Shown: piece by piece, positions 1 to 64,000 of the stretch
Layout of the letters: each line of letters starts with the position of its first letter
Numbering within the stretch: position 1 is the stretch's first letter
Assembly (NCBI GenBank): GCA_963769935.1
Contig: CAVYNY010000010.1
Location: forward strand, 128,001 to 192,000
Source of the DNA: an uncultured delta proteobacterium
Lineage (GTDB): Bacteria > Desulfobacterota > Desulfobacteria > Desulfobacterales > JAFDCJ01
Reading direction: 5' to 3'
DNA length: 64,000 bases
Notes under the pieces: model-generated
The model's input: only the letters and a program-made list of their open reading frames with translations
Databases searched by the model: none
Told to the model about the DNA's origin: nothing
Position numbers and translations under genes: made by a program

Positions 1-897
1 TTTTTGCGTAAATGCACAAATGAGACGTTGTTCGGATTCAAAGGTGTACGTGGACATGCCGAAAAGCCACTGCGGCATTCCAAACTCGGCTTCCATCAGC
101 AGAACCGGTTTCACCTGATTTTCCCTGCGCCGGTAAATGTTCCACCAGCCGGTACGATCAGAAACAAAATACAGGGTGCCGTCCGGCGACCATTGCGGCT
201 GAAAGATGGATTCATCCGGCCCGCCGGCCACTTTCTCCACCTTGGTGAGCGCACCATCCTCGGCCAACCGGCCGACCCACAATTCGGTGCCGTCCCAGGG
301 CATGTTGGGGTGATTCCATGAGAGCCAGGCGAGCTGGGATCCATCCGGGCTAAAGCTCGGAGAAGCATAAAAATCATTGCCGGAGGCAAGGATCTGCATG
401 GATTGACTGGCCGGTTCACCACCGTTGGTCAGGACCAGGCGGACCAACTTATTTTCCGGCTCAGCCTGCAGATTGCGGTGATCCTCGCAGACGCAGATCA
501 GGCTGCGGCGCCGGCGATCGACAATGATGTCCGCAAAGCGCAGACCGGTGCCCGATGTAATGGGTGCGGGAGCTGAATGCGGCGTTTGACAATAAATATG
601 TTGATCGGAATAATTGGAGAAGTAGACGATGGTATGGTCCACGGCAAATGCTAAACCGCCGTATTCGTGAACCCGGGTCCGAACATTGAACCGGGCGGGT
701 GTGATATCGGTTGCCGGTTCGTCCGGCGTGCACCGAACAAGTACGTTGCGGCCGCCTTCGGACGGCCGCATCTCCACCCAATAGATATCCCGGCCATCAA
801 TTGCGACATCACTGAGCCGAACGGTTTCTGAAACGATAAGATCGGACGTAATCGGCGACGGCCACGATCCGTATGGGGCGATTTTAATATCCGGCAT
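1..897 (-). CDS. S9-family (prolyl oligopeptidase/acylaminoacyl peptidase) N-terminal part, truncated by the window edge; not in the ORF track
   Basis: Manual translation from ATG 897 (SD GGAGG upstream): MPDIKIAPYGSWPSPITSD...RTRVHEYGG...SPDGSQLAWLSWNHPNMPWDGTELW...FQPQWSPDG, typical of the S9 peptidase propeller region; frame open to position 1. Confidence 0.85.
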   Translation of the reverse strand, partial: MPDIKIAPYGSWPSPITSDLIVSETVRLSDVAIDGRDIYWVEMRPSEGGRNVLVRCTPDEPATDITPARFNVRTRVHEYGGLAFAVDHTIVYFSNYSDQHIYCQTPHSAPAPITSGTGLRFADIIVDRRRRSLICVCEDHRNLQAEPENKLVRLVLTNGGEPASQSMQILASGNDFYASPSFSPDGSQLAWLSWNHPNMPWDGTELWVGRLAEDGALTKVEKVAGGPDESIFQPQWSPDGTLYFVSDRTGWWNIYRRRENQVKPVLLMEAEFGMPQWLFGMSTYTFESEQRLICAFTQK

Positions 898-938
898 AGG
901 TCCTCCCCTTCCAATGAGTTCGGTATTTGCCGTGATCC

Positions 939-2165
939 TTATTTCAGCATATTGATTCTACCGGCAGGTTTCAATCTTAAAGCGCCGGCGTAGCGGTCAA
1001 GCGCCGTTCGCACAGCTTCACGGTCGTTGGCGTTCGCCTTGCCTTTCACGTTCGCTTCTTCGAACAGGGCTGAAAGCACGTTGAGCTTTAAGGCTCTCCA
1101 ATCGGCTTTGAGATCGACTCGCGCCACAAGCCTGTCTCCGGCAAGCACCGGCAGACAGTAATAGCCATATTTGCGCTGGGACGCGGGTTTGAAAATCTCC
1201 AGAACCTGATCAAAGCCGAACAATTGCCGGACACGCCGGCGATCCCAGAGCACCGGGTCAAAGGGCGAAAGCAGAACCCCCTGGTCGCTGCGCGGCCGCA
1301 CGCGCTTTAGACGTGCTGCCAGCCCGAGGTCATTGGGCCGGATCCAGCCGGGACTTTTCTTTTGGTCTTCACTGGATAGGGCACATGGTACGATCTCGCC
1401 TTTTTCAACAAGGCGGTTCAGGGCGACCGCGATGCTCTTTTTTTGGTTGGTAAGCCGCCACGTTTGAGCAAGGGTGCCGGTCGAAGCCCAACCATGTCCC
1501 CTCAGTGCCTGAATGAACAGTTGCTCGATGGCTTGCGGTTCGGGCATTTTGTTTTGCCGCCAATGCTCGGGAACGACACGTTCGGTCAGGTCATAGATTC
1601 GTTGAAAATTTCGCCGCTCACGAATGGCAAGCTCGCCCGAGGACCATAGCGCGGTTGCCACCCGTTTGACCAGTTTCAAATCCCACCAGCCGCGACTTCC
1701 CTCGCCTTCCATATCGAGAGAGCGAAGGGGTCCTTCGCCCCGAATACGTTGACGCAGGCTTTCTGCGATTTTCGGGTGTTGCCCGATGAGATCCCCCCAC
1801 CAGGGATGGCGGCAAAATGCCTTGCGGCGAAATTCGAAGACCGGATAAAGCTCGATCGGAAGCCAGCTGGCTTCGTGCCCCCAGTACTCGAATAGCGGCT
1901 CCCGCGGTCGCAGCAGGCCCTCGGCCAGCTCATGATCGAAGCCTTCCAGGCGTGAAAGTAGCACGATGGCATGGCTGCGGGCGCCGGCGATCGAGACGGT
2001 GTCGAGTTGCAGGTAGCCGAAACGCCGGATAATTTTGTGGGCGGCCTGGCGGGCCCGACACGTACGACCGGTCGCGCGTTTGGGAAGACCGGTCCACTCC
2101 GGTTTGAGAAGTCCGGCCCGGGCCAGCGCCAGCCTCCGAGCTTCGGCAATTGTTATGGTTTCCAT
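939..2165 (-). CDS. YcaQ/AlkZ-family (HTH_42) winged-helix DNA glycosylase-like protein
   Basis: QLD (QxD) motif, FEYWGHEAS, LLSPFDPVLWDR, RKYGYY motifs; likely start METITIAEARR at 2165. Confidence 0.85.
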   Translation of the reverse strand: METITIAEARRLALARAGLLKPEWTGLPKRATGRTCRARQAAHKIIRRFGYLQLDTVSIAGARSHAIVLLSRLEGFDHELAEGLLRPREPLFEYWGHEASWLPIELYPVFEFRRKAFCRHPWWGDLIGQHPKIAESLRQRIRGEGPLRSLDMEGEGSRGWWDLKLVKRVATALWSSGELAIRERRNFQRIYDLTERVVPEHWRQNKMPEPQAIEQLFIQALRGHGWASTGTLAQTWRLTNQKKSIAVALNRLVEKGEIVPCALSSEDQKKSPGWIRPNDLGLAARLKRVRPRSDQGVLLSPFDPVLWDRRRVRQLFGFDQVLEIFKPASQRKYGYYCLPVLAGDRLVARVDLKADWRALKLNVLSALFEEANVKGKANANDREAVRTALDRYAGALRLKPAGRINMLK

Positions 2166-2364
2166 GAAAAAAAAGTAGCAGAAAAACACTGAATGATAAA
2201 GTGCTTATCGCAAATAATGCCGCGGCCAAAATAATATCCGGCTGCAACCTGGGCCCGCGGGTTCTAAAATCAATCAGCCGTGGTTCAAATTTTCGCTTGA
2301 CAGTGGGATGGTGAAATGTGCTTTATAGTCCAATATCACCTAATGGAAGGAGGAGCGGACGGCA

Positions 2365-3003
2365 ATGGTCGATTTAAAAGACAGGGTGGATTTTTACTGG
2401 GACCCGGTTTGACCCTGGTGTTGGATAACATCCAGGTGGATGATAGATGTCGGGCGACAAAAGGAGATTCAGGTAAATTGGAAATTTTTCAGCCTCAAGC
2501 TGATCAATAAAGACCGGGATGGTCGGGAAGACCATAAAATACTGCATGAAGTCGGATTAAAAGCGCTGCGGGTAGCGGCAGCAGTCCGGCGCGAATTCGG
2601 CAATGACGGCGTCGAAAAAATCTATGCCGCCATGGGCGCATGTTATCATCACGATGGAGGGGATATCGATGAGCCTTCAGCCCTGGCGGAAATCCTGCAA
2701 TCCTGCGGCTTGCCGACCCGGCTGGCGATTGCTGCCGGCAATAAAGCACTGGATGAAGACATTCAGGCCGACATGGATCAGGCTATTGCCAAGGCCGGCA
2801 CCGATGTCGGCGTACCCCAGATCGTGCTCGACGGCGGCAAAGGGCCCGGTTTTTTTGGTCCGGTCATGAGCCCGGCGCCGACCGGCGAGGAGGCTGTGAA
2901 ATTCTGGGATGCCATCATGACGGCCGGCAGTCTGCCCGGGTTTTTCGAATTAAAGCGGACACGGGAAGTCGGGCCGATTTTTGGCGAACGTCCCCAGGTT
3001 TGA
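2365..3003 (+). CDS. DsbA/thioredoxin-fold oxidoreductase (Rv2466c-like), probable selenoprotein with UGA at 2410-2412 (motif U-P-W-C)
   Basis: AGGAGG SD then ATG 2365; MVDLKDRVDFYWDPV-TGA-PWCWITSRW continues in frame into track ORF 2440..3003 (VGVP, FFGPV, FFELKRTR). Confidence 0.85.
2426..2445 (+). promoter_or_regulatory. Candidate bacterial SECIS hairpin
   Basis: CATCC-AGGT-GGATG stem-loop at 2429-2442, extendable by two pairs past one mismatch; AGGU loop starts 22 nt after the UGA. Confidence 0.6.
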
Positions 3004-3006
3004 AGA

Positions 3007-4638
3007 TTAGAAATCCTTGAAGTCATCCTCCAGTGGTATGATTTGCTCAGGATTCGTCTGGTTCGTTTTGTCGGACCTTTGATTTAGCACCGGCCGCTCA
3101 AGGTTCAGGCCTTTATGCCTGAGGTTCCCTGCGGGGCGGGATGCTGCCGGAGCGGAGCGCGTGTGCGCACCGCTTCTTGAAAAGTTATGGCCGCTTCCGC
3201 CCACCAGGGTCACCAGATCATCAACAAAGGTTTTCATCTGCTGGGCCTGGGTATTCATTTCCTCGGAAGCGGAAGCCGACTCCTCGGCATTGGCAGCATT
3301 TTGCTGGGTCAATTTGTCCATTTCGGTTACCGCATTGTTGACCTGCTCGATCCCCTGTGCCTGCTCATTGGAGGCCGCCGAAATTTCAGCCACCAGTTGG
3401 CCGACCTTGGTTGATCGTTCGGCCACCTCTTGGAAGGCCTCATTTGTTCCCGTGACCAAATCGGAGCCGTCATTGACCTTTTTGATGGTGCCTTCAATCA
3501 GGGCCGCCGTATTCTTGGCAGCATCGGCCGCCCGCATGGCAAGATTTCTGACTTCATCCGCCACGACGGCAAACCCGGCACCGGCCTCGCCGGCCCGAGC
3601 CGCCTCGACAGCTGCATTTAAAGCCAGCAAGTTGGTCTGAAAGGCAATCTCATCAATGGTTTTGATAATTTTAGACGTCTCTTCGCTGGCTTTTGAAATA
3701 TCTCCCATGGCCTCGGTCAGCTGCGCCATGGATGAATTGGCGCTAACGACGACCTGATTGGCTTCCTGCATGAGATTGTCGGCCTGACCGGAATTTTCGG
3801 CATTTTGTCGGGTCATGGAGGCCATCTCTTCCAAGGATGAGGAAGTCTCTTCCAGGGAAGCCGCCTGCTCGGATGAACCTTCAGCCAGCGATTGGCTGGC
3901 CTGAGCAACCTGCTCGGAGGCAGAGGCTACCTGCTCCGACCCTTCGGTAAGTCCCGCTATAACCGCTTTCAAAGGCCGGGTAATTCCCCGTCCAAGACCC
4001 CACATCAGAAACATTCCAGCCATAAGGCCGATTCCGGTAATTGAGAACATAGTCATCAGGGACATCCGGTAGGTGTCATCGGCCTCGGCATGCGCTTTTT
4101 CGGCATTATCGAGATTAATGTTCGTTAACTGGTCCAGATAATTGCGCATTTCTTCGAATTTTTCCCTGGCCTGGCCCAGGCTCAGATCCAGGGCCTCCCG
4201 CCGCCCTTCTCTCGTATCGGCAACCCTGCCTGCCACAACCTTTTTCGAAATGGCCTTCCAGGCTTCCCTGGCCTGATCGTATTTGGGAATCAAGACCCTT
4301 TCTTCTTGCGCAGTCGCAAGGGCCTTGTATTTGTCCCAGCGCTGCTGGGACTGCTCCAGATTTTCCTCATAGTCCTTGACCAGCTGCTTGAATTCTTCCG
4401 AGCTGGCATTGGCAAAAATCATGGAGCGTTCGGCCACCAGCAATTGCTGCAGGTCACGATCGACTTGAAGGATATAATTGATGCTGGGCAGCCGCATTGC
4501 AAAAATTTCATTTAAATTTTGCTTGATATTCGCAGTGCTCCGGTAGCCGGTAAATCCGATAATGCCCACCAACAGGATCATGATGGAAAATCCGAAGATC
4601 AGTTTAGTTCCGATGGCAAGGTTTCTGAACCATTTCAT
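3007..4638 (-). CDS. Methyl-accepting chemotaxis protein with four-helix-bundle sensor domain
   Basis: Two TM segments flanking a helical periplasmic domain; [34 protein letters not shown] signature. Confidence 0.95.
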
Positions 4639-4715
4639 TGTTTAGCGGCCTCCTGTAGACGGTTTTTTTGCAAGTAACTGTGGCAGCCGGCGACACCCGG
4701 CTCCCACTAATGAAC

Positions 4716-5276
4716 CTATTCGATCTTGTCGACATCAATGCCGAATGTAATGGCGCCGATAACCGTATCCCCGTCTTTGACCGGGACCGACACCTGCACC
4801 AGATAGGCCTGGGTGCTGTCATCAAATTTTACCGCATCGACAAATACGGCCCCGCTGCCGCCGTTAAAGGACTTTTGGAACTTGGCTTCATCGCCCTGCC
4901 AGTAGTCGGAGGTCTTATCGGTCATGGCCACATTGGCGCCCTGGTTGTCCATGACAAATATTTCAGCATAATACTTGGCCGACTTTTGGATGCCCGCAAG
5001 GTGCTGGCCGCAATCAGAATCCATCAGGGCTTTCATGTAGTCGGCAATTCCGGCCGTGGCCATCCACTCTTTGTCCTTGGCCTTGATCTGGTCCAACGTC
5101 TTGCCCTTGGCGTTTTCTTCTTTTACCGCTTTGACGATTGCGGGATCAGTACCCACTTTGGCAAGTGTACCATTGGCAAGGTCATAAACTTTCTGGGGCG
5201 CCTTCTCGGCCAAGGCAACGCCGGCGCTCACCACCAGAAACATTCCCACAACGGTTAGTGTCAGTGCTTTTTTCAT
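4716..5276 (-). CDS. Stand-alone periplasmic Cache/PDC sensor-domain protein
   Basis: Signal peptide ending ALA; EIFVMDNQGANVAM...TSDYWQGDEAKF...VSVPVKDGDTVIGAITFG PDC-like pattern; no second TM segment. Confidence 0.75.
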   Translation of the reverse strand: MKKALTLTVVGMFLVVSAGVALAEKAPQKVYDLANGTLAKVGTDPAIVKAVKEENAKGKTLDQIKAKDKEWMATAGIADYMKALMDSDCGQHLAGIQKSAKYYAEIFVMDNQGANVAMTDKTSDYWQGDEAKFQKSFNGGSGAVFVDAVKFDDSTQAYLVQVSVPVKDGDTVIGAITFGIDVDKIE

Positions 5277-5447
5277 GCTACTTATCTTCCTTTCTCACTG
5301 TTTTTATTTTCAGGCGATCTCGTTGAGAAGCGCCTATTTGCAACTGCTTATTTTGTCGGTCGAGGATCGATTCGTCATTGGTAAAGGTGCAGCAGACGAA
5401 GGATTTTTCGATATCGTCAGGCCGACTATTAAATACCTATGGTCTGC

Positions 5448-5474
5448 TTATCGTCAAAGTCTGAATTAACTTTA
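5448..5474 (-). promoter_or_regulatory. sigma28 (FliA)-type promoter for the Cache-MCP operon
   Basis: Minus strand TAAAGTTA-N11-GACGATAA versus consensus TAAAGTTT-N11-GCCGATAA. Confidence 0.7.
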
Positions 5475-5621
5475 ATTTTATCTCGACCCAAATTATATGG
5501 ATTTAGAAATCGGCAAATTGCGACCCCTCAAAGGAAATATTTACCGCTCAGGAAAATAGAGTATCCGGTTGGTAAACTTTATAATTAATTGAAAATATTA
5601 CTGATGTTAAAATGTTAATAA

Positions 5622-5638
5622 TTGGAATGATTATTGCT
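5622..5638 (+). promoter_or_regulatory. sigma54 -24/-12 promoter upstream of the lytic transglycosylase
   Basis: TTGGAATGATTATTGCT: GG-N10-GC, 47 nt before ATG 5685. Confidence 0.6.
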
Positions 5639-5684
5639 TGATTAATGGTTGAATTAAATTGAAAGGAAAAAAAAGGGACCAGGC

Positions 5685-6500
5685 ATGGCAACGGGAAGTC
5701 ATCTGACCGTCAGGGATTATTTCGATCAAGTGCTTTTTGGATACACCGCCAAGAAGGGGGCGATCTCCTCAGTCAAAGCCGACGCATCCGGCAAGGGGTC
5801 GTTTCACCGGATTCTGACCTCTTGCGGGAATCGGCGATTAGACCCGGGCAATCTTAAACCCACCGGATTGACGGCTGTTGATTATTTGAAAAATCCGGTA
5901 AGGGTTAAATGTCAATTCAATCATCGATTGTCATCAACCGCCCCGACAAAAAAGGAAACCAAAGCGGATTCATCGCCGGGCCTGTCTACACCTTTGCCGG
6001 CCAGGCAAACAACCGATACGAACACGGCACCGTCGGACCTGAAAAAAACTCCTCAAGCGTGCCCGGATTCTTCTGTACCGATATTCCCAAACAATCAAAC
6101 CGGTTCAAATGAAAGCCTGATAATCGAAAGCAGCATTCACAGGGCCGCCCGCAGGTATAGTTTACCACCCGGCCTGATAAAGGGCGTAATCCGGGCGGAA
6201 TCAAATTTTCAGGTCGGTGCTGTTTCCCAGGCCGGCGCCCAGGGTTTAATGCAGTTGATGCCGGCAACGGCCAAAGCGCTTGGCGTCAGAAATCCTTTTA
6301 ATATCGATGAAAATATCGATGGCGGAGCGCGTTACCTGAGGCAAATGCTGGACAGCTTTGGCGGAGATGTCAAAGTGGCTCTGGCGGCGTATAACGCCGG
6401 GCCGGGTGCGGTGGAAAAGTACGGGGGCCGGATACCTCCCTACCAGGAGACAGAGCGTTACATCAACCGTGTGCTGGAATTTTCCAAACTACTGGCCTAG
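5685..6500 (+). CDS. Lytic transglycosylase (C-terminal SLT domain)
   Basis: VIRAESNF, GAQGLMQLMPATA, ALAAYNAGPG motifs; Ser/Thr/Pro-rich N-terminal region. Confidence 0.9.
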   Translation: MATGSHLTVRDYFDQVLFGYTAKKGAISSVKADASGKGSFHRILTSCGNRRLDPGNLKPTGLTAVDYLKNPVRVKCQFNHRLSSTAPTKKETKADSSPGLSTPLPARQTTDTNTAPSDLKKTPQACPDSSVPIFPNNQTGSNESLIIESSIHRAARRYSLPPGLIKGVIRAESNFQVGAVSQAGAQGLMQLMPATAKALGVRNPFNIDENIDGGARYLRQMLDSFGGDVKVALAAYNAGPGAVEKYGGRIPPYQETERYINRVLEFSKLLA

Positions 6501-6894
6501 TGTATTAAGTCTTTCTGATATCGACCGAAGCAGAATCTGCAGCGAAGAAAAAAAGCGCTTGAATCAGCGAATCCAAGCCCCCATACCCACTACACTGTCT
6601 ACGATCGTAGAGTTCGACGTTCCCAATTCCACTAATCTCCGTTCTCTGAAATCGACATTCGGTGGTCTGTTTGGTCATCGAGGACATTTATCATGTTACT
6701 TAAAATTTATCTCTAACTAAAAAACAAAAGACCTGGAATGGATGACGTTGCATCCGGGAAAAAATATGCTGGTTGCTATTTCTAAGGTTGGACGCCGGGG
6801 ATTTTTTTTGCTAAAAAGAAAACGATATTCTTCGCTGGCTTATAGGACACTGCGGATTGTATCCGCAATTTTAAAACAACTACTTACGATACCT

Positions 6895-7425
6895 ATGACA
6901 AAAATCGTTGATCTTCAAACCTATCGCACGATAGCAATTGAAAAGCGAGGATTTGGTCCCTGGCAAAAGCGTTTCGCCGAAGCCTTTGATTCGAAAACCC
7001 GCGTGGCGGATCTTTCAGATCAAACCCTATACTTTCTCGCACAACCCGGAGAGACCAGCTCCGTAGCGTATTATGAAGTGATCATGGGGATTCTGAATCT
7101 CGGTCCTGCCGCTAAATTTCACTATCTCGGCAACAGGGATCAAATGCTGGTGGTCGACCTGCATCTTTTTTTGGCAGACCAGATGCGGTTTGAAATGATG
7201 CGCCGCCTGGGATGGATTAGGGACTTTGAAGGGCTGAAATACAGTATTCTGGAACTCGTTCAAAAATTTGATAGTGCCAAGGACGCCTGCCGCATAAATC
7301 CACCGGTACTCTCAACATTGAACCCTGATTTTGCCGAGTATTCCCGGCTGACTTTCGGCGATAAAGAAGTGTTCATCCGCCGAATGCTGAGCCAAGCACT
7401 GGATGCCTTTAAAAAAAGGCTGTAA
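6895..7425 (+). CDS. Hypothetical protein
   Basis: Long ORF with protein-like composition; likely start MTKIVDLQTYR at 6895. Confidence 0.7.
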   Translation: MTKIVDLQTYRTIAIEKRGFGPWQKRFAEAFDSKTRVADLSDQTLYFLAQPGETSSVAYYEVIMGILNLGPAAKFHYLGNRDQMLVVDLHLFLADQMRFEMMRRLGWIRDFEGLKYSILELVQKFDSAKDACRINPPVLSTLNPDFAEYSRLTFGDKEVFIRRMLSQALDAFKKRL

Positions 7426-7761
7426 GTCCACAGCCCTTTATCAACAGGAAGATGTCGTCATTGGCAATCAGGGAAGGTTGATAAGCGGAAAAAACGTATT
7501 ACAGGCCATCTGCATTCTTTGAGAGCAATCCCCATTGCGGCCGGTTGCCATGCGGTTTGAGGGTTAACTCCTCAGGGCATTTTTCAGAATCCTCGATAAT
7601 CCATTCACATTTGGAAGGATTCGTACGTCAGGTTGCCAGTCGGATTCATCAGTTAAAGCAACCCGCCGCTTTGGGGATTTTTATTTCTGAAGGTCTCAGA
7701 TAGATCCGGAAGAATTCATCAATCAGTTTGAATGAACCTGCCGCATTCCATCTTCCAGCAA

Positions 7762-7968
7762 TTACTCGGCCGGGATATAGGGAATTGCTTTACCCCACCA
7801 TCCCTGAGCTTCAGATTCATCCAGGTCTTGTTTCGTGGTATTCTTGTATCCATACCAGCTATAAAACATATGATCATTGGTCTTATAGATGGTGTCGTGG
7901 GCATACCACTCTGCCGAACAACCCGCTAGAAAAACAACAACGATGAGCAAAAATAGGATTTTTTTCAT
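7762..7968 (-). CDS. Small aromatic-rich lipoprotein (68 aa)
   Basis: AAGGAGG SD, MKK + hydrophobic stretch + LAGC lipobox. Confidence 0.8.
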   Translation of the reverse strand: MKKILFLLIVVVFLAGCSAEWYAHDTIYKTNDHMFYSWYGYKNTTKQDLDESEAQGWWGKAIPYIPAE

Positions 7969-8347
7969 CACCGAACCTCCTTTCTAAAGGTAAACAGCAT
8001 CGAATCTGACCCTCCGACTGTTTTAACCTGCGCCATATTATAAACACCTTCAATAAAAAGTCCACAAAAAAAAAATAAATGCATCAAATTTTCTGTATTT
8101 ACCATGTGCCCGCCTTCCAATCAATGAAATACCGAATTAACTATCTGAAAATATTTAAGTTACTTTCAGAATGATCGAAATTATTAAAGTTTCGGCGTCA
8201 AAAACCCGATAATTACAACGTTGCCTCACATGGCGAAAATTCCCGGAAACCTGCGTGAAAATAGGTTCAAGTACCTTTAACTATCTAAAATAATAGCGAA
8301 TCGTTTATAAATATCAGCGCTTCGCCAAACTTTGAGAATTACTAAAA

Positions 8348-9523
8348 ATGAAATATCTTACGATATTGATCGTCGTATGTTGTCTGGCATCCGGCTGTAT
8401 AACCCCGCAGACCGTCCCTGTTGGCGAAGCGCTCCGCGCGCATGAAGACGAGCAGCTGCTATGGCGCCGGGTGCAAAAGGAACAGGAGGAATTGAATAGC
8501 AGCGGGCTGTTGTACCAGGACCCTGAGCTTGAAAACTATCTCAACCGCATCGCCAAAAAGCTGGAGGCAAACAGCATTGCGCCCGACTTCCACTTTCAAA
8601 TCAAGGTACTCAAAGATCCCAATATGAATGCATTTGCCTTTCCGAACGGTGTTATTTATCTGCACACCGGAATTTTAACCCATATGGATAACGAGGCTCA
8701 GCTGGCCGCCGTGCTCTCTCATGAGATGACCCACTGTACCCACCGCCACTCCCTGCGAGTTATCCGAAGCATCGGCGATCGTCCCGCGTACCTCGCAGCG
8801 ATTCAGGAAGGTCTGGCGCAAATATCGATGGTGCAAAATGTCGCCCGGGTGCTGGGTGTAGCCGGATCGCTGGCTGTCAGCGGCTACACGCGCGAGCTGG
8901 AAACCGAAGCCGATCTGGTTGGACTTGACCTGATGGCGAAAGCAAACTATGATGTTAAAGAATCACTGATATTTTTTGATCACCTGAAACAGGCAATTGA
9001 AGCCGAAGAAGGTAAGGAGCCTTTCTTTTTCGGCACGCATCCCAGCGTTGACCAGCGCATTGGTAATGCAACCAAGTGGCTGGCCGAAACTAATACCGGA
9101 AAAGACGGCAATGTCAAAAACACGGAAGAATTTCAAGCCAGAATCCAGGCGGTGGTTCTGACCAATGTCAGCCTGGATCTCCAGCTGGGCCGGTTCGAAA
9201 TTGCCCGAAATACAGTCGAAAAGTACCTGAGCATACGACCCGACGATGCGCGAGCCTATTTTTTATACGGTGAAATCCTAAGGCAACGCGACGGGCAGGA
9301 CGATGCCAAAACCGCAGAGGCTTATTTTAAGAAGTCGATTGCTCTGGATCCGTCAATGCCCGAACCGCAGAAAGCAATGGGATTAATTCTCTACAAGGAA
9401 GGAGAAAAGCACCTGGCAAAAAAGTTTTTTGAAACGTGCCTGCTGCTTTCACCAAATGATTCAGATAGCGCATACATTCGGAGATATCTGAAAAATTGTA
9501 ATGCCAACGGAGAAGAATCATGA
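8348..9523 (+). CDS. M48-family zinc metalloprotease lipoprotein with C-terminal TPRs (BepA-like)
   Basis: ASGC lipobox; NAFAFPNG, HEMTH, ELETEAD, THP motifs; TPR-like helices. Confidence 0.9.
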   Translation: MKYLTILIVVCCLASGCITPQTVPVGEALRAHEDEQLLWRRVQKEQEELNSSGLLYQDPELENYLNRIAKKLEANSIAPDFHFQIKVLKDPNMNAFAFPNGVIYLHTGILTHMDNEAQLAAVLSHEMTHCTHRHSLRVIRSIGDRPAYLAAIQEGLAQISMVQNVARVLGVAGSLAVSGYTRELETEADLVGLDLMAKANYDVKESLIFFDHLKQAIEAEEGKEPFFFGTHPSVDQRIGNATKWLAETNTGKDGNVKNTEEFQARIQAVVLTNVSLDLQLGRFEIARNTVEKYLSIRPDDARAYFLYGEILRQRDGQDDAKTAEAYFKKSIALDPSMPEPQKAMGLILYKEGEKHLAKKFFETCLLLSPNDSDSAYIRRYLKNCNANGEES

Positions 9524-10077
9524 AAAAGTTAATGCCCTTTATGACTTGCCTCATTCTTTTTTTCGGCTGTGCCTCCATGGCGCAAAACCACAGTCTGGAA
9601 AAATTACCGGATTCGAATTTTTCAATTGAAATTCCGAATGGTTGGTGGAAACCGGAACACATCGCTAAATATATTATTACGAAAGACGGGCCGTTTCTGC
9701 AGTACGTGCTTATTCAACAGCGACCGATAGATAAGCCCTTCACACACACCCAGAAAAAAATCAAAAGCGAAATGCTGCCTCAGGAAGCCGCCGGAATCAT
9801 AATTGACGAGCTGGCATCGGATCGCTATCTCACCAATTTCAGCGTTATTGAAAATGCGCCGGCCGTTGTAGACGGCCATGACGCCTTCAAGATTTTATTC
9901 TCCTATAAAAACAAAAAGGGAGCCGAATTTAAAACCTTGTATTATGGATTTATCAGCGGTGATTCATTTTATAATTTACGCTACTGTGCCGAGATGCAGC
10001 TTTACTTTGAAAAAGACCTCCCGACTTTTGAACAAATAATCGGCAGCTTTAAATTGAACAGCAACAAACCTATCTAG
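9520..10077 (+). CDS. Hypothetical lipoprotein (possibly PsbP/DcrB-like fold)
   Basis: ATGA overlap with the M48 gene; FFGC lipobox; FSIEIPNGW and FEQIIGSFKL patterns. Confidence 0.7.
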   Translation: MKKLMPFMTCLILFFGCASMAQNHSLEKLPDSNFSIEIPNGWWKPEHIAKYIITKDGPFLQYVLIQQRPIDKPFTHTQKKIKSEMLPQEAAGIIIDELASDRYLTNFSVIENAPAVVDGHDAFKILFSYKNKKGAEFKTLYYGFISGDSFYNLRYCAEMQLYFEKDLPTFEQIIGSFKLNSNKPI

Positions 10078-10091
10078 AGACGGATTTCGGA

Positions 10092-10745
10092 TCAGTAAAT
10101 TTTTAGATACGCGATATGGCCGCCCCCAAATTCAACCATCGCATCGGCAGCAATGGTTAAGCCCTCCTTTAGTTGCAATCGGTCAATGCCGGGTACGGCA
10201 TAGGCATAAAATAGCACATTTTCAGTACCATCCCCCACCCGGGTCTTCTCATCGGCGCCCTGGCAGAGCACGCAAACGATTTCCTTTTCATCCCGCAAAA
10301 CGACTTCACGGTCCTGGGTAATAAAATCTCGTCCGCCCATTCCCGTGCAGATTTCCTTCTCTACGGCGACGTCCAGGGTCAGATTTCCATCAAAGCAGTC
10401 ATAATCGGCAACCGCCACCAGAATGCCGGCACACATTTCCGCCATAAAATGAGCATCGACAAAAAGAGAATAGCGGGGAAATCCACTGTGAATCGTTCGC
10501 TTGAGATGTTTGGTCAGGGGGCACTCAAAGCCGAATTGCCGAAAAAAAGCGTCATAGGTTTCAATTCGACCTGTGATTTGAGCCAATGTTTCGCGCTTGC
10601 GCATCTTGCGCAACAACCTCCTTTTATACGGATCGAAGCCCGGCGGGTTTGCGGCCTCCCGACAACCCGTAATCAGGGTAAGACCGAAACCGACGCCGGG
10701 ATAAGCTGCCAGATAGCGTTGAGACATGGCAAAAGAGCGATTCAT
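10092..10745 (-). CDS. Stand-alone B3/B4 (PheRS beta editing-like) domain protein
   Basis: FPRYSLFVDAHF, VVLRDEKEI, KTRVGDGTENVLFYAYAVPG resemble B3/4 proteins; GGAGAGG SD. Confidence 0.65.
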   Translation of the reverse strand: MNRSFAMSQRYLAAYPGVGFGLTLITGCREAANPPGFDPYKRRLLRKMRKRETLAQITGRIETYDAFFRQFGFECPLTKHLKRTIHSGFPRYSLFVDAHFMAEMCAGILVAVADYDCFDGNLTLDVAVEKEICTGMGGRDFITQDREVVLRDEKEIVCVLCQGADEKTRVGDGTENVLFYAYAVPGIDRLQLKEGLTIAADAMVEFGGGHIAYLKIY

Positions 10746-10867
10746 AGCCCACCTCTCCCGTTATGGTTGACATGTTAAGTAATCGGGTTTTGATTAAAAT
10801 ATATAGTGATCGTCCGACACATTTCCTGAGTTGTCTATTGGTAAAAAAAAATATGCGCAGCATAACG

Positions 10868-10963
10868 TAATTAATCCGCCAGGGCTTAGTCCTACCAATT
10901 TTTTTAGTTTTCAAAGAACCGTCTTCAGCCCTGGATGAGCTATTTTTCATGGCGGATTAATTA
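10868..10963. mobile_element. MITE-like element, copy A
   Basis: Terminal inverted repeats TAATTAATCCGCC / GGCGGATTAATTA; interior alignable to copies at 46540 and 52483. Confidence 0.75.
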
Positions 10964-11106
10964 ACCAATGGCATTGTTGACTCTAAATGTCAATTCCGTG
11001 ACTGTTTAAAAATAATCCCATTTTTGTTCCCCCCTCCCAATACGGCAGGATCTCTTAACTATTCGTAATTAAATGTTAAATATTTCCAGCGCGCCAATCA
11101 AATTAA

Positions 11107-11123
11107 TTGGTATGTTTCTTGCT
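11107..11123 (+). promoter_or_regulatory. sigma54 -24/-12 promoter
   Basis: TTGGTATGTTTCTTGCT: GG-N10-GC, 49 nt before ATG 11172. Confidence 0.65.
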
Positions 11124-11171
11124 TTCAATCATCGCAGAGACAAAAAATAATATATAGAAGGAGAATGAGTC

Positions 11172-11906
11172 ATGTTTAGAAAATTTTTTAGTTTTGTCGC
11201 GCTGGGAATCTTTTTAGTCAGTTGTGCCACTTTGCCGAGCAATACCCCACCGCCACCCCAGGAAGTCGTTGTAAAAGTTCAAGCTGCAGATCCGACAAAT
11301 GTAACCGTTCAGGAAGAGCCCAAAGAGCGGGTGAATAGATCCATGGAAGTTCCCAATCCTGAAGGTCGCCTCTCGCAACTGTCTTTTATTTCAAAGGACA
11401 AGGCATTTGTCAAAATTTTCTCGGGGTTGTCGGTGGCGGATGTCACCAGGCTGTGGAACGATCTTTGCGTCCTGGAGAACAATACCGACATTCGCGATGT
11501 AAATCTTTTTATCAACTCACCCGGCGGCGATGCGTTTTCAGGCCTGGCCCTGGCGGATCAGATTGAGCGGGCCAGACGAAAAGGCTTTAAGATCACCGCC
11601 CACGCCTCCGGTATTATCGCCAGTGCCGCAGTACCGGTTTTTGCGGTTTGTGATGTCCGCCTCGCTGCGCCGGGGACCATTTTCATGGTGCATGAAGCCG
11701 CTTTATGGAAATGGCCGGGACGTGAGACCGCTTCCGATATTAGATCCCAGAATGAATTGATGCATCTTTTGCGGGATCGCTACATCGGCAAACTGGCGAT
11801 GAATTCGAAACTGGATAAAGCCAAGTGGGAAACGTTGGAAACCAAGACCACCTGGTTTAGCGCCGAAAAAGCCAAGGATTGGGGACTGGTGGACAGCATA
11901 GAATAG
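11172..11906 (+). CDS. ClpP/S14-like peptidase domain on a predicted lipoprotein
   Basis: LVSC lipobox, Pro-rich linker, INSPGGD, IASAA (Ser), FMVHE (His), WFSAEKAKDWGLVD. Confidence 0.85.
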   Translation: MFRKFFSFVALGIFLVSCATLPSNTPPPPQEVVVKVQAADPTNVTVQEEPKERVNRSMEVPNPEGRLSQLSFISKDKAFVKIFSGLSVADVTRLWNDLCVLENNTDIRDVNLFINSPGGDAFSGLALADQIERARRKGFKITAHASGIIASAAVPVFAVCDVRLAAPGTIFMVHEAALWKWPGRETASDIRSQNELMHLLRDRYIGKLAMNSKLDKAKWETLETKTTWFSAEKAKDWGLVDSIE

Positions 11907-12013
11907 GCGCCAAAAATCCGTTGTCTTCGCAAAGCTGCGTGCCCTAACCGACTCAAATTACTCTCCGGCTATATTCTGAATCTGATTCTCAGCGCGTCGC
12001 ATTGTTGCTCGTC

Positions 12014-12057
12014 GCAAGGCCGTTAAGGTTAAAAACACTTTAACGGCCTTGCTTTTT
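12014..12057 (+). terminator. Intrinsic terminator
   Basis: 13-bp stem GCAAGGCCGTTAA / TTAACGGCCTTGC followed by TTTTT, between convergent genes. Confidence 0.75.
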
Positions 12058-12060
12058 GGA

Positions 12061-13446
12061 TCACGGAAACATTTTTCCGGGGTTCAGAATACCGTTGGGA
12101 TCAAACAATGTTTTGACACGCCGCATCCACGCCAGGCTGGAGCCGTGCTCGGCGACCATGAATTTCCGTTTCCCCAAGCCGATACCATGCTCCCCGGTAG
12201 CAGTGCCCCCCAGCTCAAGAGATCTTGCAACCAGACGCTCAACGATCTGTTCGATCTGGTCCCATTGTCTGCGGTCGCCTTTTTTGCCCATGATATTAAA
12301 ATGCACATTGCCGTTGCCGGCGTGGCTGATAAAATAGGTCGCCAGATGGGTGCCCGTCATTTCTTCATCGATGGCGCGGATCAATTCCGCGAAGGCGCTT
12401 ATGGGCACCGCCACGTCCACCACCAAAATACGGCTGTCCGGATGATTGCGTATAATCATCTCCCCCAAATCATGCCGGGCCTTGAAGATTCGATCTCTTT
12501 CCGGTCTTCCTAAACCCGGCGCAAACCTTGCGCACCCTTCCGCGCTGCAGATTTCCTTTGCCATTTCCAGCACTTCCGCCAGCTGGCTGGTAGTGGAACC
12601 GTGAAACTCCATAAAAATTGTCGGGGCAACATTTAATGCCAGCCCTTGTTCCCGGTTCATCAGTTCGATGCATTCCGGGCCCAGCAATTCCAGGGCGGCC
12701 GGGTTCAATCCCCCGCGCATAACCTCAAAAACTGCTTTGCCGGCCGCGGCGACGGTCGAAAAAGTCGCAATGGCGGCCGAAAACTCCGCCGGCAGACCCA
12801 CCAGCCGCACCGTGGCTCCCGCCACAATTCCCAGGGTCCCCTCGGATCCAACCAACAATCGAATCAAATCATACCCCGAAGATGTTTTGCTGGCACGGGT
12901 GCCCAGCTCAATGATCTCACCATTGGCCAGAACAACGGACAAGCGCAATACATAATCCTTGGTTGACCCGTAATAAATGGTTCGGGTGCCGCTGGCGTTG
13001 TTTCCGATCATGCCGCCGATGGTGGCCCGTGCGCCGGGATCCGGCGGAAAAAACAGGCCGGTATGCTTGAGCTTTTCATTTAAATCCTGATAAACCACTC
13101 CCGGTTCCACATCGGCCTGAAAGTCCTCGCTTCTGACGTCCAGAATACGATTCATCATAGAAAAATCCAGCACGAGGCCGCCTTTTATCGGAATCGGATT
13201 GCCTTCCAGACTCGACCCGGAGCCCCAGCCGGTAATCGGAATCAGATGCGCATTGGCATATTTTAATATTTCTGCCACCTCCATAGGGGACATCGGCCAG
13301 ATAACGGCTTCCGGCCTGTGGGCTGGATGCCGGGACTGGTCCCGGGCATGCAAATCAAGAACCGACTCCCCGGTAGAAAAGCGATCCGGCGCCACCAAAG
13401 CCTGAAGCTGTTTAATATGGGTTTCATCGAGCGAATTGAATTTCAA
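12061..13446 (-). CDS. FAD-linked oxidase, GlcD / D-lactate dehydrogenase family
   Basis: GSGSSLEG, FPPDPG, SSGYDL, GSEGTLG, HAGNGNVH, GEHGIG, DPNGILNPGK; TTG start with GGAGG SD. Confidence 0.9.
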   Translation of the reverse strand: MKFNSLDETHIKQLQALVAPDRFSTGESVLDLHARDQSRHPAHRPEAVIWPMSPMEVAEILKYANAHLIPITGWGSGSSLEGNPIPIKGGLVLDFSMMNRILDVRSEDFQADVEPGVVYQDLNEKLKHTGLFFPPDPGARATIGGMIGNNASGTRTIYYGSTKDYVLRLSVVLANGEIIELGTRASKTSSGYDLIRLLVGSEGTLGIVAGATVRLVGLPAEFSAAIATFSTVAAAGKAVFEVMRGGLNPAALELLGPECIELMNREQGLALNVAPTIFMEFHGSTTSQLAEVLEMAKEICSAEGCARFAPGLGRPERDRIFKARHDLGEMIIRNHPDSRILVVDVAVPISAFAELIRAIDEEMTGTHLATYFISHAGNGNVHFNIMGKKGDRRQWDQIEQIVERLVARSLELGGTATGEHGIGLGKRKFMVAEHGSSLAWMRRVKTLFDPNGILNPGKMFP

Positions 13447-13751
13447 TTTGACCTCCGTGGCAAAGTTATAAATAAAATTTATGACCTGTTGCTTTACACC
13501 ATAATAACCGGGCGGAAAAGGATTTTATTTTCTAAAATGCTGCCGGAATAACAATTAAGCAAATCCTGAATTCATTAATTCTTGACTTCAGAAGACAACC
13601 TATTATAAAAAATAGCTTCAAAATTAAAAAATGAATTGTGTTCAGCAATATTCAACAATCAACTAAAAATTCTGAATATTCGGAATGTTTATCGTTTTTT
13701 CTGGAAGGGGACGATTTTATTTTTTCTTAATCCAAAAATGGAGGAACAGCT

Positions 13752-15038
13752 ATGAACATCAAGCGATTGACAAATGGCAACATCGACCGCAGGGCTTTTC
13801 TAAAACTCGCGGGTGCCGCCGGTCTGGGAGTTACGGTATCCGCCTTTGGTGTTCCCACGTTGCTGCGGGCAGAACCTCAGCCCATCAAAATTGGATCCAT
13901 TCAACCGGCAACCGGACCGCTGGCGGTGATCGGCCAGGGACAGCGTCGCGGCAACCAGTTGGCGGTGGAGTATATCAACGCCAAAGGAGGTATAAAATCC
14001 CTGGGAGGCGCCAAACTCGACCTGATATTAGGAGACAGTGAAAGCAAAGCAGAGGTGGGTCGTTCCGAAGCCGATCGCCTTATCAATGATGGATCCGTGA
14101 TGCTGGTGGGCGCCTTTCAAAGCGGGGTTTCCATGGCGATTGCAACCCTGGCCGAACAGCGGCAGATTCCCTTTGTGATGGATGTGGCCGCCCTGGATGA
14201 CATCACGCAGAAAGGCTACAAGTACACCTTCCGAATATTTCCGACCGTCACCACATTTGGTGAGACCGCCGTCAAATATGTCGCACAAATTATTAAAGAA
14301 AAAAACGTACAGCCCAAGCGGGCCGTGGTCACCAACACCGGCGATCCCTTCGGCAAGGGCCAGGGCGCCAATTTCATCAAATGGTTCAATAAAGGCGGAC
14401 TGGGCATCGAAATAGTGGAGCACATCACCTATCCGCTGGGTATTCAGGATCTTTCGGCGGAAGTCGCCAAAATCAAGTCGGCCAAACCGGATCTGCTCTT
14501 TCCGGTATGCCGGCCGGGAGATTCCATAATTCTCACCCGCGAATTGGTCAAGCAGCGCGTTCCCCTGATGGGAATCATCAGCCCCGGCAGTCCCGGCTGG
14601 TACGAACCGAAAGTCATTCAGGATCTGGACAAACTGGTCTATTACGTCATGGACAACGTGCCCTGGGTTAATCCCAGGAGCCCGGTGTACCAGGAAGCCA
14701 ACGCGCTTTTCCAGAAAAAATACGGCACCTATCTGGACACCAATTCCGGTTATGCTTACACCGGCATCCTGGTTATGGCCGATGCGCTGGAACGGGCCGG
14801 CAGCACCGAACCGGAAAAAATTCTGGCGGCTCTTAAAACAACGGATTTTAAAGATCATCCCATGGTCGGCGACGCCGTCAAATTTGCGGCAAACGGCGAC
14901 AACATCAATGCGGCCACCGCTATGGTGCAGGTTCTGCCGGATCCTGATTTCAAAAAACGCGTCAAAGTAATTTTGCCGAAGAAATTTGCCGAAGCCGATT
15001 ATGTTTTTCCGGCCCCGCAGCTCTGGGAAAGAGGATAA
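13752..15038 (+). CDS. Branched-chain amino acid-type ABC transporter substrate-binding protein (Tat signal)
   Basis: DRRAFLK twin-arginine signal; IKIG...TGPLA...INAKGGI LivJ/K-type start. Confidence 0.9.
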   Translation: MNIKRLTNGNIDRRAFLKLAGAAGLGVTVSAFGVPTLLRAEPQPIKIGSIQPATGPLAVIGQGQRRGNQLAVEYINAKGGIKSLGGAKLDLILGDSESKAEVGRSEADRLINDGSVMLVGAFQSGVSMAIATLAEQRQIPFVMDVAALDDITQKGYKYTFRIFPTVTTFGETAVKYVAQIIKEKNVQPKRAVVTNTGDPFGKGQGANFIKWFNKGGLGIEIVEHITYPLGIQDLSAEVAKIKSAKPDLLFPVCRPGDSIILTRELVKQRVPLMGIISPGSPGWYEPKVIQDLDKLVYYVMDNVPWVNPRSPVYQEANALFQKKYGTYLDTNSGYAYTGILVMADALERAGSTEPEKILAALKTTDFKDHPMVGDAVKFAANGDNINAATAMVQVLPDPDFKKRVKVILPKKFAEADYVFPAPQLWERG

Positions 15039-15907
15039 TGGATTCAACCCTCGCGTTGCAGCTGGTCGTCCAGGGAATTTTGCTGGGAGGGATCTATGGT
15101 TTGATCGCCCTGGGTCTCTCCCTGATTTTTGGCGTGATGGGGGTTATCAATTTCGCCCATGGTCAGATGATAGTGATGGGCATGTATGTTTCCTACTGGA
15201 TTTTCGTCCTGCTCGGCATCGATCCTTATCTGTCGCTGGTTATTGTGGCGGCCGTCATCTTCGTTCTGGGGTATGCAATTCAATCGACGCTGGTAAACCG
15301 CATATTGGACTACCCCGAAGCCATGCAGGTCCTGCCTCTGGTGTCACTCGGACTGATCCTGGAAAACACGGCCTTGTTGTTCTGGGGGCCGGATCCTCGC
15401 AGTCCCCAGACCGCTCTCAGCTTGAATACTTTTTGGATCGGATCCGTTATGGTCGATGTTTCACGCCTGATCGCCTTTGTTGTGGCCATTGTCATTACGA
15501 TCTTCATTTTTCTCTTTTTAAAAAAAACCACTGCCGGCAAACGCATCCGGGCCGCAGCCGACAACCGCACCGGGGCCATTCTGGTGGGAATTAATGTAAC
15601 CCGCACTTATAACATCTCTTTTGCCATCGGAGCGGCCACCACCGGAGCGGCCGGCGCCCTGCTGCTGCCGCTGATGCCGATCTCGCCGAACATCGGTCAT
15701 GATTTCACCTTGACCGCCTTTGTCGTCGTCATCCTCGGCGGCATGGGCAACCTGCTGGGAGCCCTGGTGGGCGGCCTGATTCTGGGCTTGGCCGAATCGT
15801 TGGCCACACTTTTTCTGCCGGCCACCCTTAAACAGGTGGTAAGTTTCAGTTTTCTGATAATCATTATGCTGTTCCGACCGCAGGGCATCCTGGGGGGCCG
15901 CAAATGA
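15038..15907 (+). CDS. livH: ABC permease, LivH-like
   Basis: GLSLIFGVMGVINFAHG, VILGGMG, FRPQGILG. Confidence 0.9.
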   Translation: MDSTLALQLVVQGILLGGIYGLIALGLSLIFGVMGVINFAHGQMIVMGMYVSYWIFVLLGIDPYLSLVIVAAVIFVLGYAIQSTLVNRILDYPEAMQVLPLVSLGLILENTALLFWGPDPRSPQTALSLNTFWIGSVMVDVSRLIAFVVAIVITIFIFLFLKKTTAGKRIRAAADNRTGAILVGINVTRTYNISFAIGAATTGAAGALLLPLMPISPNIGHDFTLTAFVVVILGGMGNLLGALVGGLILGLAESLATLFLPATLKQVVSFSFLIIIMLFRPQGILGGRK

Positions 15908-16878
15908 CCCGATCATACATTTTTTTGGCAGCCCTCCTGCTGGTGTTGCTGGCACTTCCCCTGTTGCTGGATAAATACATCCTGGGCATTTTTGTAATGA
16001 TTTACTACTATGCCTACCTGGGGCAGTCCTGGAACGTGCTGACCGGTTATACCGGCCATATTTCTCTGGGGCACGCGCTTTACCTTGGCATCGGCGCTTA
16101 CACGTCCACCTACCTGGCTCTGGCTTTTGGATTAAGTCCCTGGGTCGGGATGCTTGTGGGCGGGCTGCTGGCGTCAGCCATATCCCTGCTTCTTGGGTTT
16201 CTGGGGTTTCGATTTGGGATTCGGGGGGTATACTTTGTCATCATGACCATCGCGTTTGCCGAAATAGCTCGCTTAATCGTATCTCACATCGATGCCCTCG
16301 GGTCATTCTCCGGCATATTTCTCGACTTTAACCCGTCTTTTAGGAACTTTCAGTTTAGAGGAAATTTGCCCTATTACTATATCTCGCTCGGGTTTATGGT
16401 TTTTTCACTTATAACCGTGCGCCTGCTGGAAGTCTCAAAACCGGGCCGTTTCATGGTGGCGATTAGAGAAGATGAGGAAGCCGCCCAGTCACTAGGGGTA
16501 AATACATTTAAATACAATATGATCGCCATTTCCATCAGTGCGTTTATGACTGCTTTGGCCGGTACATTTTATGCCAACTATATTTTTTATCTGCATCCGA
16601 ACACCCTGTTTGGCATGTCGACCAGTATCGAACTGATCCTGAGACCGATTGTCGGCGGATTGGGAACCATCTTCGGTCCGGCAATCGGTTCTTTTGTTTT
16701 AACGCCCCTGTCCGAAATATCACGAGCTTACTTTGCCAAGGGCGGCTTGGAAGGTCTGCACCTCATACTATACGGAATTCTGACTATTCTGGTCGTCCTT
16801 TTTATGCCCCGGGGAATTATTGTTTATGTGAAGCGGCTCTTAAAACCGATCCTGCAGCCGGAGGGGGACAAGGGATAG
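15904..16878 (+). CDS. livM: ABC permease, LivM-like
   Basis: WNVLTGYTGHISLGH, AIREDEEAA, GGLGTIFGP. Confidence 0.9.
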   Translation: MTRSYIFLAALLLVLLALPLLLDKYILGIFVMIYYYAYLGQSWNVLTGYTGHISLGHALYLGIGAYTSTYLALAFGLSPWVGMLVGGLLASAISLLLGFLGFRFGIRGVYFVIMTIAFAEIARLIVSHIDALGSFSGIFLDFNPSFRNFQFRGNLPYYYISLGFMVFSLITVRLLEVSKPGRFMVAIREDEEAAQSLGVNTFKYNMIAISISAFMTALAGTFYANYIFYLHPNTLFGMSTSIELILRPIVGGLGTIFGPAIGSFVLTPLSEISRAYFAKGGLEGLHLILYGILTILVVLFMPRGIIVYVKRLLKPILQPEGDKG

Positions 16879-16879
16879 A

Positions 16880-16990
16880 TGGAGGTTTGAGGTTGGAGGC
16901 TGGAGGCAAACGAGCACGCAGCCTGGAGCGTGGATAATAATTTGATAAAATCCTACTTTGCCTATAGCCTAAAGCGAAGCGCTCTTAAAG
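16880..16990. repeat. Degenerate 7-mer tandem repeats with a GCGAAGC mini-hairpin inside the liv operon
   Basis: GGAGGTT-TGAGGTT-GGAGGCT-GGAGGC; GCGAAGC at 16974. Confidence 0.5.
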
Positions 16991-17088
16991 TGAGGCGCTC
17001 CGCTATCATCGCATGCGATTTCGGCGACACAAGTGTTTCGAACTGCAATATCAGAAACTAAAGCAACAAATTGGTATAAAGGAATTTC

Positions 17089-17820
17089 GTGTCCATTTTA
17101 TCAGCCAACAGACTAACCAAGAGCTTCGGCGGCCTTATGGCGGTGGGCAATCTTTCCTTTGAATTGCAGAGGGGGGAAGTTCTGGGACTGATCGGCCCGA
17201 ACGGAGCGGGCAAGACGACTGTTTTTAACTGCTTGAGCGGCTTTATGCCACCGGATGAGGGTGACATCTATTTTGAAAAAAAGGCGCTGCGTGGTTTACA
17301 GCCCTTTCAGATCTGTCAATTGGGCATGGCCCGGACTTTTCAGATCGTCAAACCGTTTCCGACAATTTCGGTGCTGGACAACGTGATGGTCGGCGCGCTT
17401 TCCCAGGAGAAATCAACTGCCGGAGCCACCAAGAAATCTCTGGAAATCATCGATTTTTTTGGTCTAGCCAAGTCGACCCACACCGAAGCTCAGAAACTGC
17501 CGCTGCCTCTGAGGAAACGCCTGGAAATTGCCAGGGCCCTGGCCACCCGGCCGAAGGTTCTGCTGCTGGATGAAGTGATGGCGGGCTTGAATCCCACCGA
17601 AGTGGACGCCCTGATTGCACTTTTAAAGGAAGTCAACCGTCAGGGCATCAGCATCTTATTGATTGAGCACGTGATGAGAGGTGTTATGGCCCTGTCTCAG
17701 AGAGTGATCGTAATCAATTACGGCGTCAAAATCGCTGAAGGGGAACCTGAAAAAGTTGTCCAAGACAAAGAAGTAATCGAAGCCTATCTGGGTAAGGAGT
17801 TTTTGAGTGCTCAAGGTTAG
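17089..17820 (+). CDS. livG: ABC ATP-binding protein, LivG-like
   Basis: GPNGAGKT, ARTFQ, LLLDE, IEH, EAYLG. Confidence 0.92.
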   Translation: MSILSANRLTKSFGGLMAVGNLSFELQRGEVLGLIGPNGAGKTTVFNCLSGFMPPDEGDIYFEKKALRGLQPFQICQLGMARTFQIVKPFPTISVLDNVMVGALSQEKSTAGATKKSLEIIDFFGLAKSTHTEAQKLPLPLRKRLEIARALATRPKVLLLDEVMAGLNPTEVDALIALLKEVNRQGISILLIEHVMRGVMALSQRVIVINYGVKIAEGEPEKVVQDKEVIEAYLGKEFLSAQG

Positions 17821-18511
17821 TGAAATCGATGTGTATTACGGAGACTTGCAGACCCTGAGGGGCGTCAGCATCAGCGTCGAACCGGGCGAAGTCGTATCGG
17901 TAATCGGCTCCAATGGTGCCGGTAAATCCTCCCTGCTGAAAACTATTTCAGGCATGTTAAGACCCCGTCAGGGTGGTATCAGCTTAAACGGAATTGATAT
18001 TTCGCACGCACCGCCCTCACGCATCGTCGAGCAGGGCATCAGCCATGTGCCGGAGGGCAGGCAGATTTTTCCCACCATGACGGTCCTGGAAAACCTGGAG
18101 ATGGGCGCTCAGTTCCCCCGAACCCAAAGAGAACGGCAGGAAACCATGCAGCAGGTGTTCGGTTATTTTCCGCGATTGAAGGAGCGCCTGAGCCAGAAAG
18201 CCGGAACGTTGAGCGGCGGTGAACAGCAAATGCTGGCCATGGGTCGCGGTCTGATGTCGTTGCCCGCTATCATGATGCTGGATGAGCCTTCCCTGGGCCT
18301 TGCTCCGGTCCTGGTCAGTACTATTTTTGAAATCATTGAAAAAATCAACCGGCAAGGAACTTCAATTCTTTTAATCGAACAGAATGTCTTTCACTCATTA
18401 AAAATTTCGGATCGCGGCTACGTGCTGGAAAACGGCCAGGTTGCGCTGAGCGGTTCAGGCCAGGAATTGCTCGAAAACCCTCATATTCGAAAGACCTATC
18501 TGGGATTGTGA
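17807..18511 (+). CDS. livF: ABC ATP-binding protein, LivF-like
   Basis: GSNGAGKS, VPEGR, LSGGEQQM, LDEPSLGLAP, IEQN. Confidence 0.93.
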   Translation: MLKVSEIDVYYGDLQTLRGVSISVEPGEVVSVIGSNGAGKSSLLKTISGMLRPRQGGISLNGIDISHAPPSRIVEQGISHVPEGRQIFPTMTVLENLEMGAQFPRTQRERQETMQQVFGYFPRLKERLSQKAGTLSGGEQQMLAMGRGLMSLPAIMMLDEPSLGLAPVLVSTIFEIIEKINRQGTSILLIEQNVFHSLKISDRGYVLENGQVALSGSGQELLENPHIRKTYLGL

Positions 18512-18820
18512 GGCGCGTAGCGGGTTGCGGGGTGCGCGTTGCGGGTTACGAAGTGCGGGATTTAGCCGGCGTACGGCGCAGGGATGAGTGAGGATAGCCT
18601 TCAAGCCTTTCAGCTTCTGTCCTCTTTCTTCTGATTTTGGGTTGCGGATCGTTCGATTGCGGATTTGGGATTGAATAGCCCAATTGAGTGATATTTAGGA
18701 GGTGGTAGAATGCGAGGCGGGATTTTTGCAAAATGATGAATTCAGAAATTATGTGATTTAACTTCAGGTTTTATGATTTTTTTAAATCCGAAATCTGCCT
18801 TCTGAAATCCGAAATCGGGG
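18512..18820. repeat. Intergenic degenerate 7-mer repeat field
   Basis: GCGGGTT-GCGGGGT-GCGCGTT-GCGGGTT; TTGCGGA(T) units and inverse AATCCGA(A) units. Confidence 0.55.
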
Positions 18821-18821
18821 C

Positions 18822-19427
18822 TTACTCCTCCTGGAACAAATCCGGATAAAGGCTTACTCGGCACTCCGGACATATTCCGTGACTGAATTCATGGTCCGTG
18901 TAATTCATGAGGTACCGCTCAATCGTCAGCCATTGGCCATTGCCGTTGCGTATCTTTTTACAATTAGAACAAATCGGAATGAATCCCCCTATGGAGTTGA
19001 CCATGATTTTTTCAAGGGCAATAAAGCGCCGATACAGCATTCGAAGCAACTCGATTGCAAGGGCCGGATATTTTTCTATCTCCTCTTCCAGGTTCCACTG
19101 CTCCAGGCAGAGTGCCTGAACTTTTCCTCGGGCCACCACGGTTGCTGATCGGATCATATCGTCGATAAGTGCCATTTCCCCAAAATAGCATGGTGCGCTC
19201 AAAGTCCGCAGGCGTTTGGCCTTATTGGTGCGATAACTTTTGATGACGTCGACCCTGCCGCTGACGAGGATAAAAAGCCGGCCGTCACGCTCGCCTTCGT
19301 TGATGATCACATCGCCCATATTGAAGAAATAAAATTGGCTCTTTTTAGCAAGTCGCTGCAGATCTGCTTTCTTAAAATTCGAAAATATGGATACCTCTGC
19401 CAAATAATCCGCCTGGCTCATCGTCAT
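18822..19427 (-). CDS. Cyclic-nucleotide-binding domain protein with C-terminal 4-Cys motif
   Basis: YFGEMALIDDMIRSATV cNMP cassette; ICSNCKKIR...SHGICPEC. Confidence 0.85.
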   Translation of the reverse strand: MTMSQADYLAEVSIFSNFKKADLQRLAKKSQFYFFNMGDVIINEGERDGRLFILVSGRVDVIKSYRTNKAKRLRTLSAPCYFGEMALIDDMIRSATVVARGKVQALCLEQWNLEEEIEKYPALAIELLRMLYRRFIALEKIMVNSIGGFIPICSNCKKIRNGNGQWLTIERYLMNYTDHEFSHGICPECRVSLYPDLFQEE

Positions 19428-19817
19428 CGTTCCCTCCCCTGTTTTTTAGGATGTCAACTACCGGCGTCAAACTCATCTGCCGACACCTGCAGCATTTACG
19501 AACGATCTTTATCCCCCTTTAAACTGACGCCCGCTCCGATGCGAAAAAAGCGAGGTTGTAAAATTTGGTTAGCCGGATAACGCAATGAACGCCAAAAGCA
19601 GCAATGATATCAATCCCCTGTCGAATTGCCCCCGGAGCCCGCCCAGACTCGGCGGTACTGATATTAAGGGCGATCACATTACAAGCTTCTTATGGAAGGA
19701 ATACTTTACATAGTTTGAGAGGAAAAATCAATGGCCGGACAGATTAATTTCAGATCTTTTGCAGCTATATAGATCTTTTGCAGCTATATAAGGAATAAAT
19801 AACGAACAACCGAGACC

Positions 19818-21380
19818 TCACAACCCAATATTGTAACGCTTAATTTTATTAAGCAGCCCCTGCCGGGTGATTCCCAGCATGCCGGCGGCATGCGATCGGT
19901 TGCCTTCGGCTTTTTCAAGAGCTTCATGTACCATTTGTTTTTCAATGCGTTCCGTCACCTGCTGCAGTGTGCCGCCTTCATCAAGGTCCGGACGAAGCTG
20001 GTTGCTGGATTCAGAAATTTTGATTGAGAGGCAGGCTTCGGATATCTCTTTTTCGCTGCCGGCAAGGGTAAATGCCCTTTCGATTTCATTTTGCAGCTCG
20101 CGGACATTACCGGGCCAATTATAGGAAGAAAGCAATTCCAGGGCCGTCGATGTCAGGCGGGGTATCGGCCTTTTGAATTTTTTGGCGAATTGCTCGAAAA
20201 AGTGCGCCACCAGCAAAGGGATATCCTCTTTGCGCTCTCTCAGTGGCGGAATGGTGATCGGAAACACATTGATCCGATAAAAAAGATCCTCGCGAAAATT
20301 GCCCCGGGCCATCTCCTCTTCCAGTTTGCGGTTGGTGCAGGCAATGATTCTTACATTGACTTTGATGTAGTGCGAACCGCCGACGGGTCTGAATTGTCCG
20401 TCCTGCAGGACTCTAAGTAGTTTTACCTGCATCGTCCGCGACATCTCCCCGATCTCGTCCAACAGGACCGCCCCGCCGTCTGCCATCTCAAAAAGCCCTT
20501 TCTTGTCTGATATGGCGCCGGTGAAAGCGCCTTTTACATGGCCGAAAAGCTCACTTTCCAGAAGGTTCTCGGCTAACGCTCCGCAATTTTCGGCAATGAA
20601 AGGCTTGTTCTTCAAAGGCCCATTGTAATGAATAACTTTGGCGATCAGTTCTTTGCCGGTGCCGGTTTCACCCTGGATTAAAACCGTTGTGGTTACATCG
20701 ATAACCTTCTCCAGCAGTGAAAAAAGCTGGCGCATCGAGCTACTTGAGGCAACCAATCCCTGAACTTCGAAGCGGCTCTGAACTTCGGACATGAGTCTGC
20801 GATTTTCAGCTTCCAATGAAGTCGCATACTGCTTGAGGAGCCCGTAATGCCTTGCATTTTCAACTGCCATCGCCAGGGTTACCGCGAGAATCTCAAGCAG
20901 CAGGGAATGCTTTTTCGTAAAACTGCCTTCCAACTTGTTGATCGCATACAGGACGCCGATAATTCCCTTGGGAGTTCTCAGCGGCACACAAATCATGGAC
21001 CTGGTGCGAAGGCCTTTTTGCAAGCTAAATTCTTTATAAATTCTTTCATCCTTGGAGGCGTCCGGAATTAAAACAGTCCTGTTGTTGCGCAACACCCAGC
21101 CGGCGACGCCGAGATGATCCGGAAAATGCATTTTCTCAATATCGTTATGCTTTCCATCTTGCTGCATTTCCACAGTTTGAAGGAAGTAAAACATCTTCCG
21201 ATCCGGTTCATGCAGGGCGAGCGAAGCACCGTCAATTTGAAAAACCTCCTTTATCCTGTGCAAAACCAGGCGCAGCATTTCATCAAAATCCTTGATGGCG
21301 TAAATGGAGGTGGATACCTCATAAAGCAGGTTGAGATCTTCCCTGCTAAAGGCCGTCGACATATCCAGGGGGTTCGGCAT
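19818..21380 (-). CDS. sigma54-dependent enhancer-binding activator, GAF-AAA+-Fis HTH
   Basis: GAF-like N-terminus, GETGTGKE, ESELFGHVKGAFTGA, LLDEIGE, WPGNVREL, C-terminal HTH. Confidence 0.95.
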   Translation of the reverse strand: MPNPLDMSTAFSREDLNLLYEVSTSIYAIKDFDEMLRLVLHRIKEVFQIDGASLALHEPDRKMFYFLQTVEMQQDGKHNDIEKMHFPDHLGVAGWVLRNNRTVLIPDASKDERIYKEFSLQKGLRTRSMICVPLRTPKGIIGVLYAINKLEGSFTKKHSLLLEILAVTLAMAVENARHYGLLKQYATSLEAENRRLMSEVQSRFEVQGLVASSSSMRQLFSLLEKVIDVTTTVLIQGETGTGKELIAKVIHYNGPLKNKPFIAENCGALAENLLESELFGHVKGAFTGAISDKKGLFEMADGGAVLLDEIGEMSRTMQVKLLRVLQDGQFRPVGGSHYIKVNVRIIACTNRKLEEEMARGNFREDLFYRINVFPITIPPLRERKEDIPLLVAHFFEQFAKKFKRPIPRLTSTALELLSSYNWPGNVRELQNEIERAFTLAGSEKEISEACLSIKISESSNQLRPDLDEGGTLQQVTERIEKQMVHEALEKAEGNRSHAAGMLGITRQGLLNKIKRYNIGL

Positions 21381-21868
21381 AACTATATATCCTTCAGAGT
21401 GTGGGTCGGGTGAATGTAAATTACATTTACACTGGATATTGGATCAGGTAAAGAAAAATTACAGAAGATGTAAACTTAATTGCCGGTAGCATCTTGAACC
21501 GGCATCGCACTCTTACACGACGGTAACCCGGATAGAAACATTTTTGTAATACACCAGCCAAGGATCTTAATCTCAACTGCCGGCCTTCTTTGTAACTGTT
21601 GCCCAAACCAACGGACACCCCTTGCAAAGCTCGGTTCCGACGTAAATTTTTCTGCTTAACGTTGCAGTACCGAAAAAGAAGGCCGGCTTTTTAATCGGAG
21701 AACTTGTCAGCTGACCGTGATTACCCGGTTTGCCAAACGGGCATAAACCCTCAACAGTTTACTTTACCTTCCCCAAAAACAGACGCTCATCCCCGCCGGA
21801 AGTGAATTTCCAAGACGTCAAACTATATCAATATTTAAAAACAAAAGTGTAATTTTATAAAATAACTA

Positions 21869-22018
21869 TGACAAATTTGTGATAAATTATTCTTATTATA
21901 ACAATAATGTCATATTTATGAAAATGCGGTTGTGGTTGGCTGGTTTATATTTTACATACTATATCAATAGGTTATTAAGATTTTCGCACCCGTCTTTAAA
22001 CTTGGCATGGGCGTTGCT
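21869..22018 (+). promoter_or_regulatory. sigma54 promoter of glnK-amtB with IHF site and two candidate upstream activator sites
   Basis: TTGGCATGGGCGTTGCT at 22002-22018; TATCAATAGGTTA (WATCAANNNNTTR) at 21962-21974; TGACA-N4-TGTGA at 21869 and TAACA-N4-TGTCA at 21899. Confidence 0.75.
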
Positions 22019-22086
22019 CATCTATCGGGCGAATTCGGAAATCCCGGGAATACCATAAATCAAAATCTGCAGGAGGAAACGGGTAG

Positions 22087-22425
<339 letters not shown>

Positions 22426-22458
22426 TTATTTAAAAATTATAGGAGGCATAAGGACATC

Positions 22459-23856
22459 ATGAAGAAAATGGTACTCATCTTATTGTTTGGACTGATTTTT
22501 ATTTCTCGTACGTGGGCGGGTGATGAACCGCCGACCATAGAATCGAATAAGGCCCTGATCGATCTGGTACAGTCCCATGCCGATTACGTCTGGACCCTGG
22601 TTGCCGCGGCCCTGGTGTTTTTTATGCAGGCCGGCTTTGCCATGGTGGAAACCGGCTTCACCCGGGCCAAAAATGCCGTCAATATCATGATGAAAAACCT
22701 GTTGGATTTCGCCATGGGCTCGTTGGCTTTCTGGGCCATCGGTTTCGGAGTCATGTTCGGCGCAACGTCAACCGGCTGGTTCGGCACATCGGGTTTTTTC
22801 CTTTCCGATTTTCAAGTCGGCGGCGATCCATGGGTGCTGGCGTTCTGGATGTTCCAGGTGGTATTTGCGGCCACGGCGGCAACCATCGTTTCGGGAGCCA
22901 TGGCTGAACGAACCAAATTCTCAGGCTATCTGATTTACAGCGCCGTGGTGAGCGCCGTCATCTATCCGGTTTTCGGCAGCTGGGCCTGGGGCGGCCTCTA
23001 TAAAGGCGGAGGCTGGCTGGAAAGCCTGGGATTTATTGATTTCGCCGGTTCCACCGTGGTGCACTCCGTCGGCGGATGGGCCTCCCTGGCCGGTGCCATC
23101 GTACTCGGCCCCCGAATGGGCAAATATATGAAAGACGGAAAAATCAAGCCGATTCTGGGTCACAACCTGCCCCTGGCCGCGCTGGGCGTTTTCATTCTCT
23201 GGTTGGGGTGGTTTGGTTTCAACCCCGGATCAACAACCGCCGCCAACAAAGACATTGCCATGATCTTTGTCAACACCAACCTGGCCGCCGCCGCCGGTTG
23301 CATACTGGCCATGACAACGTCCTGGATCAAATTCGGCAAACCGGAAATCGGCATGAGTTTAAACGGTACCCTGGCCGGCCTGGTGGCAATTACCAGCCCC
23401 TGTGCCTCGGTCACCCCGCTGAGCGCCGTCATTATCGGCGCCGCTGCCGGGGTGATCGTCGTGCTCGCGGTTCTCTTTTTTGACAAGATCAAAGTCGACG
23501 ATCCGGTTGGCGCCATTTCCGTCCACGGTGTTTGCGGTGCCTGGGGGACCCTGGCCGCCGGCTTTTTCAATATCGGCGGAACCTCGGCCAAAATTATCGG
23601 GGTCCAGATACTGGGTATCGCCACCTGCTTTCTATGGGTGTTTCCGACCGCATTCATTTTATTTAAATTAATCGACAAAACCATCGGACTGAGAGTTACT
23701 CCGGAAGAAGAACTCGAAGGTCTCGATATCGCCGAGCACGGCGGTAATGCCTACCCGGATTTTGAAGTTTCCTCCTATGGCGGTGTCAGCAGTTCCGGGG
23801 GATCTGGCAGCCCTTCCGCCGTTGGTGATGCCGTCGGACAATTTGAACCCGCCTGA
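22459..23856 (+). CDS. amtB: Ammonium transporter
   Basis: FMQAGFAMVE, DFAGSTVVH, WFGFNPGS, DDPVGAISVHG. Confidence 0.97.
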   Translation: MKKMVLILLFGLIFISRTWAGDEPPTIESNKALIDLVQSHADYVWTLVAAALVFFMQAGFAMVETGFTRAKNAVNIMMKNLLDFAMGSLAFWAIGFGVMFGATSTGWFGTSGFFLSDFQVGGDPWVLAFWMFQVVFAATAATIVSGAMAERTKFSGYLIYSAVVSAVIYPVFGSWAWGGLYKGGGWLESLGFIDFAGSTVVHSVGGWASLAGAIVLGPRMGKYMKDGKIKPILGHNLPLAALGVFILWLGWFGFNPGSTTAANKDIAMIFVNTNLAAAAGCILAMTTSWIKFGKPEIGMSLNGTLAGLVAITSPCASVTPLSAVIIGAAAGVIVVLAVLFFDKIKVDDPVGAISVHGVCGAWGTLAAGFFNIGGTSAKIIGVQILGIATCFLWVFPTAFILFKLIDKTIGLRVTPEEELEGLDIAEHGGNAYPDFEVSSYGGVSSSGGSGSPSAVGDAVGQFEPA

Positions 23857-24034
23857 CACGTAAACCCAAAGTATTCCTCGCTCCGCCAACTGCCTGCCGG
23901 CAGCAGCATGGCTGCCGGCCGGCAGGCTATTTTTCAGGGCGGATGAATTATGGGTTTTACTTTGCGGGAATCGCCAAAAGCTGGTAATAGGAGCCTGAAT
24001 ATCTTTAATTTGCTCCACCCTGAAAAATAGAAAC

Positions 24035-27000
24035 ATGCGAAACCATAATTTGCCAAAACATTTATCCGGCGCGTTGACGCCCCGGGGACTTTATGATCCC
24101 ACCTTCGAGCATGATGCCTGCGGAGTGGGCATGATCTGCAACATGCACGGCGAAAAATCCCACCGGATTATCGCCGACGGCCTGCAGATTCTGGTTAACC
24201 TTACCCACCGGGGGGCCTGCGGCTGTGACGAGACCACCGGCGACGGGGCGGGCATTCTGATGCAGATGCCCCATGTCTTTTTAAAAAAGATCAGCGGGCA
24301 AGCTTCCATCAGTCTGCCGGCTGAAAAAGAATACGCCAGCGGATTGGTTTTCCTGCCGCCCGATTCCCGGCAGCGCCAAATATGTATGGATCATTTTAAA
24401 GCCGTCGTGCAGGCGGAGAAACAACAGTTTCTCGGCTGGCGCCGGGTTCCCGTAGTCAGCAAAGCCCTGGGTGAGTTGGCCCGTCAGCTGGAGCCGGCGA
24501 TCTTTCAAATCTTTATCGGCCGCGGCCCGGGGGTCGACAGCCAGGCCCATTTTGAACGCAAGCTGTTCGTCATCCGCAAGGTTATTGAAAACTTCGTCAG
24601 GCAGTCCCAACTTACCGAGGCCTCCTACTTTCATATCCCCAGCCTTTCCAGTCAAACCCTGGTGTACAAAGGAATGCTGCTGGCCGACCAGATCGAAGTC
24701 TATTATTCCGATCTGGCCGACCCGGACATGGCCAGCGCCCTGGCGATTGTCCACCAACGTTACAGCACCAACACCTTCCCCACCTGGGACCTGGCGCATC
24801 CTTTCCGGTTTCTGTGCCACAATGGCGAGATCAACACGCTGCGCGGCAATATCAACTGGATGAACGCCCGTCAGTGGCTGTTCCGGTCGGAACATTTCGG
24901 GGAAGATATGGCCAAGCTGTTTCCCATCGCGACGCCGGGGGCCAGCGACTCGGCCATATTCGACAACGTCATCGAACTGCTATATCATTCCGGTCGTTCA
25001 CTGCCCCATGCCATCATGATGCTGATTCCGGAGGCCTGGGAAAAACATGCAACCATGAGCGACGCCAAAAAGGCATTCTACGAATACCATTCGTGTCTGA
25101 TGGAACCGTGGGACGGACCGGCATCCATCGCCTTCAGCGACGGCACCTGTATCGGTGCCGTATTGGATCGCAATGGTCTGCGTCCTTCCCGCTATACCGT
25201 GACCAAAGACGGCTACGTCATTATGGCTTCGGAAACCGGCGTGCTGGAGGTCAAGCCGGAAAACGTGCACTACAAAGGCCGCCTGCAGCCGGGGCGGATG
25301 TTTCTGATCGATATAGACAAGGGCCGCATTGTTGATGACGAAGAAATCAAGGCTGAAATTGCGGCCCGCAAACCGTATCGTCAATGGCTGGCCCAAAACC
25401 GGCTGACCCTCGACCAATTGCCGCACCCCGAGCCAGGCAGCCCGGAAAATTCGCTGCCGCTGGTCGCCCGGCAGCAAGCCTTCGGCTACACTTTGGAAGA
25501 TCTGAGAATGATTCTGGCGGTTATGGCCCGGGAGGGCCAAGAACCTGTCGGATCCATGGGCGATGACATACCACCGGCCATTCTTTCCAGTCGACCGCGC
25601 CTGCTGTTTGACTATTTTAAACAACTCTTCGCCCAGGTGACGAATCCACCGCTGGATGCCATCCGCGAAGAGCTGGTGACGTCGCTGGCGACGACCATCG
25701 GGGCCGAACAGAACCTGTTTGAGGAAGATCCGCAGCACTGCCGACAGCTGAAACTGGATCAGCCGATTATCGACAATTCCCAGCTCGCGAAGATCCGCCA
25801 TATAAATAATGCTGCCATGCGTTCGGTCACGCTGTCGATGCTTTTTCCGGTGGAACAGGGCGGGCCGGGCCTGGATAAGGCCATGGCAGCACTCTGCCGC
25901 CGGGCAGCACAAGTAGTCAACGAAGGCGCAAGCATCCTGATTTTAAGCGATCGCGGCGTAGATGAACACCTGGCGCCGATACCCTCCCTGCTGGCCACCG
26001 CCGGTGTCCACCATCACCTGATCCGGCAAGGATTGCGGACCCGCTGCGGCATCGTGGCAGAGACCGGCGAAGCCCGGGAGGTTCACCACCACTGCTGCCT
26101 GATCGGATATGGTGCCGGGGCCGTCAATCCTTACCTGGCATACGATACGCTGGCAGAAATGACTGCCGGCGGGCAGCTGGAAGGCATTGCGAAGCAAGCC
26201 GCCTGCCAAAACTACAGCAAGGCGGCCGCCAAAGGTATCTTGAAAGTCATTTCAAAGATGGGCATTTCCACCCTGCAAAGCTACCGGGGTGCTCAGATTT
26301 TTGAGTGTGTAGGCCTGAACGAAACCGTCATTGAAAAATATTTTTGCGGCACGCCGTCGCGGATCGGCGGCGGCGGCCTGGATCTTATTGCCAGAGAAGT
26401 ACAAATCAGGCATCAGCATGCTTTCCCGGCGGTAAAAATAACGGCCGGCGGCCGCCTGGAACTGGGAGGCAAATACAAATGGCGCCGCACCGGTGAAGCG
26501 CATCAATACAATCCCATAAGCATTGCCAAGCTGCAGCAGGCCGTGCGCTCGAATGATGCCAGGGCCTGGGCCGAGTTTTCAGAGTTGGTCGACGCCCAAA
26601 ACCGCCGGGAAGGTCTGATTCGCGGCCTTTTTGAATTTAAAACGCCACCTGTCGCCGTCGCGCTTGATGAAGTCGAACCGGCTGAAGCGATTGTGCGCCG
26701 CCTCAAAACCGGCGCCATGTCCTACGGATCCATCAGCAAGGAAGCCCATGAAACCCTGGCAATTGCCATGAACCGCATCGGCGGCAAGAGCAACAGCGGT
26801 GAAGGCGGCGAAGACCCGGACCGGCACCAGCCCGACGCCAACGGTGATTGGCGCAACAGCGCCGTCAAACAGGTCGCCTCCGGCCGGTTCGGAGTTACCG
26901 CCGCCTATCTGGCCAATGCGACGGATCTGCAGATTAAAATGGCCCAGGGCGCCAAGCCCGGTGAAGGCGGGCAGCTGCCGGGCTTCAAGGTCTATCCCTG

Positions 27001-28585
27001 GATTGCCGCCACCCGCCATTCGACGCCGTATGTCGGGCTGATATCACCCCCGCCCCACCATGACATCTACTCCATCGAAGATCTGGCGCAATTAATTCAC
27101 GATCTGAAAAATGCCAACCCCCGAGCCCGGATCAATGTCAAACTGGTATCCGAGGCGGGTGTCGGGACGGTGGCAGCCGGAGTGGCCAAGGGCAAGGCCG
27201 ATCTGATTCTGATCAGCGGCGATTCCGGCGGCACCGGCGCATCTCCCCAGACATCCATCCGCCACGCGGGTCTGCCCTGGGAACTGGGCCTGGCGGAAAC
27301 CCAGCAGACATTGGTAATGAACGGCTTGCGCAGCCGGGTGGTGCTCGAGTGCGACGGCCAGTTAAAAACAGCCCGGGATGTGGCCATCGCCTGCCTGCTG
27401 GGGGCCGAAGAATTCGGGTTCGGCACCATCTCTCTGGTGGCTCTGGGATGCATCATGATGCGGGTCTGCCATCTGAATACCTGTCCGGTGGGCATTGCCA
27501 CGCAGGATCCGGAACTGCGCCGCAAGTTTGCCGGCAAACCTGAACATGTAATCAATTTAATGTATTTTATAGCCGAAGATCTTCGAAAGATCATGGCTCG
27601 TCTCGGGTTCCGAACCGTCCGCAAGATGGTGGGTCGGGTCGATCTGCTCGATGTCGGCCAAGCCATCAACCACTGGAAAGGGCGGAGATTTGACTTTTCA
27701 AAAATCCTGTATAAGCCTGAGGTCCCTATAGGAATCGCCGGCACCTGTTCGGTGGAGAGCCAGAACCACGGCCTTGAAAAGGCGATGGATCATCAGTTGA
27801 TCGAAAAATGCCGGCCGGCCCTGGAGCACGGAGAATCGGTTGAATTTGAAGTGCCGATCCGCAATGTGCAGCGTACGGTGGGTACGATGCTCAGCTACGA
27901 AATCTCGCGACGCTACGGCCTGAAAGGGTTACCGGCCGACACCATCGTAATCCATGCGACCGGATCGGCGGGACAGAGTTTCTGTGCTTTCGGTGCCCCC
28001 GGGCTCACGGTCCACCTGCGCGGCGATGCCAACGACTATTTCGGCAAAGGGCTGTCCGGCGCCAGATTAACCATAGCTCCCCCGGATGCCAGCACATTCA
28101 AGGCCGAAGAAAATATCATCATCGGCAACGTTGCCTTCTACGGGGCCACCAGCGGCGAGGCTTATGTCCGCGGCGTGGCCGGTGAGCGCTTCTGTGTCCG
28201 CAACAGCGGGGTTAAAGCCGTAGTTGAGGGCGTCGGAGACCATGGCTGTGAGTACATGACCGGCGGCCGGGTCGCCGTTCTGGGATCGACCGGCCGCAAT
28301 TTTGCCGCCGGCATGAGCGGCGGGGTGGCCTATGTACTGGATGAAACCGGCGATTTCGGACGCTTTCGCTGCAACTTGGAAATGGTCCAACTCGAAGTGC
28401 TCTCCGCACCGGATGATATCATCGAGCTGCAGCAGATGATCGCAAACCATTATCGCTGCACCGGCAGTGCGGTGGCACGCCGGATCCTGGACAACTGGGA
28501 AGATTTGCTTGCCAAATTCATCAAAGTGATGCCGGTGGATTACAAACGGGCGCTGGAACAAATGACAAAGGACAATAGTTATTAG
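24035..28585 (+). CDS. gltB: Glutamate synthase large subunit
   Basis: [51 protein letters not shown]-terminal domain; 1516 aa. Confidence 0.98.
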
Positions 28586-28703
28586 TTATTGGTTATTTGG
28601 TTAAAAGAATTAGGTGTCAGGTTTCGGGTGTCAGCAATATTAGTCAATACCGAGCCCTAAAACACAAATGCTTAAAATGAAGTGTCCGCATCAGGAACAA
28701 ATT

Positions 28704-30173
28704 ATGGGCAAACCGACAGGATTCAAGGAATACGACCGGGAGCTTCCCGCAAAACGGCCCGTGCAAGAGCGGATAAAGGATTTTAAGGAAATCTATCTGC
28801 CCTTTCCAACGGAAAATCTCAAAAAACAGGCGGCCCGCTGCATGGATTGCGGCGTGCCGACCTGCCATGCCGGCTGCCCCTTGGGCAATCTGATACCGGA
28901 CTGGAACGATTTCGTCTATTACGACCGCTGGCGCGATGCGCTTGGGCTGCTTTTGCTGACCAACAATTTTCCGGAAGTTACCGGCCGGCTCTGTCCGGCG
29001 CCCTGTGAGGAAGCCTGTGTTCTGGGCATCAATGAACCGCCGGTGACCATCGAGCAGATTGAAAAGGATATCATTGAACATGCCTTTGAGCAGGGCTGGA
29101 TTCAACCTGAGCCGCCGGAAAAACGAACCGGAAAAACGGTGGCGGTGATCGGGTCGGGCCCTGCGGGTCTGGCGTGCGCGCAGCAACTGAACCGCGCCGG
29201 GCACACCGTAACCGTATACGAGCGCGCCGACCGCATCGGCGGGCTTCTCAGATACGGAATTCCGGATTTCAAGCTGGAAAAACGGGTGCTGGACCGGCGC
29301 CTGGAACTTATGCGCCAGGAAGGTATTTGCTTTGAGGCCGGGGTCAATGCCGGGGTGGACCTGACACCGGAAGATCTCAATGGATTTGATGCCACCGTGA
29401 TTTGTACCGGGGCGACAATTCCCCGTGACCTGCCGATACCCGGACGCAACCTCAAAGGAATCCATTTTGCCATGGATTTTTTAGCCCGCCAGAACCGTTT
29501 AATCGCCGGGGACAGCCTCGCGCGGCTGAATGTCGATTTGATTTCCGCCGCCGACAAACATGTGGTGGTTATCGGCGGCGGCGACACCGGCAGCGACTGC
29601 ATCGGTACCTGCATTCGCCAGAAGGCCAAATCCGTGACCAATTTCGAGCTTTTTCCGAAACCCCCCGAGAATCGACCGGAAAGGCAACCCTGGCCTTTCT
29701 GGCCCGTCAGGATGCGCTCCAGTGCTTCCCATGAAGAGGGCTGCCGCCGGCAGTGGGGAATATCAACCAAAGCGTTTATCGGTAAGGCGGATAAAATCGC
29801 TAAACTGGCAACAATTGATGTTGAATTTGTAATCGACGGCCAAGGGCGCACCACGATGCGGGAAGTGGCCGGCTCAGAACGCGAATGGCAGGCCGACCTG
29901 GTGCTGCTCGCCTTAGGTTTCACAGGACCGGAGTCCAATACGATTGTCAGCGCCTGCAATCTGGACCTGGATGAACGCAGCAGCATTCAAATCGACAGCA
30001 ACTACATGACGAATAAACCGGGTATTTTTGCAGCCGGCGATGCCCAACGGGGCCAGTCTCTGATTGTGTGGGCCATTTCCGAAGGGCGTGAGGCGGCGCG
30101 CTGTGTGGATGCCTACTTAATGGGGGCTTCGGCCCTGCCCGCCAAAGGCGGTGGGGATTTACCCAGAATTTAA
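28704..30173 (+). CDS. gltD: Glutamate synthase small subunit
   Basis: Start MGKPTGF; RCMDCGVPTCHAGCP, GSGPAGL, GGGDTGSDC, RGQSLIVWAI. Confidence 0.97.
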   Translation: MGKPTGFKEYDRELPAKRPVQERIKDFKEIYLPFPTENLKKQAARCMDCGVPTCHAGCPLGNLIPDWNDFVYYDRWRDALGLLLLTNNFPEVTGRLCPAPCEEACVLGINEPPVTIEQIEKDIIEHAFEQGWIQPEPPEKRTGKTVAVIGSGPAGLACAQQLNRAGHTVTVYERADRIGGLLRYGIPDFKLEKRVLDRRLELMRQEGICFEAGVNAGVDLTPEDLNGFDATVICTGATIPRDLPIPGRNLKGIHFAMDFLARQNRLIAGDSLARLNVDLISAADKHVVVIGGGDTGSDCIGTCIRQKAKSVTNFELFPKPPENRPERQPWPFWPVRMRSSASHEEGCRRQWGISTKAFIGKADKIAKLATIDVEFVIDGQGRTTMREVAGSEREWQADLVLLALGFTGPESNTIVSACNLDLDERSSIQIDSNYMTNKPGIFAAGDAQRGQSLIVWAISEGREAARCVDAYLMGASALPAKGGGDLPRI

Positions 30174-30264
30174 AGTATGCGGGTTCACCTTTCAGGGCTC
30201 AAAAGGTAAAAAAAGCTTTCGAATGAGGCTCCGTCTCGCGGAAAAGCGAACGGCAGAATTTCAA

Positions 30265-33200
30265 ATGATGAATGGCAACCAATCCAATAATGGCGGACTG
30301 AGCTGTCCCTCATGCCGGCACAGGAACCCCGGGGAAGCCAAATTCTGTCAGCAGTGCGGACGGCAACTCCAGCGCATCTGCGCCGGCTGCCAAACTGAAA
30401 TTTCACCGGATGCCAAGTTCTGCCACCGCTGCGGCCGCCCGACCGGCAATGCCGTCGGTCGCAGCCCGGCAAACCGTGCCTATACACCCCAGTATCTGGC
30501 CGACAAGATCCTGACCTCCCGCAGCGCGTTGGAGGGTGAACGCAAACAGGTAACCGTTCTTTTTGCGGATATCAAGGGATCCATGCAGTTGGCCGAGCAG
30601 GTCGATCCCGAAGACTGGCACGGCATTCTGGATGAATTCTTCCAAATACTGGCGGCCGGCATTCATCGTTTTGAAGGCACGATCAACCAGTACACCGGTG
30701 ACGGCATCATGGCTCTTTTCGGCGCGCCCATCGCTCACGAAGATCATGCTTTGCGCGCCTGTTATGCCGCCCTTTATTTGCAAAGGATGCTGCGAAATCA
30801 TGCCGATCAGCTGCGGGTAAAGCGGGGGCTTAATTTCGGCGTGCGCATGGGGTTAAACTCCGGAGAAGTCGTGGTAGGCAGAATCGGAGACGATCTGCGT
30901 ATGGACTATACCGCCCAGGGCCAGACAGTTGGGTTGGCGGCCCGCATGGAGCAGCTCGCCGAGTCCGGTTGCGTCTATGTTACCGAGCACACTAAGACAC
31001 TCATCGAGGGCTTCTTCAAATTACGTGATCTTGGAATGTCTTCCATCAAGGGCGTGACGCAACCGGTGCGAATATATGCACTGGAAGGAATCCGAGAAGA
31101 TCGAACTCGCCTGGATATCTCCCAGGAGCGGGGTTTTTCCCGCTTTATCGGACGCGGCAATGAAATGGCCGTTCTTCAATCCGCTTATCTGCGCGCCTTA
31201 AATAACAAGGGCAACGTGGTCGGCATCGTCGGTGAGCCGGGTGTCGGTAAAAGCCGGCTGTGCTATGAATTTCTAGAACTCAACCGCAAATCGGATGTTA
31301 CCATTTGTGAAACGAGTTGCGCCTCTCACATTAAAACCGTCCCTTTACTGCCCGTCTTGCAGCTGCTGCGAAGCTTCTTTGGCATCAACTCCCAGGAGCG
31401 TGAAGAGGACGCCCGTAAAAAAATTGCCGGCACATTGATTTTGCTGGACGACGCCTTTAAAGATACGCTGTCGCTCTGGTTTGACTTCCTGGCGGTCGCC
31501 GATCGTAAACAGCCGGCAATCAGGGTAAATGGGGAAGAACGCCAACGGAAACTATTCGCCCTGATCCAGCGTCTGATCCAGACGATGTCCAAACGGGAGC
31601 CTCTGATTATTCTGGTTGAAGATCTTCACTGGATCGACCCCTCAAGCGATTCCTTCGTTGCCCGTCTGGTTGACGCCGTAACCGATACCAGAACTTTGCT
31701 GCTGCTGAACTTCCGCCCCGAGTATCGCCGGGAATGGATGAACCGATCCATTTACCGGCGTCTTCCAATTCCGGCCCTTGACACTGCGGCCTCCAAGGCG
31801 ATGTTGGAAGACCTCCTCGGCAGCGATCCGTCGCTGAAAAATCTGACACCCAGACTCGCTTCACGTGCGCTCGGCAACCCCTACTTCATCGAGGAGCTGG
31901 TTCGGTCGCTGGTGGAAGCCGGCAATCTTGCCGGCCGGCGCAGTGCTTATCGTCTGGTGAAACCCTTAAAATCTCAAACGCTGCCCCGTACGGTTCAGGC
32001 CGTTCTGACGGCGCGCATCGACCGCTTAGGAGAAGCGGCCAAACAGGTTCTTCAAACGGCCTCGGTCATCGGCCAGGAGTTTGAAGCCGTGATCCTGCGC
32101 CAGGTGGTGGATTTATCCGGAACAGAGCTGGACGCTTGCCAACATGCGCTGCAGGAGGTTGAATTCTTTTATCAGAAGGTTTTTTATCCGGAGCCGATTT
32201 ATGCTTTCAAACACCCCATTGTGAGGGAAGTCGCCTATCATTCGCTGCTCACCAAAGCACGCGCCAGGCTCCACCGCCGCATAGTTCGGGCCATTGAAAT
32301 CACTTATCCGGACCGCCAGGATGAACTTGCCGGGCTGGTGGCATACCACTGGGAAAAGGCGGGTAAACCACTCAAGGCCGCTCGCCGGCATCGGCGCGCT
32401 GCGCATGCATCCGGTTTTGCCGAGGTTCAGCGGACATTCTTCCATTGGAGCCAAGCCCTAAGGCTGACTCAACTGGCGCCGGCCGTTGAGGAAGCGCAGC
32501 GATTGCAGCTGGAGGCCTGCTGCGGAGCCCTTGACATCGGCGGCCGGGTCGATATTTCTCCCAAGCAAGTCCGGGAAATCTTTGAGGAAGGCCGTAAGCT
32601 GGCCGAAAGATTTGGTGATCCCCGCTCTCTTTTGCGCCTGCATGAAGACCTGGCCGCGCGACTCGGGTGGTCGGGCGACCTCGCAGGTCAGAGACGATAT
32701 CTCAAGGAGGCCACGATTATCGCTGAATCGGTTCCTGACCCTGAAATTAAACTGGGTCTTCTGCAACGCCGTTATGTTGCGGAGTTCCACCAGGGCGATT
32801 TAAGGTCGGCCTTGAGCATGACGGAGGAAGGCATCGCCGGCTGTGAAGCCGCAGCGTCCGCCCTGCCGAATCCGGTTTTCAGTCGTCTTTTGCGCTCTTT
32901 TCTGCTCGCACGAGCAAATGTCCTATCAATGACGGGCGAACTTGAGCAGGCCGGAGCACTCATAGATCAAGCGGCGCATCTCATGCCGCCGGCCGACAAA
33001 TCTAAACCGGACTCACGCACAACCCATACCGAAGCGCTGATTCGCGCCAACCTCTCGATCTATATCGGTGATATCGATGCCTGCTTGCGTGATGGGCGCG
33101 TTTTCGTAGAACTTGCAGAACGCTCAGGCTCTACCTGGGCCATTGCCGTTTCGGCTTCAACCCTCGGAAGAGCGCACCTGGTGGGGCAGCATTGGCCGCA

Positions 33201-33669
33201 AGCCCGGGAGTCACTCGAATACGCGCTGGCGCAGGCCCGGCAGCACAAGCTCGGACTGGAGGCGGAAGCCTCCTATCTGGCCTTTTTAGCCGAGGCTCTG
33301 GCGGGCTGCGGTGAGCTGGAGCAGGCGCTTGAAACCGCCGAGGAGGCGATCGCCGTGGCTCGCCGCAAGGGAACCCGATTCTGGGAGCTCCAGGCCCAAA
33401 CAGCTTTGGCAACCGTTCTTTTGCGCCGGTATCGAGCGGAGGATCGGAATCGCATTGCAGAAACCCTGGATCTGGCCGACGAACTGATTGAAAAAACCGG
33501 AGGGAAGGTAATGAGGCCGTTGATAGCCCTGCGGCGTGCTGAATTATCTGAACTGACGGGTGATAAAGCCGGCTATCTGCAATTGATTCAAAAGGCTTTC
33601 GACCTGTGCACTTCCATGGCCGCCCACGGATACGCCCAACGGCTGGCGGCCAAACTCAGAGCAGTTTGA
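30265..33669 (+). CDS. Double zinc ribbon + class III nucleotide cyclase + STAND/AAA ATPase + TPR protein (start uncertain)
   Basis: Four CxxC pairs; VLFADIKGS, GDGIMALFG; GEPGVGKS, VEDLHWID, GNPYF; helical C-terminus. Confidence 0.9.
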   Translation: MMNGNQSNNGGLSCPSCRHRNPGEAKFCQQCGRQLQRICAGCQTEISPDAKFCHRCGRPTGNAVGRSPANRAYTPQYLADKILTSRSALEGERKQVTVLFADIKGSMQLAEQVDPEDWHGILDEFFQILAAGIHRFEGTINQYTGDGIMALFGAPIAHEDHALRACYAALYLQRMLRNHADQLRVKRGLNFGVRMGLNSGEVVVGRIGDDLRMDYTAQGQTVGLAARMEQLAESGCVYVTEHTKTLIEGFFKLRDLGMSSIKGVTQPVRIYALEGIREDRTRLDISQERGFSRFIGRGNEMAVLQSAYLRALNNKGNVVGIVGEPGVGKSRLCYEFLELNRKSDVTICETSCASHIKTVPLLPVLQLLRSFFGINSQEREEDARKKIAGTLILLDDAFKDTLSLWFDFLAVADRKQPAIRVNGEERQRKLFALIQRLIQTMSKREPLIILVEDLHWIDPSSDSFVARLVDAVTDTRTLLLLNFRPEYRREWMNRSIYRRLPIPALDTAASKAMLEDLLGSDPSLKNLTPRLASRALGNPYFIEELVRSLVEAGNLAGRRSAYRLVKPLKSQTLPRTVQAVLTARIDRLGEAAKQVLQTASVIGQEFEAVILRQVVDLSGTELDACQHALQEVEFFYQKVFYPEPIYAFKHPIVREVAYHSLLTKARARLHRRIVRAIEITYPDRQDELAGLVAYHWEKAGKPLKAARRHRRAAHASGFAEVQRTFFHWSQALRLTQLAPAVEEAQRLQLEACCGALDIGGRVDISPKQVREIFEEGRKLAERFGDPRSLLRLHEDLAARLGWSGDLAGQRRYLKEATIIAESVPDPEIKLGLLQRRYVAEFHQGDLRSALSMTEEGIAGCEAAASALPNPVFSRLLRSFLLARANVLSMTGELEQAGALIDQAAHLMPPADKSKPDSRTTHTEALIRANLSIYIGDIDACLRDGRVFVELAERSGSTWAIAVSASTLGRAHLVGQHWPQARESLEYALAQARQHKLGLEAEASYLAFLAEALAGCGELEQALETAEEAIAVARRKGTRFWELQAQTALATVLLRRYRAEDRNRIAETLDLADELIEKTGGKVMRPLIALRRAELSELTGDKAGYLQLIQKAFDLCTSMAAHGYAQRLAAKLRAV

Positions 33670-33677
33670 ACCCCGAG

Positions 33678-34424
33678 CTAAGTTTCCTGATCAACAAAGA
33701 TATCCACACTCAGGACAGCCTCGCCCTTTTCAAAGTCAGCATCCAAATGATACCGCAAATACTTAACTTTAATTCTGAGAATCTTTTCATTGGTATCGTC
33801 AAAATTAATTTCGATGGTCGTTCCTATAGCAATGGCGGCATTGTTTCTAAGCTGATAATCGTAGACGAGCTTGTGTTCATCGGCTGAGTTTGAATTAGGC
33901 GGACCGAGGAGAGCGGCTATCTCTGATCTATCAGGCAACAAGGTTCGATCTAATGTCCGGATGTCAATTTTAATCTGCCGTTTGACCAGACTCTTTTCCG
34001 ACTTGCAGACCGACTGCATAATCTGAGTCAGCAATTTTCCGGTGAGGATATGCGTCAGGTTTTTGCTTAGATACCCCTCTTTCAAGCGATACTCCCCATC
34101 GAGGCGGACAAATCGCAATTCGATTGGCAGATCGTATTGCCCATCGGGTTTGGCCCATTTCCTTTCAGCATAGTAAGTCATGACGAGCTCATCACCGACG
34201 AACTTTTGTTCGGATGGCTCCGCACCGGCCAGCCAGGTAATATCTTCATCCAGCATGACCGGTTCCCGCAGGACGACACGAAATCCTTCCGATAATTCAA
34301 TCTGAAAATTCTTGTCAAAGTCACACAGCTGGTTTTTGACCCTGAATATTCTTTCGAGGATACACCCGTTAAGGATTAAGACTGCCGATAGCAATAAAGC
34401 AAATGTTTTAGGCCGGTAAAACAT
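33678..34424 (-). CDS. Hypothetical lipoprotein
   Basis: LNGC lipobox; EIAALLGPP (SmpA/BamE-like) segment. Confidence 0.7.
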   Translation of the reverse strand: MFYRPKTFALLLSAVLILNGCILERIFRVKNQLCDFDKNFQIELSEGFRVVLREPVMLDEDITWLAGAEPSEQKFVGDELVMTYYAERKWAKPDGQYDLPIELRFVRLDGEYRLKEGYLSKNLTHILTGKLLTQIMQSVCKSEKSLVKRQIKIDIRTLDRTLLPDRSEIAALLGPPNSNSADEHKLVYDYQLRNNAAIAIGTTIEINFDDTNEKILRIKVKYLRYHLDADFEKGEAVLSVDIFVDQET

Positions 34425-34536
34425 GATGAAAAACCTCAAAGACCGCAAATGAAATTATAAGCCCCGCTGGCCTTTGGAGTCAACCTATTGCCGGCAATCG
34501 AAAATGCCTGAAGATTGATCGAGTATTTTCGAAGTG

Positions 34537-34570
34537 AAAAATACAAAGAGGGCACCATCCGGTGCCCCCT
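34537..34570 (-). terminator. Intrinsic terminator of the Gly/Gln-rich gene
   Basis: Minus strand AGGGGGCACC-GGAT-GGTGCCCTCT followed by TTGTATTTTT. Confidence 0.75.
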
Positions 34571-34598
34571 GTTTTCTCCTATGACCTGTTAACCGGTT

Positions 34599-35276
34599 TT
34601 AGTATTGTCCGACGCCGGCGCCGTTTTCACCCTGGCTGTACGCATTGGCCTCATGGACCATGGATTGGACCTGGGCCTGAGACTGGGTTTTCGCCTGGGT
34701 GTGCAGCTGGGTCTGGATTTGAGATTGGGTATGGCTGTTGACCTGAGTTTGGTTCTGGGTCTGAGACTGAGTCATAGACTGGGACTGCATCTGGGACTGG
34801 GTTTGAATGTGAGCCTGGGCTTGCTCCTGAGTATGTGACTGTGTTCCGGTGGTCGAACCGACGCCGTGGCCGTTTACACCCTGGCTGCCGTTGCCTCCGC
34901 CACTGCCGGAACCCGCGCCTCCGCCACTACCGGTACCGCCTGGGCCGGGGCCGCTGCCGGGTCCACCACCAACTCCTCCACCCGCGCCGCTGCCGCCACC
35001 GTCGCCGCCTGCTCCATTGCCTGAACCCCCGCCACCCGGGGCCCCAGCGCCCGCACCGCCGCCGGCACCGCCTCCACCGCCGGGACCCCCTCCAGGCCCC
35101 TTGGCGAGGAACATGCCGCCCTCAAACTGGGCCGAAGCAATGTCGGCAGCCACCGACGGTTGAGTGCCGCTGCCGTTCGTCCGAAACAGGTTCGACGGAA
35201 CTGCACTCCAGGCCGGAAACGTAATGAACAACAGCCCTGAAACACACACGAATTTTTTTAACATTTGTCTCTTCAT
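34599..35276 (-). CDS. Secreted low-complexity protein (Gly-rich block followed by a Gln-alternating block)
   Basis: AGGAGG SD, signal peptide ending AWS-A, own promoter motif and terminator. Confidence 0.8.
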   Translation of the reverse strand: MKRQMLKKFVCVSGLLFITFPAWSAVPSNLFRTNGSGTQPSVAADIASAQFEGGMFLAKGPGGGPGGGGGAGGGAGAGAPGGGGSGNGAGGDGGGSGAGGGVGGGPGSGPGPGGTGSGGGAGSGSGGGNGSQGVNGHGVGSTTGTQSHTQEQAQAHIQTQSQMQSQSMTQSQTQNQTQVNSHTQSQIQTQLHTQAKTQSQAQVQSMVHEANAYSQGENGAGVGQY

Positions 35277-35395
35277 ACATCCTCCTGTATCTGATTTTAA
35301 TTGGTTTCCATCCGATGCTCAACGAATGGCCGAGATTCTGCCTGCAATAACCTGCACCTCTGCACCCGGGCGCGACTCCCAGCACGGTTTGACAA

Positions 35396-35428
35396 TTAAA
35401 CGGATAAGCGGCCAGAAGGTTACAAATT
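35396..35428 (-). promoter_or_regulatory. ECF-type promoter, copy 1
   Basis: AATTTGTAACCTT-N13-CGTTTAA, same boxes and spacing as the copy at 38078. Confidence 0.75.
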
Positions 35429-35576
35429 TTTTAACATTATTTTTAGAAATGCTAAAAATATGGGGAAAAAGAGAAGGAGTTGTCTGATTAAAAATTCAAT
35501 TGAGTCAACAATCAAGAATTATTGCATTATTATATACATAAATTGGGCCACCCAGCTTAGTGGCCAGAATTTATTC

Positions 35577-36551
35577 TTATTTGTTACCACCGCCGCCGCC
35601 GCCGGGACCGCCACCACCACCGGGACCACCGGAACCGCTGCCACCGGAACCACCGCCGCTGCCACCTCCAGAGCCACCGCTTCCTCCACTGCCTCCACCG
35701 GCACCCATCCCGCCCGGACCCGAGGCGCCGGCATTCCCGCCGGAGCTCCCGGAGGAACCTGCCTGTAACCCTCTGCCTTCATGGATGGCAGCGGTGAAGC
35801 CGCGGGCCAGGTTCTGAGGCTCGGACTGCCGCGCCTGGGTAACAAACGAGTTGTGCAGGGCCTGCATGTCTTCATGGTTGAAGCCTTTGGCCAGGGCTGT
35901 GGTGACCATGCCTGTGACGGCCTGGGATGAGACGCCCAGGCGCGAGGCGTCCCTCGCGGTCTGATAACACGCGAGCGCCAGACTGTAGGCCTGGTCGGAG
36001 TTCATGGAGCCTGCACGCTGCTGAACCATTTCCGTGATCTTGTCGGCGTCATCTCTGGACAGACCGGCTGCCAGGCCGGCGGCCAGCGTGCGACCAAGGT
36101 TTTGCGCACGGCTTTTCTGACTGGTAAGCTGCGCCGCACGCTGAAAGGCGAACGAATCTCGAGACTCGACCGTTTGCATGGCGCTGACGATCAGGGGCGT
36201 AGGCACGTTTTTGGCCATGCCTTCGAAGGCCTTGTTAATCAGCGGCTCTACGGGTATACCGCTGTTATGGGCCTCGATCATCAGTGTGTGGGCCATTTGG
36301 ATCTGGCGTTCGTCAAAGTTGTGCTGCAGCATGGCATGGGTGAGCTTGACCACGCTCGCCGCTTCCAAACCGCTTTTAACCGCCTGCCGGGTGCTGGCCT
36401 TGACCGCCGCGGGCGTATTTGCCGGCAAACTGTCGTCTATCGCATCTGCCAGGGCAGCACCCGCAAACAGCAGCACCAGAATCATCGAACCCAGCGCAAC
36501 CAACCCAACGGTCCGGTATCTAATTTTTAATTTTGGTATCAAATCTTTCAT
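35577..36551 (-). CDS. Exported helical protein with Gly/Ser-rich C-terminal tail
   Basis: Signal peptide ending ALA-D; Ala-rich helical body (GIPVEPLINKAFEGMAK); ~60-aa Gly tail; likely start MKDLIPK at 36551. Confidence 0.8.
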   Translation of the reverse strand: MKDLIPKLKIRYRTVGLVALGSMILVLLFAGAALADAIDDSLPANTPAAVKASTRQAVKSGLEAASVVKLTHAMLQHNFDERQIQMAHTLMIEAHNSGIPVEPLINKAFEGMAKNVPTPLIVSAMQTVESRDSFAFQRAAQLTSQKSRAQNLGRTLAAGLAAGLSRDDADKITEMVQQRAGSMNSDQAYSLALACYQTARDASRLGVSSQAVTGMVTTALAKGFNHEDMQALHNSFVTQARQSEPQNLARGFTAAIHEGRGLQAGSSGSSGGNAGASGPGGMGAGGGSGGSGGSGGGSGGGSGGSGSGGPGGGGGPGGGGGGNK

Positions 36552-36588
36552 TGCTGAAAGTTCCTTTAAACCTAAAAATTTTAAAATA

Positions 36589-36695
36589 GGACACGGATTT
36601 ATACGGAGCTTCATAAATTTTTAACAAATTTTTGGTTTTTCTAAAATGTTGTCGAAGACAATAAATATCCGTGTCATCTGCTTTCATCCGTGTCC
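36589..36695. repeat. Inverted-repeat-bounded intergenic element (GGACACGGAT / ATCCGTGTCC)
   Basis: 10-bp perfect inverted repeat; related left ends near 49991 and 60286. Confidence 0.55.
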
Positions 36696-36716
36696 CCCTT
36701 AAAATTCAGACATTTA

Positions 36717-37043
36717 CTATTCCGGAACATACACACAGTTGCGAGAGCCAAAATCATCCTTTTCGGAAAACTTACAATCGGGCACATACACTGCCCCGTC
36801 CACGATGTAAAAATACCGGAATTCAGAACCGGCCGTCACGCTGACCACCCAGCGTGAGTCGTCTGCTTTGCCGGCCAGGTGCGGGCTGTAAGCATCCAGC
36901 GAGGAAGCGAACGCCACCCCCTGTGCCCCGGGCGCCCTGAGATAGAAGGTCACCCGGTCTGACTGCCGTTCGTAATAATGGGTTGCGGCGCACCCTTCAA
37001 GACCAAAGGCGGCAACCGTCAAAAGCAGAAACAGAATTTTCAC
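36717..37043 (-). CDS. Lipoprotein with AMPK-beta/CBM48-like (glycogen-binding type) domain
   Basis: LEGC lipobox; VTFYLRAPGA...RYFYIVDG...EKDDFGSRN; GTG start overlapping the upstream TGA. Confidence 0.8.
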   Translation of the reverse strand: MKILFLLLTVAAFGLEGCAATHYYERQSDRVTFYLRAPGAQGVAFASSLDAYSPHLAGKADDSRWVVSVTAGSEFRYFYIVDGAVYVPDCKFSEKDDFGSRNCVYVPE

Positions 37044-37597
37044 GTTCTCATGTTCACGGCCAGAATTGAGTTCTCGCCGCCGAAATCATCCTTTTCGCGA
37101 ATAGGTATGGTCGGGTCGGGGATCCGTTTATGTCCATCGATGATGTAGCAAAGCCGGTGCTCGCCGGGCGGTACGTCGAGAACCGTCTCCCAGTAACCGC
37201 TGCCGGTTCTTTGCATGGGTACAGCTTTCCAGCCAAGAAAGCTGCCGGTGATTTCCACCTCCTTCACATGCGGTTGATACAGGACAAAGCGGTACTTCGT
37301 CGGCACGGGCAGTTCCCGCTGTGGCGTTGCGAAAAACATAACCAGCAGGGCGGCCGCCAACCCGGCGGCAAACATGCCGGCCGGGCGCCACAGCGCGATC
37401 GAAAACCGGCGTTTTTCACGAAACACGACAGCCGGCACACGGTCGACCACTTCGCCGCGCACCCGCTTTTCCTGGTGCAGCAGATCCACGGCCTCGTCTT
37501 TAAAATGCGCATGGACATGTACGGTTTCGACAAACTCGATCTTCTCGTCCAGGTCCAGCTCGTCGTCGATATAGCTGCTTATCAGATAATCCCTCAT
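37040..37597 (-). CDS. Putative anti-sigma factor: N-terminal ASD-like domain, one TM helix, C-terminal CBM48-like domain
   Basis: LISSYIDDELD start; TM AAGLAAALLVMFF; VEITGSFLGW...W...PPGEH...IIDG...PDP...DDFGGENS; ATGA overlap with the sigma gene. Confidence 0.85.
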   Translation of the reverse strand: MRDYLISSYIDDELDLDEKIEFVETVHVHAHFKDEAVDLLHQEKRVRGEVVDRVPAVVFREKRRFSIALWRPAGMFAAGLAAALLVMFFATPQRELPVPTKYRFVLYQPHVKEVEITGSFLGWKAVPMQRTGSGYWETVLDVPPGEHRLCYIIDGHKRIPDPTIPIREKDDFGGENSILAVNMRT

Positions 37598-38061
37598 TTT
37601 TCACCTGTATTCATCATTTTTCTCAGTTTCACCCGGGCGCGGTGAACCCGGACCTTGACATTGCTCTCGCTCGTATTGGTTATCCGGGCGATTTCCCGGT
37701 AGGAAAGATCCCGACTGACCACCAGCGAAAGAACCTCCCGCTCTTCCGGCTCCAGTTCCTGCAGGGCCGCCAGCACCCGCCGGTAGTCTTCGCGCACCAT
37801 CAGGTGCGCTTCCGGGTTGGGCTGGGAATGTTCCGGCTCGTCATAAAGTTGGCTATCACGCCCCTGTTTGCGATGCCCGTCGACCACGGCATTACGGGCG
37901 ATGGCATACAACAAGGCCGGGTTTTGACCCTTTTCACCGTATTTTTCCAGATACCGCGTAAAGCTCTCCTGCAGGATGTCGCTCGAAAGGTGGTAATCCC
38001 CGGTGCTCCTCATCAGGTATGCAAAAAGCCGGTCCCGGTGCTTTCTATAAAATTCCCTCAA
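37594..38061 (-). CDS. ECF RNA polymerase sigma factor (start uncertain, TTG)
   Basis: Region 2 (DILQESF, LYAIARNAVVD) and region 4 (LSYREIA, VKVRVHRAR) only; 155 aa. Confidence 0.92.
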   Translation of the reverse strand: MREFYRKHRDRLFAYLMRSTGDYHLSSDILQESFTRYLEKYGEKGQNPALLYAIARNAVVDGHRKQGRDSQLYDEPEHSQPNPEAHLMVREDYRRVLAALQELEPEEREVLSLVVSRDLSYREIARITNTSESNVKVRVHRARVKLRKMMNTGEK

Positions 38062-38077
38062 ATTCGCACTCTTCTAT

Positions 38078-38110
38078 TTAAACGAACTACGGGTTAAAAG
38101 GTTACAAATT
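38078..38110 (-). promoter_or_regulatory. ECF-type promoter, copy 2 (probably autoregulatory)
   Basis: AATTTGTAACCTT-N13-CGTTTAA immediately upstream of the sigma gene. Confidence 0.75.
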
Positions 38111-38116
38111 CGATCT

Positions 38117-38302
38117 TTATTTATACACCCGCTGATAAATTTCACACTCTCTAAAATTCCGCAGGCAGTATTTGACGGCATAGGGTATTTTCATGCTGGT
38201 CATGTCGATGCAGTAACAGTTCGGTAGGGGATCATCGAGGATCGGGCACATCTTACCTGCATTGTCAAAACTGTCGAAGGTCTGTCGTGTTAAAACGGCC
38301 AT
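38117..38302 (-). CDS. Small Cys-rich protein (61 aa)
   Basis: GGAGG SD; CP-x8-CYC-x14-C-x6-C pattern. Confidence 0.6.
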   Translation of the reverse strand: MAVLTRQTFDSFDNAGKMCPILDDPLPNCYCIDMTSMKIPYAVKYCLRNFRECEIYQRVYK

Positions 38303-38444
38303 GACAAAATGCCCCTCCGGTGCAGAAACCAAAAAGTTACGCCTCTGTATCTAAGCTGCTGCATTCGTAAGGCGGGGAAAGCAGAGCCCGAAATTGCACT
38401 CAAAAGCTATAACGTGGAAAGATGCCTGAGGTTACAATTGAGGT

Positions 38445-39224
38445 TCAGCCGGAAATCACATAAACATAAACCTCCCGCGGACCGTGGGCGCCGTGCACCA
38501 TGGTGGCTTCGACATCAGCGGTTTTGCTGGGCCCGGAGATAAAGGTCATGCAGTTGGTCAGGCCCTCTTTTTGAAAAGCCGGGTCCCAATTTAACAACGC
38601 ATATAGCTCTTTGAGGTCGGCGATGATCTGATCAGGTGTGATGACGGCGACGTGAATGGAGGGAACGAGGGACACCGACCGGGCCTGCCCGGGCCGGGTT
38701 CGCATAACCAGAGTGGCGGTCTCGGCCATGCAGAAATCAGCAGAAGTAATTCCGATGAAAGAATCGATGACGTTTTTTCGAATTCGCTCTCTTGCCTGGG
38801 TCGCAGAAGCTGCGTCTGCCACGGCGTCTTCAAATGCGGCGATGTGCAGCGGCGCATTCTGACCCGCCAGCGCATCCGCCAGATTCAGGCTCTCAAGCAA
38901 GGGATGCTGCCACATGACAACCTGTTTTTGATTACCGAACTCCGGGTCCTTTTCTCGAACCAGATCGGCAATGGCGGCGGTGACGGCTGCCCGGTCTTTT
39001 AAAACCGTGACCTTGAGGTTGATGGGCGCAGCCATTTCCATCAGCCGGTCGATCAACTGCTGCCTGTCCGCCGCCGAGCGGTGCTTGATTCGATCGAGGA
39101 TGACAGCAGTTTCATCGGTAAACTGACTGGTGCAAAGATCTTTGGCAGCCCGCCGCTCATCGGGAACATGCCCAAGCGCGGACCGAATCCGGCCGATAAA
39201 TGCTTGCTGTCCTGAATTGTCCAT
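38445..39224 (-). CDS. lutC: LUD-domain lactate utilization protein C
   Basis: AETATL, SLVPSIH, FISGPSKTADVE, GAHGP. Confidence 0.9.
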   Translation of the reverse strand: MDNSGQQAFIGRIRSALGHVPDERRAAKDLCTSQFTDETAVILDRIKHRSAADRQQLIDRLMEMAAPINLKVTVLKDRAAVTAAIADLVREKDPEFGNQKQVVMWQHPLLESLNLADALAGQNAPLHIAAFEDAVADAASATQARERIRKNVIDSFIGITSADFCMAETATLVMRTRPGQARSVSLVPSIHVAVITPDQIIADLKELYALLNWDPAFQKEGLTNCMTFISGPSKTADVEATMVHGAHGPREVYVYVISG

Positions 39225-39292
39225 TTAATTACTCCGCCCCGTAAAATAAACGAATAACTCTCAATTGAGCCTTATTTCCAGCTCAATTGGGC

Positions 39293-40720
39293 TCAAAGGC
39301 CTTTCTTCCACCGCTTGATAAAGCTCTCCCCTGCTACCGGTTGGATATCCCGGTCCTTCGTCCAGCCGCTCATGGGCGGCGGCAGCCGCCGGATCATGCC
39401 GTTTTGGGCCGGTAGGATTTTTTGCCCGAGGAACGTCAGCCACATGAAAAAATCATAGACACCGCGGTTGCGAATTATCCACGACCACATCTGAAAGATC
39501 ATTTTTTCGGCATTGCTGGCCCGGGTTACATTCCAGGCGGGATCGCCATCGGCCAGTTTGGCCCGCAGCGCCAGCAGCATGCGTGGAATGTCGATATTGA
39601 TCGGACACGCATCCTGGCAGGCTCCACACAGGGTTTCTCCCTGGCACAGGTCTTTAGCCTCGTTGATGCCGGCCAGCAGCGGCATTACCACGGCTCCCAC
39701 CGGACCTGAGTAGGGATGTCCGTAGGAATGCCCCCCGATTTTCCCGTAGACCGGACAGATATTCAAACAGGCGGCACACCGGATGCAGCACAGCATCTCC
39801 CGAAATTCTTTATCCGCCAGGATTCGGCTGCGGCCGTTGTCCAGAATCACCAGGTGAAACTCATCCGGTCCATCTACCTGGTTCGGCTGCCGGGGGCCGC
39901 CGACATAGCTTACGTAAGTGCCTATATTCTGAGCTGCGGCTGCCCGGCAAAGCAGTCTTAAAAGAATGTCGTGATCCTCCAGCCTGGCAGCGACGCGTTC
40001 CATACCCATTATGGCCACATGAACTTTCGGCATGGTGGAGGACATGCGGATGTTGCCCTCATTGGATACGGTGGCGATGTGGCCGGTTTCCGCACAAGCG
40101 ATGTTGCAGCCGGAAAACCCGATGTCAGCCTTCAGAAATTTTTTCCGCAAAGATTTTCTGGCAGCGCGGGTTAAACTCGGAGGATCATCGGTATAAGCGA
40201 TTCCGATTTTGTCGGCAAACAGCCTGCCGATATCGACCCGGGTCTTATGGATGGCCGGTGCAATAATGTGGGATGGCCGTTCACCGGCCAGTTGAATAAT
40301 GTATTCTCCTAAATCGGTTTCGGCCACGTCGATGCCGTCTTCCTTCAATGCAGAATTGAGCCCGATTTCTTCACTCACCATGGATTTGCCTTTGACTGCC
40401 AGCGTTGCCTTGTGCTTGCGGGCAGTTGCCAGACAATAATCCAAAGCGGCCTGGCAGTCCTGGGCAAAAAATACATGGCCGCCATTTTGGCGAACGTTCG
40501 CAGCCAGCGTCTCCAGCAAAACATCCAGGTTTGCGATGGCCGCTTCGCGTATCTCATGGGCTTTAAGACGCAGATCCGGCCCTTCCGGCAATTTTCGGTA
40601 AGCAATTGCAGTGCCCCGGCCAAAACGGTTTTGAAGATCGGCCAGCGCGCTCTGCAGAACCTTGTTATTCAAAGCTCTTTTGGCTTCCGCAATATAATCT
40701 CCGATAAAAATTTCACTCAT
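39293..40720 (-). CDS. lutB: Fe-S lactate utilization protein B
   Basis: KGKSMVSEE, ETDLGEYIIQL, PSHIIAPAIH, CIRCAACLNICP, LCGACQDACP. Confidence 0.95.
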   Translation of the reverse strand: MSEIFIGDYIAEAKRALNNKVLQSALADLQNRFGRGTAIAYRKLPEGPDLRLKAHEIREAAIANLDVLLETLAANVRQNGGHVFFAQDCQAALDYCLATARKHKATLAVKGKSMVSEEIGLNSALKEDGIDVAETDLGEYIIQLAGERPSHIIAPAIHKTRVDIGRLFADKIGIAYTDDPPSLTRAARKSLRKKFLKADIGFSGCNIACAETGHIATVSNEGNIRMSSTMPKVHVAIMGMERVAARLEDHDILLRLLCRAAAAQNIGTYVSYVGGPRQPNQVDGPDEFHLVILDNGRSRILADKEFREMLCCIRCAACLNICPVYGKIGGHSYGHPYSGPVGAVVMPLLAGINEAKDLCQGETLCGACQDACPINIDIPRMLLALRAKLADGDPAWNVTRASNAEKMIFQMWSWIIRNRGVYDFFMWLTFLGQKILPAQNGMIRRLPPPMSGWTKDRDIQPVAGESFIKRWKKGL

Positions 40721-40861
40721 AGGTTCGTATTCCGAGTTGCGAGTTGCGTGTTATTGTTGCACGCTAATTGTGTCGGGTTTAGGGTTCAGGGTTAAAGGAA
40801 TTCTATCGATTATAAACAATATCATAGACGGAGCGAAGCGACTTCCACAAATATTCATTTT

Positions 40862-41605
40862 TCAATTTTCAATTGTAGCCCCGGCTAGGATTTGTGCAAT
40901 ATGCAGGGTCTTGATATCCGATCCCTTGCGGCTGAGCATCCCCTGAATGTTCATCAGGCAGCCCATATCGCAGCCGACCACGGTATCGGCACCGGAGGCA
41001 ATTATCTTGTTGACCTTATCTTCAGCCATGGCCGCCGATATATCCGCATATTTCACCGAAAACGATCCGCCGAATCCGCAGCATCTATCCGAATCGTAAA
41101 GTTCGACAAATTCAGCGCCGGAAACCTTGCGCAGGAGTCTGCGGGGTTGCTCCCGGATACGCAGGCTGCGCAACAGATGACAGGAATCATGATAGGTAAT
41201 TTTTCCGCCATATTGGGCGCCAAGGTCATCCACCCCCAGGATATCCACCAGATACTCCGTAAGTTCATAGGTCTTGTCAGCCACGTGTCGGGCACGCTGT
41301 TGCCAGGGGGCATCGTCCTCGAACAATTCCGCATAGTGGTGCCTTACCATCGTCACGCATGACCCGGAAGGGCAAACGATCGTGTCCGCAGTCTCAAAAA
41401 TTTCAATGAATCGCTTTGCGGCAATCCTTGCCTCCCGGCGATAGCCGGAATTAAAAGCCGGCTGTCCGCAACAGGTCTGCTGGGTCGGGCACGTCACGCT
41501 TATCCCCAGTTTGCGAAAAATATGTACCATGGCTTCACCGACTTCCGGGTAAATTCCATCCACCAGGCATTGAATGAAAAGCGTCACGGTTTTGTTTTCG
41601 TCCAT
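40862..41605 (-). CDS. lutA: CCG-domain lactate utilization protein A
   Basis: QTCCGQPAFNSG, PSGSC, YHDSCH, CCGFGGSF, GCLMNI. Confidence 0.95.
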   Translation of the reverse strand: MDENKTVTLFIQCLVDGIYPEVGEAMVHIFRKLGISVTCPTQQTCCGQPAFNSGYRREARIAAKRFIEIFETADTIVCPSGSCVTMVRHHYAELFEDDAPWQQRARHVADKTYELTEYLVDILGVDDLGAQYGGKITYHDSCHLLRSLRIREQPRRLLRKVSGAEFVELYDSDRCCGFGGSFSVKYADISAAMAEDKVNKIIASGADTVVGCDMGCLMNIQGMLSRKGSDIKTLHIAQILAGATIEN

Positions 41606-41817
41606 AAATGAGTTTCCCCTTAAAACAAGATGTTGGTATGGAATTGAGTATTTACATTGAACTGATTAAAAAATCCAGTGCAAAAAGGTTTGATTGTACG
41701 CCAGACTTTCGATAAGTATCCGAATGTGCTAAACTATGGGCAATTTCTTAAGGTTTGCGAAAGGATCCGTATTCTGGCATTAAATTAAGTATCTCGCCTT
41801 AGATTTAAGGCGATTTT

Positions 41818-41889
41818 AACGATCGGAACCATCAAGACGATCATAACGATCACAACGATTCAAACCATCTAATCGATCTAAACGATCTA
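41818..41889 (+). repeat. Eight degenerate 9-bp tandem repeats (AACGATCNN)
   Basis: aacgatcgg aaccatcaa gacgatcat aacgatcac aacgattca aaccatcta atcgatcta aacgatcta. Confidence 0.8.
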
Positions 41890-41900
41890 AGCCAATCGCT

Positions 41901-42974
41901 ATGAGTGAAACACGGGTCGCTCTTTTAGAGCTGATTGAAAAAATTGAAAGGCTGGGGCAGTTCCAGGACCGCATCGATTTTCCCTCAACCGTCCGGGAGA
42001 TATGGACTGCTTTTCTGGCAGATGTGCGGAATTTAATTGATATTGAAGTTTGTGCCTTGTTTCTGGTTGAGGAAACGACCAATGAATTCATTCTGAAATA
42101 CAGCGACCCGGCCAGCGAGGCCAAACTTTGTCAACGGGAAATTGATCTTCAAATCGAGTGCGGCATTTTTTCATGGATCATAAACAGAAGGCAGCCGGCG
42201 CTGATTCCGGGCCTGGCATTTGACAAAGAAAAATCGATCGTCATGCTGCCGTTATCTACAGTGAAAAGATCCCTGGGGATTGTACTGATCCTCACCCCGA
42301 TCCAGGAAAGCTCCATTACCCATGAGAACATGAAACTGTTGACGATTCTTACCAAAGAATGTTCCCTGGTAATGGAAAATACCCTGTTGTATGAGCGGTT
42401 GCGAAAAAAACATTTGTCGCTGGAAAAGGCCAATAAGGAAATTAAACTTCTATCCCGGACGGATTCTTTGACCGGATGCTACAACCGTGGATACCTCACT
42501 GAAGTACTACCCCGCGAAATAACAAGAGCGCTGAGATATAAGCGACCACTGGCACTGGCCATGTGCGATATTGACCACTTTAAAAAAGTAAATGACACCT
42601 ACGGCCATCAGTGTGGGGATGAAGTTCTTAAGGGATTTGTCCAGAGCATTTTAGAATTGATTCGCGCTGATACCGACTGGCTGGCAAGATACGGCGGGGA
42701 AGAATTTCTGCTGGTACTGCCTGAAACAAGCCTTGACAACGCCTTTGGCATGGCTGAAAGACTGCGTAAGCATCTTGCGCAGAAGGTTATTAAAACAGAA
42801 GAAGACAATATATCGATTACAGCCAGCTTCGGTGTGACCGGCTTTAATGCTTCACCTGCGCCCGGTGCAATTACCAGTGAAGCCCTGATCGGGACGGTTG
42901 ACAAATACCTTTATGAGGCCAAGACCCGGGGCCGCAACAGAGTCATCAGCGGTCCTTTTTCAGAACCGGTTTAA
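41901..42974 (+). CDS. Diguanylate cyclase with N-terminal GAF-like domain
   Basis: DSLTGCYNR, DIDHFKKVNDTYGH, RYGGEEF, GRNRV. Confidence 0.93.
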   Translation: MSETRVALLELIEKIERLGQFQDRIDFPSTVREIWTAFLADVRNLIDIEVCALFLVEETTNEFILKYSDPASEAKLCQREIDLQIECGIFSWIINRRQPALIPGLAFDKEKSIVMLPLSTVKRSLGIVLILTPIQESSITHENMKLLTILTKECSLVMENTLLYERLRKKHLSLEKANKEIKLLSRTDSLTGCYNRGYLTEVLPREITRALRYKRPLALAMCDIDHFKKVNDTYGHQCGDEVLKGFVQSILELIRADTDWLARYGGEEFLLVLPETSLDNAFGMAERLRKHLAQKVIKTEEDNISITASFGVTGFNASPAPGAITSEALIGTVDKYLYEAKTRGRNRVISGPFSEPV

Positions 42975-43097
42975 CGTGTGAAGCCAGGGTTTATTGACTC
43001 CCGGCAGACGGGGGTTCGGAAAGCAGGTTTGCCGTTCGCTGCAGCCAAAGGTTAATGAGTTCAGCCGGATTAAATTTCGCCGTCTTGGTTATACGGC

Positions 43098-43496
43098 TTA
43101 GTGGGTTTGGTGCTGGATTTCCGTTCTCCGCACGAACTCATCAAATCCCTCCTGAATGGCCTGCATGATAACCTCAATTTTGAAGGGTTTTGTGAGATGG
43201 TTGTCAAAACCGGCTTCTTTTAGCTTGTCGATGTCGTACAATTCAGTGTGCCCGGTTAAGGCAATCACAAACGTTTTGTCATCGGTTTCTCGAATCCTCC
43301 GGCAGAATTCGACCCCGTCCATTTCAAGCATGATCAGATCGGTGATGATAACCGGAAACTTATTGCGCTCCAATAAGGAAAAGGCATCTTCGGCGGATTC
43401 AACGGCATCCACTTCGTAGCCCAGTTTGGAGAGAAGTTTCTGCATGAGTTCCCGGTGATAATCTTCATCATCCACCACGAGTATTTTCTTTTCCAT
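43098..43496 (-). CDS. Single-domain response regulator
   Basis: ILVVDDE, ITDLIM, ALTG, KPF. Confidence 0.92.
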   Translation of the reverse strand: MEKKILVVDDEDYHRELMQKLLSKLGYEVDAVESAEDAFSLLERNKFPVIITDLIMLEMDGVEFCRRIRETDDKTFVIALTGHTELYDIDKLKEAGFDNHLTKPFKIEVIMQAIQEGFDEFVRRTEIQHQTH

Positions 43497-43725
43497 GGTA
43501 TGCTCTTCATCTAGATAGGTTTAATACCAGCCATCAGAAGTGTTTCTAAACCCCTAACCTTTCGTTTGAAGTTATAGCAACAACTTCCGACCAGATAATT
43601 TGAACCGCCATCAAAAAAGCAAGGTTACAGGCAGGAAAAGTTATAGGACCGGACCATCATTTGTCTCACAACCATCCGTGGGGTACTATAAGACGACACA
43701 ACTTTAATGTCAATTCAATAAATAC

Positions 43726-44748
43726 CTATTCCAGCAGGTCCTGTTTCAACTTATCTAGGATCTTTTCATCAACGCCGGCCTTATTTACCAAATATTGGGC
43801 GGCGGAGCCGTAGGTTTGCCGGATATGACGGATCCCCGCTAAAATGGCTTTTTGGGGGGCGGTGAAATAAGGAGCCACCTGCTTCGGGTCGACGCCATAG
43901 GATCGGATTTGATCATAAATTTTTTCCAGTACAGGGGCAATATAAAGGTTGGAAAGACCGTGATCCTCGATCACAGTTTTTTCAGGCACACCTAATGCCA
44001 GCAAAATAAGCGCCGCACCTATCCCGGCCCTGTCTTTGCCGCCGGTGCAATGAAACACCATCGGCCGTTTCGAACTATCGGCCAGGTTATTGAATAATGT
44101 CGACCAAACGGGCCCAAAATTATCGATATTCTTAATATAGCCTTTGATCATAAATTCTTCGGTCATCCACTCGATATCACCTTTTCTGATTCGCTCAAAG
44201 CTGTCGGCCGGATCAAATTCGCCATGCTTGATTGGTAAATGCAGGTAGCAGCCGGGAGCGGATTGCGGCAAACGATCAGGCGACTTTTGGACCTCCGCCG
44301 AAGTGCGAAAATCACAGATCAGCTGAATTCCCATGCGTCGCACATATTCGACGTCACGATCCGTGAGCCGGCCCAGGTTGTCCGAACGAAACACCTGACC
44401 CCACTTCACCCGGTGCCGGTCGACCGTCTCATAGCCGCCCAGATCTCTGAAATTAACCGAACCTTGCAGGGGTACCCGGCGTTCACTGATGATTATTTTC
44501 GAACCGCGATCCGGTGCAACCTCGAAATAATACCGCGTATCCGGGTCAAGCCCGCAAATTTGGACGGACGATTTGCCCTGCAAGATTGCTGCAGGATGTT
44601 GACGGTCGATATGATCCGGAGAATCACCCGCAAAAACGGCGACCTCCCGGGGTTTTTCACTGAAGGTCCATGATATTTCAACCGCATCGTCACCGGTTCG
44701 TATAAGTGCAACGTTTTTCAGCCGGGTTTCATTTACTTTGATGGTCAT
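43726..44748 (-). CDS. Tyrosine-protein phosphatase (PtpB/IphP-like) with extra N-terminal beta-rich domain
   Basis: NFRDLGGY, DFRT, FHCTGGKDRAG P-loop. Confidence 0.9.
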   Translation of the reverse strand: MTIKVNETRLKNVALIRTGDDAVEISWTFSEKPREVAVFAGDSPDHIDRQHPAAILQGKSSVQICGLDPDTRYYFEVAPDRGSKIIISERRVPLQGSVNFRDLGGYETVDRHRVKWGQVFRSDNLGRLTDRDVEYVRRMGIQLICDFRTSAEVQKSPDRLPQSAPGCYLHLPIKHGEFDPADSFERIRKGDIEWMTEEFMIKGYIKNIDNFGPVWSTLFNNLADSSKRPMVFHCTGGKDRAGIGAALILLALGVPEKTVIEDHGLSNLYIAPVLEKIYDQIRSYGVDPKQVAPYFTAPQKAILAGIRHIRQTYGSAAQYLVNKAGVDEKILDKLKQDLLE

Positions 44749-45155
44749 TTTTTTTCAAGCTTGACAGCGATGGCATACCGCCCGGGGCCCACAAAAACCA
44801 GACCCAAAAACACGGCCGCCAGGCCGGCCGACCACAACATCAGGGTCTTATAGCCGATGCTGAAATAATTAAAAAAATACAGACCGAACAGCACGAACAA
44901 GACAAGGCAGGCGATTCGAAAAAAATAACCGAATAGCAAACTGACCCCGCCCAACGCTGCCAAAAGCAAAAAGACAAGGCCTAATAATGTCTGGGGCACG
45001 CCAATGTTGATAAAATTTAAAGTCCTCCCGACGCTTTGCCAGGCTGCGTCACCTGCAATCAGCGTCGGCAGCGAATGAACCAGAAGGGCCGCCGCCAGGC
45101 CCAGGCGCATGATTAACAGACCGGAATTATTTTTTTGCTCCTGCGAACCGAACAT
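44745..45155 (-). CDS. DoxX-family membrane protein
   Basis: GLLIMRLGL...HSLP, four TM segments, GPGRYAI; ATGA overlap with the phosphatase gene. Confidence 0.8.
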   Translation of the reverse strand: MFGSQEQKNNSGLLIMRLGLAAALLVHSLPTLIAGDAAWQSVGRTLNFINIGVPQTLLGLVFLLLAALGGVSLLFGYFFRIACLVLFVLFGLYFFNYFSIGYKTLMLWSAGLAAVFLGLVFVGPGRYAIAVKLEKK

Positions 45156-45669
45156 ACATTTTATCTCCCGTACAAATGGTGAACCCAATATTGCAAGGAT
45201 GAAATTTCTAATTACCCCAATACTGATGGAAAAGCGAGCGTCCGTCTAGAACTATTCAACTTTTTCTACTAATTTAAATCCCACTTTTCAATAAGAATTC
45301 TGGCAGAAAAAAGTAGAAAATAGAAAGTTAGTGTATAAAGAATTGTCCGCAAGCTGATAAGGGTAATATCCCCTCTCGATGCGGTGCCAGGCGCAAGGAT
45401 AGGGGTGCAAGGAAAAGATCCATTAACGAACGTAATTGGACTCTGGGAACTTCGAAAACGTCCATTTCGAAAATCGCAGCTGTTGACGGATCGGAATTAT
45501 CGGACTATGCTCGTTCTGAAATTTAAACCCTTGAACGAAAGAAGGATTGTATATTCAGACACAGAGTTATGCCAATGTAATTATTACGGTAAATGATGAA
45601 ATGTCTGCTTCAGGGGATAACGGCGCAATTTAACATTATGCTGTGACGGGATAGGGGTAAAGGCAAATT

Positions 45670-46512
45670 ATGGAAGAATTTTGGCACTGGTGGCAGCATT
45701 TACCGCAACATATTAGCCCCGTCATTTTTCAAATCGGATCCTTTAAGCTCCAGTATTACGGTCTGATGTATATTGTGGCCTTTGCCATCACATATTTTCT
45801 GGTGTTCTATCGGATCAAGCACGAAGACCGGTTTGAAATGACCACCGATCAGGTAAAGGACGCGATCACCTACCTGATTATCGGCCTGATCATCGGTGCT
45901 CGCCTGGGTTACGTGCTTTTTTACAATCTATCCTATTACCTCAGACATCCGCTTGAAATCATCTTGCCCTTTTCGTTTTCAAACGGATTCACCTTTACCG
46001 GCATTTCCGGTATGTCATATCACGGCGGGCTGATCGGCGCGACCCTGGCCGGCTGGCTCTATGTTCGCAAAGCAAAATTGAACTGGTGGAACGCTGTGGA
46101 TTTATTTGTGCCCGCGATTCCTCTGGGATACACCTTTGGACGGTTGGGAAATTTTATCAACGGCGAGTTGTACGGCCGGGTCACGACATCCCCCATCGGC
46201 ATGTACTTTCCCCTGGCTCCCACCAAAGAATTGAGACATCCTTCCCAACTGTACGAATCTTTTTTTGAGGGCATTTTCTTATTTGCAGTATTGTGGAGCA
46301 TCCGCAAGCTAAAAACACCCCAAGGCGCTATGTTAGCGTTTTATCTCATCGGCTACGGCATTATCCGGTTCTGCATCGAATTCTTCCGCCAACCCGACGC
46401 TCAGCTCGGGTTCGTTTTTCTCTCCTTTTCCATGGGTCAAATCCTGTGTGCGCTGATGGTTGCCGCCGGGGTTGGTTTGTATTTCTATTTAAAGAGCCGA
46501 GATAAAGCTTAA
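45670..46512 (+). CDS. lgt: Prolipoprotein diacylglyceryl transferase
   Basis: YYGLMY, GARLGY, GMSYHGG, GRLGNFINGELYGR, HPSQLYE, EFFRQPD. Confidence 0.97.
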   Translation: MEEFWHWWQHLPQHISPVIFQIGSFKLQYYGLMYIVAFAITYFLVFYRIKHEDRFEMTTDQVKDAITYLIIGLIIGARLGYVLFYNLSYYLRHPLEIILPFSFSNGFTFTGISGMSYHGGLIGATLAGWLYVRKAKLNWWNAVDLFVPAIPLGYTFGRLGNFINGELYGRVTTSPIGMYFPLAPTKELRHPSQLYESFFEGIFLFAVLWSIRKLKTPQGAMLAFYLIGYGIIRFCIEFFRQPDAQLGFVFLSFSMGQILCALMVAAGVGLYFYLKSRDKA

Positions 46513-46539
46513 ATGAACCATAAAATGCGCAGCATAAAA

Positions 46540-46636
46540 TAATTAATCCGCTACACCTTCGCTCAACCAACTGCCCTCATTATTCAAAGAGAAATATGCA
46601 ACCCTGAAAGTCCTATTTTTGAGGGCGGATTAATTC
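46540..46636. mobile_element. MITE-like element, copy B
   Basis: TAATTAATCCGC...GGCGGATTAATT, followed by a duplicated CGGATTAATTA. Confidence 0.75.
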
Positions 46637-46643
46637 GGATTAA

Positions 46644-47195
46644 TTATGCGAACAACAACTTAAACGCGATGGCAACCAGTATGAAACCCCCGATGGTTTC
46701 CATCCGCTTGGCGAATCGTTGCGACAAACGGTTGCCGATTTTCATGGCCAGCCAGGTCATGGCGGCGGCCGTAATGCCGATGCATACGGCTACCATAAAT
46801 AAGTTCTGATTTAAAACGCCCAGGCTGAAGCCGACTCCCAGGGCATCGATGCTGGTGGCCACGGACAGCATCACCAGGCTGAATCCCTTGGTCGGATCGG
46901 CACACTCGGTCTCTTCTTCAGGGGCCAAAAAACCTTCACGCACCATCCGGCCGCCGATAAACATCAGCAGGCCGAAGGCGATCCAGGGACCCAGGGTTTT
47001 CGTCCAGACCAGGATATGGTGGCCCGCCAGCCAGCCGATCAGCGGCATCATGAACTGAAATAAACCGAAGTGAAACGACAACCGAAAGATTTGTCTTGGC
47101 GCACAGAACCGGCATCCAACCCCCAAACCCACTGCAAACGCATCACAGCCGAGGGCCACGGCAATTAGACCTATTTCAACAATATTAAAACTCAA
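46644..47195 (-). CDS. mntP: Manganese efflux pump MntP family
   Basis: ALGCDAFAVG, FGLFQFMMP, ATSIDALGVG; likely TTG start at 47195. Confidence 0.9.
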   Translation of the reverse strand: MSFNIVEIGLIAVALGCDAFAVGLGVGCRFCAPRQIFRLSFHFGLFQFMMPLIGWLAGHHILVWTKTLGPWIAFGLLMFIGGRMVREGFLAPEEETECADPTKGFSLVMLSVATSIDALGVGFSLGVLNQNLFMVAVCIGITAAAMTWLAMKIGNRLSQRFAKRMETIGGFILVAIAFKLLFA

Positions 47196-47424
47196 CTGGC
47201 ATTTTCCGGTAATGGGGTTTATTTGGTTCCCGGGAACAGTGCTCCGCCGTCCGTTTGCGGGGTTTTTGGGCCTGAAAATGATTGATAAATTAAACACTCA
47301 AATGCGAATTATCAAGTAATTCATGTTGCCAATAGATCGGGCCTGCGGGACAGTACCCGTTTGCGGAAAGAAGCGGAAAGTAATTTGAGAGTGATGGCGG
47401 AAAATTTAATCTAACCGGTATCCA

Positions 47425-48333
47425 TTATTCATTCTGATCGATTTCACAGGCCGTGCCGCATTGACTTGCTTCATCGCACCGTTCCCACTGGAGGGTGGTG
47501 TGCTCGATACCGAACCGTTCATGCAGTTCGTTGCCGGCTTTTTCGAGCAGCACATCGTCGTCGGCAGGATTCGGTTTCACCAGGTGGGCGGTCAGTGCCG
47601 TTTCGGTGGTACTCATCGCCCAGACGTGCAGGTCATGAACGCCCATGACGCCGGGCAGACCGGCCAGGTAAGCTTTGACAGCTTCCGGATCAATGCCTTC
47701 CGGCACAGCGTCCAACACCAGGTTAAACGAGTCGCGCAGGAGTCCCCAGGTTCCGATCACGATAATTACGGTGATCAGCAGGCTGACCGCCGGATCAATC
47801 CAAAACCAACCGGTGGCAACAATGACGGCGCCGGCCGCAACAACACCCGCCGAGATGCCTGCATCGGCTGCCATGTGCAGAAAAGCGGCCCGAATATTCA
47901 AATCGCTTTTGCGGCCGGATAAAAATAAAAGCGCAGTCACCGTATTTATCACCACTCCGACCGCAGCCACAATAATGATCGTTTTCCCCGCCCTCGGAGA
48001 GGGATCGTTAAAGCTCAGAATCGCTTCCCAGGCGATACCACCCATTACCATCAGCAGGATAAGGGCATTCATAAGCGCCGTCAGAATCGAAGACTTACGC
48101 CAGCCATAGGTGAAACGCTTGGTCGGTTTACGCTGTGCGAGATAATTGCCGCCCCATGCCAGTGCCAATCCGAGGACATCGCTTAGATTATGGCCGGCAT
48201 CGGCCAGCAATGCCAGGGAACCGACCAGAAAACCAAAGGTCGCTTCGACCGCGATATAGCCTAAATTAAGGGCTACTCCAAATGCAAAAGCGCGGTTATA
48301 GTCAGCCGGGCCGTGGTGATGATGGTATGCCAT
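47425..48333 (-). CDS. czcD: Cation diffusion facilitator (CzcD/ZitB-like)
   Basis: ALLADAGHNLSD, AFLHMAAD, HDLHVW, HTTLQ; N-terminal His run. Confidence 0.92.
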   Translation of the reverse strand: MAYHHHHGPADYNRAFAFGVALNLGYIAVEATFGFLVGSLALLADAGHNLSDVLGLALAWGGNYLAQRKPTKRFTYGWRKSSILTALMNALILLMVMGGIAWEAILSFNDPSPRAGKTIIIVAAVGVVINTVTALLFLSGRKSDLNIRAAFLHMAADAGISAGVVAAGAVIVATGWFWIDPAVSLLITVIIVIGTWGLLRDSFNLVLDAVPEGIDPEAVKAYLAGLPGVMGVHDLHVWAMSTTETALTAHLVKPNPADDDVLLEKAGNELHERFGIEHTTLQWERCDEASQCGTACEIDQNE

Positions 48334-48380
48334 AACACTTATCTTCCCGGCTCCGTAACTACCGTTATATTACGAAAATA

Positions 48381-49958
48381 TCAAGCGCCTTTGCTCAACG
48401 AAGCCACGGAATTTTCTACTAAATAATTTCGCATCATTCCCATATCTCCATGCTCCAGATTGTGGCAGTGATAGAGGAATAAACCCGGATAATCGCCAAA
48501 CCTCACCAGCAAGCGGATGCTCTCACCGGGCATGAGCAGCACGGTATCTTTCCAGCCTTCATCGACATAGCCTTCATGCATGACACCCCGGCGTTCCAGA
48601 ACCTGAAACTGCCTACCGTGCAGATGGATCGGATGGGGCATATTCATCATACCCATCATGCCCATGCCCCCGCCTTCATTGATGAAATCCCAGACCTCCA
48701 GGCTGTTCATTCGGACCCTTTCATCTTCGGCCACCGCTTCCATTTGAAACGTTCTGCCGTTGATGGTCCAAACCATGCGGCGCGGGACAAGATAAAATTT
48801 TTTGGGATTGGTCGGATTGAGGGCATCTGCGATCCTGTAACGGTTGATGACGGTAAGTCGTTGCGGCAGACCGAGATTCTCTTTTTCAGAACGGTTCACT
48901 CTCACCGTGAAAACCGGAAACCCGGCGCCGTTCGGCAGAGTTGCAGCAGAGCCCATCATGCCGCCGCCCATTCTGCCCCCGGCCATCGGGCCGGCATCAA
49001 AAGGCAGGCTCAAAAGGGCCGTTTCAGAACCCACCGGGTATTTGCTGAAATCGGCCCACAGCTCCAGCCTTTCTCCCGGCGCCAGCATCACATAGCGCCG
49101 GTAAACCGGTTTTTCCAGCAATCCGCCGTCCGTGCCAATCACCGTCAGAGGGCTGCCGTTCTGCCAGGCCAGCCTGTAAATTCTGGAGTTGGAACCGTTT
49201 AAAAGGCGCAATCGGTATACACGCGTAGCCACCGGCAGGCTAAAGTCCGGCTGCCCGTTGACCATAATCCAGTCTCCCAGAAATCCGGTCATCCGTTCCA
49301 TGGGCTGCCCGGAAAGGTATATCAACTGGTTGTCGTTGCCAAAGGCCCGATCCTGCAAGATCAGAGGGATGTCGTATTCTCCGGTCGGCAAACCGGCCGC
49401 TTTTTCTTCGTCGTCTGAGACCAGAAAAAGACCGGCCAGCCCGCCGTATACCTGGGGGCCGGTGCGACCGTGGGGATGAGGATGATACCAGTATGTGCCG
49501 GCACGATTGCGAACCTCGAATTCATAAATATAGGTTTCACCTCGAGGGATAACAAAACGCGGATGGCCGTCCATTACAGCCGGCACATGCAATCCATGCC
49601 AGTGGATAATGGATTCATCGGGGATGTCGTTGGTAAAACGGATACGAACTTTCTGCCCGGTGTGCGTCCGAATGATGGGCCCCAGATAACTTCTTGCAAG
49701 ATGGGTCAACCCTGCCGAGTCTCCCTTTAAAAGTTGCGCCTCGTAACGCCATACACCGGTAGGGTTGCCCGGAAGGATGGGAATATCAGCCGGAGTTGCT
49801 TTTAGAACAATATCCAGATCAGGGACAAAATTTGCCCCCGGCTTTGATGCGGCATCAACCCTTGAATCGGTAAAGAGCGAAGTTATGCCCCCCGTTAAAA
49901 GGCCTGCCGCGCCGGCGCCGGTGAACTTTAAAAATTGCCGTCGACTAATCATGTTCAT
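48381..49958 (-). CDS. Tat-exported three-domain multicopper oxidase (CueO-like)
   Basis: SRRQFLK; HWHG, WYHPH, HPIHLHG, HCHNLEH...M copper ligands; Met-rich loops. Confidence 0.93.
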   Translation of the reverse strand: MNMISRRQFLKFTGAGAAGLLTGGITSLFTDSRVDAASKPGANFVPDLDIVLKATPADIPILPGNPTGVWRYEAQLLKGDSAGLTHLARSYLGPIIRTHTGQKVRIRFTNDIPDESIIHWHGLHVPAVMDGHPRFVIPRGETYIYEFEVRNRAGTYWYHPHPHGRTGPQVYGGLAGLFLVSDDEEKAAGLPTGEYDIPLILQDRAFGNDNQLIYLSGQPMERMTGFLGDWIMVNGQPDFSLPVATRVYRLRLLNGSNSRIYRLAWQNGSPLTVIGTDGGLLEKPVYRRYVMLAPGERLELWADFSKYPVGSETALLSLPFDAGPMAGGRMGGGMMGSAATLPNGAGFPVFTVRVNRSEKENLGLPQRLTVINRYRIADALNPTNPKKFYLVPRRMVWTINGRTFQMEAVAEDERVRMNSLEVWDFINEGGGMGMMGMMNMPHPIHLHGRQFQVLERRGVMHEGYVDEGWKDTVLLMPGESIRLLVRFGDYPGLFLYHCHNLEHGDMGMMRNYLVENSVASLSKGA

Positions 49959-50090
49959 CCCTTCTATTGTCAATTCTCTCTTCAAATGCGGAACACGGAT
50001 TTAGACGGATCCGGGCAGATTTAATAGTACTGGAGATTCATTTTTGTGAAAGCAAGAAAAATATTTGCTTTTTCTGCGATCACCCGTCTT

Positions 50091-50450
50091 CTATTTCATC
50101 AAATCCGATTTCATTGTTTCGAATTCAGTTTTATTGATCTCGCCGCGGGCATAGCGCTCCTTGAGAATTTCAAGAGCGCGGTTGCCGCCGGTGCTGCCGG
50201 TTTGACCGCGGTTGGTGGACTGAATCAGCCATTTGATGACAAACACCAGTCCCACCAGAATAAAAATCCAAAATATGATCATAAAAATACCTCCAAACCA
50301 TCCGACACCCCATCCACCCATCATTCCCGGGCCCATTTGCCAGCCCTGATTATTACCCCATTGGGCCAGGGCCGGGTCGGAAGAAAAAAAGGCTATAAAC
50401 GCAAGCGCAGCCATCAGAATTTTTACCTGCACTATTTTACCGGGATTCAT
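50091..50450 (-). CDS. SHOCT-domain membrane protein
   Basis: Signal peptide, GPGMMGGWG, one [16 protein letters not shown]. Confidence 0.85.
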
Positions 50451-50451
50451 G

Positions 50452-51300
50452 TTAATTCTCCTTATTCACCGTGGGATTTTTTTCTGCCGGCGCATTCCGG
50501 GTGTCATGGTATTGCTGGTAGTCATTGCGGTTCATCATACCAGGTCCACTGCCCCGGCCGCCACCAGGACCCATCGGGCCGGGTCCCCAACCGTAGCCGC
50601 CCCAGGGCCGATTCCAGGCCCCATATCCACCAGGGCCCATCATATTGGGGGACATCATGCCCGGACCCATGCCGTAGCCGCCCCAGGAGCGATTCCTGGC
50701 CCCATATCCACCGGGGCCCATCATATTGGGGGACATCATGCCCGGACCCATGCCGTAACCCCCGCCGGGTCCGCTGAGCGGACAGTCGGGTCGGTCCCAG
50801 CCGCCATAGCCCCCCGACCCCATCATGTCATGGTGCATCATGCCGTAACCCATCATCCCGAAACCCATCGGACCGCCCCGGCCGGCATCAGGGTCGATCT
50901 TTTGGACCCGCAGAAAATGTTCCAGGCGCTTTTGCGCCAGCTGGGCCATAAGATCGGATATTTGCTGCTGCACGGCCGCCGCTGCCGCCGCGTCCGGGTT
51001 TTGCTTGGCCAATTCACTGGCCAGCTCGAGCTGTTTCTGGTAAATTTGCTGCCGCAGATCTTTGGTCGCTTCCCAGAATGCATTGCGCTCTTCGTCCAGA
51101 TTCCGGATCTGATCTTCACTTAAATCACCGAACATGCCATAGCCGGCCCCGCCATAGCTCCGCAGATGACGCCCTTGACCGTAATGCATCCTTGCCGGAT
51201 AATCATATCCTTTACCCATCTGGGCAAAGGCGAGGGGTCCCGAACCCAGGAAAAAAATTGCAGCCAGCAAAATAAATGTGTTTTTTGAGCTAATATTCAT
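50452..51300 (-). CDS. Periplasmic ZraP/Spy/CpxP-like protein with long Met/Gly-rich tail
   Basis: Signal peptide ending AFA-Q; LSEDQ...[12 protein letters not shown]...NPD helical core; GMGPGMM repeats. Confidence 0.85.
50591..50752 (-). repeat. 81-bp (27-aa) in-frame tandem duplication
   Basis: Two near-identical units encoding [22 protein letters not shown](R/W)NR(S/P)W. Confidence 0.9.
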
Positions 51301-51377
51301 TGAATCTCTCCTTGGTTGAAGATGAAGTTATGACATGCAAATGGTAATCATCGTTCGATACTTTGTAACTTTTGTAT

Positions 51378-51394
51378 TTCAAATCTCATGCCAG
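51378..51394 (-). promoter_or_regulatory. Possible sigma54 promoter of the metal cluster
   Basis: CTGGCATGAGATTTGAA: good -24 box, -12 reads TTGA instead of TTGC. Confidence 0.5.
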
Positions 51395-51723
51395 AAGCAG
51401 ATCGAAAATCCGGTGGCCAACTTAATGAGCTGAAAACAAAGGGGAATAATTTAAAAATACATGAAAGATTTTTGATGGCGGGCGTTTTGCTTTCTGCCTG
51501 CAATCAAAAGTGTGTAAAAAATATGCAGCCTGTTGCCTTCCATTTGCCATTACCCGGGTAAAAAGTAACCAGTTGCGAAGAGTTGCCTCCTTGACTTCTC
51601 CCATATCCGAGCTATTGTTTTTTTAAAGCGGTACCAACTAACATTGCCGCTAAAACTTCAAATCGCCGGCGCCGGTCAGTCCGCCTGCTTAACCGGAAAA
51701 ATTGTTGCAACGGAGGCACTGCA

Positions 51724-52290
51724 GTGAAAATAAAGCTGAACGGAATCAATGCGCTCTACCCCACCCCCACCGTACTGATCGGAGCGGTGGTAGACGGCAA
51801 ACCCAACTATATCACCATTGCTCACATCGGGATCGTTAACCACGCCAGGCCCTATCTGATTTCTATAAGCTCGGCCAAAGCACATTACACAAATTCCGGA
51901 ATCAAGGAAAATAAGGCCTTCAGTGTGAACATTCCATCGGAAAATCTGGTTGTCGAAACCGATTATGCCGGTCTTGTCAGCGGCAAAAATACGGATAAAT
52001 CCAATTTGTTTGAAGTTTTTTACGGTGAACTAGAAAATGCTCCCCTGATCAAGGCGTGTCCGATCAATATGGAATGCCGGCTTTACGATATATATGACAC
52101 CGCCACCCATGACCTTTTCATCGGTGAAATCGTAGAAACCCATGCCGACGAATCCGTACTCACCGATGGGAAAATCGACCTGGCTAAACTCAAGCCGCTT
52201 TTGTTTGACATGAGCAGCATCAAGTACTGGTCGGTGGGCAAGGTGGTGGCCGACTGCTGGAAGGTCGGCAAGCAGCTTAAGCGAGGGTAG
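51724..52290 (+). CDS. Flavin reductase-like protein (flavoredoxin family)
   Basis: LYPTPTVLI, FSVNIPS, APLIKACPINMEC, HDLFIGEI; GGAGG SD with GTG start. Confidence 0.9.
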   Translation: MKIKLNGINALYPTPTVLIGAVVDGKPNYITIAHIGIVNHARPYLISISSAKAHYTNSGIKENKAFSVNIPSENLVVETDYAGLVSGKNTDKSNLFEVFYGELENAPLIKACPINMECRLYDIYDTATHDLFIGEIVETHADESVLTDGKIDLAKLKPLLFDMSSIKYWSVGKVVADCWKVGKQLKRG

Positions 52291-52482
52291 GTTCAGGGTT
52301 CAAAGGTTAAAGGGCTACAAGGTTAAACGTTCAAGGTTTGACCAATCGGCAACCTCACATCAGTAGTTGTTATGAATTATGCATAAAGACATAAATCATC
52401 GTTCATAGATATACAGCGTTTTGTTTATTCGACCCTGTATGGGAGATTAAAAACCAACCATAAAAAAATGCGAAGCATTAAA

Positions 52483-52579
52483 TAATTAATCCGCCGGAGC
52501 TTCGATTTAACAACTATCTTCAGTTTTCAAGAAACATATTACAACTCTGACTATACTGTTTTTCTGGGCGGATTAATTA
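52483..52579. mobile_element. MITE-like element, copy C
   Basis: TAATTAATCCGCC...GGCGGATTAATTA; right end abuts the AGGAG SD of the next gene. Confidence 0.75.
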
Positions 52580-52590
52580 GGAGACAAACC

Positions 52591-53223
52591 ATGAAAATTG
52601 CAGTCATTGGAATTGGCAATGTGGGCGGAACCCTCGGGCCCGCCTGGGCAAAAGCCGGGCATGAAGTCATATTCGGCGTTCGTGACCCGGACAGCGCAAA
52701 AGTAAAAACGCTGCTGGAAAAGACTGGACACAAAGCGCGGGCGACCACCGTGGCGGAAGCTGCCGCCGCTGCCGACATTATCGTATTTGCCACCCCCTGG
52801 TCGGCGACTCAGGAAGCCATTAAGGCTGCCGGCAACCTGGCAGGCAAACTCGTGGTTGATTGTACCAATCCCATCGCGCCGGATCTCAAGGGACTCTCCA
52901 TTGGTACGACGACGTCGGCGGGTGAACAGGTCGCCCGGTGGGCTGAAAGCGCGAAGGTGGTCAAAGCATTCAATACAACGGGATCAGGCAACATGGCCGC
53001 CCCCCGATATGGATCACAAGCGGTGACCATGTTCATTTGCGGCGACGATCCCGAAGCCCGCAAAGCAGTAGCTCAATTGGCCAAAGATGTGGGGTTTGAC
53101 CCCTGCATCACCGGTCCGCTCTATCATGCCCGTTATTTGGAACCCCTGGCGATGCTCTGGGTGGACATGGCGTATCTCCAGGGCCGCGGACCCCAGTTTG
53201 CCTATAAAATCTTAAGCCGCTGA
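52591..53223 (+). CDS. NADP-dependent oxidoreductase, F420-dependent NADP reductase family
   Basis: IGIGNVG, VDCTNP, VVKAFNT, CGDD, LEPLA. Confidence 0.9.
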   Translation: MKIAVIGIGNVGGTLGPAWAKAGHEVIFGVRDPDSAKVKTLLEKTGHKARATTVAEAAAAADIIVFATPWSATQEAIKAAGNLAGKLVVDCTNPIAPDLKGLSIGTTTSAGEQVARWAESAKVVKAFNTTGSGNMAAPRYGSQAVTMFICGDDPEARKAVAQLAKDVGFDPCITGPLYHARYLEPLAMLWVDMAYLQGRGPQFAYKILSR

Positions 53224-53430
53224 CCCAAATTAAATAGTTCTATTTATCGCAGCGTCGATCATTTAAAAAAGGGAGATAATTTTCACAAAATCAGTCAACT
53301 ACTTCTTTAAATAATGAACCGTGGGGCATCCACCTCTCCGGTTGACTGTATCCGGCAATTCGGATATACGACCTTAGGACAGCATTCTTACCAGGATTTC
53401 GCACCGCTGCCGGCTTATAAGCACTGTAAT

Positions 53431-54135
53431 ATGCCAAAAAATATGCTGCTTGAATGCAAGGACATAAGTTTTAAGTATCCCGGCTCGACCGCTGAAGTTT
53501 TCAAGAATATGAGCTATCGCATCTCGGGTCCCGGTTTTCATGCCTTATTCGGCCCCTCGGGGGTGGGTAAAACCACCCTCGCAAAAATGATGACCGGCGA
53601 AATAAACGGCTTCAGCGGCCATATTTCAATGCACGAAATACGTCGCGTCTTATATACCTACAATCTTGAGAGAATCCCGGGTTGGTCCACGGTTCGCGAA
53701 CACCTGGAAACTACCACGCCTGCATCCAATAAAGAAAAAATCAGCCAACTGGTGAGCTCCTTCGGCATGGAAGGTTGTATTAACTCGCGGTTTTCACAGC
53801 TTTCCCTGGGTCAGCAGAATCGTATCAACCTGGCCCGCTACCTTTTACAGGAATTCGACCTTCTGGTCATGGACGAAAGCCTGGCTAATGTCGATGAAGT
53901 CACCAAAGAAAACATTATCCTGATGATGAAAGCCGTTTTCCCCGAACGGTGTTTTCTGTACATTTCACACAACGTGGCGGAAGTGGCCAAATTCTGTAAA
54001 CAGATCCTTGTACTGCGCTCGCAGCATAAAAGTCCTCAAACCCTGTCAATTATAGGTCAGGACCATTCCAACACCAAAGCCCTTGTAAGGAGAGACCTTG
54101 AGCACACCATGCTGGAGATCGTGAATGCTTTCTAG
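53431..54135 (+). CDS. ABC ATP-binding protein (NitT/TauT type)
   Basis: GPSGVGKT, LSLGQQ, LVMDE, ISHN; start at 53431 or 53443. Confidence 0.85.
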   Translation: MPKNMLLECKDISFKYPGSTAEVFKNMSYRISGPGFHALFGPSGVGKTTLAKMMTGEINGFSGHISMHEIRRVLYTYNLERIPGWSTVREHLETTTPASNKEKISQLVSSFGMEGCINSRFSQLSLGQQNRINLARYLLQEFDLLVMDESLANVDEVTKENIILMMKAVFPERCFLYISHNVAEVAKFCKQILVLRSQHKSPQTLSIIGQDHSNTKALVRRDLEHTMLEIVNAF

Positions 54136-54874
54136 ACGTATTTATCAATTCTTTATCATTTATTTTCTAGGCATTACGGTTCTATTTCTGATCAAATACG
54201 TTTTAAATCTCTCCGACTATGTCATCCCCAGCCCCCTGGAAATATGGCAAACCAGCCGCCATGTTTTCATCCGCTATTTGATCAATGTCATCGATACGCT
54301 GTCGGTTGCAGTTCTCGGTCATATATTATCGGTCTGTCTGGCGACGATTGTCGGAATCATTGGACGTTTGACGATCTGGGTCGGCTCTTTGATCCGGGTC
54401 GCAGCCTATAATATCCAGGCCTATCCCATAGTTGCCGTTGCGCCGATCATATTTATACTGCTGGGAGACGGTCTATCATCGCGGCTGCTGATCACCGTCA
54501 TGATTTGCTACTTTCCGCTGCTGCTTTCATTCATAGGCATTTTATCCGAGCCCGTTGCCGAGATCGAACATTTTTATGAAGCTACCATGCGGATGAACTG
54601 GCGCCTGCGGGTAAAAATCCGTGCATTTGAAAACATCGGCAAAATTGCCACGGTAATTGTGGGAAGCGGAACCCTGGCAATCGTTGGCACCATTGTATCG
54701 GAATTTATCGCGGCGACCGACGGCATCGGCCACACTATCCGCATCGCTCTTTACCAGAGCGATCTGGCAAAAATCCTCGTAGCGCTTTTTTTGATTGGAA
54801 TATGCACCTCATTGTATCTGGTCTGCCTCGAATGGCTGGGGCTGGTAGTCCAAAAAAGGCTGCAAAGCACTTAA
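54125..54874 (+). CDS. ABC permease (NitT/TauT type)
   Basis: YVIPSP, PIVAVAP, VSEFIAATDGIG. Confidence 0.85.
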   Translation: MLSRRIYQFFIIYFLGITVLFLIKYVLNLSDYVIPSPLEIWQTSRHVFIRYLINVIDTLSVAVLGHILSVCLATIVGIIGRLTIWVGSLIRVAAYNIQAYPIVAVAPIIFILLGDGLSSRLLITVMICYFPLLLSFIGILSEPVAEIEHFYEATMRMNWRLRVKIRAFENIGKIATVIVGSGTLAIVGTIVSEFIAATDGIGHTIRIALYQSDLAKILVALFLIGICTSLYLVCLEWLGLVVQKRLQST

Positions 54875-54911
54875 TTATTTTCGGCACGATGCAAAAAAAG
54901 GAGATTGCTTT

Positions 54912-55913
54912 ATGAAAGGAAAACTTCAGACAGCATTCCTTATAATAGGAGCGTTGACCTGTCTTCTTATGCTCAGCGCCTGCGGTGAAAAGGAGCAGGC
55001 TCCGGAGGAAGTGGCTTACCGGCTCAAATGGCTGTATAACATCAGCGTCGTAGGCGATTTATGGGCCGACGACCATGGAAATTTCGCCCGCAACGGTCTC
55101 AAGGTTGCCGTGAAGCCGGGCGGTCCTGAAAAAGACGCGATCAAGGAGCTGGAAATTGGTCATGCCCAATTCGGGGTGGCATCGGCCGATCAGGTCATTC
55201 GGGCAGTTTCCAAAGGCTCGCCGATTGTGGTGCTGGCTCAGCTTTTTCAGATCAATCCGCTGCACTGGATCTACCGGCCGGATCGAACACCGCTGAGAAC
55301 CCCGCAGGATCTGAAAGGCAAAACCATTGGCATAACCTACGGCGGCAACGACGAAACCATCATGCGGGCGCTGCTGGCCAAATACAATATCAAAGCAGAT
55401 GAAGTAAAACTTTTCAGCGTGCGCTACGATTATACCCCGTTTTACGAGGGAAAAGTCGATCTGTGGCCCCTGTACCGCAATGCCCAGGCGCCCATCATCG
55501 GTGAAAAGCTGCTTAAAGCGGGTGAAAAGTTCGACCTGTTGAGTCCCGCCAAATTGGGTATCAATTTTGTCGCCAATTCTGTTGTGACGACTCAAAAGAT
55601 GCTGGAAGAACGCCCGGAGACCGTCCGGCGTTTTATGAAGGCGCTGCTGGAAGCCTGGCGCGAAGCGTTGAATCCTGCCAATGCAGACAAGGCCATTGCA
55701 ACGGTTATGAAGTATGACCCTGAAACCCCGGAAGAGATCGTGCGCAAACAGCTGCCGGCCACCCGGGTTCTGATGCTGCCTGAACCGAATTCCGAATTCG
55801 GCAAGATCGACGTGGCGGCCTGGAAACAGACCGAAGAAATCATGCTGGCCCAAAAGCTGATCGAGGCTCCCGTTCATATCGAAGAGCGGTTGAAGCCGAT
55901 GGTCGACAAATGA
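54912..55913 (+). CDS. NMT1/THI5-like substrate-binding lipoprotein
   Basis: LSAC lipobox, RLKW, VKPGG, DLKGKTIG. Confidence 0.88.
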   Translation: MKGKLQTAFLIIGALTCLLMLSACGEKEQAPEEVAYRLKWLYNISVVGDLWADDHGNFARNGLKVAVKPGGPEKDAIKELEIGHAQFGVASADQVIRAVSKGSPIVVLAQLFQINPLHWIYRPDRTPLRTPQDLKGKTIGITYGGNDETIMRALLAKYNIKADEVKLFSVRYDYTPFYEGKVDLWPLYRNAQAPIIGEKLLKAGEKFDLLSPAKLGINFVANSVVTTQKMLEERPETVRRFMKALLEAWREALNPANADKAIATVMKYDPETPEEIVRKQLPATRVLMLPEPNSEFGKIDVAAWKQTEEIMLAQKLIEAPVHIEERLKPMVDK

Positions 55914-56170
55914 ACGCTTTGCTCGCGTCGCGGAATGCTTATGAAGCAGTTTGGAACAGGGCTAAAACAAATTCTGATCATTTATAAATCCGAAATTCGA
56001 AGCACCAAATTCGAAACAAATTCAAATGGCTTAAATACCAATGACAAAAACACACATTCGAAACCCAGTTTGATATGCTATAATGATGTTGGCTTAACAC
56101 CAAAATTTTATCAGAAAACTATTTATCTTCTAATTTAGCGCTTTTTGCTCAATTAGAAGGGAGAACTGCC

Positions 56171-56596
56171 ATGACGGATGGTGAGTTTAAAAAGGTAGCG
56201 CGAACGGACAAGCCGCTTTACGGTCCACGCAAGCTGCTGCTTTGCGGTTTTGCGGTCGACGCCCAGTCCAAATTTATTGCGCTGCTTGATATGATCGGTT
56301 TACCGGAACTTCCGCTCGTGTGGGTAACCGAAGATCAAGCCAATCTCAGACTGGGAGAACTTGTCAGGCTCGATGACGGCACGGGTAATGGCCTTTCCTC
56401 CCAGCTGCCGCGGGCCATCATCATGTGTGGAATCACTCAAAAAGAGCTGCATTTGCTCATGTCCGGGTGTCGACAGGCCGGAATGAAGCAGCCCCTGTGG
56501 GCGACGCTGACCCCCACTTCAGAAACCTGGACCATTCAAAATCTGCTGCAGGAACTTGCCGCAGAACACCGGGCGATGCAGAAAGAAAAAAGATAA
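56171..56596 (+). CDS. DUF3783-like protein
   Basis: RAIIMCG, WATLTPTSETW, ELAAEH; AAGGGAG SD. Confidence 0.75.
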   Translation: MTDGEFKKVARTDKPLYGPRKLLLCGFAVDAQSKFIALLDMIGLPELPLVWVTEDQANLRLGELVRLDDGTGNGLSSQLPRAIIMCGITQKELHLLMSGCRQAGMKQPLWATLTPTSETWTIQNLLQELAAEHRAMQKEKR

Positions 56597-56719
56597 GACC
56601 GCCGATGTAAAAATCGCCGATGTACCAATCAGTGTTTGTAAAGCAAAGCCATGTTTTCAGATCCTGACCCCGCGGCTCAGCCGTTTCTCAGATGGGAGAA
56701 CCTGCCTTGGATCGGAAGT

Positions 56720-56830
56720 GAGGATGCCCGGGTTGATGGACCCGGTTCTTCCCGGCGGGCTGCAGGCAACGATTCTTTTGACGCCGGCCACTTTGGCCGG
56801 GACCACCGACATGACCGCCGAGGTCAGGCA
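56720..56830 (-). pseudogene. Histidinol dehydrogenase (HisD/HpsN family) fragment
   Basis: Manual translation CLTSAVMSVVPAKVAGVKRIVACSPPGRTGSINPGIL; no full-length gene around it. Confidence 0.6.
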
Positions 56831-56897
56831 GTCATCCCGGTTTCCTTAAGAAAGAAATATCCGAAGCTAAATAAGTTCTTTGTATCACCGGATAGTG

Positions 56898-58025
56898 TCA
56901 GGATTTTATAAACCAGCTCACCGGTCTTCTGAGGCTTACCGGCTCCGGGTAGCGCTTCAGATAGCCCACTCTCAGGACAAACTGGGGAATCAAATCCTTC
57001 TGGTGGTCGGCGGCAATCTGCCTCAAGCCGGCTTCTTCTTCCAGGTATTGGGTCATGGGCTGAAGCGCGATGTTGCGCTCGCGTGCCAGCAGGGCCATGC
57101 TTTCAAACCGTCTGCCGGTCTCAATCAAATCCGCTGCCGTTCGGCCTTCACTGGTGATGACAATCCAGCCGCCGCCCTGCCGGGCGAGTTCGGCGGTATG
57201 GTCGACACCCTGCTTGCGAAAACTCGGCTTCATGAAATCTTCGGGTTTGACAAAATGCCTGACAAACCAGCCTTTGAAGCCACGGATCTCCATGCCTTCG
57301 ACGGTCAGGCCGTCACGGTAGCGCTCGGCCTTACGGCTGCTGAGGCGCAGCCATTGGACCAGTTCATGCTGGGCGTCATCCCGTTGAGACTGCCGCCGGA
57401 AATTTTCAATGGCACCTTCCGCGATGCAATCGGCATGCTCGGTTCCCCTCGGAAAATAAAAAATACGCCCGTTGAACGGCTTCGACAGCATCTGCAGGTC
57501 ATCTTTTTTGATTTCATCCGGCAGGTAGCCGTGTTTGACGGTCATGCGTCCGGTGATGCGCTGCAGCGGATAGTCGACCGGTTTGGCCTGGCTCAAAGAA
57601 ACCTTGAGAATATCCTGTTCAAAAGGATCCGCGGCAAGAAGCTCCATCTCAGCCTTTAAGCCGAACTTGCCGGCAGCCAGGGCCAGATTTTCGGCAAAAG
57701 CGCCGATGGAAAGCAGGGCTTCCCGGTTGTGCGGGTCTACCGCCGGCAGCCGGCGCAGGGGATCGAGTCCGATGATCCATTCGTTTTGATCTAAAACCCT
57801 CACATACCATGGCTGGGAATTGTGACCGCTGGGAGCCAGTGAGGCATAATATAAAACGGCAATCCGAACCTTATCCAGCCCCTGGTGGGGTTGTTCGGCA
57901 GGGTCGGGTCCCGGCAATTCATTCCGGCTGACGCCCGGACAGGCCGCAATAAAAGAACCGGCGCCTGCCAGCAGTGATCCGGCCGCCAGGGTTTTCTTCA
58001 AAAAACTTCTGCGATTTAATTTCAT
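56898..58025 (-). CDS. Acg-type FMN nitroreductase family protein with Tat signal
   Basis: NRRSFLK; LAPSGHNSQPW, SIGAFAENL, LRVGY, SLRRPV. Confidence 0.88.
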   Translation of the reverse strand: MKLNRRSFLKKTLAAGSLLAGAGSFIAACPGVSRNELPGPDPAEQPHQGLDKVRIAVLYYASLAPSGHNSQPWYVRVLDQNEWIIGLDPLRRLPAVDPHNREALLSIGAFAENLALAAGKFGLKAEMELLAADPFEQDILKVSLSQAKPVDYPLQRITGRMTVKHGYLPDEIKKDDLQMLSKPFNGRIFYFPRGTEHADCIAEGAIENFRRQSQRDDAQHELVQWLRLSSRKAERYRDGLTVEGMEIRGFKGWFVRHFVKPEDFMKPSFRKQGVDHTAELARQGGGWIVITSEGRTAADLIETGRRFESMALLARERNIALQPMTQYLEEEAGLRQIAADHQKDLIPQFVLRVGYLKRYPEPVSLRRPVSWFIKS

Positions 58026-58188
58026 AGCAAAACTCCTGTTGATAGCGTTGAATGCTTGATTAGTTGATTAGTTATAAAGATGGAGCGTAGCGACGCCTCA
58101 ATTTTAGGCAATTTAGGCATTTTCTATTTATTATCTGCATAAGTATTGAAATCTGCTTATCCGCGATTTCAGGACAACATAAGTAGAA

Positions 58189-58207
58189 GTCACTTTACGG
58201 TGACATT
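58189..58207. promoter_or_regulatory. Candidate TetR operator upstream of the nitroreductase
   Basis: GTCAC-TTTACG-GTGACATT. Confidence 0.55.
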
Positions 58208-58226
58208 TAGGGCAAAAAAAACGCCC

Positions 58227-58880
58227 TTATCGAACAGCTTCAGCCAACAGACCCTCAATAATTGTGTCAATCGCCCTCTCCAATCTCCGCCAGCCGGCTT
58301 CGGATTGCAGGTCGACCCCGTTGTAAAGATGGATCTGGCGCGCGCGGGTGACCAGGTAGCTGACACCGGCCCCGATAATGGCACCCACCGCCGCAATATC
58401 GGGGCCGGTGTTCATGGCAGGGAAAAACATGTCGAAAAAATTCATCATGGTATTTTCACGAATCGTTTCCAGTTCGGCTGTCAGCTTGTTGCGTTCAACC
58501 ATTTCCCAGGCCAGGATCTCCTGGGTTAGCGGCCGGCTTCGGATCGCCTGAATGAAGTTTTTTCCCAGCCTGGACAATTGCTCGGCCAGAGGCAAGCGGC
58601 CATAGGCTTCAATATCGCCGCCGGCAAGCTCCTTGATAGAGGGCCAAAAATTGCCCTCCCGTCCAAAGGCGCCCATGAGCTCCGACAATCCGCCGAAATA
58701 CCGGTAGATCAAGACCTTGTCGACGCCGGCTTCCCGGGCGACGGCATTGACCCCCAGACCCTTGAAACCTTCACGGGCCAGCAGCGAGCCGACCGCACCG
58801 ATCAACCGGGCCCGGGTCGCTTCCCGGTCCCGGGGTATTGCTCCGGAAAGTTTTATGTTTTTGCCGATGTTTTTTTTCAT
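58227..58880 (-). CDS. TetR-family transcriptional regulator
   Basis: GVNAVAREAGVDKVLIYRYFG HTH. Confidence 0.93.
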   Translation of the reverse strand: MKKNIGKNIKLSGAIPRDREATRARLIGAVGSLLAREGFKGLGVNAVAREAGVDKVLIYRYFGGLSELMGAFGREGNFWPSIKELAGGDIEAYGRLPLAEQLSRLGKNFIQAIRSRPLTQEILAWEMVERNKLTAELETIRENTMMNFFDMFFPAMNTGPDIAAVGAIIGAGVSYLVTRARQIHLYNGVDLQSEAGWRRLERAIDTIIEGLLAEAVR

Positions 58881-58913
58881 GGTCCTTTAGCAGGGCGATT
58901 TTAGATGCCAATT

Positions 58914-58932
58914 ATCACCAGTTGGTGACATT
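58914..58932. promoter_or_regulatory. Candidate TetR autoregulatory operator
   Basis: ATCAC-CAGTTG-GTGACATT palindrome just upstream of tetR. Confidence 0.6.
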
Positions 58933-59127
58933 GTCAATTGCAAATTTTCGAATCCGCCCCCCAAAAGAAAGAAGGAGGAGAGCCAAACTATAATCGAGGG
59001 TCGTTCGTTCTTTTGATTTTGACAGCCGGACAAAAGATTGGTAGACACTCTTGAAACACCAATATTGAAAACGAGCTAATCCCGCTTCCAGCGGGACTTA
59101 ACTGCCTGAAATTGGGGAGGTTTCTAA

Positions 59128-59472
59128 ATGGAAGTCTATACCAGAGTTGAAAACCTGACCTGGAAGCCGCACCCGCTGGCCGAGGGTGTTTACATAAAGC
59201 CATTGGTCACCAAGAAAGCTGATGGATTGAATGTCAGCTGTATCCTGGTCAAAATTCCGGTCGGCGTCGACATCCCCGAGCATGTCCATGCTGAGCAAGT
59301 CGACATACTCTATCCCTTAGGCGGAAATGCTGAAATGTACGTGGAAGGGACCGGAACGTTTAAGCTGGCACCGGGAATGGTTGTTCGCGTTCCCATTGGT
59401 GTAAGGCACAAAATTTTCAATGTCACGGAAGAAGTTCTGATTTACGATGTATTTCACCCGGCAACCATTTAA
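59128..59472 (+). CDS. Cupin-domain protein
   Basis: PEHVH...GVRH cupin motifs; GGAGG SD. Confidence 0.85.
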   Translation: MEVYTRVENLTWKPHPLAEGVYIKPLVTKKADGLNVSCILVKIPVGVDIPEHVHAEQVDILYPLGGNAEMYVEGTGTFKLAPGMVVRVPIGVRHKIFNVTEEVLIYDVFHPATI

Positions 59473-59517
59473 AGATAACGCGCTGCCGGCCGCACGGCAT
59501 GAGGGACCTGCACCGAA

Positions 59518-60274
59518 ATGACTAAAATTGAGAACACCGTCGCTGTCGTTACCGGGGGAACCCGTGGGATCGGATTGGCCATAGCTCGAATGGTTGGTAA
59601 CAAACAAGTTCTCGGTGGCCATCACCTACAAAGGCGATGCCGCCGCTGCGGAAAGTGCGCAGCGGCACCTTGAAGGTTTCCTGGCAGACGGACAGCGGAT
59701 TCTTCTGCTGAGAGGCGATGCCGGCGATCCGGAGGTTGTCGCCGCGCACCAGCATACCGTTCGCAGCGAATTGGGGCCGATCGGCGTGCTTGTCAACAAC
59801 GCCGGCATCATGCCGGCCCGGAATTTCGAGCAGATCAGCATCCCGGATTGGGATGAGACCATCCGGGTCAATTTGAGCAGTGCCTTTTACTGGAGCCGGC
59901 AGGTGATTGCAGACATGAAGGCGATGCAGTTCGGCCGCATCATAAATATCTCATCCCTGGCGGCGCGCGGAGGCGGCGTTGTCGGTCCGCACTATGCCGC
60001 ATCCAAGGCCGGCATGCTGGGGCTTACCCGTTATGCCGCCAAAGATCTGGGTCCCTACGGGATCACGGTCAATGCCATCGCACCGGCCTTTATCGAGGAT
60101 GCCGGAATCTTTTCAGACTGGCCGGACGAAAAGAAGGCCGCTCTGAAACAGAAGATTTTTGTTCCCCGGCTTGGAAATGCCGGCGATGTGGTTCGAGCAT
60201 GCGAGTACCTGCTGGCATCCCCATATGTCACCGGCGTGACCTTGGATGTCAACGGGGGCGCATTCATGATTTGA
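59518..60274 (+). pseudogene. Short-chain dehydrogenase/reductase with a 1-nt frameshift near 59590
   Basis: MTKIENTVAVVTGGTRGIGLAIAR (TGxxxGIG) is one frame off from NNAG, YAASK and VNAIAP in ORF 59594..60274. Confidence 0.8.
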
Positions 60275-60341
60275 TCAGTCTTGAAGGCACGGATAAACAC
60301 TGGTTGAATGAAAGGGGTAATTTTTCAGTAGGAGAATAACC

Positions 60342-60740
60342 ATGATTAAAGGAATCGGTCATCTGGGTATTGTTGTAAAAAATATTGAAAACAGCTTGAA
60401 TGCCCTGTCACAGATTATCGACTTTGAAAGCCCCGCAATTAAGGAATTTCCGGAAAAGAAAATGCGATGTGCGGTGGTGAAAATGAACGGCATCGCGCTC
60501 GAGTTCCTGCAGGACGACAGCGACGACGGATTTCTGGGAAACTATCGTCGAGCCAGGGGGGATTCTATTCATCATTTTTGTTTGTTGTCCGACAATATGG
60601 AAGATGATGTCGAAGCCCTGAAAAATAAAGGGGTAGAGATGATGGACCCAAAACCCCGCACGGGGCTGCGGGGAAAAAAAATCGCGATGACACTGCCCGG
60701 TGCCTTAAACGGCATCACCATCGAAATCTCGGAACCGTAA
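60342..60740 (+). CDS. VOC family protein (methylmalonyl-CoA epimerase-like)
   Basis: HLGIVV, LEFLQ, IHHFC, PRTG, GITIEI. Confidence 0.85.
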   Translation: MIKGIGHLGIVVKNIENSLNALSQIIDFESPAIKEFPEKKMRCAVVKMNGIALEFLQDDSDDGFLGNYRRARGDSIHHFCLLSDNMEDDVEALKNKGVEMMDPKPRTGLRGKKIAMTLPGALNGITIEISEP

Positions 60741-60783
60741 GCCCCGTAAACATTTTCTCACCGATAAAATTAAGGAGAACATC

Positions 60784-62127
60784 ATGGCCGAGCAACCCCA
60801 AGATCATGTTCTTGGATTTTATTTGAACCGGAAATCCCCGTCAATTACTAAGGCCGAAGGTATCTACCTGTTTGACGACGAGGGCAATCGTTATATCGAC
60901 GCCAGCGGCGGCGCGATTGTCTGCAGCATCGGCCACGGAGTTGAAGAAATTGCCGAGGCAGTTGCGGCGCAGATGAAAAAAGTGGCCTTTGTTTTTCGGC
61001 GCGCTTTCCAGACGCCGGAGCTCGAGGAAGCGGCCGCCAGGGTTTGCGAGACTACCAACGGGGATATGGCTCGGGTGTTCTTTGTTTCCGGCGGGTCCGA
61101 GGCCACCGAAACAGCCGTCAAGCTGGCCCGCAAATATCACATCGACAACGGCCATCCTTCCAAGTTCAGGGTAATCTCCCGCTGGCAGAGCTATCACGGC
61201 GCCACCATGGGGGCCCTGTCCTGGTCGGGTTTCACCTCGCGCCGGGCTGATTTCACACCCTATCTGAAGGACTTTGTCCACCTGCCGGCAACATACTGCT
61301 ATCGCTGCTGGTACGGGAAATCGCCGGATACATGCGGCCAGGAATGCGCTCAGGCGCTGGAAAACGAAATTCTGGCCCTGGGTCCGGAAACGGTCTCCGC
61401 CTATATTGCCGAACCGGTTTCCGGTCATTCGCTGGGAGCCGCCTACCCGCCGGACGCCCACTTTAAACGCATCCGGGAAATCTGCGACCGCTATGATGTT
61501 TTGATGATTCTGGACGAGGTGATGAACGGCGTCGGCCGCACCGGTAAATGGTACGCCTATCAATACCATGGAGTGGTTCCGGACATTATCGCCCTGGCGA
61601 AAGGCTTGAGCGCCGGTTATTATCCGGTGGGCGCAGCCGTCGTCCGAGCCAAAATTCACGACACCATTGCCGGCAAATCCGGTGTCTTCGGATCCGGTCA
61701 TACCTATGGCGGCAACCCGGTGGCCGCGGCGGTGGTCTGCCGGGTAATCGACTATCTTAAAGAACACCGGCTGGTCGAACGCTGCGCCGCAATGGGGGCC
61801 TATTTAGCCGCCAAGCTGGAAACCTTAAAGTCTCATCCCTCGGTGGGCGACATCCGCGGCCGCGGACTTCAGTGGGGCATTGAATTTGTCAGGGATAAAA
61901 AAACCAGGGAAACTCTGGACCCTCAAATTCATTTTTCGCAGCAAATCCAGGACGAGGCGCTGCGGCGCGGTGTGCACATAGAATCCTCTTCCGGCTGCGA
62001 CCGCGGCCAGGCGGGAGACACGATTATTTTCGGCCCCCCTTTTATTATAACCGAAGAACAAATCGACGAGCTGGTTGGAATTATAGAGGAAACATTGTCG
62101 GTGGTTGAGCGGCGTATAGGTTTTTAA
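60784..62127 (+). CDS. Class III PLP-dependent aminotransferase
   Basis: YIDASGG, SGGSEATE, SYHG, DEVMNGVGRTG, AKGL, GHTY. Confidence 0.95.
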   Translation: MAEQPQDHVLGFYLNRKSPSITKAEGIYLFDDEGNRYIDASGGAIVCSIGHGVEEIAEAVAAQMKKVAFVFRRAFQTPELEEAAARVCETTNGDMARVFFVSGGSEATETAVKLARKYHIDNGHPSKFRVISRWQSYHGATMGALSWSGFTSRRADFTPYLKDFVHLPATYCYRCWYGKSPDTCGQECAQALENEILALGPETVSAYIAEPVSGHSLGAAYPPDAHFKRIREICDRYDVLMILDEVMNGVGRTGKWYAYQYHGVVPDIIALAKGLSAGYYPVGAAVVRAKIHDTIAGKSGVFGSGHTYGGNPVAAAVVCRVIDYLKEHRLVERCAAMGAYLAAKLETLKSHPSVGDIRGRGLQWGIEFVRDKKTRETLDPQIHFSQQIQDEALRRGVHIESSSGCDRGQAGDTIIFGPPFIITEEQIDELVGIIEETLSVVERRIGF

Positions 62128-62230
62128 CTGAAACCTTAAATGATATGGGTTTTTATGTATTCTGGGTATACTACCAGAAAGTCTTAAGAAGGGGAAAAGA
62201 GTCAGATCTTTTGAACTTGGAAAATTGATA

Positions 62231-62266
62231 ACCTTGTTCTTTTGAGGCCCTTGTGAAGAACAAGGT
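62231..62266. terminator. Hairpin between convergent genes
   Basis: ACCTTGTTCTT / AAGAACAAGGT 11-bp inverted repeat. Confidence 0.5.
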
Positions 62267-62271
62267 ACAAT

Positions 62272-63525
62272 CTAAAGATGGGTCCTTACATGCGTGATGT
62301 GGGTGTTTATGATTTTGCAGATTTGCTGAATCGTCTTCTCTCCGTTGTATTCCAATATGATGGAGTCTGCGATCCCTAACATATCTGATTCAAGTGCTCC
62401 GGCCATCTCCACTAAAAGCTTTTTTAAATAGGTAAATTTTAGGTCGAGTTGTTCCGCCATCTGTTGCCAGTGGCGTTCCATAATCCATTCAAATCGGGTT
62501 TCTTTCCCGATTTTCATAGCCATTTTTTTCGAAATTTCTGGATAAACCTTTGTTGAAATCAAATCGTAAAATGGCGCTAAACGAATGCTTCCATCTCTTT
62601 CCCGAATCAATGACAGATTTTTGCCATGGGCATCTGCATTGCCGATGAAATAATTAAACATGACCCATTTAACCAGCGCCTGTTTGTCCAAAATTGGTTG
62701 TGAGCTATATTTGTCGAGGATCTTGCAACACTCCGATAGACCGGGGCCCCCTTCGGCTTCATATTTTTGGTCAGGCATACAGCCCATCACCTGGCATAGA
62801 TCTTCCTGATGAAGTCGCTCTATTATTCCATCTCTCACTTTTACCCTGTCATAACGCTCTACGATGTATGCGATATGGTTTTTTCCTTTCCAGATAGAAG
62901 ACTTGGGTACTGTCAAAGATAAAACATCGGCGAGCCTCATACAAAAATGCTCATTTTGAATCACCTCGCCAAAATATGGTGATTGGGGTTTCAGGATATG
63001 AGAGCTTGGGGCAATCCCGAAGGTTAAGAAAAACCTGCCGTTATCAATATATACCGGAAGTTTATTCTGCGCTCCTGCGAGAGAAAGCCGTAGTTCGTCC
63101 TTTAGAATTAATACCGGCCGTATTGCATTCTCCGCGATGATATCTTCTACTTCCTGGTCTGATAAAGCGATGTAATCACTTTTTGTGTTGAGAGACCTGG
63201 ACGCTGGAACAATGGAGACCGCGCCGGCGCATTCCCCTCCGATTGCTTCTAGTAATTTAAAATCATTGTGCTCCGAAATTTGTTTTATTTTGGCGATCAG
63301 TGATCTAATTTCACCTTCCGGTAAAAGATTGCTGAAAAACGGCCTTGGTGTATCATTTATATAAGGCTCTTCCCTCAATGGTAGTGACAATGATAGAGGA
63401 ATTGCATCGCGGTCTTCTATATAACCAGGGTCATATTGGAAAGAAAATCGGCTGGTGTCATCGAGCCATAGCTGTCCTGCGAGAGAATTGTGCAGATATA
63501 CGCTCAATCTTTCCGATACCATCAT
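62272..63525 (-). CDS. hipA: HipA-family kinase toxin
   Basis: FSNLLPEG, SLAGAQNK, HQED, GNADAHGKN, LAPFYD. Confidence 0.95.
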   Translation of the reverse strand: MMVSERLSVYLHNSLAGQLWLDDTSRFSFQYDPGYIEDRDAIPLSLSLPLREEPYINDTPRPFFSNLLPEGEIRSLIAKIKQISEHNDFKLLEAIGGECAGAVSIVPASRSLNTKSDYIALSDQEVEDIIAENAIRPVLILKDELRLSLAGAQNKLPVYIDNGRFFLTFGIAPSSHILKPQSPYFGEVIQNEHFCMRLADVLSLTVPKSSIWKGKNHIAYIVERYDRVKVRDGIIERLHQEDLCQVMGCMPDQKYEAEGGPGLSECCKILDKYSSQPILDKQALVKWVMFNYFIGNADAHGKNLSLIRERDGSIRLAPFYDLISTKVYPEISKKMAMKIGKETRFEWIMERHWQQMAEQLDLKFTYLKKLLVEMAGALESDMLGIADSIILEYNGEKTIQQICKIINTHITHVRTHL

Positions 63526-63770
63526 CTTCTTTCCCGGACGCCGAAAGTGAAGCCGAAGTGTTTTAACACTTTGAGTGTTTTATTAAAATGCATCGTCGGC
63601 TTTCCGTTTTCAAGCTCAGAAATGAATCGCGTTCCGACATTGCACAGCCCGGCGGCATCGCTCTGAGTTAACTTCATTTGTTTGCGCTTTGCGCGCACCA
63701 TGGCTCCGATGGTTTTTAGGTCGGCAATTTCCACCCAAGTATTGCTGTTATTTTGTATTGTTTGTGCCAT
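63522..63770 (-). CDS. hipB: HipB-like XRE antitoxin
   Basis: LTQSDAAGLCNVGTRFISELENGK HTH; overlaps hipA start. Confidence 0.9.
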   Translation of the reverse strand: MAQTIQNNSNTWVEIADLKTIGAMVRAKRKQMKLTQSDAAGLCNVGTRFISELENGKPTMHFNKTLKVLKHFGFTFGVRERR

Positions 63771-63782
63771 TTTAAAATTTTT

Positions 63783-63944
63783 AGCTCGAACGGGAAAAAT
63801 AATAAATATTATTTGAAATTAAAATGCAATTACTCCCTATCGGGATAAATTATTATCAACATTGTGATTTGTTATATTTTATTACTGATCGGGAAAATTC
63901 ATTGAAAGAAAAGGCTGAATGATAAAAATATTACCGATCGGTAA
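63783..63944. promoter_or_regulatory. Four phased palindromic operators upstream of hipB
   Basis: 14-mers related to TTACCGATCGGTAA at 63783, 63833, 63882 and 63931. Confidence 0.7.
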
Positions 63945-64000
63945 TATATTCTATCCCATTGTTAATGTCAATAAATAAAATCCCGGGATCGCTTGTACCA

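Follow-up and report, generated by a model that had tools for sequence, protein, structure and literature searches.

A predicted selenocysteine form of an Rv2466c-like redox protein in an uncultured deltaproteobacterium, and its possible link to a mycothiol-like gene cluster

The window analysed here, by which we mean the whole stretch of 64,000 nucleotides, raises a question near its left end. Gene finders mechanically call an open reading frame of 187 amino acids at 2440..3003 on the + strand, with no CxxC motif, as the preliminary description of this DNA had stated. The same frame holds an upstream ATG at 2365, from which translation would have to pass an in-frame TGA at 2410-2412. Is this TGA read as selenocysteine (Sec), and if so, which redox enzyme results and what recharges it? 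The gene at 2365-3003 is very likely a real but mis-annotated selenoprotein gene, cut short in databases. Its product would be a cytoplasmic mycoredoxin-2-like selenoprotein reductase, recharged by a mycothiol-like small thiol from an MshA-like gene cluster; to this reading as a whole, which is drawn from sequence, we give a probability of roughly 0.47.

The gene comprises 212 codons on the + strand (2365..3003), starting with the ATG at 2365, passing the TGA within DFYWDPV-TGA-PWCWITSRW and ending at a second TGA (3001-3003). A Shine-Dalgarno-like sequence, AAGGAGGAG (2347..2355, + strand), lies 9 nt ahead of the ATG, and a similar purine run is found upstream of the gene in most relatives. 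The sequence thus agrees with the ribosome-binding site, start and read-through frame proposed earlier. The read-through protein of 212 amino acids, with Sec predicted at residue 16, matches the PF22234 profile over its entire length (positions 1-180 of 180) with 164 bits against a cut-off of 27, matches four mycobacterial PDB sequences (E 2e-43 to 3e-40), and aligns end-to-end with Rv2466c, the UGA falling on Cys19 of the latter. Full-length homologues with Cys at this position are mostly 212 aa as well. No signal peptide is evident in the 212-aa protein, and no NCBIfam model matched it at E 0.1. The C-P-W/F-C active site of the mycoredoxin-2 class is present as U-P-W-C (2410..2421, + strand), with Sec replacing the first Cys and Cys19 of the present protein as the predicted resolving residue, by homology to the Cys19/Cys22 pair described in the available text on Rv2466c. 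A G-V-P loop (G149-V150-P151; 2809..2817, + strand) aligns with the thioredoxin-fold cis-proline position, and we take P151 to be the cis-proline. G149 and P151 are invariant across 106 sequences, whereas the residue preceding the proline is Val here and Thr (G-T-P) in Rv2466c and in the actinobacterial Sec forms L208-L211.

A structure was modelled for P0003, a Cys homologue with 84% identity, from an alignment of 106 sequences (pLDDT 97); a single-sequence model reached a pLDDT of only 39. The top 10 Foldseek matches of the P0003 model in the PDB are Rv2466c and its Mycobacterium leprae homologue. The comparison with Rv2466c/mycoredoxin-2 (PDB 4NXI, 4ZIL, 5XUR; the 'DsbA-Mrx1 cluster') points to a shared fold, with TM scores of 0.76-0.82 for the model, and is joined by a common DPx[C/U]PWCWITSRW motif, the full-length alignment and the lack of a signal peptide. 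What sets the present protein apart is the predicted Sec in place of Cys19, a host in which MshC was not found, and a deltaproteobacterial lineage from sediment and soil.

One argument for selenocysteine is that the in-frame UGA (2410..2412, + strand), aligned with the nucleophilic Cys19 of Rv2466c, alternates with Cys among relatives; the preliminary description had suggested a check for such alternation. A total of 151 loci were parsed: besides the window, 45 came from genomes, 25 from two genome surveys and 80 from metagenomes, the last being the best of 124. The motif search fitted 120 of them, giving 99 distinct sequences, from which five distant Cys forms were set aside. Most of the 31 dropped loci were CPxA forms from actinobacteria and fragments; one fragment (L095) also has TGA. 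The remaining 94 distinct Desulfobacterales-type sequences have TGA in 58 cases and a Cys codon in 36. These 58 UGA sequences are up to about 30% apart, and their reading frame stays open past the UGA. Sec and Cys orthologues are up to 84% identical, and their hosts mostly keep the Sec machinery. Within the genus, the gene occurs in 12 of 23 genomes, with TGA in 11 of the 12 carriers; it was found in 19 of 401 genomes of an order sample and in 8 of 401 of a phylum sample, and the relatives with informative record titles are Desulfobacterales.

Environmental sequence from elsewhere bears on the same codon. Two contigs of run X7, from another study, span 2410-2412 and have 9 and 12 differing letters elsewhere, with no listed difference at the UGA or at 2431-2442. 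Since they keep the UGA while differing at other sites, the UGA is not a sequencing error. Run X1, which may be the source sample, matches 2150-2500 exactly, and runs X3 and X6 gave no match. A 34-base piece in X2/X9 matches 2409-2442 and continues into unlike sequence, and was left out of the evidence; the RNA runs X9 and X10 hold only pieces of relatives, as contigs. The preliminary description had named a lack of UGA-bearing relatives, or reads with TGT or TGC, among the findings that would refute the Sec reading; what was found instead are the 58 UGA sequences and the unchanged X7 contigs. A nonsense mutation or an error at this UGA, or its reading as Cys or Trp, in a gene that is dead or starts at 2440, is therefore highly improbable, since the split selA gene of the assembly and the unremarkable regional folding energy (both described below) are outweighed by one UGA column with an open frame behind it, by the contigs of the other study and by the use of UGA as the terminal stop of the same gene.

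Downstream of the UGA lies a predicted SECIS hairpin, CATCC-AGGU-GGAUG (2429..2442, + strand), identified by its conservation, whose loop (2434-2437) starts at +22 from the UGA, as proposed in the preliminary description, and has its G at +23. The ATG of the called frame at 2440 lies inside the 3' arm of this hairpin. The overlapping, competing hairpin that had also been pointed out is present as a putative structure at 2414..2436 (+ strand) and, in this genome, is the more stable of the two (-10.1 vs -5.9 kcal/mol). Folding energy was rejected as evidence for a SECIS element, being not above that of shuffled sequences: four longer stretches gave z values of -0.42 to +0.09, and two short ones -1.69 and -1.92, with 12 and 10 of 200 shuffles, respectively, doing as well, neither hairpin being singled out. 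By contrast, conservation at the codon level exceeds what is expected by chance. The letters TCC-AGG-TGG-ATG are kept in 58 of 58 UGA forms and in 1 of 36 Cys forms. Ser-Arg at codons +7/+8 after the UGA is written TCC AGG in all 58, whereas elsewhere in those genes TCC accounts for 35 of 381 Ser codons and AGG for 45 of 521 Arg codons (about 9%); of the 36 Cys forms, three have TCC and one has AGG. The three core pairs are possible in 58/58 UGA forms vs 3/36 Cys forms, with mean pair probabilities of 0.68 and 0.09, respectively, and core pairs together with the AGGU loop in 58/58 vs 1/36. No compensatory changes in the stem were seen among 16 sequences.

The competing hairpin can form 6-8 of its 8 pairs in all 58 UGA forms, with a mean pair probability of 0.20. 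A decoding ribosome would cover its 5' arm, which lies within 10 nt of the UGA, and for this reason the structure is given no role here, though it may have one. The AGGU loop is presumably comparable to that of E. coli fdhF. The hairpin at 2429-2442 fits the bacterial SECIS feature of a stem-loop just downstream of the UGA with a G in a small apical loop, as described in the available text of PMC1088965.

Cys forms nested within the UGA group retain the hairpin letters to varying degrees. Of six such forms, L109 keeps TCC AGG, L008 and L135 keep only TCC, and L005, L010 and L146 keep neither, which looks like decay of the hairpin after reversion to Cys. A test of independent pairs for the association between codon and hairpin counted 5 changes and 1 independent pair on well-supported branches, a number with which a sign test cannot reach significance. 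L109 and L229 (genome G1113) are Cys forms with exactly the hairpin letters of their UGA sisters, and are probable recent reversions.

The host genome (G000), which is 96.7% complete, encodes the machinery needed for Sec incorporation. All four genes for which a check had been suggested are present: tRNA-Sec (selC), selB, selD in two copies, and selA, the last split over two frames (G000:C22:678143-679238). Two EF-Tu-like genes (C22:721234-722131 and 736650-737823) and a CysRS-like gene (C11:372871-374056) are broken in the same way, so that the split of selA is probably an assembly error, with indels as its likely cause. Both selD genes themselves have an in-frame UGA (G000:C20:157619 and C7:116160). 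Among carriers of the redox gene, selB was found in 8 of 10 genomes with the UGA form (not found in the other 2) and in 13 of 15 with the Cys form; given the latter figure, loss of the Sec system does not account for the Cys forms. All four DSBA-domain genes of the host carry one TGA. The other three have the UGA at the first Cys, in C8 (L063, UPWC, FrnE type), C11 (L064, UGYC) and C17 (L065, UPYC). A tRNA-Pyl (CUA) gene (G000:C11:285724-285797) accompanies tRNA-Sec, and both extra amino acids may be in use; related deltaproteobacteria have been described as using both. Sec alternating with Cys, the codon-level SECIS signature and the Sec machinery together back the proposal that Sec takes the place of the first Cys of CPWC in an Rv2466c-type protein, and Sec is almost certainly inserted at UGA 2410-2412, as far as genomic sequence can tell.

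Selenocysteine has a longer history in this family. All trees discussed here are quick trees. With the Sec column masked, the 58 UGA forms fall into one group of 64 rows (support 86), together with the six nested Cys forms. A wider survey covered 401 genomes in the phylum of an Acidimicrobium record, 110 of which have PF22234. Among the matches listed, at least five in at least four actinobacterial genomes have TGA at the same column, within the motifs UPFC (twice), UPWC, UPWA and UPFA; six further actinobacterial matches fall outside this listing, and genome G931 enters only this tally. All four actinobacterial Sec genomes have selA, and hairpins are found at the same distance from the UGA. 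Three of these carriers have both MshC-like and MshA-like genes. The preliminary description had seen the gene as a Sec version of a mycothiol-dependent family whose reductant in this organism was an open question. Its Rv2466c-type nature holds, while Sec does not merely stand in for mycothiol, given the actinobacterial carriers with MshC-like and MshA-like genes and the Desulfobacterales carriers with a mycothiol-like cluster.

In a 97-row tree, the actinobacterial Sec forms lie apart from the Desulfobacterales group, and L211 is nested among Cys forms. Joining the Desulfobacterales UGA group with L208-L210 is rejected by the AU test (p=2e-6, on a quick tree and with groups chosen after seeing it). 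The Desulfobacterales lineage thus probably gained selenocysteine separately, and repeated gain would be the simplest reading of the trees, though an ancient Sec followed by many losses may explain them too. On the same quick trees, a Cys-form gene would first have reached the Desulfobacterales, Sec would have been gained in one sub-lineage, and about four reversions to Cys would have followed, with decay of the hairpin afterwards. Several forms stand out as observations in their own right. L211 (G958; UPWA) and L212 (G849; UPFA) are single-residue Sec forms, and the two Sec paralogues of G958 lie on different branches. L042/L096 is a Cys copy in which an internal deletion joins about residue 30 to residue 147. 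A candidate selenocysteine in MshC, suggested by TGAs in the MshC-like matches of two actinobacterial genomes, was rejected, the TGAs lying upstream of the start codon.

This kind of selenoprotein has been in print since 2008, as sequence motifs indicate, and the Desulfobacterales lineage is new to it. The 'DsbA 2' family of the GOS survey (Zhang & Gladyshev, PMC2398784) comprises 18 sequences with UxxC in the available text, and the reads in its supplement 3 show DP.UPWCWVTARW, an FGPVIT motif and a WELK.TR tail, all of Rv2466c type; these reads being Sec-Rv2466c proteins, the kind counts as known since then. By motifs only, and as compared through L210, they belong to the same family and have the same Sec column as the protein described here. 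They match L210 by eye, and L210 is 39% identical to the present protein (E 4e-49). Unlike the latter, every one of the 18 is of UPWCWVT type, and UPWCWIT and YWDP occur 0 times in supplement 3. The Desulfobacterales UGA group and the L208-L210 group likewise differ in their hairpin letters at the same position.

A second known selenoprotein, the FrnE-type 'DsbA-like protein form 1' (PF01323, NIP15863.1), shares UxxC in a DsbA/thioredoxin fold and reads SDYIUPWCYL, like the C8 gene of the host. That gene has only 23% identity (E 4e-7) to the protein of 2365-3003, which is therefore not of the 'DsbA-like form 1/DsbA 1' type. The 'DsbA-like' representative of deep-Sep is of FrnE type too, and UPWCW does not occur in the four deep-Sep supplements. 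The available 119-entry table of a 2026 inventory (PMC13188914) does not name PF22234, and a term search of one supplement of PMC13326102, in its available form, gave no match. For the Olavius delta-1 symbiont, two DsbA-like selenoproteins were counted in the available text of Zhang & Gladyshev 2007 (PMC1976440); this symbiont has an 82%-identical UGA orthologue (L001) and four UGA-bearing DSBA-domain genes. The Desulfobacterales clade may already be listed in BSepDB or in the supplement of PMC1976440. Literature searches that paired Rv2466c with selenocysteine, or 'mycothiol-dependent nitroreductase' with selenoprotein, found nothing, the GOS family going by the name 'DsbA 2'. Mycothiol outside Actinobacteria has been treated for the Binatota, in the available part of that literature. 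Further literature, also in the parts available, comprised PMC9312934, PMC8318568, PMC11841060, PMC6178380, PMC13745706 and an Actinomarina preprint.

How might the protein work? SelB would deliver Sec-tRNA after binding the AGGU loop, 22 nt past the UGA. The Sec16 selenolate would then attack a mixed or intramolecular disulfide, to be resolved by Cys19 or by a small thiol; by analogy with Cys19/Cys22 of Rv2466c, this is probably how catalysis proceeds. The best guess for natural substrates is mixed disulfides of a mycothiol-like thiol on proteins after oxygen exposure. As to the recharging thiol, a cysteinyl-glucosamine glycoside is proposed, for which a cluster on contig C18 would supply MshA-like, PIG-L, Fem-type GNAT and MshD-like enzymes; the Fem-type enzyme would do the work of MshC, drawing its cysteine from charged tRNA. 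Judged by gene content and co-occurrence, recharge by such a thiol is plausible, if somewhat less than an even bet.

This cluster (G000:C18:85335-90866; L262:3336-8867) encodes a Fem-type GNAT, an MshD-like double GNAT, a PIG-L deacetylase, an MshA-like glycosyltransferase and a glyoxalase-II-like (MBL) hydrolase; the redox gene at 2365-3003 lies outside it. The NCBIfam models that it matches best are MshA, MshD and BshB1, and the Pfam FemAB_like score exceeds its cut-off. All Msh-like scores remain below curated cut-offs (MshA 288 vs 462, MshD 101 vs 163, MshB 49 vs 224), as does BshB1 (106 vs 182). A profile search of the 96.7% complete genome gave no match over cut-off for MshC, BshC, GshB, GshA or GCS2, the best MshC score being 158 against a cut-off of 485. 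Since the canonical mycothiol pathway (MshC) was not found in the host, the protein is filed as mycoredoxin-2-like rather than as mycoredoxin-2; with all Msh-like matches sub-threshold and no true MshC, the product of C18 may not be a thiol. Compared with the mycothiol pathway of Actinomycetota (Ino1, MshA, MshB, MshC, MshD, Mtr), C18 shares clustered MshA-like, PIG-L and MshD-like genes, and further shared features, namely Ino1, a HAD phosphatase and a mycoredoxin-like domain, are seen in the clusters of relatives; the differences are the scores below cut-off, the lack of MshC and a Fem-type GNAT beside the MshA-like gene in most loci.

Across 18 MshA-like loci of the genus, the cluster genes recur in shuffled order; 4 of the loci have Ino1, 5 have a HAD phosphatase and 3 have a mycoredoxin-like/TrxR fusion. 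The Fem-type GNAT adjoins the MshA-like gene in 13 of 13 further Desulfobacterota loci, whereas it is not beside it in the single locus from an actinobacterium, a genome that does have an MshC-like gene. The cluster of the host is eroded: it lacks the cluster-type Ino1 (the best Ino1 match of the genome, at 35%, lies in another context), the mycoredoxin-like/TrxR fusion and intact peptidase genes. An 80-aa CysRS-like piece in C18, considered as a CysRS paralogue that could be the missing ligase, was rejected, being the tail of a deleted peptidase-S51/CysS_C gene. In the clusters of relatives, a peptidase-S51-like protein with a CysRS anticodon-binding tail (L265:13231-14490) and a mycoredoxin-like (CPDC)/TrxR fusion (L265:15215-16453) are found. 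The occurrence of such a tail beside the Fem-type enzyme suggests a contact with tRNA-Cys. A GCS2-family match with one in-frame TGA was noted in another genome (G1218:C216:5-745).

What is added here is the co-occurrence of the Fem-type/MshA-like cluster with a mycothiol-type redoxin. In the order sample, an MshA-like gene was found in 18 of 19 PF22234 carriers, the exception being an 84% complete genome, against 66 of 382 non-carriers (84 of 401 overall); the search scored four candidates per genome, and kinship inflates any p-value. Counted by family, all 5 carrier families have it, compared with 24 of 89 overall. The distant family f34, which carries a separate branch of the gene, has the MshA-like gene in 7 of 7 genomes, with no negative control. 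The near-confinement of the redox gene to genomes with an MshA-like gene hints independently that a redox thiol is the product of the cluster. In a broader scenario, which can be put forward only tentatively, Desulfobacterota of sediments would produce a mycothiol-like thiol not yet described, with a Fem-type ligase fed by tRNA, and would use it with a dedicated selenoredoxin, Sec having been gained at least three times in the Rv2466c family (UxxA forms included) and lost repeatedly in Sec-making hosts.

Other ways of recharging the protein must be weighed. Thioredoxin and thioredoxin reductase, or another protein dithiol, could serve instead, the co-occurrence with MshA-like genes then reflecting shared gene import from the same donors. 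A TrxR over cut-off is present in the host, the local cluster is eroded as described, and the related NCgl2478 of C. glutamicum is regenerated by both mycothiol and thioredoxin pathways in the available text of PMC8280269. Thioredoxin is, however, near-universal (21 of 21 relatives match), which leaves the near-confinement of the gene to MshA-like genomes unexplained, and we regard this alternative as unlikely.

Still less probable is a selenoprotein that mainly reduces or conjugates small nitro or electrophilic molecules rather than protein disulfides. Rv2466c reduces nitro prodrugs, yet the substrates named for it, in the available literature, are synthetic drugs. Kappa GST and HCCA isomerase share the fold of the P0003 model, at lower Foldseek rank. 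The gene neighbourhood could also fit such a role. Divergent from the redox gene is an AlkZ-like member of the winged-helix glycosylase family (939..2165, - strand; PF06224, 185 bits by profile), and AlkZ-like neighbours occur, in either orientation, at 19 of the 99 loci, every one of them a UGA form; at 16 of the 99 the redox gene is followed by a DinB/MST-like gene, though not in the host, and the neighbours vary between sub-lineages.

Recharge by coenzyme A or cysteine, through a CoA-disulfide-reductase (CDR)-like flavoprotein, is marginally less probable again. It draws on three CDR-like genes in the host, one of them carrying UGA at its catalytic position (YSA-U-GIPY), and on a CDR-like match in 21 of 23 genomes of the genus; these host genes all score below the curated cut-off (best 492 vs 579), and none is co-located with the gene of 2365-3003 among the neighbour clusters listed. 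The UGA-bearing flavoprotein (G000:C28:50739-52046, L263) is of a known selenoprotein type, with TGA-bearing matches in most genomes of the genus.

The basic finding is a correction of annotation: 56 of the best 120 database proteins are classed as starting downstream of the redox motif, and so lack the active site. Natural Sec and Cys orthologues, at up to the identity given above, offer a direct test of what selenium contributes to a mycoredoxin-2-type enzyme, and the same pairs a test of the rate at which SECIS elements decay after reversion. Should recharge by a mycothiol-like thiol prove true, it would name the small thiol of a group in which glutathione, bacillithiol or canonical mycothiol genes were not found here, and would supply an enzyme for detecting it.

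Finally, some features of the locus are of minor note. A promoter scan returned 0 sites, and terminator-like sites numbered 3 vs 1.3 expected. Upstream of the gene, a perfect TTGACA (2297-2302) and a TATAGT (2324-2329) are separated by 21 nt, a pair that fails the promoter scan. Downstream, an ordinary methyl-accepting chemotaxis gene (3007-5276, - strand) runs convergently and ends 3 nt past the stop of the redox gene, and is itself preceded by a gene for a small Cache-domain protein.

Follow-up and report, generated by a model that had tools for sequence, protein, structure and literature searches.

A conserved ECF sigma factor module with CBM48-type domains as a possible redox or metal-stress switch of the bacterial envelope

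Genes of the locus and their conservation

The window, which means the whole 64,000-nucleotide stretch of DNA that was analysed, contains the features listed below. The sigma, anti-sigma, lipoprotein, helical protein (hel), Gly/Gln and Cys-rich genes are all encoded on the minus strand.

38437-38405, minus strand: predicted ECF promoter 1 (GTAAC-N16-CGTT) before the Cys-rich ORF, PWM score 21.2
38302-38117, minus strand: 61-aa Cys-rich small protein without a signal peptide, with its own promoter site; accessory regulon member
38107-38077, minus strand: predicted autoregulatory ECF promoter, TGTAACYTT-N13-CGTTWWA, PWM score 31.5, with columns invariant among relatives
38061-37594, minus strand: ECF sigma factor, 155 aa, Sigma70_r2 and r4_2 (PF04542 and PF08281), TIGR02937 over cut-off
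37597-37040, minus strand: single-pass anti-sigma factor, TM segment at about 73-91, C-terminal AMPK-beta/CBM48-type domain at 98-185, predicted to be periplasmic
37043-36717, minus strand: CBM48-type lipoprotein with a paralogous domain, C90 and C103 around the DDFG hairpin
36551-35577, minus strand: hel, exported 12-helix alpha-solenoid protein with a Gly/Ser tail, model pLDDT 96.7
35425-35395, minus strand: predicted ECF promoter 3 before the Gly/Gln gene, PWM score 30.2
35276-34599, minus strand: exported Gly/Gln protein of low complexity, predicted to be a direct target, promoter 3 upstream

The anti-sigma gene overlaps the sigma gene by 4 nt, and the lipoprotein gene overlaps the anti-sigma gene by 4 nt. 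This arrangement of overlapping genes, followed by a helical protein with a Gly tail (ORF 36614-35577, likely start 36551) and a Gly/Gln protein (35276-34599), had been described in the first-pass annotation, and it was borne out by the ORFs, by domain searches and by the neighbourhood survey that the annotation had proposed. The order of sigma factor, one-TM anti-sigma factor with an AMPK-beta/CBM48 domain, CBM48-fold lipoprotein and hel was kept in 67 of 80 related loci; seven of the other 13 stop at contig edges and four are permuted. The lipoprotein was missing in one of the 80 loci, and hel was missing within the locus in one. As a bacterial gene switch the locus is real and conserved. 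Contigs from RNA runs of a related strain span the module genes, although expression level, strand and operon structure are unreadable from them. Desulfosarcina variabilis (L071) is a cultured carrier of the module.

The sigma factor is of the ECF type, being a short protein with sigma2 and sigma4 domains only. The GTG start common to its relatives (38069) is out of frame by one base in the window, and therefore the assembled ORF begins at the in-frame TTG (38061) two codons downstream. The base after the conserved GTG, missing here, was present in 10/10 aligned relatives. A contig from an RNA run of a related strain had an extra base at the sigma start, and so an assembly indel fits the frameshift.

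The C-terminal domain of the anti-sigma factor matched PF16561 (AMPK1_CBM, E 1.4e-10, 41.6 bits) and PF02922 (CBM_48, E 6.6e-7), both over cut-off, and its sequence matched the AMPK-beta CBM with E 2e-8. It has the beta-sandwich, GxFxxW motif and C-terminal hairpin of this family. TM hydropathy was at least 1.6 in 80/81 anti-sigma factors, and the positive-inside count (K/R before the TM segment exceeding K/R after it) held in 75/81; the domain is accordingly predicted to lie on the periplasmic side. As had been noted before, the GSFxxW motif is retained (W123 in 81/81) and the HxxxCxxC zinc motif is missing. The latter, which defines ZAS proteins, occurred in 0/81 members of the window clade and in 9/9 of a third clade of the module.

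The lipoprotein and the anti-sigma factor both end in EKDDFGxxN, in agreement with the earlier observation. The lipobox Cys18 was found in 75/76 lipoprotein homologues. A Pfam search with the lipoprotein alone gave no CBM family match; profile-profile comparison with the anti-sigma domain gave a probability of 98.9, and the lipoprotein model (pLDDT 92) had the AMPK-beta CBM as its top fold match (TM 0.78, E 4.6e-5). The protein therefore has the CBM48 fold, with GxFxxW replaced by SSLDxY/F. The Trp reported as lost is indeed absent, but an aromatic residue is kept, with Tyr or Phe at this position in 75/76. The two Cys residues flanking the DDFG hairpin, C90 and C103, were confirmed as invariant (76/76). 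Covariation between the anti-sigma factor and the lipoprotein (effective depth 45-52) gave C150-S63 as the top pair, with z 7.5 against shuffled maxima of 3.5-4.8, random re-pairing being a control that leaves kinship in. At the same depth, the covariation of hel in its two pairings was at about the shuffle level; these values were given no weight.

The hel gene adjoins a CBM anti-sigma gene in 26 of the 27 genomes carrying it, and its family comprises 1375 representatives at E <= 0.001. No Pfam family common to its members was found, Foldseek with the hel model gave no match at E <= 0.001, and a plasmid search gave none. The best structural matches were designed repeat proteins (best VIA-align Z 9.5). 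Atlas matches, all under 0.9 and in clusters of Myxococcota, Spirochaetota and Gemmatimonadota, are leads only. A nameless helical-repeat family is thereby tied to CBM48 anti-sigma factors.

Promoters and predicted regulon

Of 77 loci, 66 carry the promoter motif of the window clade, TGTAACYTT-N13-CGTTA, at -43 to -65 from the sigma start; the regex gave 68 hits, of which 2 were off-position. The 8-Mb genome contained 5 sites with a PWM score of at least 20, compared with 0.5 in shuffles. The strict pattern was present in 6/9 module-bearing genomes and in 6/292 others. The motif gave 103 sites in 50 module genomes and its reversed form gave 18; roughly as many of the 103 may therefore be due to chance, and single remote targets (rubrerythrin, carbonic anhydrase) are weak. 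After one site (C22), a response regulator follows at 300 bp and a signal-peptide rubrerythrin at 800 bp, a weak candidate. The analysis gives this ECF lineage of sulfate reducers, so far unstudied, a sharply defined promoter motif and a small regulon open to testing, and the compact promoter lends itself to reporter assays.

The most common target was a Gly-rich protein without known function: in 27/80 loci a small Gly-rich ORF comes after a site, and 20/27 have an LA[RK]GG-type motif. In the Gly/Gln protein of the window, Gly makes up 61% of residues 58-140 and Gln 35% of residues 141-205. A terminator-like hairpin (34570-34547) lies past its gene, although such hairpins overall were not above chance. 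A 256-aa lipoprotein (34448-33678) beyond this hairpin was rejected as a part of the system, since it was present in only 3/80 loci and had no promoter site. The Cys-rich ORF (38302-38117) was included because of its own promoter site. Five Cys are invariant among 7 aligned homologues, those in L030, L018 and L145 are also preceded by a site, and no Pfam family matched this protein.

Of the 61 genomes scanned, 7 have a ferritin-like DUF2202 gene behind a site, and one further case is a remnant. When 19 DUF2202 genes were scored, the motif was present upstream only of the two in module-bearing genomes (28.4 and 27.4), and the other 17 scored -3.3 or lower; this family is thereby linked to an envelope response. 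Cytochromes were behind 4 sites, namely di-haem peroxidase-like cytochromes (L073, L158) and other c-type cytochromes (L151, L164), and multihaem cytochrome genes follow the module in a sister clade. The predicted regulon thus consists of exported Gly-rich proteins, DUF2202, c-type cytochromes and a small Cys-rich protein. Gene order, topology, promoter and regulon support the initial proposal of a trans-envelope ECF circuit with CBM48-type domains and a non-catabolic output. This output had been taken to be structural proteins, but as predicted it is wider, with DUF2202 and, in relatives, c-type cytochromes.

Possible function of the CBM48-type domains

The module may be an envelope redox or metal-stress switch in which the CBM48 domains serve as a protein-contact or non-glucan sensor, a reading to which we give an even chance. 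An autoregulated ECF sigma factor would likely be held at the inner membrane by the single-pass anti-sigma factor, whose N-terminal domain would sequester it. The lipoprotein, hel or both may protect the anti-sigma factor, by analogy with RseB. Oxidation of, or metal binding by, C90/C103 of the lipoprotein would be the input. The sigma factor might then be freed by regulated proteolysis of the anti-sigma factor, as its architecture suggests, and would activate a few genes for exported proteins. Protection would presumably come from exported Gly-rich proteins, DUF2202 and cytochromes.

Counted for this reading were the gene order (67/80), the strict promoter pattern (6/9 versus 6/292), the DUF2202 scores (28.4 and 27.4), the peroxidase-like and c-type cytochromes behind sites, the multihaem cytochromes after the sister-clade module, the excess of sites over the reversed pattern (103 versus 18), the invariance of C90/C103 (76/76), the functional parallel with ECF16 and the loss of the K126/W133 equivalents, the last two considered below. 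Neither DsbB nor VKOR was found in the 96.7%-complete genome, which was also counted in favour. The genome encodes two exported DsbA-like proteins whose genes contain an in-frame TGA and which could oxidise C90/C103 constitutively; this was counted against the reading. So were the patchy redox-type targets (DUF2202 in only 2/9 module genomes of the phylum sample, cytochromes at 4 sites), the function-less Gly-rich protein as the most common target, the share of sites that may be chance, the retention of the equivalents of W100, N150 and, as Phe, L146, an exported GH13 in the genome, and the sister-clade small CBM proteins, which lack a Cys pair of this kind at the hairpin and have kept a W133-type Trp in 3/3.

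In a more specific version, the CBM48 fold would have been made into a periplasmic redox switch: in a strict anaerobe, O2 would oxidise, or lead to metal loading of, the lipoprotein Cys pair, altering contacts with the twin domain of the anti-sigma factor and with the helical scaffold and freeing the sigma factor for synthesis of a protective coat of disordered Gly-rich proteins, DUF2202 and peroxidase-type cytochromes. In all this detail the proposal is unlikely. If true, sulfate reducers of sediments would have an envelope response to oxygen exposure, and DUF2202 would gain a regulatory context.

It is also possible, though somewhat unlikely, that the remodelled domains bind an envelope polymer other than alpha-glucan (a peptidoglycan fragment, LPS/EPS sugar or periplasmic glucan) or the exported Gly-rich proteins, as a general switch for envelope integrity or biofilm matrix in which the Cys pair is merely a structural disulfide. 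The aromatic face is retained (W123 and F172 in the anti-sigma factor; Y/F52, F78, Y/F86 and F98 in the lipoprotein), and exported proteins of low complexity dominate the targets, 20/27 with the LA[RK]GG-type motif. CBM48 ligands are not confined to starch, since this domain is also found on feruloyl esterases (6rzn and 8bbp among the fold matches). However, none of the 40 further promoter sites checked preceded a gene for envelope biogenesis, a protease, a chaperone or EPS, and the specific recruitment of DUF2202 would be left unexplained.

Sensing of an alpha-glucan (maltodextrin or glycogen from lysed cells) by the periplasmic domains, the idea of the first-pass annotation, appears improbable. 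In AMPK beta1, as described in PMC2642990, W100, K126, W133, L146 and T148 touch the carbohydrate, and single mutations at K126 or W133 markedly cut glycogen binding. K126 and W133 align to C150 and K157/R158 of the anti-sigma factor, whose own shortage of these residues had been missed. At the K126 equivalent, Lys was found in 0/81 window-type and 0/106 parsed sister-type anti-sigma factors; Trp at the W133 equivalent was found in 1/81 and 11/106, respectively. Both are retained, as R/K and W, in the stand-alone CBM48-type proteins L109 and L110. The W100 equivalent is kept in 81/81, L146 is replaced by Phe and T148 by Gly. Because W123, F172 and N176, the equivalents of W100, L146 and N150, are invariant in the window clade, a sugar-stacking surface may persist, and both Pfam profiles do exceed their cut-offs. 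The genome also encodes one exported alpha-amylase-like GH13, but this had no promoter site upstream (best score -4.0), and a glycosidase or sugar transporter was behind none of the 40 further sites. Glucan sensing is therefore disfavoured by the loss of two carbohydrate-contact residues and by the absence of enzymes and transporters for glucans from the predicted regulon.

Decay of the module in this genome, suggested by the base missing at the sigma start and by the lack of a promoter site before hel (best score -7.6, whereas 41 sites precede hel genes in related loci), is highly improbable, since apart from this the five ORFs are intact, an in-frame TTG is available, four strict promoter sites are retained across the genome and the extra base in the related strain's contig fits an assembly indel.

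Comparison with known systems

The closest described system is ECF278s1, an ECF sigma factor with a single-pass anti-sigma factor at +1 that has a periplasmic AMPK glycogen-recognition domain (Casas-Pastor 2021, PMC7826278, Supplementary Text S2). That record is computational only; it proposes glycogen sensing, which also speaks for the alpha-glucan reading, and lists no studied member. The module is thus not undescribed in its architecture or in the glycogen idea, but it appears to represent a sister lineage with another promoter. Like ECF278s1, it has a single-TM anti-sigma factor at +1, an AMPK domain (periplasmic by predicted topology), deltaproteobacterial hosts and a conserved upstream promoter. 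The ECF278s1 promoter (GTGAC -35, GTATA -10) is replaced by GTAAC/CGTTA in the window clade, and the GTGAC/GTA type was found in a separate sister sigma clade (6/9 loci examined), whose homologues include Desulfovibrionales and Syntrophobacterales names at the order level. The window and GTGAC clades separate in the tree (supports 91/77 and 94/96, unstarred). The passage on ECF278s1 in that supplement mentions no lipoprotein, helical partner or regulon. Literature searches gave nothing relevant on an ECF anti-sigma factor with a CBM48 or glycogen-binding domain, ECF278 being absent from the main texts, and nothing on such a module among sulfate-reducer ECF studies. The present results revise glycogen sensing by ECF278s1, the only printed idea found for this architecture.

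The AMPK beta CBM48 (PDB 1z0n, 1z0m) resembles the anti-sigma domain in sequence (E 2e-8) and the lipoprotein in fold (TM 0.78). However, the module domains are exported, the anti-sigma factor is without K126/W133, and the lipoprotein carries a Cys pair and a Tyr or Phe at the W100 position.

As a signalling scheme, the arrangement is a familiar one: the sigmaE-RseA-RseB system of E. coli and the SigW-RsiW system of B. subtilis are autoregulated ECF systems with a single-pass anti-sigma factor, an extracytoplasmic accessory partner and an envelope output. Their periplasmic folds are unrelated to those of the module; moreover, the window clade is without the zinc motif, release by proteolysis is only predicted here, and the regulon is small, at about 3-5 sites per genome, unlike that of sigmaE or SigW. 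ECF16 SigF-NrsF/OsrA, described as having a GTAACC-CGTA promoter, an essential periplasmic Cys pair and a response to metal or oxidative stress, offers a functional parallel by analogy only: its anti-sigma factor has six TM helices (DUF1109) and carries the Cys itself, whereas in the window the pair is on a separate lipoprotein. In Clostridium thermocellum SigI-RsgI, the anti-sigma factor has an extracytoplasmic carbohydrate-binding module and glycosidases are induced by SigI-type sigma factors; in contrast, the sigma factor of the window is an ECF, and no glycosidase was found among its predicted targets.

Architecture and conservation of the module

All five genes claimed by the first-pass annotation were found, on the minus strand, and they are listed below with their neighbours.

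Genes of the module and its surroundings in the window
24035-30173: glutamate synthase genes, ordinary neighbours
30151-33669: adenylate/guanylate cyclase-AAA-TPR protein, ordinary neighbour
33678-34448: lipoprotein of 256 aa without a recognised family; only 3 of the best 80 of 120 loci carry it near the module
35276-34599, minus: Gly/Gln protein; promoter site scoring at least 20 ahead of it
36551-35577 (likely start), minus: hel, an exported helical-repeat protein with a Gly tail
37043-36717, minus: lipoprotein
37597-37040, minus: anti-sigma
38061-37594, minus: ECF sigma; promoter site scoring at least 20 ahead of it
38117-38302: Cys-rich ORF; promoter site scoring at least 20 ahead of it
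38445-41605: lactate utilisation (LUD) genes, ordinary neighbours

In the domain search, the sigma contained sigma2 and sigma4 and no other domain. The anti-sigma has a single hydrophobic segment (approximately residues 73-91), and its C-terminal domain exceeded the Pfam cut-offs of PF16561 and PF02922, with the AMPK beta1 CBM as the nearest PDB match (E 2e-8). Because the segment scored at least 1.6 in 80 of 81 anti-sigmas and an excess of K/R preceded it on the N-terminal side in 75 of 81, this domain is probably periplasmic, in line with the placement of a CBM48-like domain outside the cytoplasm by the first-pass annotation. The lipoprotein was found to be a paralogue of the same domain (profile-profile probability 98.9); its model (pLDDT 92) had the AMPK beta CBM as top fold match (TM 0.78). 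The hel model was a 12-helix solenoid (pLDDT 96.7), and its closest structural matches were designed repeat proteins.

A genome scan yielded 120 confirmed loci, of which the best 80 were kept, nearly all from Desulfobacterota-type records. Among these 80, the order sigma, anti-sigma, lipoprotein, hel was conserved in 67; 7 others stopped at contig edges, 4 had the permuted order lipoprotein, hel, sigma, anti-sigma, and the lipoprotein and hel were each not seen in one. In an evenly drawn phylum sample of 301 genomes, the anti-sigma profile matched 37 genomes and an independent hel profile 27, once per genome. Coordinate comparison placed a CBM anti-sigma next to hel in 26 of these 27; the remaining hel lay at a contig end.

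The sigmas of the module-bearing sample genomes formed three clades (supports 91/77, 94/96 and 89/90, none starred). Clade A, the window type, comprised 9 genomes; one long-branched sigma from the window's own genome was placed within clade B. In clade B, 6 of the 9 examined loci carried GTGAC-N16/17-GTA sites ahead of the sigma; a small CBM protein was encoded upstream in 3. In clade C, HxxxCxxC was intact in 9/9 and multihaem cytochrome genes adjoined; at L089, L100, L101 and L104, loci of this clade with the zinc motif intact, the module was followed by exported multihaem cytochrome genes. The three-clade comparison and the adjacency of hel and anti-sigma indicate that sigma, CBM anti-sigma and hel form the constant core, with the Cys-pair lipoprotein as a clade A feature.

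Predicted promoter and regulon

In 66 of the 77 loci whose flank was long enough, the predicted promoter, TGTAACYTT-N13-CGTTWWA, occupied positions -43 to -65 relative to the sigma start; 68 regex matches were obtained in all, 2 of them off-position. With a matrix built from 64 sigma-upstream sites, 5 sites scored at least 20 in the 8-Mb genome, versus 0.5 in shuffles. The strict pattern occurred in 6 of 9 clade-A genomes versus 6 of 292 others in the phylum sample. Across 50 clade-A genomes (covering 50 of the 80 loci) it had 103 matches, versus 18 for the reversed pattern.

Besides the three sites in the window, contig C11 of the same genome carried a site scoring at least 20 ahead of a gene for an exported DUF2202 protein, and another such site lay 300 bp before a response regulator on contig C22, which is a weaker gene link. 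Behind that regulator lies a rubrerythrin gene (L112:1603-2280) with a signal-peptide-like N-terminal segment.

First genes at 40 further promoter sites (32 fetched regions and 6 loci), assigned by reading, with 28 proteins checked in Pfam
Exported low-complexity proteins: 11
DUF2202: 6, plus 1 remnant
140-aa exported family without a name: 4
c-type cytochromes: 3
Membrane proteins: 2
Cys-rich protein, hel, carbonic anhydrase, PAS-like protein, 707-aa ORF: 1 each
No clear gene: 8
Glycosidase or sugar transporter: 0

As a control, 19 DUF2202 genes from the phylum sample were inspected, and the motif preceded just the two that belong to clade-A genomes. DUF2202 is related to MJ0754 and is termed ferritin-like in a passage of the ferrosome preprint (10.1101/2020.01.10.902569). 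The exported family without a name (130-143 aa, no Pfam family) stood directly behind the motif in four genomes (L136, L153, L163, L114).

In 27 of the best 80 of 120 loci, a small Gly-rich ORF stood behind a site. Since 41 sites stand ahead of hel in related loci (with overlap between some loci), in many genomes this protein is predicted to be a target of the system as well as a partner. Site scoring gave no promoter site ahead of hel in the window; the lipoprotein-hel gap (36620-36716) contains an imperfect, REP-like repeat at the place of the second promoter site of many relatives.

The Cys-rich ORF belongs to a small CPxLxDPxxxCYC...YC...C family (also L001:925-1266 and L048:8139-8486) with five invariant Cys, a tandem duplication in two loci, no Pfam family found and Atlas clusters in Nitrospirota and Thermodesulfobacteriota. 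The protein likely binds metal.

Proposed mechanism and signal

Anatomy, motif and targets were read from the sequence; the anti-sigma steps follow the RseA/RsiW pattern. The N-terminal domain of the anti-sigma would retain the sigma, and the lipoprotein, hel or both would shield its periplasmic domain. A signal would open that domain to proteolysis, and the released sigma would then boost its own operon.

Redox or metal stress is the favoured signal, at about even odds, because C90 and C103 of the lipoprotein, which flank the hairpin, are invariant, searches of the genome (completeness 96.7%) gave no DsbB or VKOR, and most of the regulon targets that have a named family are ferritin-like or haem proteins. 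However, these targets are patchy, and the genome encodes two exported DsbA-like proteins. In both genes (C11:614131 and C17:38781, outside the window) the active-site motif opens with an in-frame TGA, and their products are likely selenoproteins. ECF16, as described in the supplement of PMC7826278, is a functional parallel for a redox or metal signal.

Sensing of an envelope ligand other than glucan is possible but rather unlikely. Alpha-glucan sensing, proposed by the first-pass annotation, is unlikely. According to the text of McBride et al. 2009 (PMC2642990), AMPK beta1 contacts carbohydrate through W100, K126, W133, L146 and T148, and mutation of each markedly reduced glycogen binding. 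The aligned anti-sigma residues are W123, C150, K157/R158, F172 and G174, respectively. In favour of glucan sensing, W123, F172 and N176 are invariant, and one exported alpha-amylase-like protein is encoded in the genome, although its gene has no promoter site. Against it, Lys at the K126 position was found in 0/81 clade-A and 0/106 parsed clade-B homologues, and Trp near the W133 position in 1/81 and 11/106. The lipoprotein has Tyr/Phe at the W100 position. L109 and L110, stand-alone CBM48-type proteins of the same sample without export signal, retain R/K and W.

Decay of the module in this genome is very improbable; at 38061-38069 a base is absent behind the GTG from which the sigma reads in frame in 10/10 aligned relatives, possibly an assembly indel.

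Relation to ECF278s1

The module is genuine and conserved, and the literature search found no experimental paper on it. The first-pass annotation had suggested an undescribed system. This was right only in part: as described in Supplementary Text S2 of Casas-Pastor et al. 2021 (PMC7826278), ECF278s1 has the same anti-sigma architecture, and glycogen sensing was proposed for it, whereas the promoter differs. By that description, the ECF278s1 promoter, GTGAC/GTATA, fits clade B and not clade A. Therefore, the window module is likened to ECF278s1, as a system predicted to work in the same way, and is not filed as a member of it.

Follow-up and report, generated by a model that had tools for sequence, protein, structure and literature searches.

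The ECF group nearest in architecture to the system described here is ECF278s1, in which the +1 gene encodes an anti-sigma factor that has a single transmembrane helix and carries an AMPK glycogen-recognition domain, and for which a promoter with GTGAC (-35) and GTATA (-10) was predicted (Casas-Pastor et al., 2021, PMC7826278). The present locus shares with this group the ECF gene, the single-helix +1 anti-sigma factor with its AMPK glycogen-recognition domain, and deltaproteobacterial hosts. A similar -35 element, TGTAAC or GTAACCTT, was predicted in the same source for ECF231, ECF120, ECF235 and ECF264. These four groups differ in their -10 elements, hosts and regulators; according to their published descriptions, ECF231 is found in Bacteroidetes and Acidobacteria, and the regulators in the set are zinc-finger/HEAT anti-sigma factors or a DUF1835 extension (PMC7826278). 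Assignment of the present sigma factor to ECF278s1, 231, 120, 235 or 264 was considered and rejected, as either the promoter or the anti-sigma factor given in those descriptions differs.

Promoters of Bacillus ECF sigma factors carry a T-tract proximal to the -35 element (PMC5758882). The SigV, SigW, SigM and SigX systems of Bacillus subtilis, as described there, resemble the present one in their AAC-type -35, T-tract and CGT-type -10, and also in autoregulation, a membrane anti-sigma factor and an envelope-directed regulon. They differ in the -10 element, which is CGTT here and not CGTA, CGTC or CGAC, and in the anti-sigma factor and targets; the sigma factors are also not closely related in sequence (SigW, E 1e-7). 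Literature searches, in which most subscription papers were beyond reach, returned no study of this ECF group or its promoter.

The sequence analysed, termed the window, is a stretch of 64,000 nt. A pair of boxes that occurs in it in two exact copies is read as the -35 and -10 elements of a promoter likely recognised by the ECF sigma factor encoded just downstream, which would amplify its own operon from a predicted near-leaderless transcript and activate a small number of genes whose products are likely exported; the rough probability of this reading is put at 80%. The basic finding is ordinary, since autoregulatory ECF promoters are routinely read from sequence. What is added is a precise predicted promoter, with a start site and a small set of targets, for an ECF group that matches none of the group descriptions consulted and occurs in 110 of the 401 genomes sampled from the order.

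The locus and its promoter motif

The initial annotation had read an ECF target promoter from two exact copies and one weaker copy of a motif. All three sites are present where they had been placed, with the spacing and the weaker copy as described; the strand, left unstated there, is the minus strand, and one further site (P3, Table 1) had been missed. P1 and P2 are exact matches to TGTAACCTT-N13-CGTTTAA, each preceded by AATT and with unrelated spacers, and the site at 43601-43629 on the same strand has two mismatches. With up to 3 mismatches allowed, five motif matches were found in the window, compared with a shuffle mean of 0.28, and at least five were reached in 0 of 100 shuffles. A site at 52299-52327 (8.3 bits) was put down to chance. 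The genome-wide scan that had been proposed as a check yielded no exact copies other than P1 and P2 in 7.99 Mb with spacers of 9 to 18, a count that is partly circular because the motif was derived from those two copies, so that the weight of the argument falls on the relatives. The motif is best written as TGTAAC-N16-CGTT with a T-tract 3' of the -35 box, and reads as a standard-type ECF promoter. It is non-palindromic, consisting of two boxes at a fixed spacing followed by a start signature.

Table 1. Features of the sigma locus and predicted promoters in the window
Feature	Coordinates	Strand	Remarks
P3, third predicted promoter	38408..38436	-	3 mismatches; 21.0 bits; absent from the initial annotation
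61-aa ORF, CPxL..CYC..C..C pattern	38117..38302	-	no Pfam match
P1, predicted autoregulatory ECF promoter	38078..38106	-	orthologous sites in relatives; 29.6 bits
P1 boxes (predicted)	-35 TGTAAC 38106-38101; -10 CGTT 38084-38081	-	T-tract between the boxes
Minimal ECF sigma factor	37594..38069	-	regions 2 and 4 only
Predicted anti-sigma factor, 185 aa	37040..37597	-	short N-terminal domain, hydrophobic helix, C-terminal AMPK1_CBM/CBM48
Probable lipoprotein, 108 aa	36717..37043	-	weakly similar to the anti-sigma CBM domain (tblastn cross-match)
p345, likely exported all-helical repeat protein, Gly-rich tail	35577..36551	-	
Terminator-like hairpin ending the sigma operon ahead of P2	35546..35565	-	consensus match only
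P2, predicted promoter of the Gly/Gln-rich gene	35396..35424	-	5/5 relatives; 25.4 bits
Gly/Gln-rich low-complexity protein, 225 aa	34599..35276	-	61 G, 29 Q
Terminator-like hairpin after the Gly/Gln-rich gene	34547..34570	-	consensus match only

The sigma protein matched the Pfam models for region 2 and region 4_2 and TIGR02937 above cut-off, region 3 being unlisted, and is classed on these domains as an ECF (group 4) sigma factor. The product of the next gene contains one hydrophobic helix (residues 73-91) and a PF16561 domain (E 1.4e-10); its position and architecture suggest that it binds the sigma factor as an anti-sigma factor. The lipoprotein gene adjoins that of the anti-sigma factor in nearly all loci. 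For p345, the first in-frame ATG lies at 36614 and the likely start at 36551. This protein had no match in Pfam and none among natural PDB structures. Its fold model was confident and all-helical (pLDDT 97.4); a Foldseek search with the model gave no match at E 0.001 or better, and the best Z score, 10.0 (rmsd 3.4, 136 residues aligned), was to designed repeat proteins, which is uninformative on function. The Gly/Gln-rich protein has a signal-peptide-like N-terminus, and the distance to its ATG from the cytosine of CGTT in P2 is 126 nt. P3 sits just past the lutC stop codon and upstream of the small Cys-rich ORF, and transcription from it could read through into the sigma gene.

Conservation of the promoter motif among relatives

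Both P1 and P2 were retained, with differing spacers, in all five close relatives compared. The titles given to close relatives name an uncultured Desulfosarcina, Desulfobacterales or delta proteobacterium. A wider set of 83 orthologous sigma loci was assembled from 81 of the 109 other carriers, picked by score and length of contig, together with 2 further loci. The pattern NGTA[AC]C-N16-C[AG]TT occurred no more than 160 nt upstream of the sigma gene at 75 of these loci and was missing from 8; control spacers (12-15 and 17-20) gave 0-2 matches at the same 83 loci. CGTT was held in all 75 training sites. The pattern had been drawn up after most of the loci were viewed, so that loci held out from other orders and fetched later constitute the cleaner test, and all six of them carried it. 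In all, 32 further loci were fetched, and 16 lacking a sigma match were left out.

The motif also follows the sigma/anti-sigma system across genomes. Of the 401 genomes sampled from the order, 110 gave a match to the anti-sigma factor over its full length (E under 1e-20). The strict form of the pattern was found in 56 of these 110 genomes versus 9 of the 291 others, and in 3 of those 9 the sigma gene or p345 lies on short or broken contigs. With a relaxed pattern, 25/25 chosen carriers were positive, compared with 0/5 genomes having distant ECFs only. A second site downstream of the sigma gene was present in 33 of 50 long loci, compared with 1 when the spacer was shifted as a control. As related genomes are not independent, all of these conservation figures are to be read as counts and not as p-values. 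The original view, that an ECF target promoter is legible from the sequence, is thus borne out by the two exact copies, their fixed spacing and their retention in relatives. That this promoter is autoregulatory and common to the sigma operon and the Gly/Gln-rich gene is likewise supported by conservation, the held-out loci, co-occurrence and the start signature.

Promoter specificity and group membership

Residues D61, K136 and V137 of the sigma factor align with N84, R171 and S172 of Escherichia coli RpoE. In the mutagenesis data of Todor et al. (10.1101/2020.06.23.168245; PMC7776599), Asp favours -13C/-12G and Lys favours -31C (0.98), and the preference of Val for -34T is weak (0.39). By this code, D61 and K136 fit the motif well and V137 fits it weakly. 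The Asp is invariant in 89/89 sigma factors, and Lys or Arg occupies the contact position in 89/89. The genome encodes at least three other ECF-like sigma factors, which limits how exclusively the motif can be assigned.

Weak anti-sigma matches led to ten loci of a second group with a CBM-type anti-sigma factor, whose sigma factors are longer and share about 30% identity with the window's. The recognition helix is mostly GAKMRV in this second group versus NVKVKV or NVKVRV in the window-type group. Promoters of the form GTGAC-N16/17-YGTAT precede 9 of the 10 second-group loci, and there is no cross-over: the window motif occurs at 0/10 of them and the GTGAC type, which is the promoter published for ECF278s1 (GTGAC/GTATA), at 0/83 window-type loci. 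In quick trees a long branch (98-99) set the window's group apart, and its union with the GTGAC-type sigma factors in one clade was not rejected (p-AU 0.558).

Compared with the description of ECF278s1, the window's group has sigma factors of 155-160 aa, the promoter GTAAC-N16-CGTT and a sigma message predicted to be near-leaderless. It also has a conserved lipoprotein and p345, which are unmentioned in the ECF278s1 passage of PMC7826278. Since the ECF278s1 promoter sits in a separate group of loci, the window's sigma factor probably represents an unlisted ECF group, set apart here by comparison with published group descriptions. In its manner of working the system appears to be a switch of the ECF278 type, governed by an anti-sigma factor; its promoter, however, places it outside s1.

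The sugar contacts of AMPK-type CBM48 domains are W100, K126, W133, L146 and N150 (PMC9788615). Among 67 aligned anti-sigma CBM domains, the equivalent of W100 was present in 67 and that of N150 in 65, L146 was replaced by F in 67, the K126 column held S, T, A, C or V in 65, and in the columns around W133 W was outside the five commonest residues. The domain would accordingly depart from the contact set of a glycogen-binding CBM48, and with the K126 and W133 contacts replaced, glycogen sensing by the anti-sigma factor is doubtful.

Predicted start site and leader of the sigma message

At 121 distinct sites upstream of genes other than sigma, a pyrimidine-purine step was located at a distance of 12 nt past the cytosine of CGTT in 87 cases and of 13 nt in 19. 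These positions lay outside the scoring matrix, and the offset of 12-13 nt agrees with the numbering published for ECF promoters. On this basis, the start site of the Gly/Gln-rich gene is predicted at 35390 (a C-A step) and that of the sigma gene (P1) at about 38072-38071.

The sigma gene starts at offset 14-16 in 58 of 75 loci, with GTG in 41 and ATG in 17. With the start step at 12-13, this predicts a near-leaderless sigma mRNA, with about 1-4 nt before the start codon, in those 58 loci. An SD-like word was found at 4 of the 58 sigma starts versus 42 of 53 p345 genes. The remaining 17 of the 75 loci have other leader lengths, and as SD occurs in just 2 of these 17 as well, its absence does not separate the two classes cleanly.

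Translation from GUG starts and from very short leaders is on record, at a weak level in E. coli (PMC4007540). The predicted sigma message resembles the leaderless and short-leader mRNAs of that account in lacking an SD and in placing the start codon at most a few bases from the predicted 5' end. It differs from them in that the arrangement is predicted order-wide for a single regulator gene, and in that the targets of the sigma factor retain leaders and SD. By analogy, the weak translation of such leaders suggests that feedback through P1 is damped.

Predicted targets in the genome and in relatives

A matrix scan of the genome identified five sites of at least 20 bits at the correct spacer, other spacers giving 0-2. 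They are P1, P2, P3, a site on contig C11 preceding an exported-type DUF2202 gene, which is conserved in genome G345, and a site on contig C22 preceding genes for a cytoplasmic receiver protein and rubrerythrin. The C22 site has the top score in the genome; it is missing at the sole orthologous locus detected, in genome G255, which has no full anti-sigma match, and its position ahead of a cytoplasmic protein counts against the preferred reading. Sites also precede homologues of the small Cys-rich ORF in loci L001, L112, L124, L126 and L238, and the gene for the 345-aa p345 protein often has a site of its own in relatives.

Altogether, 178 distinct sites were collected over the loci, assigned, with some labels being mis-picked frames, to sigma (78), p345 (34), Gly/Gln-rich (12), other Gly-rich (11), small Cys-rich (5), DUF2202 (4), anti-sigma (2), receiver (1) and other genes (31). 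The other targets in relatives include di-haem peroxidase, multihaem cytochromes and small exported-type repeat proteins; the multihaem cytochrome has only a weak match in the window's genome. Glycan enzymes were absent from the scanned targets. The claim of the initial annotation that the motif defines the regulon stands as regards a small regulon, the membership of which had been drawn too narrowly: the small Cys-rich ORF, the DUF2202 gene and, in relatives, often p345 also belong to it.

Alternative explanations

The same sigma factor had been proposed to drive the response regulator gene at 43098-43496, which would tie the regulon to phosphorelay and c-di-GMP signalling. The two-mismatch copy has the correct spacing and strand, 111 nt ahead of a gene found in synteny with the sigma locus in 4 close relatives. 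Against this, the site scores 14.2 bits, equalled or beaten at 22 genome positions, and its -10 box is CGGT, without the invariant CGTT. No ECF-like site was found within 300 nt of the orthologous response regulator in any of 4 relatives (best 2.9 bits). All 4 do have a counterpart of a sigma70 promoter, TTGACA-N17-TATAGT, which lies at 43685-43713 in the window and is conserved in all five genomes. The response regulator likely lies outside the targets of this sigma factor, and the proposed phosphorelay link has an exceedingly small chance of being correct. It is also highly unlikely that the motif belongs to a different sigma factor, or to another regulator acting on the locus from outside. 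The other ECFs of the genome, and the similar -35 elements predicted for the unrelated ECF120, 231, 235 and 264 in their published descriptions, would allow for it. The motif, however, tracks the sigma/anti-sigma system over 401 genomes, differs in the group with a different recognition helix and matches the contact residues of the sigma factor, and its two boxes at fixed spacing, its start signature and its lack of a palindrome also argue against an outside regulator.

The promoter may be as described here while the sigma factor is a plain ECF278 member that senses glycogen-like glucans. The one-helix +1 anti-sigma factor with an AMPK glycogen-recognition domain, as in the ECF278s1 description, the joint clade that the trees did not reject, and the retained W100 and N150 equivalents all favour this. 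It nevertheless seems unlikely, given that GTGAC/GTATA is confined to the other group, at about 30% identity, and found at none of the 83 loci of the window's own, that the K126 and W133 contacts fall outside the common residues of the aligned columns, and that the scanned targets are without a glycan enzyme. A different possibility is that the circuit is crippled in this strain, its promoters being relics. The conserved sigma GTG at 38069 is out of frame here, as codon 3 is one base shorter than in relatives, and its frame hits a stop; the open frame starts at a poor TTG at 38061, giving 155 aa and a leader of 10-11 nt without SD. Shortened N-termini were called for 3 of the 9 members of the sigma cluster, the window protein among them, but 6 of the 9 have 158 aa, and the extra base is present in contigs of related populations (two RNA contigs, X12, and one DNA contig, X1). 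These two observations make an assembly error the likely cause of the missing base. Split genes elsewhere also suggest assembly indels, and the remaining operon and all promoters are intact, which makes a crippled circuit quite improbable. No near-identical contig among those examined spans the sigma start, and a metagenome pattern scan over it gave 0 matches.

Proposed mechanism

In the preferred reading, an autoregulated ECF switch, the adjoining membrane protein would keep the sigma factor inactive until a signal from the periplasm arrives at the CBM48-like domain of that protein, with help from the lipoprotein and p345. The freed sigma factor would then fire P1, P2, P3 and the DUF2202 promoter. 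Because the sigma mRNA is predicted to have a leader of about 1-4 nt, mostly GTG starts and usually no SD, positive feedback would be damped, whereas the targets would be translated normally. The expected output consists of Gly-rich exported proteins and the ferritin-like DUF2202 protein, with haem peroxidase or multihaem cytochromes added in relatives. That this output serves periplasmic envelope or redox stress is the weakest step of the mechanism, a tentative suggestion held at somewhat less than even odds.

A more elaborate version, which is unlikely to hold as a whole, depicts a minimal switch in an unclassified, order-wide ECF group, with a near-leaderless gain, a non-glucan periplasmic sensor and insulation from the second CBM-anti-sigma ECF. 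The conserved near-leaderless GUG message would set the feedback gain. The sensor would be composed of a re-purposed CBM48 anti-sigma factor, the CBM-like lipoprotein and the helical repeat protein, and the stimulus could be the circuit's own exported polyglycine products or the periplasmic redox state. Where the two ECFs share a cell, a different -35 box and spacer would provide the insulation.

The analysis thus predicts that a regulator is translated from a near-leaderless message as a conserved trait, and the label of glycogen sensing is placed in doubt. The two types of locus also offer a naturally occurring pair of ECFs that have CBM-type anti-sigma factors but unlike promoters, and this pair could serve as orthogonal switches or to probe the specificity code; two genomes, G147 and G379, possess both systems.

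Genes and promoters around the ECF locus

Two sigma70 promoters lie close to the ECF locus (table below). That of the single-domain response regulator has a counterpart in all four relatives. The other precedes a lipoprotein-like gene whose product has no Pfam match; because of this promoter, the gene seems to fall outside the ECF regulon. The gene for the 1172-aa protein runs convergently towards the ECF locus and is also a neighbour in locus L001. The SHOCT/Metal_resist pair adjoins a multicopper-oxidase-like gene; the pair is Gly-rich, resembling the ECF targets, and has no ECF site of at least 15 bits. The small Cys-rich family, which possibly binds metal, has further members in L005, L088 (tandem duplicates in both), L112, L121, L124, L126 and L238.

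Features of the window near the ECF system and elsewhere
Feature	Position	Strand	Remark
Sigma70 promoter, TTGACA-N17-TATAGT	43685-43713	-	near-consensus; 5' of single-domain response regulator
Sigma70 promoter, TTGACT-N18-TATAAT	34454-34483	-	near-consensus; ahead of lipoprotein-like gene
Lipoprotein-like gene	33678-34448	-	256 aa; behind sigma70 promoter
Double zinc ribbon, adenylate/guanylate cyclase, AAA ATPase, TPR protein	30151-33669	+	1172 aa
SHOCT and Metal_resist (Spy/CpxP-like) proteins	50091-51300	-	latter with GMGPGMM repeats
Small Cys-rich ORF	38117-38302	-	unannotated family, CPxL..CYC..C..C

ECF sites and groups elsewhere

Further low-complexity ECF targets in relatives, likely exported, were found at L062:894-1316, L077:1044-1370, L012:2752-2931, L168:1581-1763, L231 and L233-L236; they include DQDRD/KDGSC repeats, GGGK..GD..QG peptides and GDGTGPIH proteins, and those scanned gave no Pfam match. 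A strong site at L002:7290 (-), oriented away from the sigma gene and with no clear ORF 3' of it, might serve as promoter for an antisense or other small RNA.

A second ECF group with a CBM48 anti-sigma (L185, L188, L196, L197, L199, L200, L203, L204, L214), often adjoined by a p345-like gene, was not seen in the source genome. Its motif, GTGAC-N16/17-YGTAT, agrees with the description of ECF278s1.

The top-scoring ECF site of the whole source genome (G000) lies on contig C22 (L096:5100-6591 region), 280 nt ahead of a gene for a 144-aa receiver protein. The next gene encodes a rubrerythrin whose N-terminus resembles a signal peptide; another rubrerythrin copy is on contig C20. This arrangement is possibly a recent gain. 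At L097:4934-6107, one gene, presumably homoserine acetyltransferase-like, is apparently split over two frames, which suggests indel errors in the source assembly.
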